Shown: positions 1-64,000 of the stretch, piece after piece
Position numbering within the stretch: the stretch's first letter is position 1
How the letters are laid out: each line of letters begins with the position of its first letter
Source: Bacteroidales bacterium OttesenSCG-928-B11
GTDB lineage: Bacteria; Bacteroidota; Bacteroidia; Bacteroidales; WCHB1-69
Assembly (NCBI GenBank): GCA_030267125.1
Contig: JAJDJJ010000001.1
Span: 6,249 to 70,248, forward strand
Length of the DNA: 64,000 nt
Direction: 5' to 3'
Notes under the pieces: generated by a model
The model's input: only the letters and a program-made list of their open reading frames with translations
Database searches by the model: none
What the model was told of the DNA's origin: nothing
Position numbers and translations under genes: made by a program

Positions 1-2
1 CG

Positions 3-1025
3 GTTGAAAACCGTGAGAATATCGTGACTTGCAACGAAGGCGCCATCCCGATCGAAGAGTGGGATTTCTTAGAAAAGATCGCTCTTGAAAAGTATGGGGT
101 AAATTGTAAAGCATTGGTTTATCGCAATGATATGAACGGCGGCACCAATACATTTAAAGACGTAGCGGCAGCATTAGCCGCTACGGTTTTTAAAGAAAAC
201 GATGTGCCGGAATATTGTGTGGCTTCCACAGGAAACACGGCAACGGCATATAGCAAATACCTGGCTCTCGCCGGTGTCAAAATTACGGTTTTTGTTCCTA
301 ATGACGTTACGGAAGATTCAGTGAATGAGATTCGTGGCTATGGACAAAACGTGGTTGTGGTGGACGGCAATTATGCGTATGCGAAGAAGATGGCTGCCGA
401 GTTTCACGAACAGAATAAAGTGTTGATGTCGGCGGGAAATATCGATCCGATACGTGTGGAGGCGAAGAAAACGATGGTTTTTGAATTTATGCGCCAGTTG
501 GGCAAGATGCCCGACGTTTACCTGCAGGCGGTGAGCGGTGGCACTGGCCCGATCGCCATTGATAAGGGCGTGCGTGAAATCCGGGGTACCTATCCCGAAG
601 TTGAGCTTCCTCGTATCTTATTGGTTCAACAAGATCTGTGCGACCCGATGGTGCAGGGTTGGGAGAATGCCGAATCCAATGGTTTTCCTGAGGGTTATGA
701 AAAGGAATATCCTATTATTGAAAACCCGAAAACAGAAGTTTCCATTTTGTCAACCGGCAATCCCGGTATGTTTCCTGTTGTTGCTCCGATCGTTAAGAAA
801 TCCGGTGGCGCTTTCCTGCGCGTGAAAGAGGCGGAATTAGTTGATCTGGCGAAAAAGGTTTATCAGGAGCGTAATATCCATTTAGGTCCCGCCTCCGTTG
901 TCTGTTTGCTTGGCTTTTTCGAAGCACTCAAACAAGGTAAGATTAATGATGGCGAAACGGTGTTGATCAATACCGGTGAAGGCGCGGATCGAGCGCGGAA
1001 ATTTAAAAAAACATATACCGAATGA
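3..1025 (+). CDS. Threonine-synthase-like PLP-dependent enzyme, 5'-truncated by window edge (possibly cysteate synthase-like)
   Basis: The reading frame stays open back to nt 3, upstream of the GTG at 24. It has a PLP-lysine motif (GGTNTFKD) and ASTGNTATAYSKY...VFVP and SGGTGP loops typical of the Trp-synthase-beta/Thr-synthase fold. Confidence 0.6.
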   Translation, partial: VENRENIVTCNEGAIPIEEWDFLEKIALEKYGVNCKALVYRNDMNGGTNTFKDVAAALAATVFKENDVPEYCVASTGNTATAYSKYLALAGVKITVFVPNDVTEDSVNEIRGYGQNVVVVDGNYAYAKKMAAEFHEQNKVLMSAGNIDPIRVEAKKTMVFEFMRQLGKMPDVYLQAVSGGTGPIAIDKGVREIRGTYPEVELPRILLVQQDLCDPMVQGWENAESNGFPEGYEKEYPIIENPKTEVSILSTGNPGMFPVVAPIVKKSGGAFLRVKEAELVDLAKKVYQERNIHLGPASVVCLLGFFEALKQGKINDGETVLINTGEGADRARKFKKTYTE

Positions 1026-1825
1026 AAAAACGTTTCAATGATAAAATAGTATGGATTACCGGAGCCTCTTCAGGAATTGGAGAGGCGTGTGCGTATGATT
1101 TTGCCAAGGAAGGAGCTAAACTGATATTGACAGCCTTGGAAGCGGACATATTGGAGAATGTGAAAACGAAATGCCTTGAACTGGGCGCGCCGGATGTGTT
1201 GCCATTGCCGTTTGATCTCTCTAAAGTGGATGAAGTGGAAGCATTAGCCAATCAAGCATGGGCGCATTTCGGACGGATTGATGTTTTATACAACAATGCG
1301 GGCATTAGTCAGCGGGGAAATACTATTGATACGGATATGAATGTAATTAACAAAATAATGGATGTTAATTACTTTACTCCCGTGATTTTAACAAAAACAT
1401 TGTTGCCAAAGATGATTGCGCAAGGCGGAGGACAGTTGGTGGTGACCACCAGCATAGCCGGACGTTTCGGATTCCCGTTGCGTTGCGCTTATTCGTCATC
1501 TAAACATGCGCTGTATGGTTTTTTTGAAACAGTGCAAGCAGAATATTACGATCAGAATATTCGTGTGACTATTGTTTGTCCGGGGCGGGTGCAGACTAAA
1601 ATTTCATTCTATGCGCTGGAAAAAGACGGCTCACAACACGGCAAGTTGGATAAGGGACAAGCAGGTGGCGTTACTGCCGAACAAGCCGGTCGAAAAATAG
1701 TCAACGCTGTAGCCAAACGGAAACGGGAGGTGCTGGTTGGGCGAAAAGAACTGCTAATGGCCTATATTAAAAGATTTTTCCCTGGTTTAGCTGCGAAAAT
1801 GGCTAGAAATCTTAATCCCATGTAA
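1022..1825 (+). CDS. Short-chain dehydrogenase/reductase (SDR)
   Basis: Contains TGASSGIGEA (TGxxxGxG cofactor motif), NNAG and the YSSSK (YxxxK) catalytic motif. Its start overlaps the upstream gene by 4 nt (ATGA). Confidence 0.85.
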   Translation: MKKRFNDKIVWITGASSGIGEACAYDFAKEGAKLILTALEADILENVKTKCLELGAPDVLPLPFDLSKVDEVEALANQAWAHFGRIDVLYNNAGISQRGNTIDTDMNVINKIMDVNYFTPVILTKTLLPKMIAQGGGQLVVTTSIAGRFGFPLRCAYSSSKHALYGFFETVQAEYYDQNIRVTIVCPGRVQTKISFYALEKDGSQHGKLDKGQAGGVTAEQAGRKIVNAVAKRKREVLVGRKELLMAYIKRFFPGLAAKMARNLNPM

Positions 1826-1898
1826 TAGAAATGATGCCTGATCCGGCACTTTTCTCCTTGCATTTTCGTACCTTTGCACGCTTTTTTAATATGTGTTT

Positions 1899-4724
1899 AT
1901 GAGTGATGGATTTATCGAGATAAAAGGTGCGAAAGTAAATAACCTTAAAAATATTGATGTGGAAATTCCGCGCAATCAGTTGATTGTGATTACCGGATTG
2001 TCCGGTTCAGGAAAAACATCATTGGCGTTTGACACATTGTATGCGGAAGGACAACGCCGCTATGTGGAGAGTTTGAGTTCTTATGCGCGCCAGTTTATGG
2101 GGAAAATTTCCAAACCCGAAGTTGAGTACATCAAAGGTATTCCCCCCGCCATCGCCATAGAACAGAAGGTGATCAGTCGGAATCTCCGTTCTACTGTAGG
2201 AACAACTTCTGAAATTTATGAATACCTCAAATTGTTGTTTGCCCGTATCGGGAAGACCCATTCGCCGGTCAGCGGCAAGGAGGTGAAGCGACATAACGTG
2301 GGCGATGTTATGCAGTATGTTCAAAAGCAACCCACATCTTCTAGAATATATATTCTTTCTCCCATCCATCTTGTTTCGGGACGCAATTTGAATGAACAGT
2401 TGGAGATACTTCAAAAACAGGGATTCAATAAAATAATGTATTACAAAAAGGTTGTTGATATAGAAGAGTTGTTGCCGAAGTTGCGCAAAGCCAACCAAAA
2501 CACCAATGTTTTTTTATTGATCGACCGGATCAAGGCTGAATCAGTGGCCGGCAACCTTACCCGTTTGGCGGATTCAATACAAATCGCTTTCAAAGAAGGT
2601 AAAGGGGAATGCGTGATACAAGTTGAAGATGAGTCTATTTCGCAGAAACATTTCAGTAACCTTTTTGAACTGGACGGTATTGCTTTCGAGGAACCGTCAC
2701 TTAATCTTTTCAGTTTTAACAATCCTTATGGTGCATGTAAAAAATGCGGTGGTTCCGGTGTGATAGACGGGATTAGTCCCGACTTAGTGATTCCGGATCC
2801 CTCGTTGTCGGTTTATGATGGTGGAGTGGTGTGTTGGCGTGGCGAAAAGATGGGCGAATGGCAGAAGTACTTCATCCTCAATGCCGGTAAGAAAGGATTT
2901 CCTGCCCACAGAGCCATCGAAGATTTGTCGCCGGAAGAGTACGAGCTGTTGTGGAATGGCGATGAGCCAAATGATATATACGGGATCAACCATTTTTTTA
3001 AATTTGTAGAGAATAATATTTATAAGATACAATATAGGGTGATGCAATCGCGTTATCGCGGACGTACTGTTTGCCCCGAATGCCACGGAACACACCTGCG
3101 CGCAGATGCCAATTATGTGAAAATCAGGAATAAATCCATTACGGATATTGTTACAACACCGATTGATGAAGTGCACGATTTTTTCTCGTCATTTAAGTAT
3201 AAAAGTCAAGAAGAGGCACAAATAGCTACCCATATCATCCATGAAATTGTTAAAAGAACCGGTTTTTTAGTCGATGTGGGATTGGGGTACTTAACACTGA
3301 ATCGCGGCAGCCGGACACTGTCGGGAGGGGAATCGCAACGCATCAACTTGGCGACGGCGCTGGGGAGCAGTTTGGTGGGGTCTCTCTATATTTTGGACGA
3401 ACCCAGCATTGGGTTGCACTGCCGTGATACGGCCAATCTCATCAAGGTTTTGGAAAGATTGCGCGATATTGGAAATACCGTGGTGGTCGTGGAACATGAC
3501 GAAGATATCATCCGGAAAGCGGATTATATTATAGATATTGGGCCGAAAGCGGGGCGGTTAGGAGGGAATGTGGTTTTTAAAGGTGTGATAGAAGATTTGT
3601 TGAAGGGGAACGAGAGTCTGACGGCGGAATACCTTCGAGGGATGGAAAATCCGAACGCGCCGGATACCCGTACTATCCCATTGCCCGAGAGACGCAGGAA
3701 ATGGCGGAATAGCATCGAGATTGTCGGTGCGAAGGAACATAATCTGAAAAATATCAACGTGAAGATACCCCTGGAGGTTTTTGTGGTGGTGACCGGTGTG
3801 AGTGGATCGGGGAAAACCACATTGATTCGTAATATTCTCTACCCGGCATTGCAACGCCAATTGGATGGCAGCAGTGAAGCCCCCGGCAAGCATACCCGCA
3901 TCGAGTTCGATCCCAACACCATTTCCGAAGTGGTGATGGTGGATCAAAATCCCATAGGACGTTCGTCAAGATCAAATCCGGTGACTTATATTAAAGCTTA
4001 CGATGATATTCGCGAATTATACGCTTCCCAACCACTGGCAAAACAGCGGAATTATAAATCCAGCTTCTTCTCAATGAATGTAAATGGAGGTCGGTGTGAA
4101 GAGTGCCAAGGCGATGGATTTGTAAATATCAGCATGCAATTTATGGCCGATATTCAACTCGAATGCCCCGAATGCGAAGGCAAACGTTTCAAAGATGAGG
4201 TGCTGGATGTTAAAGTCGACAAGGTTGCAATCAACGAGGTGCTTGATATGACGATTAATCAAGCGGTAGATTTTTTTGAAAATATAAAAGACAGCAAGCC
4301 CGCCGCACATGCGGTCAACAAGCTGAAATATTTGCAAGAGGTAGGATTGGGCTATTTGAAGCTGGGGCAATCATCTTCCACCTTGTCGAATGGCGAGGCG
4401 CAGCGCGTGAAATTGGCATACTACCTATCACACGAGAATAGCACGCACAAGAGCCTTTTTATTTTCGACGAACCAACCACCGGTTTGCATTTTCATGATA
4501 TCAACAAGCTTTACCAATCATTCAACAAATTGATCGAACAGGGGAACTCCATCATTGTTATTGAACACAATCCCGAAATTATCAAGTGTGCCGACTGGAT
4601 CATCGATCTTGGTCCCGAGGGCGGTAGCGGTGGTGGTAATATTGTATTCGAGGGCCTCCCCGAGAAGATAGTGAAAGTGAAGAAATCGTACACGGGACGC
4701 TGCCTTGAGGGAAAAGTGAAGTAA
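1899..4724 (+). CDS. uvrA: Excinuclease ABC subunit A
   Basis: Two ABC ATPase modules are present (GLSGSGKTSLAFDTLYAEGQRRYVESLSSYARQF; second Walker A GVSGSGKTTL; LSGGE/LSNGE signatures). Zinc-finger Cys clusters are present (CKKCGGSG, CPECHG, CEECQGDG...CPECEG). The length is canonical at about 940 aa. The ATG at 1899 is preferred over the GTG at 1893. Confidence 0.93.
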   Translation: MSDGFIEIKGAKVNNLKNIDVEIPRNQLIVITGLSGSGKTSLAFDTLYAEGQRRYVESLSSYARQFMGKISKPEVEYIKGIPPAIAIEQKVISRNLRSTVGTTSEIYEYLKLLFARIGKTHSPVSGKEVKRHNVGDVMQYVQKQPTSSRIYILSPIHLVSGRNLNEQLEILQKQGFNKIMYYKKVVDIEELLPKLRKANQNTNVFLLIDRIKAESVAGNLTRLADSIQIAFKEGKGECVIQVEDESISQKHFSNLFELDGIAFEEPSLNLFSFNNPYGACKKCGGSGVIDGISPDLVIPDPSLSVYDGGVVCWRGEKMGEWQKYFILNAGKKGFPAHRAIEDLSPEEYELLWNGDEPNDIYGINHFFKFVENNIYKIQYRVMQSRYRGRTVCPECHGTHLRADANYVKIRNKSITDIVTTPIDEVHDFFSSFKYKSQEEAQIATHIIHEIVKRTGFLVDVGLGYLTLNRGSRTLSGGESQRINLATALGSSLVGSLYILDEPSIGLHCRDTANLIKVLERLRDIGNTVVVVEHDEDIIRKADYIIDIGPKAGRLGGNVVFKGVIEDLLKGNESLTAEYLRGMENPNAPDTRTIPLPERRRKWRNSIEIVGAKEHNLKNINVKIPLEVFVVVTGVSGSGKTTLIRNILYPALQRQLDGSSEAPGKHTRIEFDPNTISEVVMVDQNPIGRSSRSNPVTYIKAYDDIRELYASQPLAKQRNYKSSFFSMNVNGGRCEECQGDGFVNISMQFMADIQLECPECEGKRFKDEVLDVKVDKVAINEVLDMTINQAVDFFENIKDSKPAAHAVNKLKYLQEVGLGYLKLGQSSSTLSNGEAQRVKLAYYLSHENSTHKSLFIFDEPTTGLHFHDINKLYQSFNKLIEQGNSIIVIEHNPEIIKCADWIIDLGPEGGSGGGNIVFEGLPEKIVKVKKSYTGRCLEGKVK

Positions 4725-4784
4725 AAAAAGAAAGTTCCTTTAGATAGTTGTCAACATTTGTCTTTTGCGGTAATATCCCTACTC

Positions 4785-5411
4785 TTATTCTGATAATGTT
4801 AGTGTTATCGCTTCGGGGTGAGAGGTGATAGTAGGCATAGACCTTCGGATTCTCACCAAAACGCCATCATCCACATTGATTATTAGCAGCAGGTAGTCGG
4901 TTTTTGCAAATTTTCCGGTTTTATGGAGGCAGGCGTAGAGACTGTTCCCGCGGAGTGATTGCTCGGCATAATTGAAATAGTGGGAGATTTTTGTTGCGGT
5001 CTCATTATCAATGCCTTTTCGTAAGGATGAAGGCGAAAGAGCCGGTAAGAAGGCGTTAAACGAAAGGCTGTCTTTTCGAGATGAGCGCCAAGTTAGGATT
5101 TCCCAGTCTTTATACTTTTTTTCTTGTTTCGGGTGGGCGAAAAATTGCGTATCCGGGGATTCCAAATAACGTATGTCGTTTGGACTTAATGAGGTGATGC
5201 TCATTACTAATTGATTGTTTCCTAATGGGATAGGTGTTTCATACTCGAAATGCAATATGGTTCTTTCTAACGGGAATCCGAAAAGTGTGCTGTCTTGGTT
5301 CTTTTCGGAATTGAAGATTGCGGCAATAACCAAGATGATGATGGCTGTGGCGGCTAAAATACCTGAAATGAGTCGAAAATATTCTTTAAATAGGATGAGG
5401 AACTTACTCAT
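4785..5411 (-). CDS. Hypothetical N-terminally membrane-anchored protein
   Basis: A 208-aa ORF with a single N-terminal hydrophobic helix (ISGILAATAIIILVIAAIF). It overlaps the upstream TPR gene's stop by 8 nt. No recognisable motif. Confidence 0.45.
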   Translation of the reverse strand: MSKFLILFKEYFRLISGILAATAIIILVIAAIFNSEKNQDSTLFGFPLERTILHFEYETPIPLGNNQLVMSITSLSPNDIRYLESPDTQFFAHPKQEKKYKDWEILTWRSSRKDSLSFNAFLPALSPSSLRKGIDNETATKISHYFNYAEQSLRGNSLYACLHKTGKFAKTDYLLLIINVDDGVLVRIRRSMPTITSHPEAITLTLSE

Positions 5412-6810
5412 TTTTCTGAATTTTATCTTTGATTTCAGGTGTGTTAATTCCTTTTCGTTGCGCTTGTTTCCAGTATTTTACAGCTTCGGATTTGTTTCCG
5501 GACAGCAGGTATGCGTCGCCGAGCGAGGCGGAAATAGCTGCCGATAAATGTTGGTCGAAAGCAAACATTGATGCTTGGTTTAGATAGTCGATTGCCTTGT
5601 CGCTTTGTTTCAGTTGGAGATACGCATAACCAACGTTGTATAATACTTCCGCATGGGTAGGGAAGAGTTCGGAAAGCTCTTCCGCGTTATTTACAATAGT
5701 TTGATACTCTTTTGATTGCATTAAAACATAGAGATAATCAGCCCAAACGGTGTAATCCGTATTGTCTAACGATAGAATTTTCTCGAACGTGATCCGGGCA
5801 TCGGTGTAGTTTTCTTTCAGGAATTGTGTTGCGGCAACGATTTTCCATCCTTCTATGGCATCCGGATGTGCCTCAGTCAGCGCGTCGGCCAGTTGCCTCG
5901 TCTTTTTCATCGCTTTCTCATCCTTTGATTTGAATGCCTCGTTGAAATAGGCGTGCATTTCCGTCATTTTATTGGCGATAGGCAGATTCGGGTCTTTGAA
6001 AGCGGTGAGCAGCGCTTTGTATGCTTCTTCTTTTTTCCCTTTGCGTTCGTAGTAGTCGGAGAGCGCCAAATTGACTGATGCGTTGTTTTTGTCCTTATCC
6101 AGTGCGGTTTGCAGGTAGGGGTAAGCCTTGTCGGGCAGATTGTTGATCATGTAAATCTTAGCGATCTCTACATAATATTTCAGCTCTTCGGGGTATTTGG
6201 CGATCAGCTTTTCATATTCGTTCACCGCATTTTTAATGTCATTCTGAAAAAGGAAAATGCTCTTTTTTATTTCAGCCAACTCATCATGATGTCCGATGAG
6301 GTTTTCCAAACGATCGTAAGTTTTGATGGCATCGCTATATTTTTCCTGTTGTATGTAGCTTTCAGCCAAAGCGATCAGGTAATATTCGTTTTCCGGCTTC
6401 AGCTTTGCCGCCTCTTCCCATAGTTTTGCCGATTGTTTGTAATCACGTAAATGATCTTGAACCGTTGCCATTTCGATCAGATACCATTCGTTACTCTTGT
6501 CAATCTTCCGTGCTTCTTCGAGATAATAGGCAGCTCCGTCGTAGTCTTTTTGCGTGCTCCGGATTTTACTCAGCATGTAAAATGCGGCGTCGTTTTTCGG
6601 ATTTTTCGAGATAACTTCCCTGAAGTCCTTTTCAGCCTGTGTGAAATTATCCGAATAGAAAGCCCGCAATCCATCCGCATAAACGATAGACTGTTTTCGC
6701 TGTTCATCGCTAAATACAGGCAAATCCTCTTGGCGAGCCCGTTTTTGTGCCTCCATAGAAAATGATGCGAGAAGTAGGATTGCCAGTAAGAAAAGTTTGG
6801 TTTTATTCAT
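5404..6810 (-). CDS. Secreted tetratricopeptide-repeat (TPR) protein
   Basis: Has a signal peptide ([22 protein letters not shown]). Repeated 34-aa A/Y/L-patterned helices run throughout (e.g. AAFYMLSKI..., YYLIALAESYIQQEKYSDAIKTY). Confidence 0.75.
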   Translation of the reverse strand: MNKTKLFLLAILLLASFSMEAQKRARQEDLPVFSDEQRKQSIVYADGLRAFYSDNFTQAEKDFREVISKNPKNDAAFYMLSKIRSTQKDYDGAAYYLEEARKIDKSNEWYLIEMATVQDHLRDYKQSAKLWEEAAKLKPENEYYLIALAESYIQQEKYSDAIKTYDRLENLIGHHDELAEIKKSIFLFQNDIKNAVNEYEKLIAKYPEELKYYVEIAKIYMINNLPDKAYPYLQTALDKDKNNASVNLALSDYYERKGKKEEAYKALLTAFKDPNLPIANKMTEMHAYFNEAFKSKDEKAMKKTRQLADALTEAHPDAIEGWKIVAATQFLKENYTDARITFEKILSLDNTDYTVWADYLYVLMQSKEYQTIVNNAEELSELFPTHAEVLYNVGYAYLQLKQSDKAIDYLNQASMFAFDQHLSAAISASLGDAYLLSGNKSEAVKYWKQAQRKGINTPEIKDKIQKNE

Positions 6811-7244
6811 TATTTCCTCCCGCTATGTCCAAATCCCCCTTCGCCTCTTTCCGTCTCGTTAAGTTCATTAACTTCAACCCATTCCACGCGTTCGTGTTTA
6901 GCTATAACCATTTGGGCAACTCGTTCGCCATCGGTGACCTCGAATTCTTCATTTGATAGATTGGCAAGAATGATCTTGATCTCCCCGCGGTAGTCGGCGT
7001 CAATAGTGCCGGGGGCATTAACGATGGTTATGCCATGTTTGGCAGCCAAACCGCTCCTTGGACGAATCTGCGCCTCATATCCAATGGGTAATTCGATGAA
7101 TAATCCGGTGGGGATTAGAGTGCGCTCTAATGGTTTTAATAAAACCGGAGTGTCTAAGTTCGCCCGTAAATCCATGCCGGCGGCGTGTAATGTCGCATAT
7201 TCGGGTAGAGGATGTTTGGATTTATTTATAATCTTGCATTGCAT
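6810..7244 (-). CDS. dut: dUTP diphosphatase
   Basis: All classical dUTPase motifs are present: [37 protein letters not shown] and [11 protein letters not shown]. Confidence 0.95.
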
Positions 7245-7249
7245 AATGT

Positions 7250-8722
7250 TTATCGTTTTATTATGGTTAAAATATATTTTTTATCGATCAAAAATAGTGT
7301 TATAGCATAGAAAATGATCAGCACAGTGTGGAAGATCAATTTCCAAATTAATGACTCGAAGTGAAATAACGTTGAGAAGAGGTAGATAGCCACGGCATAT
7401 AAAATGTATAGTATGATTCGCCACACTTTGTAGTCTACATAATAATATTTTTGTCCGAAAAGGTACGAGACCACCACCATGGCAAAGTAGCAGGCGAAGG
7501 TGGCCCATGCCGATCCGGTATAACCCAGTATGGGGATTAATATAATGTTTAATATCAGTGTGATAGCCGCTCCCATGATGGAGATGTATGCGCCGGCTTT
7601 GGTTCTGTCCGTCAATTTATACCAAATCGAGAGGTTGTAGAATATGCCAAGGAAAAGATTGGCTAACAGTAAGATAGGAACGATGTGCAATCCCACGCGA
7701 TATGACTCTCCTACGAAATATTGCACAATGTCCATGTAGAGCATGATGCCTAAAAAGATGAGTGAACAGACCATCACAAAAATCGACATCACATCAGAGT
7801 AGGTCTGCTTGGCGTCCGCGTCTTTCGCTTTGTTGAAAAAATAAGGCTCGGCAGCGTATTTGAAAGCTTGAATGAAGAGCGTCATCATGATAGAGATCTT
7901 ATAACAAGCGCTATAGATTCCGACATTGGCTTGTGCAACCTCCGGCGGAGAGAGCCTCCGTAATAAAATCCGGTCCATTGTTTCATTGACGATACCCGCT
8001 AATCCGAAGATCATCAGGGGTAAACCATACGCCATCATCTGTTTCCATAACTCTTTGTCAAACGAAATTTTAACCTTGAAAAGTTCGGGTAACAATACGC
8101 ACAAAGTCACGATGCTTGCCACCAAATTGGCCACAAAAATATATCCCACTCCAATTTCAGGATTGTAAATGGCGGAAACAAAACCAGGCGCGATATTTTC
8201 TTGGAGTAGGTAAGGGCAAAGCAATAAAAAGAAAAGATTTAGGATGATACTGGTCAGGATATTGACGATTTTAACAAATGCGAAGCGCAACGGCCGCATC
8301 TGAAGCCGCAACGACGCGAAGAAAATCGAAGTGAAGGCGTCGATGGCAATGATGATCGAGAGCCATGTCACATATTCGGGATTATTCGGATAGTCCAAAC
8401 CTACCGCTATTTGTTTGGAAAAAGTGGTAGATAGGACAATGAAAATCAGAGAGGAAGTTAGTAGCGAAAGCGCTACGGTGGAGAAGCATTTTTTCTTATA
8501 CTCCTCGATTTGTGAAAATCGGAAAAACGCGGTCTCCATGCCGTAGGTGAGGATCACCATGAAAAGGCTAACCCAAGCGTAGAGTTCACTCACAATGCCG
8601 TACTGCTCGGGAGCGAAAAGATAGGTGTGCAAGGGGACAAGGAGGTAATTGAGCAGCCGTCCCACGATTGTGGGTGCGCCGTATAGTACTGTTTGTCCCG
8701 CTAAATCTTTAATTGCAGCCAA
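7250..8722 (-). CDS. MOP-superfamily polysaccharide/oligosaccharide flippase (Wzx/MurJ-like)
   Basis: A 490-aa polytopic membrane protein with about 12-14 hydrophobic segments. Size and architecture fit polysaccharide biosynthesis transporters. Confidence 0.6.
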
Positions 8723-8954
8723 TTTTTATCTTTTGAAAAACGATTGCAAAAGTATGAAAAAAGACGTAACCTTTTTTTTGCTACTTTCGCGGCGTTAAAA
8801 AATCTTAACGAAATATAATGAATCAAAAAGGGATGCTGCAAAAGCATTGAAAAATCTAATCATTAAGGATGGAAAAAAAGACAGATAAAAACAGGTCTTT
8901 GTATTCTTTGTGGCAAGAAAGCAGTAGTTGCACTTCCCCTGATAATCAAAAATA

Positions 8955-9920
8955 ATGAACATGAAAAAAAGATTATTAGTATTGATAACGCTTGCTTCCA
9001 TCGTATTAGCAATGACAGGCTGCGGGCCTAAAACCAAAAAGAATAAAGATGGATTGGATGGGGAGATCACGATTTCGGGAGCTTTTGCGCTTTATCCGTT
9101 GGTGGTGAAATGGGCGGAAGAGTTTAATAAGATACATCCGGATGTGAAAATAGATATTTCCGCCGGTGGCGCAGGCAAAGGGATGACCGACGCGCTTTCC
9201 AGCATGGCCGATCTTGGTATGGTTTCCCGCGATATTTACCCCTCGGAAGTGGAAAAAGGCGCGGTGGCTTTTGCTGTGGCTAAAGATGCCGTGGTGCCGA
9301 CCATCAATGCGGATAACCCTGTCATGAATGACATTCTCAAAATAGGCCTTTCCCGCGAGGGAGCGATCAGCCTTTGGTTGGGGAACAATGTTAAAACCTG
9401 GGAGCAGCTCTTAGGCACAAGCGGAAACACGTCGTTGCATCTTTATACGCGCTCGGATGCGTGCGGAGCGGCGGAAACATGGGGCGCATGGTTCGGCGCA
9501 AAGCAAGAGGACTTAGAGGGTACGGCTGTTTATGGTGACCCGGGGTTAGCGCAAGCCATCCAGAAAGATAAACTCGGCATTGGATATAATAATCTTAGCT
9601 ACGCTTACGACGAGAAGAGCCGGAAGTTGAATCCGGGGTTAAGTATTATTCCGCTTGATGTGAACGGTAACGGACAAATTGACCCGGAAGAGTTTTTCTA
9701 TGATACAAAAGACGAAATTGTTGCAGCCATTGCCGATGGTCGCTATCCGTCACCGCCGGCACGTGAACTTTTCTTGGTGTCCAAAGGTGTTCCCGAAAAA
9801 GCGGAGGTGCGGGCTTTTATGGAGTTTGTGATGACAAAAGGCCAGGAGTTTAATATCCCCGTGGGTTATATCAACTTGCCACAGGAAACACTGGAAAAAG
9901 GACTGGAGATGTTGAAGTAG
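8955..9920 (+). CDS. pstS: Phosphate ABC transporter substrate-binding lipoprotein
   Basis: Has a lipoprotein signal (LAMTGC). PBP-like region: ISGAFALYPLV...ISAGGAGKGMTD. It sits immediately upstream of pstC/A/B. Confidence 0.85.
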   Translation: MNMKKRLLVLITLASIVLAMTGCGPKTKKNKDGLDGEITISGAFALYPLVVKWAEEFNKIHPDVKIDISAGGAGKGMTDALSSMADLGMVSRDIYPSEVEKGAVAFAVAKDAVVPTINADNPVMNDILKIGLSREGAISLWLGNNVKTWEQLLGTSGNTSLHLYTRSDACGAAETWGAWFGAKQEDLEGTAVYGDPGLAQAIQKDKLGIGYNNLSYAYDEKSRKLNPGLSIIPLDVNGNGQIDPEEFFYDTKDEIVAAIADGRYPSPPARELFLVSKGVPEKAEVRAFMEFVMTKGQEFNIPVGYINLPQETLEKGLEMLK

Positions 9921-9972
9921 AAAAAAGAGAGTACTCCTGAAATGCAGATAACTGTTCGATAAGTAATAAGCA

Positions 9973-10869
9973 ATGGGAACCAATTTCCGAATCATACGAG
10001 ACAAGAGCGCGGGAGGATTAATGTTTATCCTCCTCATTTTATCTATAGCACTCCTTATTGCTATGGGGATTGGGTTGTATTGGAAGGCCGCGCCTGTTTT
10101 TGAAGGCCGCGCATTGAAGGAACTGCTTTTTTCTGCCAATTGGAAGCCGCTGAAGGGTGAATTTGGATTTCTTCCCTTTGTGATGGGGACGCTGTGGGTG
10201 ACCGGTATCGCTGTTTTATTAGCGCTTCCTGTATCTTTGTTGGCAGCCACTTTCCTTACAGAGTACGCTAAGCCATTTGTTAAAAAATATGTTTTCCCCG
10301 CATTAGATATTTTAGCGGCGCTACCCTCTGTGGTTTACGGAGTTTGGGGAACGCTAATCATTGTGCCGTGGATTTCGGAGAAATTGGCGCCACTATTTGT
10401 GGAACACTCCACAGGATACAGTGCTTTAGCCGGAGGTATTGTATTGGGTGTAATGATCCTGCCATTATTAGTCAGCCTCTTCATCGAGCTTTTCTCCGCG
10501 GTGCCCAATGATTTGCGGGAAGCTTCGCTTGGATTAGGAGCTACCAAATGGCAAACCACGCAAAAGGTGGTGCTGAAAAAAACGATTCCCGGAATGATTG
10601 CCGCCGTGGTACTAGCGATCTCCCGGGCATTCGGTGAGACGATCGCCGTATTGATGGTGTGTGGGAACTTGGCGCAAGTACCCCATTCCCTGTTCGATCC
10701 TGTTTACCCCATTCCGGCACTGATTGCCAATAACTACGGAGAAATGTTATCCCTTCCATTATATGAGGCAGCCTTGATGTTTGCGGCGCTCATACTCTTT
10801 GTTGTCGTGTTGTTGTTTAATGTGGCATCCCGTATGGTTTTATACAGAATTGAGAAAAAAGCAAGCTGA
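9973..10869 (+). CDS. pstC: Phosphate ABC transporter permease
   Basis: A six-TM permease with the EAA-like loop (EASLGLGATKWQT). Its position in the pst operon supports the call. Confidence 0.85.
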   Translation: MGTNFRIIRDKSAGGLMFILLILSIALLIAMGIGLYWKAAPVFEGRALKELLFSANWKPLKGEFGFLPFVMGTLWVTGIAVLLALPVSLLAATFLTEYAKPFVKKYVFPALDILAALPSVVYGVWGTLIIVPWISEKLAPLFVEHSTGYSALAGGIVLGVMILPLLVSLFIELFSAVPNDLREASLGLGATKWQTTQKVVLKKTIPGMIAAVVLAISRAFGETIAVLMVCGNLAQVPHSLFDPVYPIPALIANNYGEMLSLPLYEAALMFAALILFVVVLLFNVASRMVLYRIEKKAS

Positions 10870-11711
10870 TGAAATTCTTTGTCGAAAAATTAATGCGTGT
10901 CTTGATGGTGCTTTCGCTACTGCTGGTTTTCGGTTTTGTTATCAGTATTATTTTTACCATCTTTTCCAAAGGATGGAGCGCGATGAGCTGGGATATGATT
11001 ACGAAATTACCCGGCGGCGGTTTCTACATCGGTAAGGAAGGCGGTTTTCTCAACGCCATCGTGGGATCGCTTTATATCGTGGGAGCATCTACACTCCTTG
11101 GCTTGTTTATCAGTATACCTGTGGTTTTCTATTTGAATATCTATCTGAAAAAAAATTCCAAATTAGCATACGTCACTCGCTTGGCTTACGATGTGCTTTT
11201 TGGCATACCATCAATTGTGTATGGTGCTTTTGCATTCACAATTATGATCTATTTAGGTATAAAAGCCTCTTTGTTAGGCGGTATTATTGTGATCACTTTA
11301 TTGATCATCCCTATTTTTGTGCGATCGATGGATGAAGTGGCGAAAGAGTTCCCTCGGGAGATTTTGGATGCAACCTATTCGTTAGGGGCAACGCGCTTGG
11401 AAACAATCCGCGTGGTGGTCAGGCAGATCGCTCCGGGTATTGCCACCGCTACGTTACTTTCAATCGGACGCGCCATCGGAGACGCCGCTGCCGTGATGTT
11501 CACTGCCGGCTATACCGATAGTATCCCGACTTCCTTGTCGCAGCCGGCAGCCACATTGCCGTTAGCCGTCTTTTTCCAACTCAGCAGCCCCATAGCTGAA
11601 GTGCAGGATCGAGCCTACGCCGCCGCTTTGGTGCTGACTGTTATTGTTTTAATACTAAGTTTATTGGGGCGTTATTTTACCAATCGTTTTTCGAAAAACA
11701 AATTGAAATGA
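10869..11711 (+). CDS. pstA: Phosphate ABC transporter permease
   Basis: A permease with the loop DATYSLGATRLETI. Its start abuts the pstC stop. Confidence 0.85.
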   Translation: MKFFVEKLMRVLMVLSLLLVFGFVISIIFTIFSKGWSAMSWDMITKLPGGGFYIGKEGGFLNAIVGSLYIVGASTLLGLFISIPVVFYLNIYLKKNSKLAYVTRLAYDVLFGIPSIVYGAFAFTIMIYLGIKASLLGGIIVITLLIIPIFVRSMDEVAKEFPREILDATYSLGATRLETIRVVVRQIAPGIATATLLSIGRAIGDAAAVMFTAGYTDSIPTSLSQPAATLPLAVFFQLSSPIAEVQDRAYAAALVLTVIVLILSLLGRYFTNRFSKNKLK

Positions 11712-12580
11712 GTACGAAATCATCATTTAATTCCTTATATAATAGATACAGCCATTGGCGCGAATCAGCAGCGGTACGCCGCGGGAAAATGTTTCGCCCC
11801 GACTATAAATTTATCCGCAAAAGCGATGAGAGTGAATTAGTGGTTGAGGATTTGAATGTATATATTAAGAATAATCACATTTTGAAAAATATAAATCTGA
11901 CTATTCCTGATAAAAAGATCACTTGTGTCATTGGGCCTTCAGGTTGTGGAAAATCGACGTTGTTGAAAACGTTCAACCGGCTGATTGATTCGGTGGAAGG
12001 GGTGAAGTTGGATGGCAAGGTGTTGATTGATGGGGAGGATATTATTCACAGTGGAACGGAAATTACGGAGTTGCGGCGTAAAATGGGCTTGATATCGCAA
12101 CGTCCCTGTCCGCTACCGATGTCAATTTTCGAAAATGTTGCATACGGTTGTCGCATTCATGGTATTCGTATGCGCCGGAAGTTGAACATGATTGTGCAAC
12201 ACTATCTGAAAGCGGCCGGTTTGTGGGACGAGGTGAAAGATCGTCTTCGTACACCCGCCACAAGGCTCTCCATTGGACAGCAACAACGGTTGTGTTTGGC
12301 GCGCAGTCTCGCCGTGGAACCGCAGTTCATCCTTGCCGACGAAGCGACCAGCGCCCTCGATCCTATCTCCAGTAAAATTATCGAAGATCTTTTCGTAAAA
12401 CTGAAGGAGAACTATTCGATTATCATGGTTACCCACACGCTACACCAGGCGCTTCGCATCGCCGACTATGTGGTTTTTATGTACTTAGGAGAGGTCATCG
12501 AAGCTGGTGACGCCCAAAGTGTCTTTAACAACCCGCAGCATGAATTGACGAAAAAGTACCTTTCGGGAGCTTTCAGCTAA
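11708..12580 (+). CDS. pstB: Phosphate ABC transporter ATP-binding protein
   Basis: Has Walker A (GPSGCGKST), signature LSIGQQQRL and Walker B (ILADEATSALD). Its start overlaps pstA by 4 nt. The roughly 40-aa N-terminal extension means a later start cannot be excluded. Confidence 0.88.
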   Translation: MSTKSSFNSLYNRYSHWRESAAVRRGKMFRPDYKFIRKSDESELVVEDLNVYIKNNHILKNINLTIPDKKITCVIGPSGCGKSTLLKTFNRLIDSVEGVKLDGKVLIDGEDIIHSGTEITELRRKMGLISQRPCPLPMSIFENVAYGCRIHGIRMRRKLNMIVQHYLKAAGLWDEVKDRLRTPATRLSIGQQQRLCLARSLAVEPQFILADEATSALDPISSKIIEDLFVKLKENYSIIMVTHTLHQALRIADYVVFMYLGEVIEAGDAQSVFNNPQHELTKKYLSGAFS

Positions 12581-12626
12581 AAGTTCCGGTATATTATAAA
12601 AGTATGCAAAATAAAAATTTAAGAAT

Positions 12627-13532
12627 ATGGCTGATTATAAATTGACACATCTAAGAGAGTTGGAAGCGGAATCCATCTATATTTTACGGGAAGTGGCAGC
12701 GCAGTTTGAGAAGCCGGTGCTGCTTTTTTCGGGCGGTAAAGACTCTATTGTATTGACACATTTGGCTTACAAAGCGTTTTATCCGGCAAAATTACCATTC
12801 CCGCTGTTGCACATCGACACGGGACACAATTTTGAAGAAACGATCGAATACCGTGATGCACTCGTTGATAAATTAGGTGCTACGTTAGTGATCGGTTCAG
12901 TGCAGGAGTCGATCGATAAGGGACGGGTGAAAGAGGAAACAGGGTATGATGCGAGTCGTAATAAGTTGCAAACCACAACATTGCTTGATGCTATCGAAGA
13001 GTATAAATTTGATGCGGCGATCGGTGGTGCGCGCCGTGATGAAGAGAAAGCCCGTGCAAAAGAGCGTATATTTTCTCATCGCGATGATTTCGGACAGTGG
13101 AATCCCAAGAACCAGCGCCCCGAATTGTGGAACATCTTCAACGGACACAAAAATATGGGTGAACATTTCCGGGTATTTCCCATCAGCAACTGGACGGAAA
13201 TGGATGTGTGGCAATATATTTTGCAAGAAAATATAGAAATGCCGAGTATCTATTTTACCCATGAAAGAGCTGTTTTCCAACGCGATGGGCAATGGCTGGC
13301 TGCGGAATCCTGTATGAAGCTGCGTCCAACGGAGGCGGTGGAAGTCCGTCGGGTGCGTTGCCGTACTATCGGCGATATCAGTTGCACCGGGCTAACCCTC
13401 TCGGAAGCACATACTTTGGAAGACATCATCGAGGAAATTGCCGCAACTCGTGTTACTGAGCGAGGTAGCCGCGCCGATGACAAACGCTCCGAAACAGCCA
13501 TGGAGGATAGGAAAAAGTCAGGATATTTTTAA
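12627..13532 (+). CDS. cysD: Sulfate adenylyltransferase subunit 2
   Basis: PAPS-reductase-fold PP-loop (LFSGGKDS). Typical CysD regions are present (LHIDTGHNF, GGARRDEEKARAKERIFS, FRVFPISNWTE.DVW.YI). Confidence 0.92.
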   Translation: MADYKLTHLRELEAESIYILREVAAQFEKPVLLFSGGKDSIVLTHLAYKAFYPAKLPFPLLHIDTGHNFEETIEYRDALVDKLGATLVIGSVQESIDKGRVKEETGYDASRNKLQTTTLLDAIEEYKFDAAIGGARRDEEKARAKERIFSHRDDFGQWNPKNQRPELWNIFNGHKNMGEHFRVFPISNWTEMDVWQYILQENIEMPSIYFTHERAVFQRDGQWLAAESCMKLRPTEAVEVRRVRCRTIGDISCTGLTLSEAHTLEDIIEEIAATRVTERGSRADDKRSETAMEDRKKSGYF

Positions 13533-13579
13533 AAGATAGCGAAATGTAGAAACTGCGGAAATAATATTGAACAATGACC

Positions 13580-14569
13580 TTACAGTGGCATTCTTCTTAT
13601 TCTGTCTGTTAATTCTATCATTCGGTCTACTAACTCACTGAATGTTTTTTTGGATTTATCATAAATGAAACTTTCCTGCAAATTTTCATAATCGCTTTTC
13701 CAACTATTTATCAATTTCTCCGGAGGGCAAATTTGTATCTGATCTGGATAATGTGTTTGATAATCAATACCTTGAATGTTATTAAACTTTTGACGGTGTC
13801 TGAGAACTATTTTATACAAGTCAGTATTCTGCAATGCAGATTCTGCGAATGGACTGTCCATCATTTTCTCCAAATCATATAAATGCCTTGACATCCTTTC
13901 AGTACGAGGATTTTCTTTTTGATACTCTTCGTGCAGTAGAAATATCTTTTCCAAGAAAGTGCGTTCCGGTAATACAGACTTAAATAAACATTTCATTTCG
14001 TTATCTATTTCCGGATATTCAGAATGGATAAGTGTTTCAATTTCTCTTTTTTCAAATGGCTCATCGAGCGACATTGCACTAAATTCAATTTTTACAACGG
14101 GAAGAAGATAGTCAATTACCACGGGAAGAATGCTGTTATATTTCAGCACAACTACAACAATCATATCACTACTATTCTTCGTAACAAGCTCTATCTCAAA
14201 ACCGCTTATCCGATTTAAACTTAGAATATCTTTCAATTCATCTATTAGAATTTCCTTAATATAGTGAAATGCTTTTCGGCGAATTGCTGTTCGTTGTTGA
14301 GAGGTTTCATCGGGTAAATTGAAAAATGAACGACTTATCGCTAAATCGATATCTTCGCTGAAACGATTAATTAATCCCCACGCCTTACTTAATGAAGTCC
14401 CGCCCTTAAATTGTAAAAATTCGGTACATGAAGTTCTCGACAATGCCATCAAAAGAGCATTTACCCACCAATCTTTTTCAATGGCTTGTTCTACAATCTT
14501 TTTTGCTTCAGCCGTTTGTTGAAGTAAAACAAGTTTTTCATCATTATTGTAGTTTAGCCAAATATTCAT
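13580..14569 (-). CDS. AbiEii/AbiGii-family nucleotidyltransferase toxin (type IV TA)
   Basis: The N-terminal region FKGGTSLSKAWGLINRFSEDIDLAI matches the conserved GGT.L...RfSeDiD nucleotidyltransferase core of DUF1814/AbiEii proteins. Its start overlaps the stop of the upstream antitoxin-like gene by 4 nt. Confidence 0.75.
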   Translation of the reverse strand: MNIWLNYNNDEKLVLLQQTAEAKKIVEQAIEKDWWVNALLMALSRTSCTEFLQFKGGTSLSKAWGLINRFSEDIDLAISRSFFNLPDETSQQRTAIRRKAFHYIKEILIDELKDILSLNRISGFEIELVTKNSSDMIVVVVLKYNSILPVVIDYLLPVVKIEFSAMSLDEPFEKREIETLIHSEYPEIDNEMKCLFKSVLPERTFLEKIFLLHEEYQKENPRTERMSRHLYDLEKMMDSPFAESALQNTDLYKIVLRHRQKFNNIQGIDYQTHYPDQIQICPPEKLINSWKSDYENLQESFIYDKSKKTFSELVDRMIELTDRIRRMPL

Positions 14570-15183
14570 TGATTTGTAGTTTTGATGATCGGTAAGAGCA
14601 ATTCTTTAATCCATACAGGTGCTAAATATAAATCGTGCATCATTGTACTCTTTTCTTCTGCATTACTATCGGAGATAAATTTGATAATCTTGTTTCTGAT
14701 GACATCTGTAACATGTTCTTCGCCAAGTTCTTTCAAAGCAATGATTATCAATGGCAAAATCTTACCTTTGTATTGAAAGTTTTTTTGAATAACATTTTTA
14801 AAAATAATAGTTCTTTCACCAACTTTCACTTTCCGTTTTGCACCATTGGTAATATAGACAGCGTTCATCGGAACTTGAGTGGAAAATCCCAAAATATTTA
14901 ATGCAGTATCGCCCGTTGGCATAATTTGAGCCTTGTCTCGTTCCGCAATTTTTTGAGCAATTTGGTCAATTGTAGGATGCAAAATGCCAAATTGCGTTTT
15001 TTTCGGATTCATGTAAATGCCTGTTGCCACACGAACAATGGCACCTTCTTTTTGTAAGCGTGATAGTGCACGAGTAACAAGACTGTCGTTGTTTAAATCT
15101 TCGAAATCGCTGATTGTAAACAATTTTCCTTTTTCAATACACTTGGCTCGTTCTCGTATTATTTGTGAAACACTTTCTGGCAT
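14566..15183 (-). CDS. AbiEi-like antitoxin / transcriptional regulator
   Basis: A 205-aa protein directly upstream of, and translationally coupled to, the AbiEii-like gene. The N-terminal region looks like a winged helix (FTISDFEDLNNDSLVTRALSRLQKEGAIVRVATGIY). A palindrome lies just upstream of its start. Confidence 0.6.
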   Translation of the reverse strand: MPESVSQIIRERAKCIEKGKLFTISDFEDLNNDSLVTRALSRLQKEGAIVRVATGIYMNPKKTQFGILHPTIDQIAQKIAERDKAQIMPTGDTALNILGFSTQVPMNAVYITNGAKRKVKVGERTIIFKNVIQKNFQYKGKILPLIIIALKELGEEHVTDVIRNKIIKFISDSNAEEKSTMMHDLYLAPVWIKELLLPIIKTTNQ

Positions 15184-15201
15184 CTCTTTGGGTTAATTTA
15201 C

Positions 15202-15232
15202 TTGTCCGAAATATTCGGTAAATTTCGGACAA
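15202..15232. promoter_or_regulatory. Perfect 11-bp inverted repeat; candidate AbiEi operator
   Basis: TTGTCCGAAAT (15202-15212), a 9-nt spacer, then ATTTCGGACAA (15222-15232). A nested CCGAA-ATA-TTCGG palindrome lies inside. It sits 19 nt upstream of the abiEi-like start codon. Confidence 0.5.
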
Positions 15233-15468
15233 AGATATAATTTTTTATTGTGATTTATTCCTCAAATAGAAATATTGCGATACTTCCCGAAAGACAAGAT
15301 TATTCTTACTTAATAATTGGAGGACTATAGATCGACTATTTCACAAAGATTCCTCTTTTTGGGAGAGTAATATTTGTTATTTTTGCCGCTGCTAATTAGA
15401 GCTGTGGAATTTCTCTTGTTAGTCGCAATTTAATCCCAATCCTTAACCTCAAACCAATAAAAAAGAAT

Positions 15469-16749
15469 ATGTCAACAACAAAAGGATATTTAGATATGGA
15501 GTTGCTCCGGTTCACTACGGCAGGAAGCGTGGATGACGGGAAGAGTACGCTCATCGGTCGTTTACTCTATGACAGTAAGTCGATTTTTGAAGATCAATTG
15601 GAAGCGGTAGAAGCAGCTTCCAAGCGTAGTGGTAATGAAGAGGTAAATCTGGCGCTGCTCACCGACGGTCTGCGGGCGGAACGCGAACAAGGGATTACCA
15701 TCGATGTGGCATACCGCTATTTTGCCACGCCTAAACGCAAATTCATTATCGCCGACACCCCCGGACACATTCAATATACCCGCAATATGGTGACGGGAGC
15801 CTCGACTGCCGATCTTGCCATTATTCTCGTAGATGCGCGACACGGCGTGGTGGAACAGACCGTACGCCATTCCTATATCGCCTCATTATTAGGTATTCCT
15901 CATATTGTAGTGTGTGTCAATAAAATGGACTTAGTGGATTTTTCAAAGGATGTATTTGATAAAATCTGTGATGATTACAACAAGATGCTGGAACCATTGG
16001 AAATAGGGAAGGTGAAGTTTATCCCGATTTCAGCGAAATATGGCGATAATGTGGTTGGGAAATCGGAACGGATAACTTGGTATGATGGTCCGACACTGAT
16101 GGAGGTTTTAGAGAATACCCCGATTGAACATAAAATCAACTCGCAAGAAGTGCGAATGCCGGTGCAATATGTGATTCGTCCGATCTCCGATAAGTTTCCC
16201 GATTTTAGAGGATATGCGGGGCGGATGGCAGGCGGTATTCTGAAAACCGGCGATGAGGTGCATATACTACCTTCCGGTCTTAAATCGAGAGTGAAAACGC
16301 TGAGCCAGGCGGAGAAGGAATTGGATGAGGTGTTCACCCCCGATTGGATAACGATCCAGTTGGAAGACGATATTGATATAAGCCGCGGAGATATGATAGT
16401 GGGTGCGCAAGGTATTATGCCGCTGATTTCGCGCGAAATCACGATGACGGTTTGCTGGTTCAACGAAAACCCAATGCGACTCAACGGTCGTTATCTCATC
16501 AAACAAGCGACTAATGAAACCCTCGGTGTTGTAAAGACTATTCATTATAAACACAATATCAACACCCTCGCAAGGGAGTATGATATGCAGGAGCTGCAAA
16601 TGAACGATATCGCAACCATTACCATCAAAACCGCTAATCCTTTGGTTATCGACAGCTATAAACACAACCGAACTACCGGTAGTCTTGTTTTTATAGACCA
16701 GCATACATTTGAAACGGTAGGAGTGGGGATGATTGTTGGCGGAGAGTAA
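15469..16749 (+). CDS. cysN: Sulfate adenylyltransferase subunit 1 (GTPase)
   Basis: GTPase motifs are present: GSVDDGKST (G1), DTPGH (G3) and NKMD (G4). The architecture is EF-Tu-like. No fused APS-kinase domain is present. Confidence 0.92.
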   Translation: MSTTKGYLDMELLRFTTAGSVDDGKSTLIGRLLYDSKSIFEDQLEAVEAASKRSGNEEVNLALLTDGLRAEREQGITIDVAYRYFATPKRKFIIADTPGHIQYTRNMVTGASTADLAIILVDARHGVVEQTVRHSYIASLLGIPHIVVCVNKMDLVDFSKDVFDKICDDYNKMLEPLEIGKVKFIPISAKYGDNVVGKSERITWYDGPTLMEVLENTPIEHKINSQEVRMPVQYVIRPISDKFPDFRGYAGRMAGGILKTGDEVHILPSGLKSRVKTLSQAEKELDEVFTPDWITIQLEDDIDISRGDMIVGAQGIMPLISREITMTVCWFNENPMRLNGRYLIKQATNETLGVVKTIHYKHNINTLAREYDMQELQMNDIATITIKTANPLVIDSYKHNRTTGSLVFIDQHTFETVGVGMIVGGE

Positions 16750-16816
16750 CGAAGACACGAGGAAGCAAACCGATAAGAAGTCGGAGAGTAGATAGATAGC
16801 TTTAAAATCTTTAATT

Positions 16817-17521
16817 ATGTATGCGAAAGATGAATTAGAAAAATGGAATGAACAATTTGTGAAAGCTTATCCCCAAGAGGTGTTGCGGTTTTTCATGGAG
16901 ATGTTCGGAAATAAGATAGCCCTGTCATCCAGCCTCAGTATTGAGGATCAAGTGTTGACTGATATGATGGTGAAGATCGACAAGTCATCCCGGATCTTTA
17001 CACTTGATACCGGTCGTCTTTTCCCCGAAACATATCAATTGATAGACAAAACCAACATGCAGTATGGTATTCGTATCGGCATATATTTCCCCGATAATGA
17101 ACAAGTGGAAAAAATGGTGAATACGGACGGTGTTAATCTCTTCTATGATAGTATAGAAAACAGGAAACGCTGTTGCGGCATTCGAAAGATCGAGCCGTTG
17201 CGCCGGGCATTCACTTCGCTGGACGCTTGGATTTGCGGACTTCGCCGTGAACAATCGGTGACGCGGAAAGAGATGAGAATGGTTGAGTGGGATGAAAACA
17301 ACGGTCTGCTGAAAATCAACCCGCTCATTAACTGGACGGAAGAGCAGACATGGGAATATATTAAGGCAAACCAAGTGCCGTATAACAAATTGCACGACAA
17401 AGGATTTCCGAGCATTGGTTGCGAACCTTGCACGCGGGCGGTGAAACCCGGCGAAGATATTCGTGCGGGTAGATGGTGGTGGGAAGACCCGGATCACAAG
17501 GAGTGCGGGCTACATAGATAA
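16817..17521 (+). CDS. cysH: Adenylylsulfate/phosphoadenylylsulfate reductase (APS-reductase-type Cys pattern)
   Basis: PAPS-reductase fold with the C-terminal catalytic ECGLH motif. It also carries the CC (RKRCCGIRK) and CxxC (GCEPCT) cysteines characteristic of Fe-S-containing APS reductases. Confidence 0.88.
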   Translation: MYAKDELEKWNEQFVKAYPQEVLRFFMEMFGNKIALSSSLSIEDQVLTDMMVKIDKSSRIFTLDTGRLFPETYQLIDKTNMQYGIRIGIYFPDNEQVEKMVNTDGVNLFYDSIENRKRCCGIRKIEPLRRAFTSLDAWICGLRREQSVTRKEMRMVEWDENNGLLKINPLINWTEEQTWEYIKANQVPYNKLHDKGFPSIGCEPCTRAVKPGEDIRAGRWWWEDPDHKECGLHR

Positions 17522-17584
17522 AGGCTTGATGGATTAAATTGTTTTTTGTGTCTTTAAATACTATGATTTTAAAAAACGACTTCA

Positions 17585-18607
17585 ATGAAACATAACATTT
17601 TGAAAATCATTTTTCTGTCATTTATATTACTACTGTCTTCCGCTGCTTTCAGCCAGGGAACGGATAGCACAAACCACCGGTTGGAAAAACTGGAAAAAGT
17701 GTTGAGCAAGTTGCCTAAAATTTCTGGATTTGTCAACTTCCGGTATCAATACAGTGAAAATATGAGCACGTTTGATATTCGGCGAGCGCGGTTGGATTTT
17801 AAGGGAGATCTGTCGCCCATTTTCGATTACCGGCTGCAAGTTGAATTTGCATCCAACCCAACTTTACTGGATGGATACATGCGGGCAAAGATCAAACCGT
17901 GGTTGCATATCCAAGCGGGCGAGTTTAAAATTCCGTTCACTTTAGAGAATCCTTATTCGCCTTTAAAGTTGGAATTTATCGACATGCCTTCAACCATTAC
18001 GAGATTCTGTTCGTATCAAGACCTGTCGGGTATCCGTTCCAACGGTCGCGATGTGGGTGTCATGGTAAGCGGTTCGTTTTTCAAAGTCAAGGATTTCTAC
18101 CGGGTTGAATATGCGCTCGGGGTTTTTAACGGCTCCGGCATTAACGTTAGGGATAATAACAAAAGCAAGGATGTGGTCGGACGCATCAACTTCTATCCGA
18201 TCAAGGATTTAACACTTTCGATTTCCGGTTATGTGGGCGAAATGGTACTTGATAACCAGCATTTGTATGCGCGACGGGATCGTTGGAGCGGCGGTATCCG
18301 CTACGAAAATGACAAGTGGAGCATTCGTACGGAATATGTGGGAGGAAATACCGCGGGTGTTCATAGTGATGGTGTTTATGCTCTTGCGGGTTACACTTTT
18401 TTCGGAAAATTGATGCCGGCACTTCGGTACGATCTCTTCAGGGAAGATGTAAATAACGATAATTCAATACAGATGGATTATGCCGTAGCCATCAATTACC
18501 AGCCATATAAATTTTTACGCTGCCAATTGAACTACACGTATAAAACTTATGCGGATGACCGTCTTAACGAAAATTTGATAGGCGTAATGGTAAGTGCGAT
18601 TTTCTAA
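17585..18607 (+). CDS. Outer-membrane beta-barrel porin (phosphate-selective porin O/P-like)
   Basis: Has a signal peptide (SSAAFSQG), alternating beta-strand patterning, and a C-terminal aromatic residue (...MVSAIF). Confidence 0.6.
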   Translation: MKHNILKIIFLSFILLLSSAAFSQGTDSTNHRLEKLEKVLSKLPKISGFVNFRYQYSENMSTFDIRRARLDFKGDLSPIFDYRLQVEFASNPTLLDGYMRAKIKPWLHIQAGEFKIPFTLENPYSPLKLEFIDMPSTITRFCSYQDLSGIRSNGRDVGVMVSGSFFKVKDFYRVEYALGVFNGSGINVRDNNKSKDVVGRINFYPIKDLTLSISGYVGEMVLDNQHLYARRDRWSGGIRYENDKWSIRTEYVGGNTAGVHSDGVYALAGYTFFGKLMPALRYDLFREDVNNDNSIQMDYAVAINYQPYKFLRCQLNYTYKTYADDRLNENLIGVMVSAIF

Positions 18608-18644
18608 CGTAACCATTCCGTCAACGCCGTCTCTCCCAATAAAA

Positions 18645-18669
18645 GAGGCTGCCTTTTTGAGACAGCCTC
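18645..18669. terminator. Hairpin between convergent genes (candidate bidirectional terminator)
   Basis: GAGGCTG (18645-18651) pairs with CAGCCTC (18663-18669) across an 11-nt T-rich loop. It lies between the porin stop (18607) and the minus-strand lipoprotein stop (18694). Confidence 0.4.
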
Positions 18670-18693
18670 CTACTCGATTAGAACGAGAATCTT

Positions 18694-19149
18694 CTATTGT
18701 TGTCTGGTTAACACAAGTTTTTCGTTATAAATTAACTGATCGGTTAATTTAACATCCAGTGTCATCTCATCTTCCGTAGCCGTGCCGCTCCAGATCTCCG
18801 TATCAATAACTAACTCTACGTTTGATTTTTTGGAGGAGTAGGTTCCATAGTAATTCTTATTTATCGTCTCTCTAAGCGTATCGCCGAATGCCTCTCTGTA
18901 ACGAGCTGTTTCAGAGTGTAATTTCACCAACACGTCATCATCTGAAGAGAAAGTTACGGTAAAATCAAAATCAGAATCTACGGTACCACCGACATACTCT
19001 TGGTGCGTTGATAAACTGCCTGTCCAAGTTGTTCCGTCATACTTGCCGTCTTTTGTACAAGAAGTCATAAAAAGAACAGCAAAAGAGATCATGCATGCTG
19101 TTAAAAATCGTTTTTTACCTGCATTGAAAATTGATAGTTTTTTCTCCAT
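18694..19149 (-). CDS. Small lipoprotein, last gene of the T6SS string (TssQ-like position)
   Basis: Has a signal peptide plus lipobox-like LFMTSC. The 151-aa protein is beta-rich. It is co-directional with tssF and about 110 bp downstream of it. Confidence 0.5.
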   Translation of the reverse strand: MEKKLSIFNAGKKRFLTACMISFAVLFMTSCTKDGKYDGTTWTGSLSTHQEYVGGTVDSDFDFTVTFSSDDDVLVKLHSETARYREAFGDTLRETINKNYYGTYSSKKSNVELVIDTEIWSGTATEDEMTLDVKLTDQLIYNEKLVLTRQQ

Positions 19150-19258
19150 AATTGTTTAATTTTAAGTCCTTTGCATTGGACAAGATTAATACTATTGTTT
19201 GTATAAAGATGAATCGCTATTTTTTGCAAAAATAAACTTTTTATGATTTTATTTTGTA

Positions 19259-20989
19259 TTAGGCCTCTCGATTGATGTAAATTTTGATTTCACAGAACGA
19301 GATAGAGCGAAGGTTGATCATTCTCGCTAATGATTTTTCGATATTATTTGCCTCGCGCTCATCAAATTCATGATCAATCTGGATGCGAACGATGAGCGTG
19401 CCGGGCTTCGCTTTCTTATCTAATTCTATATCTATATCCTTGATATATTTCTCTTTAATAAAAAATCTGGACTGCAATTCTCGCAAGCAAAAATATTTAA
19501 TATCAGCCTTAGAGTAGATTCGATCCTTGCTTAGCAGATGACTTTGCGCTAATGATTTCTTCACCTCTTTGTTAATTTCTTCATCTTTTCCTCCAAAAGT
19601 GGGTTGAATTAAACGGGCACCTTTTTTGTCAAAGCGGAGTGGGACAGAAATCGATTCGGGGTTAGAAATGGCGTTGGCATCTTTCCCATCTGTCACTAAA
19701 TAGTCTACACTGATTCGTTTTTTTTGCTGTGGAAGTGCTTTAAGAAGGAGATAATAGCCATATTGTGGTTTCTCGGTTTTCACTGCGATTTCCATGAAAT
19801 CTTTAAGCACAAAATTGAGCCGGCTCATGATCTCTCCATCACTGAGTTCATCAATTTCATAGAAAGCGTAATAATCTGTAATATATCTGTTTAAGATGGA
19901 ATGGAGCTGTAATAGGAACTCATTTTTATTATATCGCTCTGTGCCGAAACGGCGAAGGATATAATCTCCGGGATTATGTTTTTCATCATTCGATGTTAAT
20001 AAACCTAAAAATTGCTTATGAACATTCAGATCGGGATGACGATCTTTTTCGAATTTGGTCTCCACTGCGATTTTCTCAATCGGATGTTCCTGCGACAGAT
20101 TGCACGTCGCTTTTTCAACATTAACCACAGGCACGCAATTGAAAAGTATATCGCGGACAGAAAGGTGCGGATCTGAATCGGATGAGATTTTGAAAATCAA
20201 GTTCAATGAACCGGAGCTATTTAAGCGCGGATAATCCTCCTGCTCGTATTGATCGATATAAAACAGCGAGAGATTTTTACTGGCCAAGATGTCATTCCAG
20301 AACTCGTATCCGCCATATAATAGAGCTTTTCCACTAAAACGATGGTCGTATTGGAACCACGAAGTGAAAGGCAGCTTATAGTAATCATCACTGCCGTTTA
20401 TCGGAAAGGAGTGGTCTTTATATTTGATTTCCAAACTGTTAATATCATGATTTGGGAAATAGACCGAAAGGCCGGATAGATTTTGCAATGATGAGGGGAT
20501 TTCAAGCTCAACTTGCCAGTGATCCTCATCGGTTTGGGTTACATTTTTCACCGAAACAGCTTCAACCTTAGTCTTTAGTAGTGGAACGAAGTTATATCTT
20601 TCGATACGCATATCATTCCCTTTTCCTTTTTTATTTTCGATGACAAACGCGGTCTCCTCATCCGCCCAGCACTCATCATCCCATTGATTATTTCGTTCAA
20701 CCTGTAGCATCCCAAAGGCGGGGAAGGGTTTGATCATCTCAATCGGTAAAAACTGATCCAGAAAGTCGTCTAAGAAATTTTCGCGTATTTTTTGAATATC
20801 ATCTTGCAGTATATTCGATTGATGCGCCATTGCGGTCATCAATAATTTTACAACAGGATCTTTATCAATCTCATAGAAATCACTGAAGTTGTCTTCAATA
20901 TCAATATGCTCATTCCGTGCCCAAATTTCGATCGCTTTGTGTAAAAGCTCATCAACATTTTTTTCTGAAAAATTCCTCTGTTTTTCCAT
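19259..20989 (-). CDS. tssF: T6SS baseplate subunit TssF-like (gp6-like)
   Basis: At 576 aa the size fits TssF. The N-terminal segment DKDPVVKLLMTAMAHQSNILQDDIQKIRENFLDDFLDQFLPIEMIKPFPAFGMLQV parallels the conserved TssF DPdVErLlEgfAfL...P.y..P.Ps region. It lies directly downstream of tssE. Confidence 0.65.
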   Translation of the reverse strand: MEKQRNFSEKNVDELLHKAIEIWARNEHIDIEDNFSDFYEIDKDPVVKLLMTAMAHQSNILQDDIQKIRENFLDDFLDQFLPIEMIKPFPAFGMLQVERNNQWDDECWADEETAFVIENKKGKGNDMRIERYNFVPLLKTKVEAVSVKNVTQTDEDHWQVELEIPSSLQNLSGLSVYFPNHDINSLEIKYKDHSFPINGSDDYYKLPFTSWFQYDHRFSGKALLYGGYEFWNDILASKNLSLFYIDQYEQEDYPRLNSSGSLNLIFKISSDSDPHLSVRDILFNCVPVVNVEKATCNLSQEHPIEKIAVETKFEKDRHPDLNVHKQFLGLLTSNDEKHNPGDYILRRFGTERYNKNEFLLQLHSILNRYITDYYAFYEIDELSDGEIMSRLNFVLKDFMEIAVKTEKPQYGYYLLLKALPQQKKRISVDYLVTDGKDANAISNPESISVPLRFDKKGARLIQPTFGGKDEEINKEVKKSLAQSHLLSKDRIYSKADIKYFCLRELQSRFFIKEKYIKDIDIELDKKAKPGTLIVRIQIDHEFDEREANNIEKSLARMINLRSISFCEIKIYINREA

Positions 20990-21004
20990 AGTTTTATACG
21001 ATTA

Positions 21005-21451
21005 TTACCAAACCTGAAAAATGATTTCATGTTTATAATCCGTTGATTTATCAGTATTTAATTCTGCGGTAACGGATACGGTAATGATTTTTCCTAATTG
21101 TTCATATTTCATTTTCACCTCCACATTTTTGAGGCGGGTCTCGTAGCGTTCAATATTTTTCTTCAGGTCGTATGCAAAAGTGTTATGATTTTTTGCTGAT
21201 CCGGAGATCTTTTTTTCATATTTAACCTCTTTATTCTGTCTGTTTTTCTCCGGTAATTTCAGCGTCCCTTTCTGTTCATCAAAAATCTCAAACTGAAAGT
21301 TTTTGAAGATAAATCCGAAATTCTTATCGGGGATAAAACTGCCCATCTGTGTCTCAACAATGAGTTCTATAAATTGATTGATAGAGCTAATTCTATCTTC
21401 ATCACGTTGAATTTCACCTTTTTGTATAGAAAATGGTATTTTAATATTCAT
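21005..21451 (-). CDS. tssE: T6SS baseplate wedge protein TssE (GPW/gp25-like)
   Basis: Has the gp25 signature pattern: SINQFIELIVETQMGSFIPDKNFGF near the N-terminus, and IERYETRLKNVEVKMKYE...ITVSVTAEL. Confidence 0.75.
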   Translation of the reverse strand: MNIKIPFSIQKGEIQRDEDRISSINQFIELIVETQMGSFIPDKNFGFIFKNFQFEIFDEQKGTLKLPEKNRQNKEVKYEKKISGSAKNHNTFAYDLKKNIERYETRLKNVEVKMKYEQLGKIITVSVTAELNTDKSTDYKHEIIFQVW

Positions 21452-21460
21452 TGTTGCGAA

Positions 21461-22330
21461 TTATAAAATGAAAGCATCCTCTTCGGGTTCGGGTTCCGGT
21501 TCGGGTTCCGGTTGCGCACTGATAATATTGTCAAATAGTTGGAATAGTTGCTCTGCCTCTTCCATTGTCTGTTTGATCTCCGAATGATCATATTTCTCTG
21601 CCATAAAATGTTCCGGATTCCAACCCTCCAAGGGACAATAGGAACTCAATGTTCGCAATATCTTTTTAAGTAAAAGAACATATTCGGCGGGTGTTTCATT
21701 TGTTGAATAAGATTCAATATCAAGCAAGTAAATGGATAGAAGATAAGACAGGAATCCACAATCCGGCCAAGTGGCTATACGATCGGAAATCTGGATAAAC
21801 AGTTTCTTAATATCCGAAAAATGCTGAATCAAAGCACGATGCGAACTCAAGGCTATCACCGGCGGAATGTAGTCAAAAGAGCTCCAACCCTGACCATCTT
21901 TTTTCAATTTGAGCAGAGGGATTATTTCCCCATTGGAAAGATCAATCCATCGTTTTAAATGGAAACTGTAATTGACCTTCATACAGGGAATAGTATCTAC
22001 CATTGCCTGAAGATAACCATCAATTTGTACTACTAAATAGTAGATTCCCTGTTCCGATTCGGACAGTGGGATATCGAAAGATTCATTGATTCGGAATAGT
22101 TTGCCGCTTTTGGATATCGCTTCACACTGCAAAGATTCCACTTCCAAGATATTCCCCTTTAACCGACTGATAATCTCATACTTCGTTTGAGGTAAAAGTC
22201 CATAAGAGGTGAGTGTTGCTAATTTTTGGTGTATCTGGTGACGCGAAAAATTATATTGATCCGCATGAATCAATGTCTCCGCGTTTATGTCCATTCCAAG
22301 TTGCCAATCAATTTTATTAAAGACTTTCAT
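21461..22330 (-). CDS. tssK: TssK-like baseplate protein (short form) with C-terminal (PE)5 tail
   Basis: The N-terminus NKIDWQLGMDINAETLIHADQYNFSRH resembles the conserved TssK start (v.W.eGm.l....l.q.d.y). It sits between baseplate genes. Confidence 0.5.
   Translation of the reverse strand: MKVFNKIDWQLGMDINAETLIHADQYNFSRHQIHQKLATLTSYGLLPQTKYEIISRLKGNILEVESLQCEAISKSGKLFRINESFDIPLSESEQGIYYLVVQIDGYLQAMVDTIPCMKVNYSFHLKRWIDLSNGEIIPLLKLKKDGQGWSSFDYIPPVIALSSHRALIQHFSDIKKLFIQISDRIATWPDCGFLSYLLSIYLLDIESYSTNETPAEYVLLLKKILRTLSSYCPLEGWNPEHFMAEKYDHSEIKQTMEEAEQLFQLFDNIISAQPEPEPEPEPEEDAFIL
21482..21511 (-). repeat. Five 6-nt repeats encoding (Pro-Glu)5
   Basis: ttcggg/ttccgg x5 on the plus strand. This corresponds to PEPEPEPEPE near the C-terminus of the TssK-like protein. 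Confidence 0.9.
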
Positions 22331-22334
22331 ATCT

Positions 22335-23114
22335 TTAGATTTGGGTATTATAGTCTAAGATCAGATTTTCACCTAATCTGAAGACTTGATTTTTATCTTT
22401 TATCTGATAGTCATAATTCATGTCGAAAGGGAGGAAATATTCACTGAAAAAGGCGAAAAATTCTCCCAGCAAGGTCATCCGTTCTTTGTATTTTTCAGTG
22501 GTAAGCTGTGGAATATGAATGATAAATTGCACCGTGATGAGTGCGGATTTTTCCACAAACAGGATCTCCACTTTTCGTTTAAAAAGAACTTCCAACAGCT
22601 TTTGTATCTTGTCAAAATCTCCGCGAATTTCAGAGGCTTTCAATACGAAGGGAGCTATTTGTCTGATCAGCGGATTTTTCTCTTTCTCAAGGTCAATTCC
22701 AAAATAGAATTGAATCAATTTTTCATCAATATTCTCTGAGCAATCATTAATACACTCTTCCAACAGTAAATTGTTTTCGAAGAGTATGGTATCAAAGGGT
22801 CTGAAAAAAGCTTGCAAAGCTCTCTTCTCTTTTTTAATTCTTTTAAGCTCTTTATGGTAGGCTTCTTCCCTTAAATGGAGCAAAGAACTCTCTTTAAAAA
22901 AAAGAGCTTCAGGGAGATGCCGCATTAAACCATCCCGTGAAAGTTTGACATTCAGAATATTTTTATACTCATCCATTTCAATGATCTCTTCGCTGGTATT
23001 GCGATTAAAGTGACCTGTTGCGGTGATATCGCAATAGGGGCGATTTTCGATCAGAGAAAGGAAGGTCTCTGCTTTGATATCTCCAATAGGAATCTGTTTG
23101 TCGTGGTATTTCAT
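22335..23114 (-). CDS. Hypothetical baseplate-block protein (TssG candidate by position only)
   Basis: A 259-aa cytoplasmic-looking protein. Its start overlaps the E1 stop by 4 nt, and it ends 4 nt before the tssK-like start. I could not read a diagnostic motif. Confidence 0.35.
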   Translation of the reverse strand: MKYHDKQIPIGDIKAETFLSLIENRPYCDITATGHFNRNTSEEIIEMDEYKNILNVKLSRDGLMRHLPEALFFKESSLLHLREEAYHKELKRIKKEKRALQAFFRPFDTILFENNLLLEECINDCSENIDEKLIQFYFGIDLEKEKNPLIRQIAPFVLKASEIRGDFDKIQKLLEVLFKRKVEILFVEKSALITVQFIIHIPQLTTEKYKERMTLLGEFFAFFSEYFLPFDMNYDYQIKDKNQVFRLGENLILDYNTQI

Positions 23115-24325
23115 TCGTTTTTGAAATGGATGTTTTCGTCGGCAGATAGTTCAATATAAAGAGTTTCGGAATCGGTGCTGACTTGCAGAATATCATAATC
23201 AGGGATTCCGATTTGTCGCAGTGTCAACTCCGGGTAAGGAAACTCGAAATCTATATTTTCGTATGCCTTTTGGTAAAGATCGCCGGGCAATCTTCTGAAA
23301 AGCTCATAATTAGATTCGATGTAATGGGGTATTTTACTTTCGGGCAGCATCGGTTCGAAACGCAAATTGTCGGAGCGGGTAACAATTTTATCTACAAATT
23401 TATCATTTCTCAGATTGATGGTCACATCGCTACTTCCGGTTTTTTGTTGCACCATATCAAGCAGTTCGCGAATTGTGGTATCAGCACTCAGCTCCGGGTA
23501 AGAGATAATATCCTGCCAATATTCGTGAGAGGCACAATCTTCGTCATACACATCTCCTTTATAGATTTTCATTCCCAAGTGCATTCCTTCATAGTGGAAC
23601 CAACTTTTGCAGAGCGAGGTAAAAGCGCCTGCTGCAAGTTGTTCTTTATGAATAAGTTTCATTGCTTCCTGCACTTGAACAGCTCCGATGATAGAGGCGA
23701 TAACCGGTGTTGTAGGCACACGGCCGGCGTTCATATTCCGGCGGGCAATGCCGGCACACGAGAGGCGTTGGAAGAGGTGGTTGCGCGCATTTTCTGAAAG
23801 TTCACACTCGAAACAGTTCTCTCCGGGAACAAATACTTTCACTTTACCTTCCAGATTCTCAATAGCGCCATCTACCCAAGGAACATTGGCTCTCATACAA
23901 ATACGATTGAGTTGAAGACGTGCCAAACGACTATCCAAACAAGAAATCACAACATCCATCTTTTTATATATTCCCAATCCGACATCCGTTGCAAGGTTTC
24001 CGCAAATATAGTTTACATTTACATTAGGGTTGATTTCGCGCACACGCTCGGCAGCAATAGCCGCTTTGTACAAACCCCGATCACAATCACTCTCTCTGAA
24101 TAAAATAGAACGAGTGAGATTGCTATACTCAATTGTGTCGAAATCAACAATAAAGATGGAACCGACCCCGAAAAGAGCCAGATTTTTAAGCACTTCGTTT
24201 CCTAATGCCCCAGCTCCTACAACCATCACAGAGGCATTTTTCACCTTATCCATTTCAAACCATGAGAGTAGCGTGTAAACCTCTTTTCCCCACTCTTTTT
24301 GAGGTGTTTGATCATTTGTATTCAT
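23111..24325 (-). CDS. ThiF/MoeB/UBA-family E1-like adenylyltransferase
   Basis: Has a Rossmann P-loop (VVGAGALGNEVLKNLALFGVG), an Arg-finger block (DFDTIEYSNLTRSILF), CLDSRLAR and a CxxC (CFEC). A conserved Cys-containing crossover segment is present (RLSCAGIARR...TTPVIASIIGAVQVQEAMKLI). A C-terminal extension of about 160 aa follows. Confidence 0.85.
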   Translation of the reverse strand: MNTNDQTPQKEWGKEVYTLLSWFEMDKVKNASVMVVGAGALGNEVLKNLALFGVGSIFIVDFDTIEYSNLTRSILFRESDCDRGLYKAAIAAERVREINPNVNVNYICGNLATDVGLGIYKKMDVVISCLDSRLARLQLNRICMRANVPWVDGAIENLEGKVKVFVPGENCFECELSENARNHLFQRLSCAGIARRNMNAGRVPTTPVIASIIGAVQVQEAMKLIHKEQLAAGAFTSLCKSWFHYEGMHLGMKIYKGDVYDEDCASHEYWQDIISYPELSADTTIRELLDMVQQKTGSSDVTINLRNDKFVDKIVTRSDNLRFEPMLPESKIPHYIESNYELFRRLPGDLYQKAYENIDFEFPYPELTLRQIGIPDYDILQVSTDSETLYIELSADENIHFKNE

Positions 24326-24340
24326 ATAATCCCTTCTATC

Positions 24341-25570
24341 TTAATTAAATAAATAGTGTAAGCCTAATTCAAAACCAATATTCAGAAAACGTGTATTATC
24401 TGCTTCGATAAGATTACATCTATTGCGGATATAAAGAGGATCCGTGCCGGACACTTCTCCTTTTGATAGTTTAGTAAATGTATAAGAGCAATTTACCCCC
24501 AATTTAAGCACAATCGGCAGATATTTCTTCATCGTCTGATTATAAAATGGGATATAAACTCCACCGGAAGCAAAACCGGAGAAGAGAAATTTATTCAGGT
24601 CATTATCCGTTATTTCGCGATTAATATCATACTGCCCATTTTCGATCTCCCGGATGTCGCCTAAATTTTCCCCCAATATCTGAACATGATAGCTCTTCTG
24701 ATCATAAAACTTAGAAGCGAGCTTGAAAGAGGCGACAACCCCAATCTTCCCCCAACCGCTCACTTTCATTTTCCGTGGGCAACCGATCGCGATTCCGATA
24801 GGAATATCTAAATAGAGAAGTGATAGTTTCTCATTGGCAAAATGGAAGTTATACTTACGATCATATTCTGTGCCGTCAATAGTTACATCATTTTTATAGA
24901 TAAATTCTTCGTTTAGCATATTTTGCTTGAAGACGTACCGACTAATGCCCACGCCGGCACTAAGGGTGATGGGTGTGATGGGATTGATTTGCGGCGATTC
25001 ATACATAATCTGGTAGGATTGAGAGAGAGTGGCTTCACTATTCCAAAAGGGAATTTTCGAGATATGACCAAAAAGCATGGGAGAACCCATATTGATATTA
25101 AAGAAGATTGATCCGCCGTAATGCTCTCTTTCACTGAGAGGCGCGCGTGCGGCGGGGCGATTTTTTTCTGATAGCAACGAATCTATTTGGCTGATAAGTG
25201 TCTGATTCTTTTTGCGTAGCTCTTCAATCTCTTTATCTAATTGCTCTACCTGTCCGGTCAGAAAATCAATAACAATTTGCTCTTCGGAGGTGAACAACGA
25301 ATCTTTTGGCGCATCGTTTTTCGACATTCCCGCACCCTCTTTGAGGCGGTTTAGTTCGAGTTGCAACCGATCGCGACTGCTTTTTAATTTCGCAATCTCT
25401 TTGTTGAGGTCATCCACTAATTCGTATTCAACGCTAACGAAATCTGCAGGCTGTCCACTGTAATACTCGATTTTTATCTCTTTCCCTTTATATTTCCCAC
25501 GTACCTTGTTTTGCCCGTAAGTAGTTAAAACAAAAATAGATAGTAGAATAAGCAATACCCATTTTTTCAT
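24341..25570 (-). CDS. Secreted coiled-coil protein with C-terminal outer-membrane beta-barrel-like domain
   Basis: Has a signal peptide (LSIFVLTTYGQ) and heptad-rich residues about 55-135 (LKSSRDRLQLELNRLKE..., VEQLDKEIEELRKKNQTLISQIDSL). The C-terminal half shows an alternating beta pattern and ends ...GLHYLFN. Confidence 0.5.
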   Translation of the reverse strand: MKKWVLLILLSIFVLTTYGQNKVRGKYKGKEIKIEYYSGQPADFVSVEYELVDDLNKEIAKLKSSRDRLQLELNRLKEGAGMSKNDAPKDSLFTSEEQIVIDFLTGQVEQLDKEIEELRKKNQTLISQIDSLLSEKNRPAARAPLSEREHYGGSIFFNINMGSPMLFGHISKIPFWNSEATLSQSYQIMYESPQINPITPITLSAGVGISRYVFKQNMLNEEFIYKNDVTIDGTEYDRKYNFHFANEKLSLLYLDIPIGIAIGCPRKMKVSGWGKIGVVASFKLASKFYDQKSYHVQILGENLGDIREIENGQYDINREITDNDLNKFLFSGFASGGVYIPFYNQTMKKYLPIVLKLGVNCSYTFTKLSKGEVSGTDPLYIRNRCNLIEADNTRFLNIGFELGLHYLFN

Positions 25571-25583
25571 ACGTTTATTGTTT

Positions 25584-27986
25584 TTATTTATCTTTTTCGA
25601 TGTAGGTGAATGTGGTTTTCCCGATAGTAAAAGCGATGCCGTGAGCCAGATTCAGTTTCTGTCCGACTTTCAGTTCCCTATTTCCATTTACGACAATACC
25701 TTCAGCGGTAGCTTCCAAGTAGGGTCGTTCATTTTCGATGTAAAGGATGGCATGTTGGGGGGCAATATTATCTGCCGGATCCCAATTCATTTCAAGAATA
25801 CAATCCACTCCTTTTCCGATACTTACACGGTTAAAGCCTCCGGATACACTCATCCATTTATAGATTGCGATTTCGCGTTCTTTGATCGGTCCTTCCAGGC
25901 GCAAGAAATATTTTTCGGATGCGAAATGGACGATAGAGATAGCCATTCCCAGTCCCGCGCCATAGATCATAAAGCTGAACATGGCCATAATCTCTTGTGC
26001 GAAATTGGCGAAATATAAGACAATAAAACTGAGAAAAACGGAGATTAGCCCACCGATAATAGCATTTTTCAGGTTTATTTCCGTGCGGTAAGAGATCAGC
26101 CAGGCAATGCTACATCCGAAGAATAACCATGGAATCCAGTCAAGCCAAAAACAAGAGGTGTCTTTTCCAACCAAGATGAAGATAATTCCACCAATGAGAA
26201 ACGAAAGGAATCCGATCAGCAAGCCGGCCAATGAACGGAGCGCGATCATCGCGACTACTTTGAGATCTTTTTTCTTAAATTCGATGAGATAAGAGAAGAG
26301 GAAGGAGAGGAAAAATCCTAACAACGCTCCACTCAATAACAAAGATGATATTTTGGATTGGAAATGTGCTGCAATGGAAGAGCCTTCTAATAGCTCTTTT
26401 GAAAGATAAAATACAGATACCAAGCCACTTATCAAACCGGAGAACATCTGATCGGAATAGATTATTTTGAAGAACACCCAAGTTAACATGCCGCCGATTA
26501 AGCCATAGAACATCCATCGCAAATAGTAGGGGGCGTTTCTGATATCCGATTTCTGCTCTTTATTATAGTAGTGTTTTCCTGTATTGCAATTCTTGCTGCC
26601 ATATTCGGGACACCGGTTTTTATTCTCCTCCCAGCACTCCCAATGTACGGTATGTTTGCATTTTGTGACGATCTGATCGCCGGTATTAAACTCCTCTTTG
26701 CAATGATAGCAGCGTTGACTGATCATGGCATCTCCGCTGGCCGAACTTTTCCGGAAAAGGGTTACATGTTTCTTCAGGAAAATCTGGTATTGAATGTAGG
26801 GAATCAGGAATTGGAAAAGGAAATAGATACATAGCACGAAAAGGGTTCCGAAGAGCAGGCCTTTGAAGATGATCCCGCCATTAGAGCCATTTTTTGCAGA
26901 AACAACCTCGGGGGCAAGCGGGCTGCCTTTAGAGTAGCTGTGCGATCCTTGTGCTAACGTTCCATCATGAAACATACTTAACCGGAGAGTTAACTCTTGA
27001 CCATCATATACTTTCCCGTTCGGATTGCTCATGATGATGCGGTAATCGGCTGCGATTGAGTCTAATGTGCCTACCATCAGATTCTCGAAGGCATCTATCT
27101 GGAAATTTTGGTGAAATGTGCCCTTGCTTTCATGGGACAAGCCGAAATTTGAAATGGTCAGAAGCTCATCTTTTACATCCGTAACGTTATTTTCATCTCC
27201 GAAATAGATGAAATGAATGGGGATGGGTTCCAAATGTTTCTTTTTTATCCGTGATGGGAACTCATTCAGAATTTCATCGCGCAGTGTGAAATAATCTACC
27301 CCGCCGATGAAACTGAAATCATCCATCGTTTTTCCGTTCGTTAAGACGAACATGATCTTCTTATTATTGACATCCTGAAGAATCGGATTGTGAGGAATAT
27401 TGGGGTAATGTGTTGGTTTTTCACCATATAACTCTTCCAATTTGGCAAGGAGCGCTTTGTAAAGAAACTTCTCTCCGGATGATCTCTCCCAGCCTTCCCA
27501 CGTAAAATCGTCAATGGTAACCTGTTTGCTTTCCGTCACCCCGTTATCCATAAATGCAAGAAAGACTTTGCATCCGGGAAATTCTTTGATCAGCGCGCCC
27601 ACAGCTTCTTTCTGCTTATTCAACATGCCGGTGGAGATAGAGGCACTGCGATCGGCAAGAATGAGAATCGAGTAGTTGCTGGGAATCACTTTCTGTCCGC
27701 GAATATCAATAAGAGAGTCTATTTCAGGATTAAATTTCGGACGGGAGCCTGTTTCTGTTACTGTAAAATACTCTGCTCTAAGATTATTCAGATTTATTTT
27801 AGAACCATTATCCATGAATTTTATCTCGGCAGATATGTTTTTCACGTTAGGGGAAAGGCTGAAATTAACAAATTCTATGCTGTAGTTATCTTTCAGATTT
27901 CCTGTAGGGGGAATTTCAGGGGCTTCTTTTTTGCTACAAGCAGTTAAGAACAGGCATAAAAAGAGGAGATAATATATCTTTTTCAT
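25584..27986 (-). CDS. Lipoprotein-anchored vWA / RING-H2-like zinc finger / polytopic TM / FHA multidomain membrane protein (E3 candidate)
   Basis: Lipobox: FLTAC. vWA MIDAS motif: ILILADRSASIS (DxSxS, residues 112-116). TM1 is followed by KKHVTLFRK. Residues 426-467 read C-x2-C-x13-C-x-H-x2-H-x2-C-x7-C-x7-C (CYHCKEEFNTGDQIVTKCKHTVHWECWEENKNRCPEYGSKNC), at nt 26586-26711. About 6-8 further TM helices follow. The C-terminal FHA-like pattern is VSIGKGVDCIL...APQHAILYIE...GIVVNGNRE...L.HG..FTIGKTTFTY (nt 25596-25844). Confidence 0.75.
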   Translation of the reverse strand: MKKIYYLLFLCLFLTACSKKEAPEIPPTGNLKDNYSIEFVNFSLSPNVKNISAEIKFMDNGSKINLNNLRAEYFTVTETGSRPKFNPEIDSLIDIRGQKVIPSNYSILILADRSASISTGMLNKQKEAVGALIKEFPGCKVFLAFMDNGVTESKQVTIDDFTWEGWERSSGEKFLYKALLAKLEELYGEKPTHYPNIPHNPILQDVNNKKIMFVLTNGKTMDDFSFIGGVDYFTLRDEILNEFPSRIKKKHLEPIPIHFIYFGDENNVTDVKDELLTISNFGLSHESKGTFHQNFQIDAFENLMVGTLDSIAADYRIIMSNPNGKVYDGQELTLRLSMFHDGTLAQGSHSYSKGSPLAPEVVSAKNGSNGGIIFKGLLFGTLFVLCIYFLFQFLIPYIQYQIFLKKHVTLFRKSSASGDAMISQRCYHCKEEFNTGDQIVTKCKHTVHWECWEENKNRCPEYGSKNCNTGKHYYNKEQKSDIRNAPYYLRWMFYGLIGGMLTWVFFKIIYSDQMFSGLISGLVSVFYLSKELLEGSSIAAHFQSKISSLLLSGALLGFFLSFLFSYLIEFKKKDLKVVAMIALRSLAGLLIGFLSFLIGGIIFILVGKDTSCFWLDWIPWLFFGCSIAWLISYRTEINLKNAIIGGLISVFLSFIVLYFANFAQEIMAMFSFMIYGAGLGMAISIVHFASEKYFLRLEGPIKEREIAIYKWMSVSGGFNRVSIGKGVDCILEMNWDPADNIAPQHAILYIENERPYLEATAEGIVVNGNRELKVGQKLNLAHGIAFTIGKTTFTYIEKDK

Positions 27987-28095
27987 ACGGTTGTGTTTTT
28001 TATTCTAAGGTCGTATGTAGCTCGCATGAGGATGATAATCATAGCCTTGAGTGATTTTTGGATCATGCGCGGTTCATACGGTTATGTTTTTTTAA

Positions 28096-29829
28096 TTAGG
28101 CTCTTTTTCTTCGCATCCAAGCCTTGAGATCGGTTAATGATATTTTCTCATTCTCATCCATTGAGAAAATACCTTTGCTATTTTTGCGGGCAATTCGGAT
28201 CTCTTCATCAGAGCAGTAGATGATCAGAAAACCAAAGCAATGGGTGGTTTTCAAGTATCTTTCACGGATGGTTTCAAAAGAGGAGTTGGTGTCGAAGATC
28301 AGACAACCCACCGCTCCATTTCCGCTTTCGGTATAACAACTGTCAATTTTAACTACTTGTCTGTGAGGAATACTCTCGGAGAAAAAGTAGCCGGAAACGC
28401 CTTCCGAAGAGGAGTAGAGAATGTCATCCATTTCGTTGATCGCTTTTCCACTGAATGAGATTTTAAAGTTATCAGCCGGTTGACCTTCGGGAGTATAATA
28501 CGAGTGTTCTTCTGTTTTATCGGTCTTCGATGTGGAAATTGTTCCGCTGCCATCGCGGCTCCATTTGTAAAGTTCATCTAACGAGTGGAATAGTTTTATG
28601 TCATCCTTGTTGTTCATCTCGCCATTGAGTTTGGGTGTGAAAAAAACCATATCCCAATGGGGTGTGTTTGTGTCGATTACAATAGCAACCATGCGATTTT
28701 TATCTTCAGGATACGCCAACTGCTGTTGTACTTTCAGATCATAATTTGAAAGGAAAATGCCAAGTCCCGGATGGGAGTGCATCCAGCAATTGTGTACATA
28801 TTCGCGATGTGTTTTTTGTGAAAGATCGTTGATTGTATTGGCTAATTTCACTCCGATTTTTTTACCGAAATTGAGGTTGTACTCCCCATAGATCGCATCA
28901 TCACCCGGCTCTATAATATATTCTAAACTAATATTATAAGATGTTTTTTCAGGGTTAGCGTATTCCCAACAACCAATAAGATAGCATCCGGTTTCGTTTG
29001 TCCGTTCGGGAATTTCGAGGAAGTGCTTGAAAAAATCATAGATACCTTTGATTGCTGAACGGCTAATCAGAATAGTCTGAATGGCAGTGTCTTCAAAAAC
29101 CTGATTCATGTGGATGACATAGTAGTTGTCGATATCTTTGCGAACATGTTTCAGGCCTACGTCAAAGTTCTCTTTCTCTTCCATTACTACAGTCAACGAG
29201 TTGGTTTCGTTATTTTCCTCTTTTTTCACCTTTTTCTTCTTCCGGTTCAGGATTAAAATAATGATAACCAAGATGATGATAACAGCTATAGCGTAGGGCA
29301 TCCATCCTGAAAGGAGAGAATGTATTGTTGAGTTTTCCGAGTTTTCCGAGTTTTCCATGTTGGAAGAGAGAGGGGATTCGCTCTCTTCATTCTCAAAAAC
29401 GATAACGACACTATCCTTAATATTATATTTTTCATCTAAAAGATCGGAAGTGGCATTTTCATCGAAATAATAAAAATAGATCACATTATGGGCAGGTAGC
29501 TCCGATTTTTCCATGAAAGATTCTAATGTGGTGTAATTCCCTTCCATGATGTCGCGCTGATTCGCGTCGCTGTTTAGCAATCCGGATTTGCCATCGATAT
29601 AGCGCGCGCGGGTAAAAAAGCTTAACGGAAGATTGTGGTCCCCTCTTCTGAAACGAATCGATAGTGTTGTGTTATTTTTAATCGTTAATGTTTCATTTTC
29701 AAAATTATATGTCGCTTTAACCTCTTCTTGCGCATGAATCAACGAGGAGTTTGAAATAAAAATCAAGAATAGGAGAAACGTCCGCATCGTTCGGGATGCA
29801 AAGCTAAAGGGTTGGGGTCGGTTCTTCAT
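28096..29829 (-). CDS. Bitopic membrane protein with cytoplasmic JAMM/MPN+ (JAB) metalloisopeptidase domain
   Basis: The signal peptide/N-terminal domain is followed by a TM helix (WMPYAIAVIIILVIIILIL) and then NRKKKKVKKEE (positive-inside). The full JAMM motif is present: E279 (ETGCYLIG) and H351-S-H353-PGLGIFL-S361-NY-D364, i.e. HxHx7Sx2D, at nt 28738-28779. The start may instead be Met15 (29787). Confidence 0.8.
   Translation of the reverse strand: MKNRPQPFSFASRTMRTFLLFLIFISNSSLIHAQEEVKATYNFENETLTIKNNTTLSIRFRRGDHNLPLSFFTRARYIDGKSGLLNSDANQRDIMEGNYTTLESFMEKSELPAHNVIYFYYFDENATSDLLDEKYNIKDSVVIVFENEESESPLSSNMENSENSENSTIHSLLSGWMPYAIAVIIILVIIILILNRKKKKVKKEENNETNSLTVVMEEKENFDVGLKHVRKDIDNYYVIHMNQVFEDTAIQTILISRSAIKGIYDFFKHFLEIPERTNETGCYLIGCWEYANPEKTSYNISLEYIIEPGDDAIYGEYNLNFGKKIGVKLANTINDLSQKTHREYVHNCWMHSHPGLGIFLSNYDLKVQQQLAYPEDKNRMVAIVIDTNTPHWDMVFFTPKLNGEMNNKDDIKLFHSLDELYKWSRDGSGTISTSKTDKTEEHSYYTPEGQPADNFKISFSGKAINEMDDILYSSSEGVSGYFFSESIPHRQVVKIDSCYTESGNGAVGCLIFDTNSSFETIRERYLKTTHCFGFLIIYCSDEEIRIARKNSKGIFSMDENEKISLTDLKAWMRRKRA
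29330..29356 (-). repeat. Three perfect 9-bp tandem repeats (gagttttcc) encoding (ENS)3
   Basis: Read directly from the sequence. They lie in the predicted periplasmic part of the JAMM protein (MENSENSENS). Confidence 0.9.
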
Positions 29830-30550
29830 CTTTTTTCTTGGGTTTGATTTTCAATTTTGCACGAACGATATTATAGATCATGAAAAAGGCAGCCAGCGTA
29901 ATGGTAACTTTGAATACAATATCCATTACATTGATTCGCTTAGACTTCAGTGTGATGATCTGTTCGTAAGTGGTTTTTATCTCTTCATGCTTTTTGTTAA
30001 GGAGTTCATCGCCATCAAAAAGAGCTTTGTTTGCAAGGTATTCATTTGAGATATCGTTGTACGTTGTATTCGCTTTGGTTTGTGCCATTTCTAAAGAATC
30101 GTGATCTTTATTTGCCACGTAATTTGTCGCGGATTCATACAATTGTTTAAAATGGGCATCGTATTTGTCGAAATTAACTAACAATTTCTCTTTATTTTTC
30201 TGCACGCCTTCCTCTGCTTCCAATTCAGCGATCTTTTTTTTGATTTCGGTATTCAAGATTTCATAATCGGAATAGATGTCGAACAGCTGTTTGCGATTAT
30301 CCACGATCATTTTTTTATTCTCATTGAAGTAGTCTTCCATATAAAAATTACTGGTAGCCAGATCTTTTTCAATGAGAGCGATATCGTCGAACTCTTCTAA
30401 TTTCGCACTGATTTGTTGAAGTTCGCTATATAATTCCGTCATATATTTTTTTGCCATTTTAATGGAATCTATTTGCGAAAAAGCGGATGAGTTCCCGCAA
30501 ACTAAGAGGGTTAAAAGGGCAGAAAAAGCGATTAGTTTTTTTCTGATCAT
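29804..30550 (-). CDS. Periplasmic coiled-coil protein with C-terminal membrane anchor
   Basis: Has a signal peptide (ALLTLLVCGNSSAFSQ) and a long helical/heptad region. The C-terminal TM helix (VFKVTITLAAFFMIYNIV) is followed by RAKLKIKPKKKDEE. It overlaps the JAMM gene start by 26 nt. Confidence 0.55.
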   Translation of the reverse strand: MIRKKLIAFSALLTLLVCGNSSAFSQIDSIKMAKKYMTELYSELQQISAKLEEFDDIALIEKDLATSNFYMEDYFNENKKMIVDNRKQLFDIYSDYEILNTEIKKKIAELEAEEGVQKNKEKLLVNFDKYDAHFKQLYESATNYVANKDHDSLEMAQTKANTTYNDISNEYLANKALFDGDELLNKKHEEIKTTYEQIITLKSKRINVMDIVFKVTITLAAFFMIYNIVRAKLKIKPKKKDEEPTPTL

Positions 30551-30557
30551 GGGAATG

Positions 30558-32048
30558 TTATTTAACGGTGGATTGGAATAATTTTTTTGCTCCTTCGTAC
30601 ATTGCGATCGCGTCTTTCACTTTTCCTGTTTTGCAAGACGCCGGCAAACTTGAAAGTTTCTTGTCCATCAACTTTGTTATTTTTCGGAAATCGGTTTTTA
30701 CACTTTCAGATTTTGAGTTTTTATACCGCGATACTAATTTGTTGATTTGAGTAGAAGCTTCTAAAATATCTTCGGCTTTCACATCGCAATTTGTTTTTGA
30801 GCCGGAATTAGATCCGGAAGATGCTGATGATGAGGTTTTGGGGTTTAACTGGTTGATTTCAATAAGTAGATAGCGATACACTTTTTCGCAAGCTGCAATC
30901 ATGTCGCAACGATTTCCTTTAGAACTTTGCTCGCGAACAGCAATGTATTTCTCCTCATTAAAATTGGAAACCGTTTTCAAAATAGCCGTGAAAACCGCTT
31001 GATTGTTATTGCCCTTCGCATCCAATAATTCAGCTTTTTTGCTCAGTAATATCGCAATATCTTTCTGTATTTCCCGCAAAGTAGCCATATTTTCCTGATG
31101 GGAACAGGGTTTATCCACTTCGCAGGATAAGCTCTCCACTTGTTTGAATAATTCACGGTAAACTTTCACCGAATCGGCTAAGGTCGGACAGCCGTGGAAA
31201 GTGTATTTGTTCTCCAGACTCAGCACTCTATGATCTTCAATAATATCATCGCGCAGGATGTTGAATTTATCGCAAGACCCACTGACACTGGAGCTTATTT
31301 CATCTTTTAACCCCTGCAATTTCACACCTAATTTGGTAGTCTCTTTCCCCACAACTTCCATTACTTTTGCTTGATCGGTGCAGGCATTTCTTTTAATCAT
31401 GAAATAAAATTCCATATCTTTTATCGCATACTGCAAAAGCATTTTCTTTTTCTGTGAAAAGTTGACATACTTGTAAATGACAGGGATGGGGTTGTTTAAA
31501 TAGATGATAGGATTAGATGCAACATCTTCAATGTCAAACTCTAATGTGTAAGAAGAGCGGCCTTTCAGGTAAACCAACTGATCGGCCATTTTATCCTCTG
31601 AAGAGGAGATCAGGGGAGCTGCAAAATCGAAACTTGTTTTGCTATGTTTTAACTGTTTGGTAGTAACCCCTTTTTTGATTATTCCTGTTCCTTTTTTATC
31701 TTTTTTCAGATCTTTCCCAACCAAGGCTTTTTGCTCATACTTTGCTTTTATCTCTTTGGAAATTGCTTTTACGGACAACTCTTCGTTGGGAAACCAAATC
31801 ACATTATACGGCAATTCACTGTTGCGCACGGGTTGATAGTGGATGGTCATGGTGAGTTTTTCCGTTTTTTGATCAAATCCAAACTCAAAAGTAACGGGAA
31901 TAGTTGGCGTTTTCTCTGAAACGCTCTCTAATTCTATTTTCGTTGTAAACGATTTATTATCTTCTAAATTAATATAATACGTTTTTTGTGCAACGATTTG
32001 GGTTAAAAGTGAAAAGATAAAAAAGCAAAAGAATATTATTCTTCTCAT
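30558..32048 (-). CDS. Secreted Cys-containing helical protein of unknown function
   Basis: Has a signal peptide (FCFFIFSLLTQIVAQ). The 496-aa protein has an N-terminal beta-rich part and a C-terminal helical part with about 10 spaced Cys residues. It sits between the E2 and the coiled-coil gene with gaps of 8-12 nt. Confidence 0.5.
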   Translation of the reverse strand: MRRIIFFCFFIFSLLTQIVAQKTYYINLEDNKSFTTKIELESVSEKTPTIPVTFEFGFDQKTEKLTMTIHYQPVRNSELPYNVIWFPNEELSVKAISKEIKAKYEQKALVGKDLKKDKKGTGIIKKGVTTKQLKHSKTSFDFAAPLISSSEDKMADQLVYLKGRSSYTLEFDIEDVASNPIIYLNNPIPVIYKYVNFSQKKKMLLQYAIKDMEFYFMIKRNACTDQAKVMEVVGKETTKLGVKLQGLKDEISSSVSGSCDKFNILRDDIIEDHRVLSLENKYTFHGCPTLADSVKVYRELFKQVESLSCEVDKPCSHQENMATLREIQKDIAILLSKKAELLDAKGNNNQAVFTAILKTVSNFNEEKYIAVREQSSKGNRCDMIAACEKVYRYLLIEINQLNPKTSSSASSGSNSGSKTNCDVKAEDILEASTQINKLVSRYKNSKSESVKTDFRKITKLMDKKLSSLPASCKTGKVKDAIAMYEGAKKLFQSTVK

Positions 32049-32059
32049 GAGATTAAATT

Positions 32060-32674
32060 TTAAAGATTACTATCGACAAATTCTTTAATCCAGCCATTGG
32101 GTTCAGCTTGTGTGAGCACCCATTCCGCCACTTTCGTGTCTTCGGGAAAGGGAGGGATGTTCTGTGCATGGTACTTATCATAGCGAAGGTAGGCTGTAAT
32201 GCGTTCAATATAGTGGGCTAAATCGACAAAAGTCCCGTATGCTTTTGTATTCAAGCATACTCGTCCTGCGAAGTCGCCAAAAAAGCGGATGTTCGGATGC
32301 CAAGGGTGTGGAATCTCTTTTCCGAAATTATCGGTTGTCCGAAACATAAATTCCAATTTGGAATCAACACTTGGATAGTTGTTTGGAATGTTAATGCGAA
32401 GGAAAAACTCGTTATGTTTCAGCGGTTTCTGAAGTCCATTTTCATCAGGGGCACTAACATTGCAGAAAGATTCGATATTGTAAATCACTTCGTAAACAAT
32501 GGGAAGACCCTCTGCATTTCTTTTGCGGATAATATAAGAGATCTCTGTGCTGTTTTTTAACTTTTCGTCAATGGCTTCCCACTCGCGAAATAATCGAGCA
32601 CTGCGCCCCGAAAACTTCTTTCCTCTGTATTCATCTATTTCTCGTGCCATATATCCTCCTTTCTTAGCCTGCAA
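32060..32674 (-). CDS. UBC-fold E2-like ubiquitin-conjugating enzyme
   Basis: Has the eukaryote-type landmarks in order: RLFREWEAIDEKL (N-terminal helix), FFLRINIPNNYPSVDSKLEF (YP...P.v.F block), HPN (residues 126-128) and GRVC(140)LN, the catalytic-Cys context (nt 32255-32299). The annotated start overlaps the Ubl gene's end by 11 nt. Met9 (32650) is an alternative start. Confidence 0.8.
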   Translation of the reverse strand: MQAKKGGYMAREIDEYRGKKFSGRSARLFREWEAIDEKLKNSTEISYIIRKRNAEGLPIVYEVIYNIESFCNVSAPDENGLQKPLKHNEFFLRINIPNNYPSVDSKLEFMFRTTDNFGKEIPHPWHPNIRFFGDFAGRVCLNTKAYGTFVDLAHYIERITAYLRYDKYHAQNIPPFPEDTKVAEWVLTQAEPNGWIKEFVDSNL

Positions 32675-32981
32675 CAGGATCCATGATTACGTCCAATGTC
32701 TCTCCTGTTTTGACGTTATAATCGCGTAGACACTGTTCCGTTTTTCCAATTTTGGGATGTAAAATGATGTCATTCCCGTTCTCATCTTTCTTGCCAAAGA
32801 AATATTCTACGATAACGCCGTCACTGTCCACATTAGGAAGATCAAAATGCGGATTGCCATCCTTATCTCTACTCATTTTCAAATTATCCATCAGTAGTCC
32901 CAGATTTTTATTCGGATCATCTAATTTGTACTTGACGGTTTTATTCTTATAGCGTATTCTAACATAAAACTCTTCTGCCAT
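32664..32981 (-). CDS. Small ubiquitin-like (beta-grasp candidate) protein with free C-terminal glycine
   Basis: The 105-aa protein ends ...TLDVIMDPVAG, immediately followed by TAA (Gly codon at 32667-32669). It is the first gene after a 235-bp intergenic gap and lies directly upstream of the E2. Its alternating beta-strand/helix pattern is compatible with a beta-grasp fold, but the fold has not been verified. Confidence 0.6.
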   Translation of the reverse strand: MAEEFYVRIRYKNKTVKYKLDDPNKNLGLLMDNLKMSRDKDGNPHFDLPNVDSDGVIVEYFFGKKDENGNDIILHPKIGKTEQCLRDYNVKTGETLDVIMDPVAG

Positions 32982-33215
32982 AGTTCTGATTTTTAATTGG
33001 TTACTATATAATTTATTCGATGGTATAATAATTACCGATTCTTATCTTGACTTTTATTCTATAAATCGCTTGTAAATGAGAAAATTAGATATTCATCATC
33101 ACGTTGCGAAAATACAATTTTTTTGGGAATCTCCCCATAGTTCAAGGAATTTTCTAAGAGATTTTATCCAAAAAACAATAGAATAGTGGGTGCTTGTTTC
33201 TCATGCTTATCTACT

Positions 33216-33989
33216 TTATCCTTTTTTGGGTGGAGCTTGTGGCGCTGGCGGCTTGGGTTTGGCGTTGACAATCTCTCTTTTTCCTTCCGGTTTGGGCAAT
33301 GGCTTTCGGACAGATTGCCGGTTTTGTGAAGAATTTTCAGGCTTAGAATAGGGCTTCTTCAGCTCCGCAACATTCATCATGGGTGAGCAGTGTGGCGGCT
33401 GAATAGCCAAATCTTCAACCTGCTCTTTCACAGGTATCTCGGGTTGTTTTTTTACCGCTATTTCCGGCGTGATTTCGGAGGTTGTTGCCAAGCTCTCTTC
33501 GGGGAGAGGAGCCACTTGGGAAACCACTGGCGGATCGGGGCTTATCTTTGGCACCGGCGGATTAGTATTTACTTTTGGCGCCGATGGATTTGTGTTTACT
33601 TTTGGTGTCGGCGGATTAGTGTTTATCTTTGGTGCCGGCGGATTAATGTTCACTTTTGGCGCCGGCGGTTGAGCGGATTTTGTCACCGGCGGCCGCGTGG
33701 GTGGCTGAGGCGATCGGGGCGGCATATTGCTCGTCGGGGGAGTCGGGGCGGAGGGTTTCGGAGATTGCGGCTTGGCAGGTGCAATCGGCTTCGTCTCTGT
33801 TGTAAGAGTTATTTCCGGCTCCGGTGAAATGGAGCTGTCAGAATCAGAGATGACAATTTCGGCCTCCGACTCCTTTTTAGGCGTGATTTTTTCTTTTATC
33901 CTTTTGCCCTCATCAACGACATATCCCACTTTGCTGCCCACATGTTTTGCCGTCCAGAATGCTCTAATAATGTCCTTAATATTTGCCAT
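33216..33989 (-). CDS. Proline-rich repeat protein (no signal peptide) downstream of the effector
   Basis: A 257-aa protein whose central part is five 9-aa repeats (xPK[VI]N[TI]NPP) within a longer P/A/K/T-rich tract. Its start is 13 nt after the effector stop. Confidence 0.55.
   Translation of the reverse strand: MANIKDIIRAFWTAKHVGSKVGYVVDEGKRIKEKITPKKESEAEIVISDSDSSISPEPEITLTTETKPIAPAKPQSPKPSAPTPPTSNMPPRSPQPPTRPPVTKSAQPPAPKVNINPPAPKINTNPPTPKVNTNPSAPKVNTNPPVPKISPDPPVVSQVAPLPEESLATTSEITPEIAVKKQPEIPVKEQVEDLAIQPPHCSPMMNVAELKKPYSKPENSSQNRQSVRKPLPKPEGKREIVNAKPKPPAPQAPPKKG
33546..33680 (-). repeat. Five 27-bp tandem repeats inside the proline-rich gene
   Basis: Units start at 33546, 33573, 33600, 33627 and 33654 (consensus ttttggygccggcggattartrtttay on the plus strand). 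Confidence 0.9.
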
Positions 33990-34001
33990 ATCTTATCCTT
34001 T

Positions 34002-36419
34002 TTAAATCAAATTATCTTTAAAATAGGCTTCATTATCAAAATGAACCCAAAACTCTTTTTCGCCATCTCTATCCGGATCAAAATGGCGAATACTTATTTC
34101 TATCCACTTCCGGTTATTGAGTGTTTTGATTGCGTACTGCACAATCTCATCTTCTGTAAAATGCTCATTTTTTGAAGATTTACAGCCGGAAAGCGGGAGT
34201 AGTTTCCTCTCTATTTCATCCCAATCCGAGGGCGAGGAGATCTCTTTTCCCCATGTCTTCAAGTGCAGAGCAATAGCTCCTCCCTGATATTTCGGGGAGA
34301 AGTGTTTTCCCTCATTTTCATAATCCGGACAGCGAAAGCCGATAATTTCATTGATTTTGAATTTACTATCCAACTTTTGAGCCATATAAAATCGCAACGC
34401 GCTCACCGTCCACAACAAAGCGGGATGTATGCCGTGGCTTTTTCCCCAAGAGTTGCACTTATTGCAGCGGCAGGTATAGGCTTCCAACGGTTCTCTGTAT
34501 TTTTTCGAGAAAGTCTTCATGGCGGCCAATGTTTCAAGGTCAACAACGCCTGTAGGCAGTGCCATCTTCATGTAATCCCTTTGGAATTGCCTTACACACT
34601 GTTCGGTGCGATCGGTGAAATATTCGGAAGGCGCGGTACCGCCAAATCCGGACAAGCGAAGATTAATCTGTCGTACAACCTCTCCCAGATCTCCGTTTTT
34701 ATAAAGTGTCATTCGCTGCATCTGCTCTACAAAATAGACCGGATGAAAGTGATACGGAAGATAATTTCCCTTCAGTTCCGGAACCTGATCCCAAAATCCA
34801 TAATCCAAAAATTTCTTTTGCAGCGAATCAAGGTGAGGCTCTTTGGCATCCAAGATGGTCTTTCTCATCTCCGGATCTTCATATTTGGCGTAAAATTCAA
34901 TAATAGTATCCAATTCGGAGATGAAATAGTTCGCGGTCGCTTCTCCGGCCCATTCGGTATAATGCGTGGCAATCATACCCATAAATTGTCGGGCAATAGT
35001 GCTATCTTTCATCATCAACTTCATCTTCTCATCAGCACTAAAAGGGTCTCCACCAACATATTGACTATATAGTGAACCCTCTTCATCGCGCAATTGGGCA
35101 ATATATTTTTTGAGAAACTCTTCATGCCCGGAATAGATAAATTGATCGGGGAACCAATCTATTGTATTACGATCCACGATATGAAACCCCCAACGATGCC
35201 AGTCCCAAGAAGATACGGTTTGGAAGAGATCATCATTCTCTTTAATGCGCAACCAACGATCATGATATTTGATGAAATACCAGAACGTGTCTTCCTGCTC
35301 CGCTTTTCTTTGAAAGGGAATCATATACCCTGCTGCAAAATTGAATTTTTTGTCAATATGATTTTCCACAGAGCTAAACATCTGCTCCAGAACTCTTTTC
35401 GGCAGCTCGATCGTATTGTCTTTCGGGTCTTTTTTCCGGTGCATCAACAAATGGGAATCAATCCAGAAAGAGGAGGGATGATCCTTGTAATCAATCCAAA
35501 GCAAAAGGCGTTCCCGATTGGAGCCATCTTTGGGGAGCTCTTCCTGAAGTTGCAATCGGTTATTATTCCAAAGCATTCCATCGAACTTGTTATTCACTCG
35601 TTTGAAAGCAGTTTCCGGAACAGCATAACTATTGGTTTGGGCATCAAAGATGATATCCTTTTTGAAGATGACCCGTTTCTTTTTAACAATTTTTATCTTT
35701 GAAAAGCCATTTTTCTGTTCTAAAACCTGCACCGACCAGCTCCCTTTGATTTTGCGTGGAGGATACTGTTGCAAAGCGGCGGGTTTTAGAAGCTGGATAT
35801 GGCTTTTTAAAAGAGTGTCGTATTTGATGTTGGCGGATAGTAGATTGTGAATGGTATTGATATCGAAAGAGAATATTTCAAAATGGCACACTTTGTAGTT
35901 TGCTATTTTATTTACGCCACAGAAACCGGTATAGCCCAATTCGGTTCCGGCGGGGATTTTAATATTGCAATTGCCGATACCGTTTAAAGGGAAACGGGCT
36001 TCATCCCATCTATCCGCATGATCCGGGGATTGGAAAAATGAGGGAATTGTTCTCTTCTGTCTAACGATTTCCGAAATTGGAAGCAGGTGCATATAAAGCG
36101 AATAGAAGATAAACTCTTTCTGGTCTAATGGGTTGTTTTTATCAGAATAGGAGAAATGATGTTTTAGTAAGATGAAATTTCGCGAGTAGTATGTCGGGCG
36201 CGGATCATTGGTGGTTTTAGGAGCGGAAAGATATTCATTGTCAAAGCGATAGGCTATTATCTCTCCATCGGAAATAGAGCGAACCATCTCATCTCCTTCG
36301 AGATGAGCGCCGCCATGCCAGGTTCCGGATCTACCGAGAGGATAAGTTCCCCCGATAGGATGCGCTCGAAAATAGTCGTCAGTGGAATGAATAGAAGATA
36401 TGGGATAGTAAAAATGCAT
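34002..36419 (-). CDS. Large putative T6SS cargo effector with LytM/M23-like N-terminal domain and peptidoglycan-binding-like C-terminal region
   Basis: It lies immediately downstream of vgrG and the DUF4280 gene. The M23-like pattern is WHGGAHLEGDEMVRSISDGEIIAY ... YSLYMHL ... GTELGYTG ... KVCHFEIFS, with the metal ligands partly substituted. A PG_binding-like segment is present (CVRQFQRDYMKMALPTGVVDLETLAAM). A Cys-rich stretch follows (CRCNKCNSWG). There is no signal peptide. Confidence 0.55.
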   Translation of the reverse strand: MHFYYPISSIHSTDDYFRAHPIGGTYPLGRSGTWHGGAHLEGDEMVRSISDGEIIAYRFDNEYLSAPKTTNDPRPTYYSRNFILLKHHFSYSDKNNPLDQKEFIFYSLYMHLLPISEIVRQKRTIPSFFQSPDHADRWDEARFPLNGIGNCNIKIPAGTELGYTGFCGVNKIANYKVCHFEIFSFDINTIHNLLSANIKYDTLLKSHIQLLKPAALQQYPPRKIKGSWSVQVLEQKNGFSKIKIVKKKRVIFKKDIIFDAQTNSYAVPETAFKRVNNKFDGMLWNNNRLQLQEELPKDGSNRERLLLWIDYKDHPSSFWIDSHLLMHRKKDPKDNTIELPKRVLEQMFSSVENHIDKKFNFAAGYMIPFQRKAEQEDTFWYFIKYHDRWLRIKENDDLFQTVSSWDWHRWGFHIVDRNTIDWFPDQFIYSGHEEFLKKYIAQLRDEEGSLYSQYVGGDPFSADEKMKLMMKDSTIARQFMGMIATHYTEWAGEATANYFISELDTIIEFYAKYEDPEMRKTILDAKEPHLDSLQKKFLDYGFWDQVPELKGNYLPYHFHPVYFVEQMQRMTLYKNGDLGEVVRQINLRLSGFGGTAPSEYFTDRTEQCVRQFQRDYMKMALPTGVVDLETLAAMKTFSKKYREPLEAYTCRCNKCNSWGKSHGIHPALLWTVSALRFYMAQKLDSKFKINEIIGFRCPDYENEGKHFSPKYQGGAIALHLKTWGKEISSPSDWDEIERKLLPLSGCKSSKNEHFTEDEIVQYAIKTLNNRKWIEISIRHFDPDRDGEKEFWVHFDNEAYFKDNLI

Positions 36420-36500
36420 TATAACAGACTATTAAATTATATAGATAATTTCTTTATAACTCCCTGTTGAACAATAGACAGGGATTCAGATTCCTTTTGA

Positions 36501-36971
36501 TCAGAATCCAAATTCAATTTCAAAAGCACCTCCTCCAAAACTTTTGGCATTAAATTGATGGCCTCGGGAGTTGACAGTACCGGCACCTTCGGCGCAAGTT
36601 TTCCCGGTAGTAATAAAATCAATCATTCCACCCCAGAGGCAGGTAAGTTTGCAATTATCCAGCAGTGCCGGCATATTTTTCAGCAGTACGGTAGGAGCGC
36701 CGGGAGCCCACGGAGCAACGGTATTTGGGATGCACGGCATCGGGGTCAACACGCCGAACGCCGCCGCTGTGGCCGCCGCAACTTGCGGATTAGCCATGGA
36801 TTTGCACATCCCGAAAGGCAAAATGTTCACCATGGGTTTCATATCCATAATGTTGGCCATAGGCATACTCCCCGCCACCAAAACCATCTTGTCCGGTAAA
36901 ACCATAAAGGTGGATGGCGCCATGCCGAAACTGCATTTTATAGTTGCACTATTGCAGACGAAATTTGCCAT
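36501..36971 (-). CDS. DUF4280 (PAAR-like) spike-tip protein
   Basis: The N-terminus (VCNSATIKCSFGMAPSTFMVLP...MANIMD..P.VNI.PFGMC.S..NP) is the characteristic DUF4280 pattern. Its start is 4 nt after the vgrG stop. Confidence 0.7.
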   Translation of the reverse strand: MANFVCNSATIKCSFGMAPSTFMVLPDKMVLVAGSMPMANIMDMKPMVNILPFGMCKSMANPQVAAATAAAFGVLTPMPCIPNTVAPWAPGAPTVLLKNMPALLDNCKLTCLWGGMIDFITTGKTCAEGAGTVNSRGHQFNAKSFGGGAFEIEFGF

Positions 36972-36974
36972 GAA

Positions 36975-38948
36975 TTAACTTAATTTGATCATTTTTCCAG
37001 CTATATCTAACATCGCGCCGCCATCAATTTTCATAGTGGCATTTGCTTTCTGTTCAAAAGTGGCACCGGCTACAATTTGAACTTTTGAGTTGGCATCCTG
37101 CACAATATCGGTCGCTTCGACGGTGAATTTCTTGGCCGCCGCGATTTCCATATTGCTGCCGACAGAGATCGACGAATCTTTATTCACCGAATGTGAATGT
37201 TTCTGGCCGACAGATACATCCAAATTCTTGCCCGCCGTCTCCGTGATATTCTCTTTCACATCAATATCCAAATTCTTACCCGCCGTCTCTTTCACATTTT
37301 CGCCTGTCTCGCGCGTGAAATCTTTTTTCGCTTTCATGCTGATATTCTCTTTCGCTTCGAGAATAATATCCTTCTCGGCAAGCAACTCTATATTTCCGGT
37401 CGATTGCAAGCGAATCAATTTGTCATCGGTAGAGAAAGTGAGAATGTAGTTCTCCTTATCATTGTCATAGATTCTGATAAATCCGCCATCATCCGCATCA
37501 TTGATCTCAATCGTGTGACCGCTTCGCGTCCGGATACCTTTGATGTTGTTATCATCATTATACCAATTACTTCCAGGATTTTGCTTCCCGTGATAAAGCG
37601 TTCCGATGATGTAAGGTTTTTCACCATTTCCATTTTCAAAACCCACCATCACCTCTTCATCAATTTCGGGGATGAAGTAGTGTCCTTTATTATCTCCCCC
37701 GTAGGGGTGTGTCATGCGGATCCAGGGAGAGATCATATCCTCAGCCCAGATCTCTTGCCAAGAAAACTGAACACGAATGCGTCCTAATTTTCTTGGATCT
37801 TTATTATCTTTAACGATAGCGCGTTGCGCATCCATAACCGGATAGAGATCCGAGTTAGTGTAGGGAGGATAATCGCACGTGCCGGATAGAGCAACGATAT
37901 TGTTCTCGTAATGTCCGAGCAAAGAGACATGGTGCTCGATCCGGGTGACTAACATCTCTTCATGAGAGGTGTCTTCGTCTCCGCTATCGGTTTCATAACT
38001 GTCATTCATCGTGATTTTACTACCCAAGGCAATGTCTGCGCGGGTAGTGCTTATTTTGCAAACCATCATTTGCATTTTCGCACCCAATCCTTCGACGGAT
38101 ACGGAATTTTTGAGCTGCTCAACGTCATTGTCTTCAGCGGTACTACTGTGAAGATAGCGGAGCGTTTTTTTCTTGTAAGCAGATTTAGAATGTTTAAAAG
38201 CTATTTCATTCATTTTGTCTGCTTTCTCTTTGTTGTGATCTGCCGCGGATTCAAAGGGAACTCTGTAGTCTATATAGTTATGCTCCCCATGCATGAAATG
38301 GGGATGCCGCATTTGAAGTTCGTATTCAAATCCGGTTACATCATGATCTTGTTCAAGTTCTAACGTAGTGGGATTTACCGCTTTTCCGAAGATCATCTTG
38401 CCATCCGAAAAGTAGAAATATTCGCCATAGCGTTGTGCTAAGCGGGAAAGGAAGTCGTATGTCGTTTCATTATATTGGACAACGTATGGAATCTTGGTGG
38501 TCTCTCGCGGAGATATTTCAACTTTAAGATCAGAGTATGCCGAAATAGCATCGGTTACAATATCTTTCAATGTTTTTTTCTCGTATGAATAGCAATGGGG
38601 GCTATCTATAAGAAGATAATCCGGGCTATAGGCGGTGATTTTATAGACTATTCCTTCGAAAGAGACATTGAAAATAATCCCGCTGAAAGTAAGTTCTTCT
38701 TTGCAGATATTTTCATCCTGATCACGGCGCATAGTCACTATCTTGCAGTCAACTGTAGCTTCTAACATCTTATCCGACAGTGAAAAGGTGACATCATCTT
38801 TGCTTTTTATCAAACTCTTTTTTCGCATTGAAAAACGGAGTTCATTGGGTTTTAGAAATTCCTGAATTAACTGAAGCTCTAAGACTTCGTAGTCTTCATA
38901 TAGTTCTCCGTTAATTTTAACTTCTACTAATTCTGTTAAAACCGCCAT
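36975..38948 (-). CDS. vgrG: T6SS spike protein VgrG
   Basis: Has a gp27-like N-terminal region. The gp5 OB-fold block is LGRIRVQFSWQ...WIRMTHPYGGDNKGHYFIPEIDEEVMVGFENGNGEKPYIIGTLYHG. A repetitive beta-helix tail follows. Confidence 0.9.
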   Translation of the reverse strand: MAVLTELVEVKINGELYEDYEVLELQLIQEFLKPNELRFSMRKKSLIKSKDDVTFSLSDKMLEATVDCKIVTMRRDQDENICKEELTFSGIIFNVSFEGIVYKITAYSPDYLLIDSPHCYSYEKKTLKDIVTDAISAYSDLKVEISPRETTKIPYVVQYNETTYDFLSRLAQRYGEYFYFSDGKMIFGKAVNPTTLELEQDHDVTGFEYELQMRHPHFMHGEHNYIDYRVPFESAADHNKEKADKMNEIAFKHSKSAYKKKTLRYLHSSTAEDNDVEQLKNSVSVEGLGAKMQMMVCKISTTRADIALGSKITMNDSYETDSGDEDTSHEEMLVTRIEHHVSLLGHYENNIVALSGTCDYPPYTNSDLYPVMDAQRAIVKDNKDPRKLGRIRVQFSWQEIWAEDMISPWIRMTHPYGGDNKGHYFIPEIDEEVMVGFENGNGEKPYIIGTLYHGKQNPGSNWYNDDNNIKGIRTRSGHTIEINDADDGGFIRIYDNDKENYILTFSTDDKLIRLQSTGNIELLAEKDIILEAKENISMKAKKDFTRETGENVKETAGKNLDIDVKENITETAGKNLDVSVGQKHSHSVNKDSSISVGSNMEIAAAKKFTVEATDIVQDANSKVQIVAGATFEQKANATMKIDGGAMLDIAGKMIKLS

Positions 38949-38984
38949 GGTATTTTTTTTAATAATATAAATAGATCCTTTTTA

Positions 38985-39383
38985 TCAGAAGAGATGAAAT
39001 TCGCAGTTATCTCCAAATTTAATAACTCCCGCTGAAATAGTGAGTTTCATAATCATCTGGGAATCGGTTTCTTTATTGAAATTTTCAGAAAGCCCGACAC
39101 AATAGGCATCTCGAAATCCGAAACACCGGGTTGAGTCTACATGATTATTGTTTACGATGAAAGTGATGACTCCATCTTTAGAGGCAAACTTGTCTCTCAT
39201 CCATTCGTGAAAAATCAGGTCTGTGTCATCGGGAGCAACGATAGTGATATTGATTAATCCTCCCTTCGGACTTTCGGAAGGTCTTCCGTTTGAATCAATC
39301 TCTTGCGTAAACTCGTATTCACATTCTATCACATCATACTCTACATTGCTGCCTTCGATTTCAAATGTTGCCTTGAGTGCCAT
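38985..39383 (-). CDS. hcp: Hcp/TssD tube protein paralogue 2
   Basis: The 132-aa protein has the same layout as the upstream Hcp (V.ECEYEF.Q..D..GRP...P.GG.I.I......D....EWM......DG.I.F). It is adjacent to vgrG. Confidence 0.7.
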   Translation of the reverse strand: MALKATFEIEGSNVEYDVIECEYEFTQEIDSNGRPSESPKGGLINITIVAPDDTDLIFHEWMRDKFASKDGVITFIVNNNHVDSTRCFGFRDAYCVGLSENFNKETDSQMIMKLTISAGVIKFGDNCEFHLF

Positions 39384-39491
39384 AATTCTTACTATTTATT
39401 ACATTTACTTTATTTAAGAAAGAAATGGAATGAGGAACGATCCGAAGAACTCCTCATTCCATAAAGTGCTCATCCAATAGGATTTGTCAGA

Positions 39492-39884
39492 TTACTTCCA
39501 TGCGTTTTCAAATTTAACAGGACCACAAGCGATCTCTTGGCAAGAGATTTCGATCTCTTCCGTATGACCTTCATTGTCTTCCCAACTTTCGGTGAAGTTA
39601 ACGCAATATCCTTTTTTGAAAGCGATGCTTTTCATTTTCTCACCTTTGATGGTGTCGTTGAAAATAATTTCTCCATCTTTGTGTAAGTAAGGAGAGAGCA
39701 TCCATTTCAAAAGATCCGGATTGCCATCGTTGTACGCTTTACAACGAATTGTGATTTTTCCACCGCGTGGAATACCGGACATTTGTCCTTCCTGGTCGGT
39801 AGCTTGTTCAAAGGAATAGTTGAATCCTAATACTTCGCGTTCTTTGAAGCCGTCAACTTTTAATGTTACTGGTGTTGTTGCCAT
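39492..39884 (-). CDS. hcp: Hcp/TssD tube protein
   Basis: A 130-aa Bacteroidota-type TssD with the pattern VLGFNYSFEQATDQEGQMSGIPRGGKITIRCKA...LLKWM...DGEIIF. It lies directly downstream of tssC. Confidence 0.8.
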   Translation of the reverse strand: MATTPVTLKVDGFKEREVLGFNYSFEQATDQEGQMSGIPRGGKITIRCKAYNDGNPDLLKWMLSPYLHKDGEIIFNDTIKGEKMKSIAFKKGYCVNFTESWEDNEGHTEEIEISCQEIACGPVKFENAWK

Positions 39885-39935
39885 AATTTTGTTTGTTTAA
39901 GTTTGTAATTTAATGAATACTACATGTGTCTATTT

Positions 39936-41303
39936 TTATTCCGATTCACACTCTTTTGTTTTTTTATCTGCCGCTAATTTGATTACGAAATTCTTTGCAG
40001 CATAATAGGGAGTTAAGTCCAAGTCCACAGTAATCCTTTTTGTAACAGGATCTTGCTTAGGCTCTTTAATATCATATTTCTGGAAAAGATTTCCATAGCC
40101 GGAGTAATTACTCAGGAAGCTTTGAATTTTAGCTTTCAGATTATCCGGGGAGTTGTAGGGATCCCAGTTTTCTAAAGCTACTTCATGAACATAATTCATC
40201 AATACTTTTTTGATCCAATCGAATACGCGAACAATCGGATACTCCTTCATCGCGTCATTGTCTCCATTATATAATGTATTATTATTGAATGCCATAACAC
40301 GCCCTTCGGAATACACCATCGGAATAACCTGATTGTCCATCAACGCCGCGATTTCAGATTTCAACAGATCTAATTTCACGCCCTTCACTTCATTGAGTGT
40401 TCCATATTTTTTACCACCGGAGCCTTGTGCCATATTGGCTGTTTCATCATATAATTTGCCGGCCAGAGCTGCGGAAGGTGGGATATAGAATGCTGGATCA
40501 TCTTCTTCTACGAATGATAATTTCTCGGTCTCTCTACCTACTACCCAGTTTGCGGTCATCACCACATTTTGCAATGCCTGATCGCTATCTCTGTAATCTT
40601 GCGTGTTCTCTTTCAGGTCATCGAAAGAGTACTCGTTTGCGTGGTCGGTGATCAATAACACTTTATATTTGAAAGCAATTTTAGCCCATTTCAGCAAAGT
40701 CGGTTTATCTTTAAAATTGTACCCCGGAATAACCAAGAGGCTGTAGCTATCTTTCAAACTCAAGCGGTCGAAAGCATTTTTAAGCAAATGGTCAATGGTG
40801 CCGGAAAATTCAGATTCGCTATCTTCCAGATCTTCTTTGTTCACATTGACAATTTTCAGATTTTTCAACTTGTCACTGTTTGCATTCCGATAGAATGTGT
40901 CTAAGGTGCGATAGGAAATTTCCAGATTGCGGGTTGCTTCCAATGCGTCGGTAATACCTTGTTTTAAAAGCCCTTGGTATTTCTTCTCATTCTCTTTGCA
41001 AAGATCGGCATACTCTGTCGCGCTGTTTTTATTCTGGTTAAGAATTTCCAACCAACCTTTCAGCTCATCTTGCAGACGAGTTCTTTTATCTTTAAAACGA
41101 GCTTCAGTCAGGAAGATATTTTTAGCCGCTTTTTTTGCGGGATTCATATCTTCCGCGTCCGGAATAATTCCTTTTACGGCAAAGAATCCGCCAAAATCCG
41201 CTAAAAGATTGGCCATGTCTTTGCTCACCTGTTGTTGAACCTGTTGTTTAACTTCGCCCTCCGGTGATTGCGCTTTATCTTGTTGTAATTTAGGATCTGC
41301 CAT
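39936..41303 (-). CDS. tssC: T6SS contractile sheath large subunit TssC
   Basis: At 455 aa it has the size and position (after tssB, before hcp) of T6SS-iii TssC. A sheath-like central block is present (YSLLVIPGYNF...LLKWAKIAFKYKVLLITD). Confidence 0.7.
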   Translation of the reverse strand: MADPKLQQDKAQSPEGEVKQQVQQQVSKDMANLLADFGGFFAVKGIIPDAEDMNPAKKAAKNIFLTEARFKDKRTRLQDELKGWLEILNQNKNSATEYADLCKENEKKYQGLLKQGITDALEATRNLEISYRTLDTFYRNANSDKLKNLKIVNVNKEDLEDSESEFSGTIDHLLKNAFDRLSLKDSYSLLVIPGYNFKDKPTLLKWAKIAFKYKVLLITDHANEYSFDDLKENTQDYRDSDQALQNVVMTANWVVGRETEKLSFVEEDDPAFYIPPSAALAGKLYDETANMAQGSGGKKYGTLNEVKGVKLDLLKSEIAALMDNQVIPMVYSEGRVMAFNNNTLYNGDNDAMKEYPIVRVFDWIKKVLMNYVHEVALENWDPYNSPDNLKAKIQSFLSNYSGYGNLFQKYDIKEPKQDPVTKRITVDLDLTPYYAAKNFVIKLAADKKTKECESE

Positions 41304-41321
41304 GATTATATCTCTTAAAGG

Positions 41322-41879
41322 TTATTTACTGTTATTTAATTCTTCCAACATAATCTCAATCATTGCCTTGAACTCATCCCGGCTCTTTTCATCTTTGAGA
41401 ATATCTCTTAACTTTTTATTCTGCTCGATCTGTTTACGAACTTTCGTATTGATATCCGCTTTCATCTTGATATCCGACAAAAACGCGCTGTTAGAAACTA
41501 AATTTCCTCTGCCGCCATTGGCTTCGAAATCTTTAATCGAGTTGAAATGGAGCGTCTCGTTCACACTACCACCCTCTTCATCGGTAAAGGAAACTTCCAC
41601 ATTGGGCTTGAAGTGGTCGAATACATCTTTTATGGTATCTCCACCTTCGAATAGTTCGGGATTTCCAACTTCTGCATCAGAAGTGTACTGGTCGCAGATA
41701 ATAGATTTGTTATTGTCTATCAAACTGACTTTAGCATTTGATTCTTCATCTTCTGCGTGTGAAATAAAATTTTCTTTTAACATTTTTTGAGATTTTAATG
41801 ATACATATTTATTTTCAATTCTATCTTTTTTAAATAAAGATCTGATTTTACTTTTTAACCATTGTATTAGCTTTTCCAC
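41322..41879 (-). CDS. tssB: T6SS contractile sheath small subunit TssB
   Basis: A small acidic protein immediately upstream of tssC and 3' of clpV. The longest ORF overlaps clpV by 13 nt. An internal Met at 41783 would give a more typical length of about 150 aa. Confidence 0.55.
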   Translation of the reverse strand: MEKLIQWLKSKIRSLFKKDRIENKYVSLKSQKMLKENFISHAEDEESNAKVSLIDNNKSIICDQYTSDAEVGNPELFEGGDTIKDVFDHFKPNVEVSFTDEEGGSVNETLHFNSIKDFEANGGRGNLVSNSAFLSDIKMKADINTKVRKQIEQNKKLRDILKDEKSRDEFKAMIEIMLEELNNSK

Positions 41880-44329
41880 ACCAATTCACCATTATTCAGT
41901 AGCAGTTCAACATGATCGCCTTTTTTGATTTCACCGGAGATGATCTTTTTGGAAAGCGGTCGGCGCAGTTGATTCCGGATAATTCCTAAAATGGGTCGCG
42001 CGCCTAACTCCGGAGAAAATTCAGAAAGTGCCAGATGTTCGCGCACATCCGCCGGTATAGTCAACTTGATTTTCATCTCATCCATCGTTTTTTGAAGATT
42101 TTTAAGATGAATATCGAAAATCATCAGTACAATCTCTTTCGTAATGGGAGAGAATGGGATGATTTCAGTGAGACGGCCCAAGAACTCCGGCTTAAATTTC
42201 CGCTCTATCATAATTTGTTTCAACTCATTAGAAGATGGAACAACTCCTGCTTCAAAAGATTTGAAGACATAATCGCTACCCACATTGGAGGTGAAGACAA
42301 TCAAGGCATTGGAGAAATCTCCCACGCGATTCAATTTATCGTGAATACGTCCTTCATCCATCAATTGCAAGAAGATATTGAATACGTCGGGGTGTGCTTT
42401 CTCAATTTCATCAAACAGAACGATAGAGTATGGTTTCTGGCGGATCTTGTTCACTAAAAGTCCACCCTCCTCATATCCGACATATCCTGCGGGAGCGCCG
42501 GTCATGGTTGCCACGGAGTGTGATTCCATAAACTCCGACATGTCGAAACGGATGATTGCCGATTCATCTTGGAAAAGAAACTCGGCTAACGATTTGGTTA
42601 ACTCGGTTTTACCGGTTCCGGTAGGCCCTAAGAAGAATACCGATGCTATCGGTTGTCCTTTTTTATTCAATCCCGAACGAGATTCATAAATGGCTTCTAA
42701 CACCGTTTTGATCGCATGATCCTGACCCACAACGCGTTCTTTGATAATATTCTCCGCATTGATCAATTTGTCACGCTCTTTACTCTGCACCTTCCCAATC
42801 GGAATACCGGTTTGTTGTGCAATAATCAACGATAAATCGGGAACGTCAACTTCTGATTTTTTACTGTGCGAAAGCTCGCCTAATTTCCCGATGATCTCCT
42901 CCAGATAGCTGATTTTCTCCTCGTCTGTTTTCAAAGATGAGAAATCTATCGACTCATCTAAGCAGGAAGTAAGAAGAAAACTTAAACGATGGAGCACTTC
43001 ATGGTGCAGCCAGGTGAGGTCATATTCAATATTTTCTCCTTCGTTTTTTCTCTTTTTGATGGTATCTAATTTGGATTTCAGCAAGTCGATCTCTTTTTCC
43101 GAACTATTGTTCATCGTTTGGATATGAGCCAATGTTTTATCAATCAAATCCAAAGCGGTATCGGGGAGGCTTCTTTCCGCCATAAATCGTTTGGCTAAGC
43201 GAATCGCCTCCATGGTAACCTCGTCGGAGAGTGTAATCTGGTGATGATTCTCGAAGTGGGGCTTAATGCCTTTGATAATCCGGGCGGTCATTGCGATGGT
43301 CGGTTCATCGATAGCTAATTTTTCAACTTTCCCCACAAACTCTTTGTCGGTCTCTATACTTTTAGTAAAACCTTCTACGGAACAGCTTCCTATTAATTTG
43401 ATCTGATTCTGACCTAACTCTTTTTTCAGAAGATTGGAGACCCCGCTAAGAATGGAATTTTTGTCAAAAACCTTGTCAATATTCTCTATGACAAGAATAT
43501 TCCGGCTATTTTCAGCGAGTTCGGACAGCAACTTTTTCATCCGATCTTCCACTTCTCCTTTGTAGTTAGCTTCCGAGGAGATGGCGGTGAGATCCACTTC
43601 ATAGACGGTGATATCTTCGAGGAAAACCGGAACCTCTCCTTTATTGATACGTTGCACAAAAGCATTGATCAGCGCTGTTTTTCCCACGCCCGATTCTCCT
43701 ACAAGCAATACATTCGATTTATTTTTCCTGCCGAATGTTTCGAACATAATCTGCAACTCTTTCTCAAAGCCTACAATCTCCCATTGATTCTCATCTTGCA
43801 ACTTTTCATTCTTATTGATAGTATATTTGGAGATCGCGCTGTTTTTCTTGGAGGAGCTACCACCTGAAGAGGCCGGTTTTCCGGGTTGCGGAGTGCTTAC
43901 GGTGCGATTTATCTGCGATAAAATTTCATCTGCGGTGAGCGGAAAGGTCTTCAGCTGTTCGAAAGTAAAGCCAACGCCGGGAGTAACAAGAGCTAATAAT
44001 ATGTGAATAGGAGTGATCTCGTCATCTTCTAATTTAAGGCGGAAATCATCCGCTTCCGAGAGCGTTGCCAATGCATCCGACGACAACTCCGGATCACTCA
44101 CCGACCGGGTGATTTTTGGATAGGAAAGCATCTGCATATCTGCCCAATCTCTCAGATAATAGTAGTCTTTATCTAAATCTTGTTCAATGAAAGATATTAG
44201 TCCGATATCTTTATGTAACAATGCTTTTAATATATGTGCAGGGTAAATACTATCATTCATGATTTCTTTACTATACGCTGATGCAATGTGGAGTATCGCA
44301 TCGACAGTCGAGTTGCTGTTATTACTCAT
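41867..44329 (-). CDS. clpV: ClpV/TssH AAA+ sheath-recycling ATPase
   Basis: Has a Clp N-domain. Two AAA+ modules are present (Walker A GESGVGKTA and GPTGTGKTE; Walker B LVIENID / VLFDEIEKA). No ClpP-binding loop was noticed. It is the first gene of the T6SS string. Confidence 0.88.
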   Translation of the reverse strand: MSNNSNSTVDAILHIASAYSKEIMNDSIYPAHILKALLHKDIGLISFIEQDLDKDYYYLRDWADMQMLSYPKITRSVSDPELSSDALATLSEADDFRLKLEDDEITPIHILLALVTPGVGFTFEQLKTFPLTADEILSQINRTVSTPQPGKPASSGGSSSKKNSAISKYTINKNEKLQDENQWEIVGFEKELQIMFETFGRKNKSNVLLVGESGVGKTALINAFVQRINKGEVPVFLEDITVYEVDLTAISSEANYKGEVEDRMKKLLSELAENSRNILVIENIDKVFDKNSILSGVSNLLKKELGQNQIKLIGSCSVEGFTKSIETDKEFVGKVEKLAIDEPTIAMTARIIKGIKPHFENHHQITLSDEVTMEAIRLAKRFMAERSLPDTALDLIDKTLAHIQTMNNSSEKEIDLLKSKLDTIKKRKNEGENIEYDLTWLHHEVLHRLSFLLTSCLDESIDFSSLKTDEEKISYLEEIIGKLGELSHSKKSEVDVPDLSLIIAQQTGIPIGKVQSKERDKLINAENIIKERVVGQDHAIKTVLEAIYESRSGLNKKGQPIASVFFLGPTGTGKTELTKSLAEFLFQDESAIIRFDMSEFMESHSVATMTGAPAGYVGYEEGGLLVNKIRQKPYSIVLFDEIEKAHPDVFNIFLQLMDEGRIHDKLNRVGDFSNALIVFTSNVGSDYVFKSFEAGVVPSSNELKQIMIERKFKPEFLGRLTEIIPFSPITKEIVLMIFDIHLKNLQKTMDEMKIKLTIPADVREHLALSEFSPELGARPILGIIRNQLRRPLSKKIISGEIKKGDHVELLLNNGELVWKS

Positions 44330-44388
44330 ATAATCTGTATTATGGTTATTGTAAATATGTGCTAATCCTCTGCTGTTTCTTCAACACG

Positions 44389-44396
44389 CAAAATTA
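44389..44396 (-). promoter_or_regulatory. Candidate Bacteroidota -7 promoter box (TAATTTTG) upstream of clpV
   Basis: The plus-strand caaaatta equals minus-strand TAATTTTG, matching TAnnTTTG. It lies about 60 nt upstream of the clpV ATG. No clean -33 TTTG was found. An A11 run (44396-44406) abuts it. Confidence 0.25.
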
Positions 44397-44662
44397 AAAA
44401 AAAAAATTAAGTGATTATACTCTCTTTGAAAAAAAATCATCGTTTGGAAAAGGATGAGATTACGGTATAGAGTTACAGAAATTCTCTATCCTGCGAATTG
44501 TGCCGATTGCTTTTGTTTTTAGCTGTTTTTTCGTCCGCTATTCATGATCCATTCTTCAAATTCTACAGCTCTGTTTTTGCTTACATAGATGCGTTCGGGG
44601 GATTCAATTTTCATTTTCTCCCTTTTTTATGTAAGTTTGCGCCGCAAAAAATAAGTAACGAT

Positions 44663-45724
44663 ATGAGAGTGGCGGCATTGACTTCCGGGGGTGTTGATAG
44701 TTCGGTAGCGGTACACAATTTGGTGGAACAGGGCTACAAACCGGTGATTTTTTATATTAAGATCGGCATGGAAGACGAGGAGGGGAATGTGCAATGCACT
44801 ACCGAAGACGATCTTTACATTGCCTCCTTCTTAGCCAAGAAGTATGGTTTGGAAATGGAGGTTGTCAACCTTCAGAATGAGTATTGGGAGAATGTGATCA
44901 GCTACACCATCGAGGCGGTGAGGCGCGGACTAACGCCCAATCCGGATATGATGTGCAATAAGATGATCAAGTTCGGCTGCTTTGAGGAGAAGTGGGGAAA
45001 AGAGTTCGACAAAATTTCCACCGGACACTATGCGACCACTACGGAGATTGATGGCAAAGTGTTCCTTTCCACAGCCAAAGACAAGGTGAAAGATCAGACC
45101 TATTTCCTTGGACAGATCAACTACATGCAACTCTCGAAGCTGATGTTCCCCATCGGGCATCTGCTCAAGAGTGAAGTGCGGGAGATTGCCACCGCCGCAC
45201 AGCTGCCCAGCGCCGCGAGAAAGGATAGTCAAGGGATCTGCTTCTTAGGCAAAATTCACTACAACGATTTCATAAAACGCTATCTTGGTGTTAAAAAAGG
45301 CAAAATTGTCGATTTTGAAACCGGCAAGATATTGGGCGAGCATAACGGATTTTGGTTTCACACCATCGGACAGCGAAAAGGCTTGGGGCTGAGCGGAGGA
45401 CCGTGGTTTGTGGTGAAAAAAGATATTGAAGAGAATGTCATCTACGCCTCTTGCGGCTATGACCCGCAGACACAATACGGGAAAGTGGTCAATTTAACAG
45501 GTTTTCAATACATTTCGGAGAATATATGGGGCGATTTCGACCGTCAGGAGATCACTTTCAAAATCAGACACACGCCCGATTTCACCAAAGGTATCCTTAC
45601 AAAAATCGGGGATATTTACCGTATCGAATCGGATGAGAAGATACAAGGCATCGCCTCCGGACAATTCGGCGTGGTTTACGATACCGATATGAAATTGTGC
45701 CTTGGCAGTGGAGAGATTATTTGA
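44663..45724 (+). CDS. mnmA: tRNA-specific 2-thiouridylase
   Basis: Has the PP-loop (ALTSGGVDSSVA) and catalytic-Cys contexts (PNPDMMCN; KDSQGICFLG). The ATG at 44663 is preferred; the 55 upstream codons of the longest ORF look like non-coding read-through. Confidence 0.9.
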   Translation: MRVAALTSGGVDSSVAVHNLVEQGYKPVIFYIKIGMEDEEGNVQCTTEDDLYIASFLAKKYGLEMEVVNLQNEYWENVISYTIEAVRRGLTPNPDMMCNKMIKFGCFEEKWGKEFDKISTGHYATTTEIDGKVFLSTAKDKVKDQTYFLGQINYMQLSKLMFPIGHLLKSEVREIATAAQLPSAARKDSQGICFLGKIHYNDFIKRYLGVKKGKIVDFETGKILGEHNGFWFHTIGQRKGLGLSGGPWFVVKKDIEENVIYASCGYDPQTQYGKVVNLTGFQYISENIWGDFDRQEITFKIRHTPDFTKGILTKIGDIYRIESDEKIQGIASGQFGVVYDTDMKLCLGSGEII

Positions 45725-45919
45725 GAATTGAGAGTTATGAGTTATGAATATGAGGAGATTTTATCTGGAAAATGCGGGGTTGGGGCAGACCTCTTCCTTT
45801 TTTGTTTCCGGAAATAATGTTTACGTAACAGATTTAGGAAAACTATGGCTAAATGGCAACGTATTTAACGTTAAGGGAGATTATAGAGGAATTTTTGTAA
45901 AATAAGATCAAGATTAAAA

Positions 45920-46219
45920 ATGGAAAAAGAGGATTACGATTTATTTTTTAATGAGATTATCGCAACCATCCAGTCGCATCGTATTGCAGCAGTTCAGTCT
46001 GTGCAAAACATCTCCAATCACTTGTATTGGAATATCGGGGAATTGATTTTACAAAAACAAAAAGAGTTTTCATGGGGAAAATCTGTAGTTGAACAATTAA
46101 GCAAAGATCTTGCTGCCAAATTAGGCGGGGAAGTAAGTTGGAGTTCACGAAATTTGTGGTTTATGCGGCAATTGGAGGATTTTAAAAATTTGCCTTTTAA
46201 AGGAGAAGATATAATATGA
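45920..46219 (+). pseudogene. N-terminal fragment of a DUF1016/YhcG-like (PDDEXK nuclease family) gene
   Basis: The 99 aa match the N-terminal helical region of that family (LYWNIGELI...WGKSVVEQLSKDLA......SSRNLWFMRQ). Full-length members are about 3-4 times longer and carry the nuclease domain, which is absent here. The ORF runs into the hydE start. Confidence 0.55.
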
Positions 46220-47268
46220 AAAACCTTATCAATAAGTTAGAAACCGAAAAAGCACTTTCCAAAGAGGAGTTTGTTCAGTTGATTGCTAATTTCAACGAAG
46301 AGAGCAGTGACTATCTTTTTCAAAGAGCCGCGATCGTTCGCCAAAAGGTTTATGGCAATGATGTTTACATACGAGGACTGATCGAGATTTCCAGTTATTG
46401 CAAACGAAACTGTCTCTATTGCGGCATCCGGGCAGGCAATAAAAATGCGGAACGATACCGCTTGACGAAAGAGGAGATTCTCGCCTGTTGCCAAATTGGC
46501 GATGAGCTGGGCTTTAAAACTTTTGTCCTGCAAGGCGGCGAAGACACCTATTATACCGATGAGCTATTGGTCGATATTGTCCATAGCATCAAAGAGAAAT
46601 ATCCCGAAAACGCAGTCACTTTGTCGCTTGGCGAGAAGAGTTACGAGAGCTATAAAATGTTGCGGGAAGCGGGTGCCGACCGTTATCTTCTCCGTCATGA
46701 AACGGCTAACGAATCTCATTACAGCCAGTTACATCCTGCCAGCATGTCGAGCGAGGAACGGAAGCGAAGTCTGCGGGATCTGAAACGGTTAGGCTATCAA
46801 TTCGGCACCGGTTTCATGGTGGGAACGCCTTTCCAAACGCCGGAGCTGTTAGCCGAAGACATGCTTTTCATCCACGAGATGCAACCGCAAATGGTGGGAA
46901 TCGGGCCGTTCATTCCGCATCACGAAACGCCGTTTGCCGATCAACAGGCGGGAAGCGTTCCGCTAACACTGTTCATGCTCGGACTGCTACGACTGATGTT
47001 GCCTCACGCTCTCCTGCCTTCGACCACAGCGCTGGGAACGGCCGAAACCGATGGAAGGGAACGGGGGATTTTAGCCGGTGCAAACGTGATCATGCCCAAC
47101 CTCTCGCCGTTAGATGTTCGTAAAAAATATATGATCTATGACAATAAGATAGCCACCGGATTGGAAGCCGCCGAATCTCTTGCCGGACTGAAAAAAAGCA
47201 TGGAGAAAATCGGCTACCGGATTGTGGAAACAAGGGGGGATTTTAGAGTTATGAATTATGAGTTATGA
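46216..47268 (+). CDS. hydE: [FeFe]-hydrogenase maturase HydE (radical SAM)
   Basis: Has the CxxxCxxC motif (CKRNCLYCGIRAGN). HydE/BioB-like blocks are present: RYRL..EEIL, FVLQGGED, TLSLGE, AGADRYLLRHETAN, LGYQ.GTGFMVG.PFQT and GANVIMPN. Confidence 0.78.
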   Translation: MKNLINKLETEKALSKEEFVQLIANFNEESSDYLFQRAAIVRQKVYGNDVYIRGLIEISSYCKRNCLYCGIRAGNKNAERYRLTKEEILACCQIGDELGFKTFVLQGGEDTYYTDELLVDIVHSIKEKYPENAVTLSLGEKSYESYKMLREAGADRYLLRHETANESHYSQLHPASMSSEERKRSLRDLKRLGYQFGTGFMVGTPFQTPELLAEDMLFIHEMQPQMVGIGPFIPHHETPFADQQAGSVPLTLFMLGLLRLMLPHALLPSTTALGTAETDGRERGILAGANVIMPNLSPLDVRKKYMIYDNKIATGLEAAESLAGLKKSMEKIGYRIVETRGDFRVMNYEL

Positions 47269-47417
47269 GTTGTTTCTTATCGTTAGGGATGATGGCTTGG
47301 TAGAACCTTTGCGAAATCCTTGGCGCACTTTATAACAAAAAAAGAGAAGACGAAAAAAGGTACTGAATACTTAATAATAAAAACAGCAAAGAATATTAAT
47401 CAAAAAAACAGTCAATT

Positions 47418-50048
47418 ATGAAAAGAAAAATTACCCTTTTAGCACTTTTTATTATCGGATTTTCGACAATATATTCGTGCAAGAATGACAAAGAGATTCA
47501 TTTTATCTCGGATGCGAAAATCCGTCAGGAGGTACATGAAGATTACCTCAAACGCAAGGAAATCGCCGCACCGCGCAACAACGAGTTGTTCGAACTCGGC
47601 AAACTGACTACGGAAGAACAAGAGGCATTGGAATTCTTGTATGCTTACATGCCTTTAAGCGATTTAGGCGACTATGACGGCAATTTTTTCTTAAATCAAG
47701 TCAGATACAGCTTCAAAGCGCGCGATTATTTCACTTGGGGCAAAACGATTCCCGAAGATATTTTCAGACATTTTGTTCTGGTTTACCGTGTAAACAACGA
47801 GAATTTGGATTCGGGCAGAATGGTTTTCTTTGAAGAGTTGAAAGACCGCGTCAAAGATATGAGTATGTATGACGCCGCATTGGAAGTGAACCATTGGTGT
47901 CATGAAAAAGTGACGTACCGTCCATCGGATGGCAGAACATCGGCGCCGTTGGCTACGATCCGTACCGGTTTCGGTCGTTGTGGCGAAGAATCCACATTTA
48001 CCGTTACGGCGATGCGCTCGGTAGGTATTCCTGCAAGACAATGTTACACGCCGCGCTGGGCACACACCGACAACAACCACGCTTGGGTAGAAGTTTGGGT
48101 GGACGGTCAATGGTACTACCTCGGCGCTTGCGAACCGGATGCCGAATTGAATATGGGATGGTTTGACATTCCCGCGACACGTACGATGATGGTACACTCC
48201 AACGCTTACGGAAAATACCACGGCAAAGAGGAGGTTAACTACCAAACCGATCTCTTCTCAACCGTTAACATGCTCCCTAACTACACGGAAAACAAGAAGA
48301 TAGAAATTACCGTAGTGGACGGGGAAAACAACCCTATCGCAGACGCGACTGTGAAGTTCAAACTATATAACCATGCTGAATTTTTCACAATTGCCACGCA
48401 ACACACCAATAATGAGGGAAAAGCAAGGTTGACCACCGGCTACGGCGACCTGCTCATCTGGGCGTTTAAAGATGGATATTACGCATACGACCAAATCAAA
48501 GTACGTGAACAAGATGGCTTAACGCTCACGATCGATCCCGCAAATCAAAAACACCATGACTATAGTGTTGATTACGATATGAATCCGCCCGCAGCGAAAG
48601 CCGTGACAAGTAAAGCCACGAAAGAAAAAATAGAACTGACCGACAAACGGAAACAGTACGAAGATTCTTTACGCAATGCTTATCTGGCAACATTTATGAC
48701 TGAGGAGCAAGCCCGTTCCATCAAAAATGACAATCTCACATCCGATCAGATCTGGGCCATCATCAAGAAGAGCGAAGGCAATTATGCTGAAGTGATCAAA
48801 TTGATGAACCTTTTTGCTGAAAAAAATGAGGCATTGCTTCTGAATGAGTTTTTCGCTTCGATGTCCGATAAGGATCACCGCGACGGAAATGCCGCTATCT
48901 TGCAACAACATGTCACCTTATTTGATCCCGCCAATTACCCGAAGGAGGTTTATTTAAAAGGTATTATCTCACCGCGAATCGCCAACGAAGGCATTCGTCC
49001 GTGGCGTAATTACTTAGCAGACAAAATGCCTAATGTGTTAAACAATGACATTACACCTGCCGCTGTCATGGACTGGATCGAAAACAACATCATCGTTGAC
49101 GAAGACGGTAATTATCATAACTGCCCGGTCACTCCCCGCGGTGTTTTCGAATTGCGCCGTGCCGACCAACGTTCCATCGACATTTTCTTTGTCGCAGCTT
49201 GCCGCAGTTTGAATATTCCGTCCTACAAAGATTTGGCTACAGGTCAGTTATACGCTTATGAAAACGGCGAATGGAATAAGTACCCAATTCGCGAAGAGCA
49301 AGTGAAAGGTGCGGTGGGAACACTCGTCCTCACGTATAAAGGCGATATGGAAACCGCGCCGAAATATGGCTACCAATACACAATCGCAAAAGAAGAAAAC
49401 GGAGATTTCAAGACGTTTGAATATAGATATGATGAAGAAATGTCCAGCTTTCCTGTCACGCTGGAATTAGAACCGGGATACTATTTACTCACCTTGGGCA
49501 ACCGCTATTTCGATGGTGATGTATTATCTCGTTTAGAATTTTTCAATATCGCAGCATATCAAACCGTTACGAAAGACGTCACTCCTCGTCCATTAGAACC
49601 GCGCGACATGAACTATGGCTCAATCGACATGAATTATCAGTTGGATCTGAATGGGACACAGAAGAATATCAGCGACTTAACGAATGGAAAAGCTTTAATC
49701 GTTTGCTTCATCGATCCCAGCCGCGAACCTACCACGCATCTATTAAGAGACATTGGAGAGTACAAACAGCAATTCGACAAATGGGGCGGCAATATGCTTT
49801 TTGTAATCCCTTCAGAAAAAGAGACCTCCTCATTCAATCCTCAAAAATGGAACCTGCCAAAAACAGCCACCATATTCGTTGATCAGGAATCTGCTTGGAT
49901 GAACAACATCTTTAAAAGTACCAACCAACTCGAATTTAAAGACAACTACCCGGCAGTTTATATCATCGAACCCAACGGCAAAGTGATCTTCAAATCAGAA
50001 GGATACCGGATTGGAACAGGCGAGCTGTTGTATAAGTCGTTGAAATAA
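47418..50048 (+). CDS. Transglutaminase-like cysteine-protease-fold lipoprotein with C-terminal thioredoxin-like domain
   Basis: Has a lipoprotein signal (FSTIYSC). The transglutaminase core is GFGRCGEESTF...GIPARQCYTPRWAHTDNNHAWVEVWVDGQWYYLGACEPD (Cys/His/Asp). The C-terminal ALIVCFIDPSREPT...PAVYIIEPNGKV resembles a CxxC-less thioredoxin fold. Confidence 0.7.
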   Translation: MKRKITLLALFIIGFSTIYSCKNDKEIHFISDAKIRQEVHEDYLKRKEIAAPRNNELFELGKLTTEEQEALEFLYAYMPLSDLGDYDGNFFLNQVRYSFKARDYFTWGKTIPEDIFRHFVLVYRVNNENLDSGRMVFFEELKDRVKDMSMYDAALEVNHWCHEKVTYRPSDGRTSAPLATIRTGFGRCGEESTFTVTAMRSVGIPARQCYTPRWAHTDNNHAWVEVWVDGQWYYLGACEPDAELNMGWFDIPATRTMMVHSNAYGKYHGKEEVNYQTDLFSTVNMLPNYTENKKIEITVVDGENNPIADATVKFKLYNHAEFFTIATQHTNNEGKARLTTGYGDLLIWAFKDGYYAYDQIKVREQDGLTLTIDPANQKHHDYSVDYDMNPPAAKAVTSKATKEKIELTDKRKQYEDSLRNAYLATFMTEEQARSIKNDNLTSDQIWAIIKKSEGNYAEVIKLMNLFAEKNEALLLNEFFASMSDKDHRDGNAAILQQHVTLFDPANYPKEVYLKGIISPRIANEGIRPWRNYLADKMPNVLNNDITPAAVMDWIENNIIVDEDGNYHNCPVTPRGVFELRRADQRSIDIFFVAACRSLNIPSYKDLATGQLYAYENGEWNKYPIREEQVKGAVGTLVLTYKGDMETAPKYGYQYTIAKEENGDFKTFEYRYDEEMSSFPVTLELEPGYYLLTLGNRYFDGDVLSRLEFFNIAAYQTVTKDVTPRPLEPRDMNYGSIDMNYQLDLNGTQKNISDLTNGKALIVCFIDPSREPTTHLLRDIGEYKQQFDKWGGNMLFVIPSEKETSSFNPQKWNLPKTATIFVDQESAWMNNIFKSTNQLEFKDNYPAVYIIEPNGKVIFKSEGYRIGTGELLYKSLK

Positions 50049-50122
50049 CGAAACCCAACGGCAATTTATTAACTACAAATAACTTGAACCGACTATATTT
50101 TTCGTAAACTATTTTTTGTTTT

Positions 50123-50401
50123 ATGTACAAAGTCAGACAAAATTTAAAGAAAGTTATAGCGATAGCAATCTGTCTCGCAAGTCATGCTATAATATTTGCA
50201 CAGGATGTTATTATATTAAAAAATGGAGATGATATCCAGGCCTTGGTTCAAGAAATTGAAAATGAAAATGTTAAATACAAGACGTTTGATAATCCGAACG
50301 GACCTATTTACACATTGAAAAAGATAAGCAATACGCCGATTTCTTATCAAATAAACTTTGGTTTTACACAAACAGGTATTGGATTATGTATGCGATTTTA
50401 G
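50123..50401 (+). CDS. Small secreted hypothetical protein (possibly truncated)
   Basis: A signal peptide (AIAICLASHAIIFAQ) is followed by DVIILKNGDDIQALVQEIENENVKYKTFDNPNGPIYTLKK, an N-terminal module recurrent in Bacteroidota. The remainder looks like run-on sequence. Confidence 0.35.
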   Translation: MYKVRQNLKKVIAIAICLASHAIIFAQDVIILKNGDDIQALVQEIENENVKYKTFDNPNGPIYTLKKISNTPISYQINFGFTQTGIGLCMRF

Positions 50402-50527
50402 CAATATTGCGACACATAAATTCCTATTTTTCGAAAAAACGGAGAAATAAATTCTCCGTTTTTTCATTTTGTGTTTTTGCGAAAAAAAAGCATGTTTTTT
50501 ACCCAATCCTTTTTACTTACGTGTTGA

Positions 50528-50743
50528 TTTCCATCAATTTTTTACTTTTTCAACAGTTTACCTCAGCCAATATTATTATATACTTTATTTGCGGTTTGCA
50601 CATTTGATGCTTTTAGCCAAATCGCAGGGCATTTATTGGGAAAAACCAAAATATTTACGCAATTAAGTCCCAATAAAACATACGAAGGACTATTTGGAGG
50701 CTTGACAATGGCTGTTAGCACCTGTTTTTTGTCGGAAAAATAG
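50528..50743 (+). pseudogene. Internal fragment of a phosphatidate cytidylyltransferase (CdsA-family) gene
   Basis: Frame-2 translation gives ...FAVCTFDAFSQIAGHLLGKTKIFTQLSPNKTYEGLFGGLTMAVSTCFLSEK-stop. This matches the CdsA block D..Ay..G...GK.kl....SPkKT.EG..GG. There is no start codon, and the C-terminal PGHGG..DR.DS part is missing. Confidence 0.5.
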
Positions 50744-50870
50744 TTAACCAGTCTGTAACCATTCCCCCAACAAGTAATAGTGCGTGAAAACGAGTCTGAA
50801 CTTTAATGCGAATAGACCTGAAATATTTTTATTTTTGCCGCTTATTTTAAAGGATTCGCAAAAAATCAAA

Positions 50871-52253
50871 ATGTCTGTTTCTGTATTTTCTAAAATCACA
50901 TACTATTTATTGGCAATTTTTGTCATATCCATACCTTTTAGCATACCTTATTTCACGCCGCTATTAGGTGTTGTATTGTTGGGCGTTTGGCTCTCCGAAG
51001 GGAATTTTCGTGCTCGCCTTCAACGGATTGACACGATTCCTGAAAGGATCATCACAATTGTTGGTATTGCGTTGTTGTTCTTTTATGCTGTAGGTTTTTT
51101 TTATGCCCCTGATATGAAAACCTCGGCGATAGCCTTGGTGAAGAAAATATGGTTCCTGATCGCGCCGCTCATCTTCTTCACCGCAGATACAAACTATTTC
51201 ACCGAAAAACGGGTCAAGCAGCTTTTTTTCTTGTATATCTGTTCTGCTTTCTGCATGATTCTCGTTAATTTAATTATTTCGATTTTTGAATATTCTGCCA
51301 CCGGCAGCATGATGTACTTCACCTACAAATGGCTCTCTCATTTCACCCATCCGTCATATTGCTCCATGTATAGCTGTACTGCGCTGATGCTCTCTTTTTA
51401 TTTCACATTTATCGCTCCCATTAACAATAAAAAATACTATTACTTCCTACTTTTCACCCTGCCGCTATTTTTCTCTTTTATATTGATGCTGCAATCAAGA
51501 GCCGGTATCCTTTCGGCTACGGCCGTGGTGCTTGCGTTGGGGGTTTTCGTTTGTAGAAGATGGCGGGGAAGGATTTTTTACATCATAGCTTTTATCCTTG
51601 CCTTACTCTTTTCTCAAAAATTTATCACGGGATATGTGTTGTGCCTTGGATTGATTACGGGTGTTGTTTATCTGCAAAAGAATCATGTGAAAGCACGTGT
51701 TTTTTTGGTTTTTCTTATCGTTTCGCTATCCAGTTATGCCGTTTTCGACTTGTTGATAGGCAGTAAGTTCGATCGATTTGAAAGAGGCATAGCTTGGGAA
51801 GAAGATGACAACAGTTCCATCGGGCAGCGCATGTATTTGTGGGAATCGTCTGTCGAGATGATCAAGAAGAAGCCGGTTTTTGGCACCGGTACCGGTAGTG
51901 CACGGGAAACGCTCTGCGAGATGCATCGCCAAGCGGATAATGAAATGATGCTTGAGAAACGAAAAAATGCACACAATCAATATCTTGAAACAATGTTGGA
52001 TCTTGGTCTGATGGGCTTGATTCCGCTTCTGGCTTTTCTGTTCTTCCCTTTTTACTACGCTTGTCGTTATCGAAGTGTTGTCACGCTTTGCTTTGTCATC
52101 ATCGTCGCGCTGAATATCGGCGTGGAGTCGATGTTCGAGTATTATATAGGTAGTGATTTTATCGCTTTCTTCATGGCGATATGTTGTTATTTCATATTCC
52201 TGATGAATCCGCAAAAAAAACAATCCCACCCCAGCCATGTCGCAAATCAATAA
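50871..52253 (+). CDS. O-antigen ligase / Wzy_C-family polymerase-like membrane protein
   Basis: A polytopic membrane protein with a large loop containing RxxxW...GxGxG and the AHNQYLETMLDLGLMGL block typical of the O-antigen ligase family. The ATG at 50871 is preferred to the GTG at 50784. Confidence 0.7.
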   Translation: MSVSVFSKITYYLLAIFVISIPFSIPYFTPLLGVVLLGVWLSEGNFRARLQRIDTIPERIITIVGIALLFFYAVGFFYAPDMKTSAIALVKKIWFLIAPLIFFTADTNYFTEKRVKQLFFLYICSAFCMILVNLIISIFEYSATGSMMYFTYKWLSHFTHPSYCSMYSCTALMLSFYFTFIAPINNKKYYYFLLFTLPLFFSFILMLQSRAGILSATAVVLALGVFVCRRWRGRIFYIIAFILALLFSQKFITGYVLCLGLITGVVYLQKNHVKARVFLVFLIVSLSSYAVFDLLIGSKFDRFERGIAWEEDDNSSIGQRMYLWESSVEMIKKKPVFGTGTGSARETLCEMHRQADNEMMLEKRKNAHNQYLETMLDLGLMGLIPLLAFLFFPFYYACRYRSVVTLCFVIIVALNIGVESMFEYYIGSDFIAFFMAICCYFIFLMNPQKKQSHPSHVANQ

Positions 52254-53766
52254 ATCCCGGATAGCCAAGAACACGATGTTTCTTTATTTCAGGATGATTT
52301 TGATCATGCTGATCTCTTTCTATACCACCCGCGTGGTTTTCCGTACGTTGGGCGTGGTTGATTATGGAATACTTACGGTCGTTGGAGGTCTTGTCATTCT
52401 GTTGGCTTTCATCAACGGCACGATGTCGAATGCGTCGCAACGCTTTTTTGCCATCGAATTAGGGCAGAATAATAAAGAGCAACTTAAAAAGGCGTTTACT
52501 ACTAACATCAACCTGTACATTATTTTCTCGGCAATATTGCTGGTTGTGGCTGAAACGATCGGACTTTGGTTCTTAAACCATAAGATGAACATTCCTGCCG
52601 ACCGGATAGTCGCCGCCAATTGGGTTTACCATCTTTCCGTTGCCAGCACAATCATTTCTATAATCACCATTCCATACGGCGCGATTATCATTGCTCGGGA
52701 AAAGATGAAGTTTTACGCTTATATCAGTCTCTTAGAGGCAAGTTTGAAGTTAGCCATCGTTTACCTCCTGGTTATCTCTCCCGCCGATAAACTGATCACA
52801 TACGCCATCCTGCTCTTTGTAGTCGCCATCATAAATTCGGGTATTCACGCGATCTATTGTAGCCGGAAATTTGAGGAGTGCCATTACTCGTTTTCTTGGG
52901 ATAAGGCGCTTTTCAAAGAAATGTTGAGCTATTCGGGGTGGAATATGTATGGGGTTTTGGCGGTGTCATTGCGAAACCACGGGGTCAATGTTTTGCTGAA
53001 TATCGTCTTTGGTCCCGCGGTCAATGCGGCTCGTAGCATCTCCTACCAAATTTTCAATGCCATCAACCAGTTCACTAACAACTTTTTCACCGCTGTCAGG
53101 CCGCAGCTCACTAAGTCGTATGCCGCCGGGGAACGGAAGGGGATGTTGACGCTGCTGTTTCAAAGTTCCAAATTTTCCTACTACCTGTTGCTTTTCTTAG
53201 CGTTGCCGATCTTCTTGGAGGCGCCCGGGATATTGAAAATCTGGTTGACCGACGTGCCTGAGTATGCCATTGTTTTTTCGCGTTTAGTTGTCATCAACGC
53301 TATCATTGAATCGCTGCAACTGCCTATCATGACTTCGATCCAAGCGACGGGCAGGGTCAAGTTTTTTGAACTATGTACGGGTACGGTTTTGCTACTGAAT
53401 ATTCCCGTTTGTTATCTTTTCCTAAAAGCCGGTTACCCGCCGCAAAGTACCATGGTCGTTTCGATTCTACTCTCTCTCATTGCCCAGATCATACGAGTGG
53501 TCTTTGCCCATAAACAACTCGCCATGTCCATCAGCGACTACTGCAAGTTTGTGGTCGCTCCCATCCTTATCGTGACTACGCTCTCCGCCATCTTGCCGGT
53601 GCTTACGGTCTGTTATTTCGAAACATCGTTTTACCGGCTTTTAGCCACTCTCCTTATCAGCACCCTTTCCTGTGCCATAGCCATTTATTTTGCAGGAATA
53701 AGTAAAAACGAACGGAAAGCGTTGATCACAGCGGTACAAAAGAAGTGTAAAGGGAGTAAGGAGTAG
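52237..53766 (+). CDS. MOP/Wzx-family polysaccharide flippase
   Basis: A 509-aa protein with about 12-14 TM helices. It overlaps the preceding ligase-like gene by 17 nt. Confidence 0.6.
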   Translation: MSQINKSRIAKNTMFLYFRMILIMLISFYTTRVVFRTLGVVDYGILTVVGGLVILLAFINGTMSNASQRFFAIELGQNNKEQLKKAFTTNINLYIIFSAILLVVAETIGLWFLNHKMNIPADRIVAANWVYHLSVASTIISIITIPYGAIIIAREKMKFYAYISLLEASLKLAIVYLLVISPADKLITYAILLFVVAIINSGIHAIYCSRKFEECHYSFSWDKALFKEMLSYSGWNMYGVLAVSLRNHGVNVLLNIVFGPAVNAARSISYQIFNAINQFTNNFFTAVRPQLTKSYAAGERKGMLTLLFQSSKFSYYLLLFLALPIFLEAPGILKIWLTDVPEYAIVFSRLVVINAIIESLQLPIMTSIQATGRVKFFELCTGTVLLLNIPVCYLFLKAGYPPQSTMVVSILLSLIAQIIRVVFAHKQLAMSISDYCKFVVAPILIVTTLSAILPVLTVCYFETSFYRLLATLLISTLSCAIAIYFAGISKNERKALITAVQKKCKGSKE

Positions 53767-53966
53767 TGCTGCAATTATGCCACAATGAACCCTGTCTTCT
53801 TTGCGCATTTTCCTGATTTTTGTGCAATATTTTTCACTTAAAACAAAGGGTATGACAATTTTATATTGTAATTTTCTGATATTCAGAGAGTAATTTTTTT
53901 TCACAGATAATAGTGCTGTTTTTCCAAAATGATATATTTGCACGTTTTTATTGAAAGTGTGCAACG

Positions 53967-54566
53967 ATGACGACCACGAAGAAAAAAATTATAGATACGG
54001 CGAAGGTTCTTTTTGGATCTAATGGCTTGAAGAATACGACAATGAATGATATTGCCGTATTGTCAAAAAAAGGACGGCGAACACTCTATACTTATTTTAA
54101 GAATAAAAATGAAATCTTGGATGCCATCATTTCTGAAGAACTTGATTGTGTGGTTCGCACGATATCGGAAGTGATGGAAAAAGAGATGGATCCCATTGAT
54201 AAATTTGTGGCTTATATCGTTACGCGAATGAATGTGATGCGGGAAGTGGTACAGCGCAATGGTTCGTTGGGTGCGGATTTTTTCAAGGATGTGATTCGCG
54301 TGGAGTTATGCCGTCGGAAATTGGAGCGGATTGAAATTGATCACTTGAAGACGATTCTGCAAGAGGGGAGGCAGAAGGGGGTTTTTAATTTCAGTAATAT
54401 TGATCAAGTGGCTATTTTCACCCATTTTGTGATACGAGGAATTGATGTTCCTTACATCCGTGGCGTCTTCGATGAACCCGGACCCGATAAAAATGAAACC
54501 TTAAAGCGCAAGACGTTAACGATTTTGCATGGACTGTTAAATAGTGAAGAGGGGGGGGGAGAATAA
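53967..54566 (+). CDS. TetR/AcrR-family transcriptional regulator
   Basis: The N-terminal HTH is KKKIIDTAKVLFGSNGLKNTTMNDIAVLSKKGRRTLYTYFKNKNEIL. Confidence 0.85.
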   Translation: MTTTKKKIIDTAKVLFGSNGLKNTTMNDIAVLSKKGRRTLYTYFKNKNEILDAIISEELDCVVRTISEVMEKEMDPIDKFVAYIVTRMNVMREVVQRNGSLGADFFKDVIRVELCRRKLERIEIDHLKTILQEGRQKGVFNFSNIDQVAIFTHFVIRGIDVPYIRGVFDEPGPDKNETLKRKTLTILHGLLNSEEGGGE

Positions 54567-54650
54567 TTATTGTCTCTTCAGACTTGAAGGTGTAGAAAGC
54601 TTTAGCTTTGTTAAATTTTGAATTTTAAACTTTGAAAATTAAATAACACG

Positions 54651-55595
54651 ATGTATATAAATGCGATGGGGTATTATGTCCCGCCAATTAGAGTTCACAA
54701 CGACTATTTTTTAGAAGTAAACGGTTTGACGAGTGATTGGATTTTCCAACGTACGGGTATTGAAACGCGAGCGCGTGTGCGGGAAGGGGACAATTCGTTT
54801 ACTATGGGACGCAAGGCAGTGGCACGTGCGGTGGAGCGGTTGCCATATCCGATTTCCGAGGTGGATCTCATCATCAGCGCGGGCTACACGCCGCAAGATA
54901 CAGTGGGCACACTGGCGCATACGATTCAACGAGATTTCGGCATCGAGAATGCCGTTTCGGTAATGATCTCTTCGGCATGTTCCTCATGTGTGAACGCCCT
55001 CGAGATCGTGGAAGGTTATTTCGCAGCCCATAAAGCAACCAAGGCGTTAATTGTCTGTTCGGAAAACAACTCCTATTATAATGATGAGAGTGATCCAAAT
55101 AGTGGACACCTCTGGGGCGACGCGGCGATTGCCATGTTTATCTCTAAAACACAAATAACTGAAAATGAACCTCAAATTTTAAACGTGGCAACACACGGGT
55201 TGGGGCATATAGGAAAAGGACCGGAAGGTGTTTATCTTGAACCCAAAAGCGGGAAGATTGCAATGCCAAACGGCAAGGATGTTTTTGCTAATGCGACTCG
55301 CTACATGATTGATGCTGTGAATGAAGTAACTGCCAAAAGCAATGTAGACCTGAAAGAGTTGGATTATGTGATCGCGCATCAAGCCAATATGAGGATCATC
55401 AATAATGTGCTCAAACAGTTGGATTTTCCCGAAAGCAAATCATTAAACAATATTCGGAATTACGGTAATACCGGTTCAGCGAGCGCATTTCTCGTCATGA
55501 TGGAAAATGAAAAGGAGTTTCAGAAGGGTAACTTAGTGGGAATTACTGTTTTCGGAGGAGGATACTCTTCGGGCGCCGCATTGATTCGATTCTGA
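54651..55595 (+). CDS. 3-oxoacyl-ACP synthase III (FabH-family KAS III)
   Basis: The catalytic triad contexts are SSACSSCVNAL (Cys), AHQANMRII (His) and GNTGSAS (Asn). Whether this is the housekeeping FabH or a specialised paralogue is unknown. Confidence 0.8.
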   Translation: MYINAMGYYVPPIRVHNDYFLEVNGLTSDWIFQRTGIETRARVREGDNSFTMGRKAVARAVERLPYPISEVDLIISAGYTPQDTVGTLAHTIQRDFGIENAVSVMISSACSSCVNALEIVEGYFAAHKATKALIVCSENNSYYNDESDPNSGHLWGDAAIAMFISKTQITENEPQILNVATHGLGHIGKGPEGVYLEPKSGKIAMPNGKDVFANATRYMIDAVNEVTAKSNVDLKELDYVIAHQANMRIINNVLKQLDFPESKSLNNIRNYGNTGSASAFLVMMENEKEFQKGNLVGITVFGGGYSSGAALIRF

Positions 55596-55753
55596 GCGAT
55601 AGTATTTAGCCCAACTTTCACCCCGAAAATTATTTTTCATAAAAATTTCGGGTATATTTCCATCCTTTGAAATCGCAACTTGCTGAAAAACAGATATATG
55701 GATGTACTATTCCACCTCATTTTCGATTTGTAGGACACTTTCGGTAAATTTTC

Positions 55754-56238
55754 TTGCCGTATTTTTGCGGCATGCACGTGAATGTACAACTTCGATTCAA
55801 CCCCGCCACCGCCCAAGATGCTCCCTATTATCGTTTGAAGGAGTCTTATCATGATGTGCGCGCTTTTGCCGAAATATTTTGGCAACGCATGATCGACGAG
55901 GGTGGCATCGACCGGTTCAACCAGAATGAAAACAAAACCAAAAAAGAGAATGAAAAATATATAGACTTGATACCGCGGAACACACGGATGCCCGGAACGT
56001 GGGTGCGGAATGGCTTTGCAAACAGACTATTGATCGTCTTGGCATAGAAGAATTTCTGCGAGGACAAGGGTGGGCAGAGCCGTGGAGCGTTATCCGTCCA
56101 TAGCCCGCCATTATCAGATAACCTACCTGAGCAACAACGAAAAACCTTCCGAAATGCGCCAGGTGGAGTGGAGTGTCAAAGATCCCGCGGCAATCGACAA
56201 GAACTCAGGGGTTTACTTTCTGCACGCCCTACCTCATT
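55754..56238 (+). mobile_element. Heavily degraded IS transposase remnant (IS1634/IS4-like)
   Basis: Three frames carry fragments typical of such transposases: PYYRLKESYHDVRA; EHTDARNVGAEWLCKQTIDRLGIEEFLRGQGW; KDPAAIDKNSGVYFLHALP. They are separated by stops and frameshifts. No terminal repeats were identified. Confidence 0.4.
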
Positions 56239-56794
56239 GATTGTAGAACACCCGATATTTCTCTTTTACATAGGAGTCCGCATTTGTTGAACGTCCTATT
56301 GCCGCTCCCATATAAAAATAATAAAAATAGCTACTTTTTTCTTTGTCAATATTATAGAAGCTAATGACATTATTTTTAGATTCAAGAAGGTGATTTAAAG
56401 CAAAAGAACAAGTGTAGTGTAATTTATGTGTAATTTTATAATATGGTTGATCTACACATTCAGTGAGATTAAAAGACAAAGTAATATTTTTATAATAAAT
56501 ATCTTCTGAAATTAATTGCAATAATTTATTTAAATTAGAATCAGCAATATCTATTAAGCTAGAATATATATGTCGTATTGGGATTTCTACAAGACCTTTT
56601 ATGCTATCTTGATACTCAAAGTGTGCGTCTGTAATATGTTGATAGCCAGGAATTTTTCCATCAACCAAAATAACACAAGGAATCCCTGAGCATTGGCTAA
56701 AAACCTTTTGAGTAAAAAACAAAATGCAAAAAACAAACCAAATCGGTATAGAGCTAAATGATTTTCGTTTAGAACCTTTTTCTACTTTTTCCAT
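56234..56794 (-). CDS. Candidate immunity protein for the orphan Rhs C-terminal toxin
   Basis: A 186-aa AT-rich ORF that overlaps the 3' end of the Rhs-CT ORF by 26 nt. It has an N-terminal hydrophobic segment (IPIWFVFCILFFTQKVFSQ). Confidence 0.45.
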   Translation of the reverse strand: MEKVEKGSKRKSFSSIPIWFVFCILFFTQKVFSQCSGIPCVILVDGKIPGYQHITDAHFEYQDSIKGLVEIPIRHIYSSLIDIADSNLNKLLQLISEDIYYKNITLSFNLTECVDQPYYKITHKLHYTCSFALNHLLESKNNVISFYNIDKEKSSYFYYFYMGAAIGRSTNADSYVKEKYRVFYNQ

Positions 56795-57794
56795 TGTCTA
56801 TTACATTTTTTAAAGCACTTATATTCATTTTTCCCAAAGAAGTTGAATTACTATTATAAAACACAACTTGTGGAACACGTTCGCTGTTACCTGTTGAAGC
56901 ATTTATTCTAGGTTTACTGTTGCCTACTACGATATTAAGACCATAACTATTAAAAGTAGCATTATCATTGAGAGAGAGTGATTCCGGTGCATAGTATGTA
57001 TTATTGCTATACTCTCCTAATGGATGCGAATGGATACTCGTAGTTCTGTTTTCTCCTTTATTAGAAGGAAAACTAGTGGTGGCTTTTTCTCCTTTAGATA
57101 CATCGCCACCTTGAGGTCCTTTTATTACATTAATTTCATCCAGTACCACAGAGCATTCTTCCTTATTGCCACCATTTCCTGTTGTTCTATTATATACTTC
57201 ATTCGCTTCATTTAATTCCTGATATGTGGTAGAGACTTTTATCTTGCCTGCTACACCATTAGCATTCTTTGGTGTTATTTTATCCTTTACATCATTTTCA
57301 TTAAGCAAGTATACCTTATTGTCTTTTTCGCCGTCAGTTCCCAAATAATTACCTCCAAAGTCATAAAAATCTCCAAAACTCCTCCCATCCGGATCCACCA
57401 ACTTGATCGGATTATTCGCACAATACACATACGGGCTCCATCCCGGATACTTACTTGCCAACGGATCCACGCTCAGCCAGATACTCAGGTCGCTATCGTA
57501 GTACCGCGCGCCGAAGTAGCCGTAGCCCGTCTCCTCGTCTTTTTCCTTCCCCGAGAAGGTGTAGCGGGAGTTCCAATAGGTGGCGCGCTGGTCGATGGCG
57601 GTTTCTCCAAATGGAAGGTAGTGCATAAACTGGACGGGGTCGCCGTCCTTGTCGGTGATCCAGGAAGAGGAGCCCAGGTGGTCGGTGTGGTAGTAGTCTT
57701 CGGAACACGGCTCACGGAACACGGTACAAGGAAAGCCTGCGTAAGAGGTTTGGGGTTGGAAGTTTGGGGTTAGATTGTTTTTCACGGTCTTCAT
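56769..57794 (-). CDS. Orphan Rhs/YD-repeat C-terminal fragment with variable toxin domain (JAB-like HSHP motif)
   Basis: The Rhs-associated core end is YHTDHLGSS...FMHYLPFGE...YTFSGKEKDEETGYGYFGARYYDSDLSIWLSVDPL...NNPIKLVDPDGR. A C-terminal domain of about 200 aa follows. The upstream roughly 1000+ aa Rhs shell is absent, so this is a displaced CT cassette or a truncated gene. Confidence 0.7.
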   Translation of the reverse strand: MKTVKNNLTPNFQPQTSYAGFPCTVFREPCSEDYYHTDHLGSSSWITDKDGDPVQFMHYLPFGETAIDQRATYWNSRYTFSGKEKDEETGYGYFGARYYDSDLSIWLSVDPLASKYPGWSPYVYCANNPIKLVDPDGRSFGDFYDFGGNYLGTDGEKDNKVYLLNENDVKDKITPKNANGVAGKIKVSTTYQELNEANEVYNRTTGNGGNKEECSVVLDEINVIKGPQGGDVSKGEKATTSFPSNKGENRTTSIHSHPLGEYSNNTYYAPESLSLNDNATFNSYGLNIVVGNSKPRINASTGNSERVPQVVFYNSNSTSLGKMNISALKNVIDNGKSRKRF

Positions 57795-57904
57795 AATGGT
57801 GTCGCAAAAGTAATGAATTTTCGGTTTGGTGATGTTGATATTTTCTTCCTGACTTCTGTCTCCTGCTTCCTGTCCTTTCTCCGTGTTCCGTGATCCATGT
57901 TCCG
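57701..57904. repeat. 24-bp imperfect inverted repeat (22/24) flanking a 156-bp segment
   Basis: The left arm is cggaacacggctcacggaacacgg (57701-57724). The reverse complement of the right arm ccgtgttccgtgatccatgttccg (57881-57904) is cggaacatggatcacggaacacgg. The inner 13 bp are perfect. Confidence 0.85.
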
Positions 57905-57922
57905 CTTCAAGCTAAAGTTCAA

Positions 57923-58103
57923 ATATTCAACCCGCTTTTTTTGATTTTACGGCGTTATTTGCAGGGGGTTTCTTGCAAGGAGCAGTCCGATGTTGAATTA
58001 TTTTCCGTGCGTCTCTACATCCGATTTGCCACGTGTCCTCGTAATTCGCAATTGTTTCAGATATTCAACCCGTTTTTTTTTGATTTTACGGGGTTTCTTG
58101 CAA
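57923..58103. repeat. Direct repeat of about 43 bp (two copies, 13-bp indel)
   Basis: Copy 1 spans 57923-57978: atattcaacccgctttttttgattttacgg, an extra 13 nt (cgttatttgcagg), then gggtttcttgcaa. Copy 2 is 58061-58103: atattcaacccgtttttttttgattttacggggtttcttgcaa. Confidence 0.8.
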
Positions 58104-58158
58104 TGCAAGATGGTACACAACCCATGATGCGCATTTTATCCTGCTGTTTTTCTCTCTC

Positions 58159-59259
58159 TTAATCTCCGAACGACATGCCCATTCCTTTTGCGGTATGGAT
58201 TAAATGGTCGGTGTTGGGATCGACGAGATTGGGCTTGCTGATTGCTTGGGTTAGCGGCACACTCAAGAATTTGGGCTGTCGGTAGACCACCATTTGTCCG
58301 TATTGCTGATCCTTAACCAGTTCGAAGGCTTTCACGCCGAAGGCTGTGGCAATGATGCGGTCGAAGGCGATGGGTGTTCCGCCGCGTTGAAGATGGCCCA
58401 AGACGGTGACGCGGATGTCGTGTTCCACGCCTAAGTCTTCTAATTCTTTGCGTAACTTGTCGCCGGCTCCGTGCAGTTTGAAATGTGGATCTCCTGCGTT
58501 AACCGGTGCCGATCCGCTTGCCGTTCCATCTTTTCGAACTGCGCCTTCGGCGATCACAATATTGCAAAAACCTTCGTTGTCGCGGTATCGGGTAGCAATC
58601 TTTTCCGCCACTTTCACAGGGTCGTAAGGAATTTCGGGGATGAGGCATACATCGGCACCGCCGGCAATGGCCGAATGCAATGCGATCCAACCCGCATCAC
58701 GTCCCATCACTTCCATGATAAAGATACGATTGTGACTCTCTGCCGTAGTTACCAGTTTGTCGAATGCTTCCGTGGCAATCTGCACTGCCGTTTGGAATCC
58801 GAATGTGAAATCAGTACTAGCCAAGTCATTATCAATGGTTTTGGGAACACCCACCACATTGATGCCCATGTTTTCCAATTGGACTGAAATCCGTTGGGAG
58901 CCATCACCACCGATGTTGATGACTGCGTCGATGCCGAGATTCTCAAGTCTTCGTTTCATCAACTCGGATCGATCTTCCGTGATCCAAGTGCCGTCAGGTA
59001 GTTGCACAGGAAAGTGAAAAGGACCTCCGCGATTGATGGTTTTGATGATAGTTCCGCCTTTTACATGTAAGCCGGAAACGGTTTTGGAGGTAAGTTGGAT
59101 AAGTTCGATGTTGTCTTTCAAAATCCCGTTAAATGATTCAATACACCCGAAGACCTCCCAGCCGCCTTCTTGATGTGCTCTTTTAACAATTCCGCGAAGT
59201 ACCGCGTTCAATCCCGGGCAATCACCGCCACCCGTTGCAACTAATATTCGTTTTGCCAT
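58159..59259 (-). CDS. pfkA: 6-phosphofructokinase
   Basis: Contains GGGDCPGLNAV, INIGGDGS, PKTIDNDL, MGRDAGWIAL and HLQRGG blocks. Confidence 0.9.
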   Translation of the reverse strand: MAKRILVATGGGDCPGLNAVLRGIVKRAHQEGGWEVFGCIESFNGILKDNIELIQLTSKTVSGLHVKGGTIIKTINRGGPFHFPVQLPDGTWITEDRSELMKRRLENLGIDAVINIGGDGSQRISVQLENMGINVVGVPKTIDNDLASTDFTFGFQTAVQIATEAFDKLVTTAESHNRIFIMEVMGRDAGWIALHSAIAGGADVCLIPEIPYDPVKVAEKIATRYRDNEGFCNIVIAEGAVRKDGTASGSAPVNAGDPHFKLHGAGDKLRKELEDLGVEHDIRVTVLGHLQRGGTPIAFDRIIATAFGVKAFELVKDQQYGQMVVYRQPKFLSVPLTQAISKPNLVDPNTDHLIHTAKGMGMSFGD

Positions 59260-59385
59260 ATTGTTTCTTTATAAAAATAGTATTTTTGCATGATCAAGAA
59301 TTGATAACGATATTTTCAAGAAAAAGTTATATCCACTTTTTTTTATTTATGAACAAACGGTAATAACAATAAAAAATCACATAAA

Positions 59386-64000: not shown

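Follow-up and report, generated by a model that had tools for sequence, protein, structure and literature searches.

A putative ubiquitin-like ligation cascade in the conserved core of a Bacteroidales type VI secretion locus

[quoted passage not shown] Eukaryote-like Ub/E1/E2/srfp/Rpn11 operons have been described in Candidatus Caldiarchaeum subterraneum and Asgard archaea, and some complete operons of this kind occur in bacteria (Hennell James et al., 2017; PMC5654768). The T6SS(iii) of Bacteroidota has a TssNOPQR membrane complex (Coyne, 2016, PMC4714493; Bongiovanni, 2024, PMC10781749), of which TssR is a lipoprotein of roughly 790 aa with a VWA domain (PMC10781749). Ubiquitin-like domains are likewise found in secretion machines, namely in YukD/EccD of the T7SS and in the cytoplasmic domain of TssN (PMC1779556, PMC10781749). 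We found no paper in the literature connecting a T6SS with an E1/E2/Ubl module, in agreement with the first-pass annotation, to which no description of such a module as an integral part of a T6SS was known.

The window (the whole 64,000-nt stretch of Bacteroidales bacterium OttesenSCG-928-B11 that was analysed) carries on its minus strand a ubiquitin-like protein (Ubl), an E2, an E1, a RING protein and a JAMM peptidase, all five inside a single co-directional gene string of T6SS(iii) type running from ClpV to TssF with intergenic spacings of -26 to +234 nt, as tightly packed as first described. All coordinates below are window positions on that strand. The upstream block (36501..44329) comprises clpV, tssB (by position), tssC, two hcp, vgrG and a DUF4280 PAAR-like gene, with Pfam matches to AAA_2 for ClpV, TssC (1e-108), TssD (1e-31 and 1e-32), DUF4280 (1e-34) and Phage_GPD/Phage_base_V for vgrG. 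It is followed by a variable cargo region (33216..36419), not conserved across related loci, that encodes a 257-aa Pro-rich repeat protein and an 805-aa putative effector with a peptidoglycan-binding domain (PG_binding_1, 2e-6). The string ends in a baseplate block (19259..22330) of tssK (21461-22330; TIGR03353, 2.7e-9), tssE (21005-21451; GPW_gp25, TIGR03357) and tssF (19259-20989; T6SS_TssF, 7.5e-4), preceded by a TssG candidate, p259 (22335..23114), assigned by position only, which had no match in Pfam, NCBIfam or the PDB and lies between E1 and TssK in all 68 of the 84 related loci (see below) that contain it. The locus thus resembles T6SS(iii) in its TssC and Hcp, which belong to Bacteroidota-type Pfam families (PF17541, 1e-108; PF17642), and in possessing ClpV, VgrG, the DUF4280 PAAR-like protein, TssE, TssF and TssK. 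[quoted passage not shown] This architecture lies outside GA1-GA3, the only architectures in a list published as recently as 2024 (PMC10942478).

Comparative genomics shows that the module is not a chance insertion, because its partners recur across 84 related E2-anchored loci, where, counting within 10 kb of E2, a Ubl was present in 83, the 800-aa RING protein (RING800) in 78, E1 in 73 and TssK in 64. All 84 have module genes interleaved among tssG/K/E/F, vgrG and PAAR, and the E2 is carried by 295 species-level genomes. Three gene orders occur, in which the blocks Ubl-E2-p496-p248-(JAMM)-RING800 and E1-TssG-TssK are retained; Ubl-E2 follows tssF in the commonest, whereas in the window vgrG, PAAR and the variable effector region lead directly into Ubl-E2. 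One locus (L032) is a compact 17-gene operon made up solely of T6SS genes and the module. Independent starting points lead to the same module, as two distant RING800 homologues whose contexts were read (29% identity) have the same T6SS setting, and all TssC-anchored metagenome loci extending far enough contain E1-G-K-E-F-Ubl-E2. The co-occurrence survey, whether begun from E2, RING800 or TssC, therefore strongly supports the earlier view that the module is integral to the T6SS, and the linkage is obligate. The conserved core consists of Ubl, E2, E1, RING800 and the envelope proteins p496 and p248. The JAMM peptidase and the accessory protein p409 are confined to the window's sub-lineage, so that of the five parts initially grouped as one toolkit the first four stand within the core and the JAMM peptidase (31/84 loci) falls outside it. 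Carriers of the module form a widespread group of gut Bacteroidales T6SSs; Xylanibacter ruminicola D31d, Parabacteroides distasonis An863, Caecibacteroides pullorum and Mediterranea massiliensis are candidate carriers that can be cultured.

The assignments of the individual parts survived profile, structure (AlphaFold, Foldseek) and conservation analyses, and the catalytic motifs, earlier read as intact in all five, are conserved family-wide. The Ubl (105 aa; 32664..32981) ends in ...DPVAG-stop, the last residue being the free C-terminal Gly noted at first reading. The Pfam search with the window copy gave no match; among 20 family members, 12 matched Rad60-SLD, nine ubiquitin and five, weakly, YukD, and the family profile aligns with ubiquitin residues 40-72. 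Its AF2 model (pLDDT 76) has the beta-grasp order, and the 50 best Foldseek hits in the PDB consist almost entirely of ubiquitin, SUMO and further ubiquitin-like domains (prob 1.0, TMt 0.6-0.73), which bears out the original assignment. The Gly is terminal in 79 of 84 family members; the remaining five have two to three extra residues and all come from JAMM-containing loci, so that the window's sub-lineage has five pro-forms and 25 Ubls of the other kind. In JAMM-less loci the Ubl ends directly in ...PFPG-stop and therefore needs no processing.

The UBC-type E2 (196 aa; 32060..32650) most likely starts at the ATG at 32650, where its database twin (P0001) also begins, and not at the TTG at 32674 to which the ORF list extends it. 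With this start the catalytic Cys is C132 and the HPN lies at 118-120, so the UBC fold, HPN and catalytic Cys recognized previously are upheld and the length of 204 aa and the position C140 are revised. W117-H118-P119-N120 and C132 show no variation among 30 homologues (the homologue clusters number 841), UQ_con was matched by 23 of 30 members (best 1.7e-6), with the window E2 under the curated Pfam cut-off, and a PDB profile search returned UBC E2s only, with HPN and Cys aligned. The E1 (404 aa; 23111..24325) consists of a ThiF/UBA-type adenylation domain (aa 25-253; ThiF, 1e-54) and a 150-aa C-terminal extension, and all the motifs listed for it earlier (GAGALG, DxDxxExSNLxR, CLDSRLAR and CFEC) are present, confirming a ThiF/MoeB-type enzyme. 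C129, C171, C174, C190, C264 and H267 are unchanged across 68 homologues, with C190 in the crossover loop. Its best PDB matches are UBA1/UBA7/UBA6/SAE2 alongside MoeB, and it is equally close to UBA1/UBA7/SAE2 and to MoeB, as is the E1 adenylation domain of the Caldiarchaeum/Asgard operon. The archaeal operon also shares with this locus a ubiquitin-family modifier, an HPN-type UBC E2, a RING-type E3 and an Rpn11-like JAMM that processes pro-Ub and deconjugates. In contrast to the Gly-Gly of the archaeal modifier, the Ubl here has one Gly at its C-terminus (A-G or P-G), and whereas the archaeal operon is free-standing, these are core components of a Bacteroidales T6SS locus.

RING800 (25584..27986) is, according to its AF2 model (pLDDT 81.5), Foldseek, invariant Zn ligands and family Pfam matches, predicted to consist of a lipoprotein signal and beta domain, a periplasmic VWA (nt 27027-27674) followed by TM1, a cytoplasmic RING-H2 (nt 26562-26720), a six-helix TM bundle (nt 25929-26522) and a C-terminal cytoplasmic FHA domain (nt 25596-25910). 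One TM helix separates the periplasmic VWA from RING/FHA, and an even number (6) separates RING from FHA. Foldseek matched integrin I/VWA domains and the GarA/FhaA FHA domains, and Pfam VWA and FHA matches occur across the family, as do zf-RING_2 (26/34) and Prok-RING_1 (24/34), all of these RING matches being under the Pfam cut-off. The sequence reads C426-x2-C429-x13-C443-x-H445-x2-H448-x2-C451, with C459 and C467 as further candidate ligands; the set from C426 to C467 is invariant, with the sole exception of C429 in one sequence, among proteins 24-47% identical to the window copy. This agrees with the RING-H2 motif of the inner-membrane E3 candidate proposed in the first-pass annotation, to which the VWA and FHA domains must be added. 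E3 activity is not assured, because the last ligand pair is C-x7-C rather than the canonical C-x2-C and the conserved Trp is at +1 from the sixth ligand rather than at +4. A search of 1.84 billion representatives retrieved only 121 RING800 clusters, almost all of which match in length and architecture, and the TM region retrieved only its own family. Unlike the small RING finger of Caldiarchaeum, this RING is a domain of an 800-aa polytopic membrane protein with VWA and FHA. As tssR closes tssQ-O-P-R in T6SS(iii), an approximately 800-aa VWA lipoprotein closes the envelope block here; TssR has no TM region, whereas RING800 has seven TM helices, a RING and an FHA.

Two further conserved proteins belong to the envelope block. 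p496 (30558..32048), which has an N-terminal hydrophobic segment serving as signal or anchor, is present in 81 of 84 loci after HMM iteration, always next after E2, and had no match in Pfam and PDB searches. p248 (29804..30550; 70/84 loci) has a signal peptide, a helical periplasmic region, a C-terminal TM helix and a Lys-rich tail (hydrophobic segments 6-24 and 208-226). RING800, p496 and p248 are the sole candidate membrane complex. p409 (24341..25570), with a signal peptide, a coiled coil and a C-terminal region, occurs in 25 of 84 loci, exclusively those that contain JAMM. The JAMM peptidase itself (JAMM577; 28096..29829) has an N-terminal periplasmic domain, a TM helix (176-194) with a KKKK stretch C-terminal to it, a cytoplasmic Rpn11-like JAMM domain (aa 215-430; nt 28540-29187) and a C-terminal domain. 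Its motif E279...H351-S-H353-x7-S361-x2-D364 is invariant in 30 homologues, and its profile matches Rpn11 (1.3e-10), CSN5, AMSH and BRCC36, which strengthens its candidacy as a membrane-anchored deconjugase. It was found in 31 of 84 loci only, all of the window's sub-lineage, and in at least 48 of the 84 a JAMM peptidase is absent within 10 kb of E2, so reversibility is not a general feature. The peptidase differs from the archaeal enzymes in being both membrane-anchored and dispensable in most lineages.

The best reading of these data is a dedicated Ubl ligation cascade acting at a non-canonical, RING-E3-centred membrane complex, and we think it probable, with some reservation, that the locus represents a distinct Bacteroidales T6SS architecture in which a T6SS(iii)-type tail and baseplate are joined to a eukaryote-like ubiquitin-type cascade, within the conserved core, that tags a T6SS component. 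The following mechanism is inferred in its enzymatic activities, in the E3 role of the RING, in the kind of substrate and in its part in assembly. E1 would adenylate the exposed C-terminal Gly of the Ubl and load the Ubl onto the invariant crossover-loop Cys190, from which it would pass to Cys132 of the E2. RING800, p496 and p248 would substitute for the canonical TssNOPQR complex, and the charged E2 would be recruited by the cytoplasmic RING-H2 of RING800, so that the Ubl would be ligated to a protein on the cytoplasmic side of the membrane complex. The likeliest target would be a T6SS component, namely a subunit of the baseplate or of the membrane complex, or else RING800, and tagging would be a required step for docking, assembly or recycling. 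In the window's sub-lineage the membrane-anchored JAMM may trim pro-Ubl and remove conjugates, which would make the mark reversible. Licensing of assembly, effector tagging and export, the roles suggested in the first-pass annotation, likewise stand as hypotheses. Since Ubl, E1, E2 and a membrane RING ligase are conserved core genes, the locus suggests that a bacterial weapon is perhaps built or controlled via ubiquitin-style protein tagging.

A less likely alternative is a constitutive, Atg12-Atg5-like conjugate. Here a single, irreversible ligation would supply a membrane-complex or baseplate subunit with the Ubl as a beta-grasp docking module, with no regulatory switch, and this module would stand in for the ubiquitin-like cytoplasmic TssN domain through which the canonical complex is connected to TssK. 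The scarcity of JAMM within 10 kb, the processing-free ...PFPG-stop, the absence of a TssN match in the Pfam, NCBIfam and phmmer searches and the E1, which always directly adjoins TssG-TssK at the tssN position of canonical loci, are consistent with this, as is the reported binding of the ubiquitin-like TssN domain to the baseplate (PMC10781749). However, the window's sub-lineage retains an intact, invariant Rpn11-like peptidase with five pro-forms against 25 other Ubls, which points to deconjugation besides processing, and JAMM-less genomes possibly encode a peptidase elsewhere; such a conjugate would in any case be a special case of the tagging of a T6SS component and is not truly exclusive of it. 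The same applies to a disassembly or quality-control tag that, by analogy with ubiquitin-Cdc48/p97, would single out sheath after contraction, used baseplates or damaged membrane complexes for ClpV to unfold or remove. This sub-case appears unlikely to us, even though both the window and L032 have clpV in this operon and the nearest relatives of the JAMM, Rpn11 and CSN5, operate beside AAA+ unfoldases or cullin ligases.

Scarcely more probable than a disassembly tag is the attachment of Ubl to Hcp, VgrG/PAAR or effectors for loading, export or delivery into target cells. The window order, with Ubl-E2 directly after the spike genes and effector region, would fit, and ubiquitin homologues reportedly serve as weapons in Bacteroides (BfUbb; PMC5705921, PMC11467351), but the commonest order places Ubl-E2 after tssF, effector genes vary between loci where the module is invariant, and the predicted anchoring point of the RING and JAMM domains is the inner membrane, not the tube or spike. 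That the module merely hitch-hikes, as an anti-phage system (Bil or CBASS Cap2/Cap3-like) or a ThiS/MoaD-type sulfur-carrier system, seems very improbable. Operons of the E1/E2/Ubl/JAB kind are known to act in bacterial defence (PMC10557695, PMC11601603), and the E1 adenylation domain matches the PADLOC Cap2 'E1-E2' models (1.5e-15), but E2, Ubl, JAMM and RING proteins match no PADLOC model, linkage with the T6SS holds without exception from either side, the module is divided into two blocks whose arrangement among the interleaved baseplate genes varies, the locus contains no CD-NTase, E1-E2 fusion, rhodanese or sulfur-metabolism genes, and E1 shares 4 nt with the start of the TssG candidate. 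Like this locus, CBASS type II Cap2/Cap3 and Bil (PMC10557695, PMC11601603) combine a beta-grasp modifier with E1 and E2 chemistry and a peptidase of the JAB family. The locus differs in lacking an E1-E2 fusion and a CD-NTase, in keeping the classical HPN in its E2, in having a RING E3 and in its setting in a secretion machine rather than a defence island.

Tagging of a T6SS component at the membrane complex, the reading we prefer, also has parallels in other secretion machines. As with YukD/EccD and TssN, a beta-grasp module would sit at the cytoplasmic side of a secretion membrane complex, although YukD is reported not to be conjugated (PMC1779556) and the corresponding domains of EccD and TssN form part of larger proteins, whereas the Ubl here is free, exposes its C-terminal Gly and has its own E1 and E2. 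The architecture further recalls the phosphorylation pathway of P. aeruginosa in coupling a periplasmic-VWA membrane protein to a cytoplasmic modification-catalysing domain, with an FHA and an opposing eraser. In contrast to that pathway, the FHA sequence (GK..., PQH) does not contain the canonical Arg and Ser phosphothreonine-binding residues, the writer would be a RING E3 with E1/E2/Ubl instead of a kinase and the eraser a JAMM instead of a phosphatase, and the putative writer, RING800, is also the main candidate structural component of the membrane complex.

The T6SS genes of the window form one string of 22 co-directional ORFs on the minus strand (44329 to 18694), spaced mostly by -26 to +110 nt. 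The string opens with clpV, followed by tssB, tssC (Pfam TssC, 1e-108), two hcp genes (Pfam TssD, 1e-31 and 1e-32), vgrG, a DUF4280 PAAR-like gene, a gene for an 805-aa putative effector with a peptidoglycan-binding domain and a gene for a 257-aa Pro-rich protein. The genes for the ubiquitin-like protein (Ubl), the E2, the envelope proteins p496 and p248, the JAMM protein, the RING protein, a further envelope protein (p409), the E1 and the TssG candidate (p259) come next in this order, before tssK (TIGR03353, 2.7e-9), tssE, tssF (weak T6SS_TssF match) and a gene for a small lipoprotein (151 aa; 18694-19149, lipobox-like ...MTSC), which is the last of the string and whose product had no homologue in any related locus. 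The T6SS(iii) set is present, with the TssB/C sheath, Hcp, VgrG, the TssE/F/G/K baseplate and ClpV, TssB and TssG being named by position only; a PDB profile search with p259 returned no match. With only housekeeping or unrelated genes around it (mnmA on the upstream side; on the downstream side cysN/cysD, a gene for a porin-like protein and an AbiE toxin-antitoxin pair), the T6SS locus is a self-contained cluster of ~25.6 kb.

The 257-aa protein (33216-33989, minus strand), whose gene is flanked by those for the putative peptidoglycan-targeting effector and the Ubl, consists largely of Pro-rich tandem units (PPxPK[VI]NTNP...); it had no Pfam match, is not conserved in related loci and could be an immunity or adaptor protein. 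The widest gap of the string (234 nt, 32982-33215) lies upstream of the Ubl gene and may house a promoter within the operon that serves its Ubl-to-tssF half. Counts in a promoter/terminator scan of 18.0-37.9 kb were at shuffle level, with a sigma-70 tool that is unsuited to Bacteroidota promoters.

The E1 (23111-24325, minus strand) matches ThiF at 1e-54 and, in the PDB, scores equally well against MoeB (6.6e-22) and against the active adenylation domains of UBA1, UBA7, UBA6, SAE2 and UBA3 (1.8e-24 for UBA1 to 1e-20). Its nucleotide-binding residues, including the GxGxxG and Asp/Arg motifs, and the crossover-loop cysteine C190 are invariant in 68 homologues, as are C171/C174 and C264/H267, which are likely to form a zinc site. 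A C-terminal extension of 150 aa is also conserved and found no match in a profile search of the PDB, in which a UFD-like domain was not demonstrable. Judged from its sequence, the protein combines a ThiF/UBA adenylation domain, nucleotide-binding motifs and a conserved candidate thioester cysteine. As in an identical database protein (P0001), translation of the E2 most likely begins with the ATG at 32650, which gives 196 aa. Its WHPN (117-120) and C132 are invariant among 30 homologues with 45-76% identity to the window protein, 23 of the 30 members match Pfam UQ_con (best 1.7e-6), and the family profile retrieved only UBC enzymes from the PDB, the best being E2-25K (0.0019) with the HPN and active cysteine aligned, pointing to a UBC fold that carries the HPN motif and a probable catalytic cysteine.

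The 105-aa Ubl (32664-32981, minus strand) has no Pfam match in the window copy, and among 20 diverse family members there were matches to Rad60-SLD (12), ubiquitin (9) and YukD (5). Residues 69-101 of the family profile align to ubiquitin residues 40-72, where the window sequence CLRDYNVKTGETLDVI stands opposite TLSDYNIQKESTLHLV in ubiquitin. An AlphaFold2 model built from 13 sequences (pLDDT 76, pTM 0.60) shows the beta-beta-alpha-beta-beta-...-beta order of the beta-grasp, and a Foldseek comparison with the PDB gave, among its best 50 matches, almost exclusively ubiquitin, SUMO and further ubiquitin-like domains (probability 1.0, target-normalised TM-score 0.6-0.73). Glycine is the final residue in 79 of 84 family members (endings ...PFPG, ...PIAG and ...VIAG), and two or three residues follow it in the other five, which are natural pro-forms (L025, L026, L027, L028 and L035, with tails GAK, GHK, GLK, GTN and GGR). 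Model and alignments support a beta-grasp modifier with an accessible C-terminal glycine.

The RING protein (25584-27986, minus strand; 800 aa) carries C426-x2-C429-x13-C443-x-H445-x2-H448-x2-C451, and C459 and C467 are invariant too. This ligand set of eight conserved Cys/His residues, with RING-H2 spacing except for the last pair (C-x7-C), is kept in 34 sequences that are 24-47% identical to the window protein, up to 26 of which match RING families of Pfam (Prok-RING_1 in 24/34), all below the curated cut-offs. The profile of the whole protein gave only weak integrin I-domain matches in the PDB, together with the RNF126 RING at E = 0.069. Its AlphaFold2 model (34 sequences, pLDDT 81.5) places a lipoprotein signal, a small beta domain, a VWA domain (105-320) and a long TM helix (369-407) before the RING (408-470), which is followed by six TM helices (489-686) and an FHA domain (693-797); Foldseek matched integrin I/VWA domains and, for the FHA part, GarA and FhaA (target-normalised TM-score 0.74-0.82). 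As RING and FHA are separated by an even number of helices, both would lie on the cytoplasmic side, with the VWA domain in the periplasm. The FHA domain is without the usual Arg/Ser phosphothreonine-binding residues, so that phospho-independent binding is more likely, and weakly resembles the cytoplasmic domain of YscD.

The JAMM protein (28096-29829, minus strand) opens with a signal peptide and a periplasmic domain; a single strong TM helix (176-194) and a KKKK stretch then lead to a JAMM domain with the motif E279...H351-S-H353-x7-S361-x2-D364, which is invariant across 30 homologues. The domain profile matched Rpn11 (1.3e-10), CSN5 (9e-6), AMSH and BRCC36, and 17/18 members match Pfam JAB, which supports a JAMM/MPN+ metal site of the Rpn11/CSN5 type. 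The first-pass annotation had assigned these five proteins to a ubiquitin-like cascade, and the assignments hold: every E1 motif that it listed was found, the ubiquitin-like nature of the Ubl and the UBC identity of the E2 are borne out by the profile and structure comparisons, and the RING-H2-like finger in a membrane protein and the intact JAMM motif in a membrane-anchored one are present as described. Its numbering of the E2 did not stand (196 aa and C132), and the modelled architecture of the RING protein is fuller than it gave, with VWA and FHA domains added.

Clustering at 90% identity splits the E2 family into at least 841 clusters, nearly all from uncultured Bacteroidales, and a scan of one genome per species found E2 relatives in 295 genomes. 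Several carriers of the module are cultured; named E2 carriers include Caecibacteroides pullorum, Mediterranea massiliensis, Bacteroides mediterraneensis and Millionella massiliensis, alongside Parabacteroides distasonis An863, Xylanibacter ruminicola D31d and many Alistipes, Prevotella and Paludibacteraceae MAGs. In HMM searches of 84 loci, covering 10 kb either side of the E2, the Ubl was found in 83, p496 in 81, the RING protein in 78, the E1 in 73, p248 in 70, p259 in 68, TssK in 64, the PAAR-like protein in 57, TssF in 49 and TssE in 48. Three gene orders occur among these loci: that of the window (VgrG-PAAR-Ubl-E2-p496-p248-JAMM-RING-p409-E1-p259-TssK), the commonest (PAAR-...-E1-p259-TssK-TssE-TssF-Ubl-E2-p496-p248-RING) and a compact 17-gene operon, L032 (ClpV-TssB-TssC-Hcp-Hcp-VgrG-PAAR-Ubl-E2-p496-p248-RING-E1-p259-TssK-TssE-TssF). 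The blocks Ubl-E2-p496-p248-(JAMM)-RING and E1-p259-TssK are unbroken in all of them, and the same T6SS context surrounds two RING-protein homologues that are among the most distant (29% identity). A second scan took 80 metagenome loci by TssC similarity, many of them from the human gut, and yielded close relatives only (67-77% identity), none of them a canonical T6SS(iii). All 12 of these loci that reach the baseplate genes show TssG candidate-TssK-TssE-TssF-Ubl-E2, the E1 region not being called as a separate ORF in two of the 12; three further loci extend only to the E1, and the others end sooner at the 10-kb limit or at contig ends. Co-occurrence of the module with tssEFK is borne out in the E2-anchored loci, and no module without T6SS genes was found among the E2-, RING- and TssC-anchored loci. 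The module genes are inseparable from the T6SS genes.

The five-part toolkit that the first-pass annotation had described is complete in the window, but the conserved core consists of Ubl, E2, E1, RING protein, p496 and p248. The JAMM protein and p409 occur in only ~30 loci, all of the window's sub-lineage, and no ORF with a JAMM motif was found within 10 kb in the remaining loci. Ubl tails ending in ...IAG (with or without an extension) go with the JAMM protein, those in ...FPG and ...IPG never do (0/48), and all five Ubls with residues past the glycine sit in JAMM-containing loci. This split fits a processing and deconjugating role of the JAMM protein, in an association that is not statistically independent because the loci are interrelated.

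Canonical Bacteroidota T6SSs require TssN, O, P, Q and R, with tssN between tssK and tssG and with TssR a ~790-aa lipoprotein that has a VWA domain but lacks a TM region; the TssN-R set is common to the three Bacteroidales architectures, GA1-GA3 (PMC10781749; PMC4714493). No Pfam or NCBIfam match to TssN-R was found in the ORFs from 18.7 to 44.3 kb and the scanned flanks, in libraries that may not model all five. The compact operon L032 encodes p496, p248 and the RING protein as its only envelope proteins, and we infer that together they make up the trans-envelope anchor in T6SSs of this type, to which the JAMM protein and p409 would add in the window's lineage. A remote kinship is possible, of the lipoprotein-VWA half of the RING protein with TssR, or of p496/p248 with TssP/O/Q; p496 gave only chance-level matches in a PDB profile search. 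A phmmer search with the TM region of the RING protein against 1.84 billion representatives returned 121 matches, all from its own family and none of them a TssN; nearly all are 770-830 aa long and match at the same position, and the short ones are gene fragments that still bear RING or FHA sequence.

By its list of parts, the closest known system is the eukaryote-like Ub/E1/E2/small-RING/Rpn11 operon of Caldiarchaeum, which has been reconstituted; complete operons of this kind are also mentioned for a few bacteria (PMC5654768). A type II CBASS (Cap2/Cap3) was rejected, as the E1 and E2 of the window are separate genes and there is no CD-NTase; the E1 adenylation domain alone matches the Cap2 models of PADLOC, which reflects generic E1 similarity and no further membership of a defence system. 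The E2, Ubl and JAMM proteins had no match in PADLOC v2.0.0, a 2023 library that may be without Bil models. A Bil operon is a BilA-D set in a defence island; the context here is a T6SS, and a RING protein is present. A ThiF/MoeB sulfur-carrier pathway was likewise rejected, given the E2, RING and JAMM proteins and a string with no sulfur-transfer genes; the NCBIfam ThiF/MoeB score of the E1 is far under the equivalog cut-off (133 vs 275 bits).

Across the alignments, the catalytic signatures are all intact and under purifying selection, and the predicted topology puts the RING, FHA and JAMM domains on the cytoplasmic side of the inner membrane. In the mechanism that we propose, the E1 would activate the Ubl at its terminal glycine and hand it from Cys190 to Cys132 of the E2, and the RING domain of the membrane protein would bring the charged E2 to its substrate at the cytoplasmic face of the membrane complex. 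The substrate is most likely a T6SS component, because the putative E3 and the peptidase are both built into the machine, because the E1 is translationally coupled to the TssG candidate (the two genes overlap by 4 nt) and always lies beside TssK, and because the module is constant while the effector genes vary. The mark could license assembly reversibly, on a logic like that of the PpkA/PppA/Fha1 phosphorylation pathway in Pseudomonas, or be a tag for disassembly; it could equally be a permanent structural adduct standing in for TssN's ubiquitin-like docking domain, a possibility favoured by the majority of loci that are without a JAMM protein. We see an even chance that the locus represents a fourth widespread Bacteroidales T6SS architecture (rumen, chicken and human gut), in which a RING-E3-centred complex would replace TssNOPQR and Ubl tagging by a dedicated E1-E2-E3 would be obligatory for assembly, firing or recycling.

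Full-text literature searches and look-ups in the main papers on T6SS(iii) and on prokaryotic ubiquitin systems turned up no description of a T6SS with an E1/E2/Ubl module. According to its Pfam text, Prok-RING_1 has bacterial versions that bear TM helices and neighbour Ub, E1, E2 and JAB genes, and Burroughs, Iyer and Aravind, writing on prokaryotic RING fingers in 2011, may have noted such TM-bearing RING proteins beside Ub/E1/E2/JAB. The Ubl operon itself may already have been noted then; the T6SS connection would be new even so, because Bacteroidota T6SSs were recognised only after 2011. We rate the system as a T6SS(iii) combined with a prokaryotic Ub-type cascade. If the fourth architecture with its obligatory Ubl tagging is real, no bacterial secretion machine before it would have been shown to depend on a ubiquitin-type system of its own, and it would offer an experimentally tractable bacterial case of a complete eukaryote-like Ub cascade whose cellular client is known; ubiquitin-like ligation at the membrane complex would be a new layer in the assembly or control of a contractile injection machine. 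The prokaryotic Ub/E1/E2/RING/Rpn11 toolkit, for which in its eukaryote-like form we otherwise know of no natural substrates, would gain a concrete physiological client in bacteria, and the RING protein would be a natural case of an E3 that is a polytopic membrane protein coupled to a periplasmic VWA domain. A 2024 survey of gut Bacteroidales T6SSs recognised GA1-GA3 only (PMC10942478); an architecture outside that scheme and outside TssN-R-based detection would bear on surveys of gut antagonism.

TssC genes 67-70% identical to that of the window are common in human gut metagenome contigs (L093-L127 and other TssC-anchored loci), so this type of T6SS also occurs outside rumen and animal samples. 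In the commonest gene order (L003, 3570-4286; L087, 264-959), a 231-238-aa protein matching Pfam RRF (ribosome recycling factor) adjoins the DUF4280 PAAR-like gene and sits just before the E1, with no counterpart in the window; beside it, L003 and L123 encode a ~455-aa protein, which in L003 has a PEGA domain. A few kb from the T6SS locus of the window, an AbiEii nucleotidyltransferase toxin (PF08843, 5.9e-30) with a DUF6088/AbiEi-like antitoxin upstream (5.4e-52) forms a type IV toxin-antitoxin or abortive-infection pair (13580-15183, minus strand). On the other side, 3 kb upstream of clpV, lies the gene for an 876-aa protein with Transglut_core and Big_1 domains (47418-50048); a similar 890-aa protein is encoded in L003, from a Bacteroides sp. 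MAG, 2.4 kb beyond the RING protein gene (17474-20146), and the pair could reflect a shared chromosomal neighbourhood or a recurrent accessory gene.

Follow-up and report, generated by a model that had tools for sequence, protein, structure and literature searches.

The window that we analysed is the whole stretch of 64,000 nucleotides from Bacteroidales bacterium OttesenSCG-928-B11, and it holds a T6SS cluster on the minus strand. Inside this cluster a gene for a 105-aa ubiquitin-like protein (Ubl) is followed by a gene for an E2, and genes for a JAB peptidase, a candidate membrane RING E3 and an E1 lie further along. The first-pass annotation had picked out the ORFs of the Ubl and the E2, and both are where it had placed them, on the minus strand. 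The features of the cluster are given below from its upstream genes onward; locus counts refer to the 80 E2 loci that we compared, and architecture A is the gene order found here.

33216-44329, minus strand: upstream T6SS genes ClpV, TssB, TssC, two Hcp, VgrG and a DUF4280/PAAR-like gene (Pfam)
within 33216-44329, minus strand: 805-aa peptidoglycan-binding effector candidate and a Pro-rich repeat protein (Pfam)
32982-33215, minus strand: AT-rich gap of 234 nt on the 5' side of the Ubl gene, looked at as a candidate promoter region (GC, spacer length, motif scan)
32664-32981, minus strand: Ubl, 105 aa, ubiquitin-family beta-grasp (ORF, AF2 model, Foldseek, family profile)
32651-32663, minus strand: Ubl-E2 spacer of 13 nt, GAAAGGAGGATAT, containing AGGAGG (sequence)
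32060-32650, minus strand: E2, 196 aa, UBC fold, WHPN at 117-120 and predicted catalytic Cys132 (motifs, AF2, Foldseek, profile)
30558-32048, minus strand: 496-aa secreted Cys-rich protein, next after the E2 (signal-like N-terminus; weakly conserved in architecture A)
29804-30550, minus strand: 248-aa helical protein with a lipoprotein-type signal and a C-terminal TM (present in 18 loci)
28096-29829, minus strand: membrane-anchored JAB/MPN+ (Rpn11-like) metallopeptidase (JAMM motif, profile, TM prediction)
25584-27986, minus strand: membrane RING-H2 E3 candidate with vWA-like and FHA domains (sub-threshold Pfam, ligand conservation, TM prediction)
24341-25570, minus strand: 409-aa secreted protein, conserved in architecture A (coiled coil, then a beta-rich C-terminal half ending ...HYLFN)
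23111-24325, minus strand: E1, 404 aa, ThiF-family adenylating enzyme (ThiF E=1e-54, PDB profile, invariant residues)
22335-23114, minus strand: 259-aa conserved protein (in 67/80 loci, in each case flanked by the E1 and TssK-like genes)
21461-22330, minus strand: TssK-like N-terminal domain (NCBIfam TssK 2.7e-9)
21005-21451, minus strand: TssE (NCBIfam 5e-6; Pfam GPW_gp25)
19259-20989, minus strand: TssF (Pfam T6SS_TssF)
18694-19149, minus strand: 151-aa lipoprotein, after TssF

The T6SS assignment rests on Pfam matches for TssC (PF17541, E=1e-108), two TssD (PF17642), the VgrG domains and ClpV, together with the baseplate genes listed above. TssB was assigned from gene position alone. No protein of the cluster matches the TssN-R families in Pfam or NCBIfam, libraries which may not include a model for each of the five. 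The genes in the effector slot are peptidoglycan hydrolase-like, and the intergenic spacers of the cluster are short. TssG was not found in the cluster; the 259-aa protein is possibly TssG, and neither the PDB nor Pfam gave a match for it, also when a profile of 20 sequences was used. We consider the 409-aa secreted protein a candidate outer-membrane barrel, and the 496-aa Cys-rich protein has no family match in Pfam or NCBIfam.

The Ubl had been described as an ORF that ends exactly at Gly, and this is what we see: the sequence closes with ...DPVAG and a TAA stop, and a C-terminal Gly is kept in 74 of the 79 orthologues from related species. The C-terminal dipeptide in the family is Ala-Gly or Pro-Gly, not Gly-Gly. 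Five Ubls have a tail of 2-3 aa beyond the Gly, and all five are from JAB-bearing loci. The AF2 model (pLDDT 83.5) has a beta-beta-alpha...beta topology and Foldseek matched it to SUMO, ubiquitin and BfUbb with a probability of 1.0, in line with the beta-grasp fold that the first-pass annotation had expected. Viral ubiquitins were also matched in the viral structure library, and a phage tail-assembly Ubl (lambda TAPI-like), which we considered as the nearest fold and rejected, came at rank 47 of the same library with a probability of 0.41, far below the ubiquitins. Searching the PDB with the single sequence gave no match, and a family profile was needed. This profile matched monomeric ubiquitin with E-values from 8.5e-5 to 3e-3. 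The match covers just the 34 residues at the C-terminal end and runs through the motif L-x-DYN[VI]-x3-[DE]-x-L; the profile did not match ThiS or MoaD. When 33 members of the family were compared with Pfam, there were sub-threshold matches to ubiquitin in 10 and to YukD in 6, while PHROGs and NCBIfam returned nothing for the Ubl or the E2. Sequence and model together support the 105-aa protein being a mature, Gly-terminated ubiquitin-like modifier.

The E2 has the order of motifs that had been reported for it, with an RLxxE helix, HPN and a Cys 12 residues further on. These are RLFREW (R19, L20, E23, W24), WHPN (W117, H118, P119, N120) and Cys132, and they are invariant in 37 homologues. The distance of 12 residues from Asn120 to Cys132 compares with a spacing of 8 in UbcH5-type E2s. 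The YP...P.v.F block of the first-pass annotation stands as a family consensus; in this E2 it reads YPSVDSKLEFMF, with the second Pro absent. The AF2 model has a pLDDT of 92, and the best 50 Foldseek matches in the PDB are all eukaryotic E2 or UEV structures (probability of about 1.0, TM-score relative to the target of 0.5-0.66), which agrees with the proposed UBC fold. As with the Ubl, a family profile was needed, since the single sequence found only chance ribosomal matches in the PDB. The profile reached UBE2K at E=0.002, with the PxPxD..VA motif aligned to it, and its PDB matches below E=1 are eukaryotic E2s almost without exception and include no bacterial E2. Against Pfam UQ_con (PF00179) the E2 scored 17.7 bits (E=0.0028), below the gathering cut-off of 27, and some homologues that do not have the 9-aa insertion bear a precomputed PF00179 match. 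PADLOC had no match for the E2. The claim that the enzyme closely mirrors canonical eukaryotic UBC proteins is thus good for the fold, the motifs and the UBE2K match, but it has to be tempered by the sub-threshold Pfam score, an identity to solved E2s of only 14-20%, the 9-aa insertion ahead of WHPN and the longer HPN-to-Cys loop. What the sequence and the model do support is that this E2 is nearer to eukaryotic E2s than to the CBASS-type (Cap2) E2s.

We start the E2 at the ATG at 32650 and not at the TTG at 32674, because the homologues begin within a few residues of this ATG, the public gene calls give 196 aa, and AGGAGG precedes it. The Ubl and E2 genes are therefore separated by a 13-nt spacer and do not overlap; the 11-nt overlap described earlier arises only with the TTG start. 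Across most of the related loci the spacer is between -4 and 52 nt. The residue called C140 in the first-pass annotation is Cys132 once the protein is numbered from the ATG.

The E1 has UBA1, UBA7, UBA6 and SAE2 as its best PDB matches, ahead of MoeB, whose score is nearly as good. Among 65 sequences the crossover-loop Cys190 and the metal site C171xxC174...C264xxH267 are invariant. We tried the C-terminal 150 aa as a ubiquitin-fold domain and dropped it, as the profile found no PDB match at all. PADLOC matched the E1 with the adenylation core of CBASS E1-E2 models only and left the Ubl, JAB and RING proteins unmatched.

The membrane RING protein and the JAB peptidase were not part of the earlier finding. 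The RING protein is laid out as a lipoprotein signal, a periplasmic vWA-like domain, a TM, the RING, 4-5 TMs and a C-terminal FHA domain. Its Pfam matches are all sub-threshold (RING families, Prok-RING_1, VWA_2 and the FHA-like Yop-YscD_cpl), and the last pair of RING ligands is spaced x7 instead of x2. The eight ligands themselves, C426-x2-C429-x13-C443-x-H445-x2-H448-x2-C451-x7-C459-x7-C467, show little or no variation (conserved in 71-75 of 75 sequences). Prok-RING_1 is described as a family of transmembrane RING proteins in bacteria, linked to Ub, E1, E2 and JAB genes. FHA domains normally read phospho-threonine, and no kinase or phosphatase gene is found within the T6SS cluster. The JAB protein has a signal/TM, a periplasmic segment, a TM at about 169-199 and a cytoplasmic JAMM domain. 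Its motif NETGC...HSHPGLGIFLSNYD (E...HxHx7Sx2D) is invariant across the architecture-A loci, and its profile matches Rpn11 (E=1.4e-10), the Caldiarchaeum Rpn11-like protein (8e-8) and also CSN5 in the PDB.

Relatives of the E2 occur at 190 genome sites in a one-genome-per-species collection, and we counted neighbourhoods for 80 E2 loci from different Bacteroidales species. T6SS structural genes adjoin the E2 in 74 of these, and the remaining six are too short to show flanks. The Ubl-E2 pairing is kept in all but one of the loci (79/80), and Ubl, E2, E1 and RING occur together in 68. There are two architectures, and in both the Ubl, E2, E1 and RING genes are interleaved with T6SS baseplate (tssK, tssE, tssF), tube and sheath genes. 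In the architecture found here the Ubl-E2 pair comes directly after a variable effector region, whereas in architecture B it comes after tssF, far from the effector slot. The first-pass annotation put the pair at the head of a sub-operon, which describes the first architecture and not the second. We found no JAB gene within the 10-kb flanks of the architecture-B loci, and therefore reversibility may not be general. Parabacteroides distasonis An863 has a stand-alone module of E1, the 259-aa protein, TssK, TssE, TssF, Ubl, E2, two ORFs (396 and 295 aa) and RING, flanked by housekeeping genes. The cultured strains among the 80 loci belong to Parabacteroides, Bacteroides, Mediterranea, Millionella and Xylanibacter, and the carriers live in the gut and rumen.

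From the sequences and models, we think it likely that the Ubl and its E2 belong to a complete conjugation cascade of five parts, all of them encoded in this T6SS cluster. The folds, the catalytic motifs and their invariance, the gene order and the conservation together with T6SS genes are observed; the chemistry of each step, and that the cascade serves the T6SS itself, are what we infer from here on. The E1 (23111-24325) would adenylate Gly105 of the Ubl and take the Ubl onto Cys190, from which it would be handed to Cys132 of the E2. The cytoplasmic RING-H2 of the inner-membrane protein (25584-27986) would then recruit the charged E2 and promote transfer of the Ubl to a target lysine at the membrane. 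The membrane-anchored Rpn11-like JAB peptidase (28096-29829) would remove the Ubl again, and the same enzyme may trim the 2-3-aa tails that Ubls have in a few species. Several things count against this cascade: the Ubl ends in AG or PG rather than GG, the E2 and RING are below the Pfam thresholds, there is an FHA domain without a kinase in the cluster, and the C-terminal domain of the E1, possibly the part that presents the E2, has no PDB match.

The cascade, probably a reversible one, is likely to be an integral part of this T6SS variant and may act on its assembly at the membrane. The conserved neighbourhood is co-inheritance, and it does not make a T6SS part the substrate. The role that we favour, tentatively, is an on/off switch for assembly of the baseplate or its docking on the envelope complex. 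A covalent modification of this kind would be comparable to the PpkA/PppA/Fha1 threonine-phosphorylation pathway of T6SSi, in which a reversible covalent modification governs membrane assembly and an FHA domain is in the machinery. Here, in contrast, the modification would be Ubl conjugation, and the cluster does not have kinase or phosphatase genes. There is a precedent in canonical T6SSiii, where TssN has a ubiquitin-like domain on which the baseplate docks (PMC10781749). By analogy, it is conceivable, if doubtful, that this is a distinct kind of T6SS with a eukaryote-like ubiquitin cascade built into it, in which the transmembrane RING E3 puts the Ubl on a membrane-complex or baseplate subunit and the transmembrane JAB takes it off, so that a beta-grasp docking module would be supplied in trans and reversibly, as opposed to the fixed domain of TssN.

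Other explanations have to be weighed against this membrane switch. The Ubl could be a tag for loading or recycling, attached to effectors, Hcp or VgrG for loading or to spent sheath or membrane parts for ClpV-dependent recycling. Such a tag would share the neighbourhood evidence with the switch, and both the position of the Ubl-E2 pair directly after the variable effector region and the presence of ClpV in the cluster speak for it. We still think a tag rather unlikely, as architecture B has the pair after tssF, well away from the effector slot, and nothing connects the Ubl with ClpV. The E3 and the JAB are moreover integral to the membrane, a location that suggests that they act at the envelope complex. 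The same two membrane proteins, each with several transmembrane helices, make it very improbable that the Ubl and E2 are secreted effectors, which would be injected into cells of a eukaryotic host or of protists and hijack the ubiquitin system there. Both proteins do look eukaryote-like, and the gut and rumen habitats of the carriers are rich in eukaryotic cells. However, a dedicated E1 is encoded, the Ubl-E2 pair is an invariant core and not variable cargo, and the effector-slot genes resemble peptidoglycan hydrolases. The slot thus points to bacterial targets, and the Ub genes are therefore core and not cargo.

The set could also be a passenger, an anti-phage defence island akin to Bil or to predicted defence operons that is merely lodged in T6SS clusters. 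Bacterial Ubl/E1/E2/RING/DUB operons that have yet to be characterised are as a rule predicted to be antiviral (PMC10557695). Bil attaches its Ubl to a phage tail protein, and phage tails are homologous to T6SS. The gene neighbourhoods make this reading quite improbable to us: defence islands are variable while the core is fixed here, the set is mixed in among baseplate genes, in two different orders and in many genera, and the compact baseplate-plus-Ub module sits amid housekeeping genes. The Ubl, E2, JAB and RING also all went unmatched in PADLOC. We give hardly any credence to the Ubl and E1 being a sulfur carrier and its activating enzyme (ThiS/MoaD with ThiF/MoeB) for cofactor or thionucleoside synthesis. 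The E1 is in the ThiF family with a MoeB score nearly equal to that of the eukaryotic E1s, and sulfur carriers likewise end in Gly, but an E2 with an invariant Cys, a RING and a JAB are present, and the Ubl profile leads to ubiquitin, not to ThiS or MoaD. No rhodanese domain or sulfur-pathway gene is found inside the T6SS cluster; the cysD/cysN-like genes at 15469-17521 are outside it, on the opposite strand.

The Ub/E1/E2/small-RING/Rpn11 operon of Caldiarchaeum subterraneum and Asgard archaea (PMC5654768) resembles this locus in having the five roles as separate genes (small genes in the archaea), an E2 with an HPN loop and catalytic Cys, a single-chain ThiF-type E1 and an Rpn11-type peptidase. 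The archaeal ubiquitin is made as a precursor, and Rpn11 must remove the 9 aa that follow its Gly-Gly, whereas the Ubl here ends in Ala-Gly. In the present set the RING and JAB domains belong to large membrane proteins, with vWA and FHA domains in the RING protein, and the genes are inside a bacterial T6SS cluster. Bil (BilABCD; PMC10557695) likewise brings Ubl, E2, JAB and E1 together in a bacterium, with Gly-dependent conjugation, which we predict here from the genes. Its target, the phage tail fibre, is related to parts of the T6SS. Unlike the present set, Bil has no RING E3, consists of soluble proteins and is found in defence contexts and not in T6SS clusters, and the DUB has to process many of its Ubls, while the Ubl here ends at Gly. 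Prokaryotic RING-containing Ubl systems also have a full Ubl, E1, E2, RING and JAB set in bacteria, and so do the vWA-MoxR conflict systems (PMC7159879). Both are described as conflict or defence systems, and in the vWA-MoxR module the Ubl is fused to the E2. T6SSiii (PMC10781749) shares TssC PF17541, TssD PF17642, ClpV, VgrG, TssE, TssF and a TssK-like protein with this cluster, which differs in having five other envelope proteins, of which two carry RING and JAB domains, and in its free Ubl, E1 and E2. The phylum has been described as having no type but T6SSiii, with the TssNQOPR complex present at least in part, and TssO and TssQ can escape detection through divergence (PMC10781749). With no match to TssN-R in Pfam or NCBIfam, and with divergence able to hide TssO and TssQ, our cluster is a candidate for a T6SS form in Bacteroidota that lies outside the TssNQOPR scheme. 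In the searchable literature we found no description of a link between a Ubl cascade and a T6SS (the 2011 survey of prokaryotic RING/Ubl systems was outside that search), nor any T6SS link for prokaryotic RING/Ubl or vWA-MoxR systems.

In these loci a complete Ubl/E1/E2/RING/DUB set belongs to the fixed core of a contractile secretion machine. To our knowledge, complete sets of this kind are rare in bacteria, and until now they have been interpreted as anti-phage systems. Should the link prove functional, the system would offer a tractable model in bacteria of how RING-dependent ubiquitin-type conjugation works at a membrane and would point to a new regulatory principle for T6SS assembly in gut and rumen Bacteroidales. 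It would also bear on the origin of eukaryote-like features in prokaryotes (HPN E2, Rpn11-type peptidase, RING-H2 and the ubiquitin-like motif). If our reading is true, this would be the first case in which ubiquitin-type conjugation controls how a bacterial secretion nanomachine is assembled, and a complete bacterial E1/E2/RING/DUB system would have a role other than defence.

A smaller point is the gap upstream of the Ubl gene, which had been given as 235 bp and AT-rich and had been thought to hold an internal promoter. The gap exists and is AT-rich (28.2% GC compared with 40% for the cluster), with a length of 234 nt, and it is the longest spacer of the cluster and the boundary between variable effector cargo and conserved core. 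An internal promoter at 32982-33215 is unsupported by the sequence. The coding strand has no perfect Bacteroides -7 box (TAnnTTTG) and just two boxes with one mismatch, neither with a -33 TTTG, and we found no terminator and no excess of sigma-70-type sites in the gap. The gap is also not conserved, as a relative (L085, with an E2 that is 73% identical) has a 28-nt spacer in its place. A TAATTTTG -7 box is present at 44389-44396 on the minus strand, 60 nt upstream of clpV.

The Ubl and E2 genes lie in a T6SS cluster on the minus strand (18694–44329), between housekeeping genes. Upstream of a gap at 32982–33215 this cluster encodes ClpV, TssB, TssC, two Hcp, VgrG, a DUF4280/PAAR-like protein, an effector candidate and a Pro-rich protein. 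After the gap come Ubl, E2, three envelope proteins, the RING protein, a coiled-coil/beta-rich secreted protein, E1, p259 (a 259-aa protein), and TssK-like, TssE and TssF. Judged from sequence, E1, the RING protein and a JAB peptidase make the Ubl/E2 pair a complete conjugation cascade. Another part of the window (13580–15183, minus strand) holds an AbiEii toxin and DUF6088/AbiEi antitoxin (type IV toxin-antitoxin) that adjoin sulfate-assimilation genes. The features that concern us are:

34002–36419, minus strand: effector candidate, 805 aa, PG_binding_1 domain
33216–33989, minus strand: Pro-rich protein, 257 aa, 27-nt tandem repeats with NPPxPKVNT units
32664–32981, minus strand: Ubl ORF, 105 aa, ending ...DPVAG then TAA
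32060–32650, minus strand: E2
28096–29829, minus strand: JAB/JAMM peptidase, 577 aa, Rpn11-like, membrane-anchored (TM ~169–199, then the JAMM domain)
25584–27986, minus strand: RING protein, 800 aa, multi-pass membrane, vWA-like, RING-H2-like and FHA-like
23111–24325, minus strand: E1, 404 aa, ThiF family (ThiF E=1e-54)
22335–23114, minus strand: p259, 259 aa, in 67/80 loci, always between E1 and the TssK-like gene

The first-pass annotation had proposed a beta-grasp fold for the Ubl, and the AF2 model (pLDDT 83.5) has that topology; its structural matches include SUMO, ubiquitin and the BfUbb of B. fragilis. Viral ubiquitins match as well, and phage tail-assembly proteins rank far lower. Ubiquitin itself is matched by the Ubl family profile (E=8.5e-5), the aligned segment being TLxDYN[VI]xxxxTLxL; the Pfam ubiquitin and YukD matches are both sub-threshold. 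When 1.8 billion representatives were scanned in full with HMMER, 100 proteins reached E <=1e-3. Most of the full-length ones have [AP]G at the C-terminus, with short tails on a few, and the C-terminus is DP[VI]AG in all 13 close relatives. The Ubl ORF does stop exactly at Gly, as previously noted, and this is the case in 74 of the 79 species loci (49 Pro-Gly and 25 Ala-Gly). The other five have a 2–3-aa tail, and all five are in loci that contain JAB.

The E2 ORF comes directly after the Ubl ORF on the minus strand. A mechanical ORF list puts its start at TTG 32674, which we set aside for ATG 32650 because 36 homologues have N-termini within a few residues of this ATG in the alignment, the E2 is annotated as 196 aa in public gene calls from four contigs, and AGGAGG precedes the ATG inside the 13-nt Ubl-E2 spacer. 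These point to ATG 32650 as the translation start. The 11-nt overlap of the two genes that had been described arises only from the TTG and is replaced by the 13-nt spacer. Numbered from this ATG, the catalytic Cys becomes C132, formerly counted as C140.

We found 230 relatives of the E2 in a search of 5.8 billion proteins, and all of those with names are Bacteroidales. In a 37-sequence alignment R19, L20, E23, W24, P93, F103, W117, H118, P119, N120 and C132 are invariant, which bears out the motif order RLxxE, HPN and a Cys 12 residues on; the C-terminal block P167-x-P169-x-D171..V174-A175 is invariant too. Pfam UQ_con scores 17.7 bits against the single sequence, below its threshold of 27, and the family profile matches UBE2K (E=0.002) across the YP, WHPN, Cys and PxxPxD..VA motifs. 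A Foldseek search of the PDB with the AlphaFold2 model built from the alignment (pLDDT 92, pTM 0.87) has nothing but eukaryotic E2 and UEV proteins (probability ~1.0) among its 50 best matches, consistent with the expected UBC fold. The claimed close likeness to eukaryotic UBC enzymes thus holds for fold and motifs, but the E2 is just 14–20% identical to solved E2s, has a 9-aa insertion before WHPN, and spaces Asn and Cys by 12 residues where canonical E2s have 8. One E2 subclade is missing the insertion, and the same subclade does reach PF00179.

In the E1, both the C171xxC174...C264xxH267 site and Cys190, which lies in the crossover region, are invariant. In the RING protein, a lipoprotein signal is followed by a vWA-like region in the periplasm and a TM; next is a RING-H2-like motif, each of whose eight ligands is invariant or almost so (71–75 of 75 sequences), and then 4–5 more TMs and a C-terminal FHA-like domain. 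A periplasmic vWA-like region combined with a cytoplasmic RING-H2-like finger and a C-terminal FHA-like domain is an uncommon E3 architecture. Prokaryotic RING families were reportedly defined by Burroughs et al. in 2011. The JAB peptidase, absent from the first-pass annotation's account of the pair, would provide the deconjugating enzyme. It has a perfect E...HxHx7Sx2D motif (NETGC...HSHPGLGIFLSNYD), and its JAMM domain profile matches Rpn11 (E=1.4e-10), a Caldiarchaeum Rpn11-like protein (8e-8) and CSN5.

Scanning a single genome per species, we found E2 relatives at 190 sites, and all per-locus counts are based on the best 80 of these. All 80 are Bacteroidales, including Bacteroides, Parabacteroides distasonis, Alistipes, Prevotella, Xylanibacter ruminicola, Mediterranea and Millionella; two contigs labelled otherwise are probably mis-binned. 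Ubl is immediately upstream of E2 in 79/80 loci, mostly with a spacer of -4 to 52 nt; the RING protein is present in 75/80 and E1 in 71/80. T6SS structural genes are found in 74/80, and the remaining six loci are too short to show flanks. The order seen in the window is VgrG, PAAR, effectors, Ubl, E2, envelope proteins, JAB, RING, E1, p259, TssK, TssE, TssF. A second architecture runs TssC, Hcp, PAAR, E1, p259, TssK, TssE, TssF, Ubl, E2, two ORFs, RING, and we found no JAB gene within such loci. In one locus the baseplate-plus-Ub module stands alone, with susCD and ilvD on either side and sheath, tube and ClpV genes absent within 10 kb:

L067 (P. distasonis An863), 4126–15167: E1, p259, TssK, TssE, TssF, Ubl, E2, two ORFs, RING

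No family was detected for p259, which may be a very divergent TssG.

An AT-rich gap does precede the Ubl (28.2% GC, the longest spacer in the cluster), with a length of 234 nt rather than 235. The internal promoter suggested for it is possible but not supported: on its coding strand the Bacteroides -7 box (TAnnTTTG) is approached no closer than one mismatch, at two sites that both lack a -33 TTTG. We also saw no terminator in the gap, and sigma-70-type sites are not in excess there. An exact match to the Bacteroides-type -7 box (TAATTTTG) occurs at 44389–44396 on the minus strand, 60 nt before clpV starts, and is a candidate for the cluster's main promoter. In the related locus L085 (E2 73% identical), the preceding gene ends 28 nt before Ubl and the cargo there is different, so we take the gap to be the point where the variable cargo meets the conserved core. 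The effector slot of L085 has Peptidase_M23 and Amidase_3 genes and a Por_Secre_tail protein, and because of the two former the cargo of this slot is suggested to be antibacterial. In the window, the N-terminus of the effector candidate looks M23-peptidase-like by eye only, and Pfam gives no M23 match in the protein. The Pro-rich protein, between this candidate and the gap, may be an immunity protein or adaptor.

We infer that the cascade serves the T6SS because the gene order is interleaved and doubly rearranged, yet conserved. The peptidoglycan-hydrolase-like cargo also argues for this, and it disfavours the alternative that Ubl and E2 are themselves secreted as anti-eukaryotic effectors. 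Complete Ubl/E1/E2/RING/JAB sets are known from Caldiarchaeum and Asgard archaea (PMC5654768); they are rare in bacteria, where they have been interpreted as conflict or defence systems (PMC10557695; PMC7159879). A less likely reading makes the cascade a passenger defence island; PADLOC defence-system models do not match the E2. Other less likely readings make the Ubl a tag for cargo or recycling, or a sulfur carrier; the best PDB matches of the E1 are eukaryotic UBA1, UBA7, UBA6 and SAE2, with MoeB just behind. Our full-text literature search found no link between a Ubl cascade and T6SS, and Burroughs et al. 2011, outside that search, may list the operon without such a link.

We observed the folds, the catalytic motifs with their invariance and the co-inheritance with T6SS genes, and established ubiquitin chemistry suggests the reaction steps. 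E1 would adenylate Gly105 of the Ubl and then hold it as a thioester on Cys190, the Ubl would pass to Cys132 of E2, the membrane RING protein would promote transfer onto a substrate lysine near the inner membrane, and the JAB peptidase would undo the modification. T6SSiii with at least part of TssNQOPR, its TssN-R membrane complex, is described as the sole type in Bacteroidota, and the baseplate of canonical T6SSiii docks on a TssN domain that is ubiquitin-like (PMC10781749). That domain is fixed in TssN, whereas the window cluster has a free Ubl and no detectable TssN-R. On this ground we hypothesize that conjugated Ubl could serve as a reversible docking module, for which the vWA and FHA domains would act as inputs.

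Two loci depart from the usual arrangement of the pair. L024 has a tandem pair of E2 paralogues after a single Ubl gene (9355–10579). In L030 (8226–8800), a 570-nt insertion separates the Ubl and E2 genes and contains a small ORF between opposed 7-nt repeat arrays (GATTTTA / TAAATCG).
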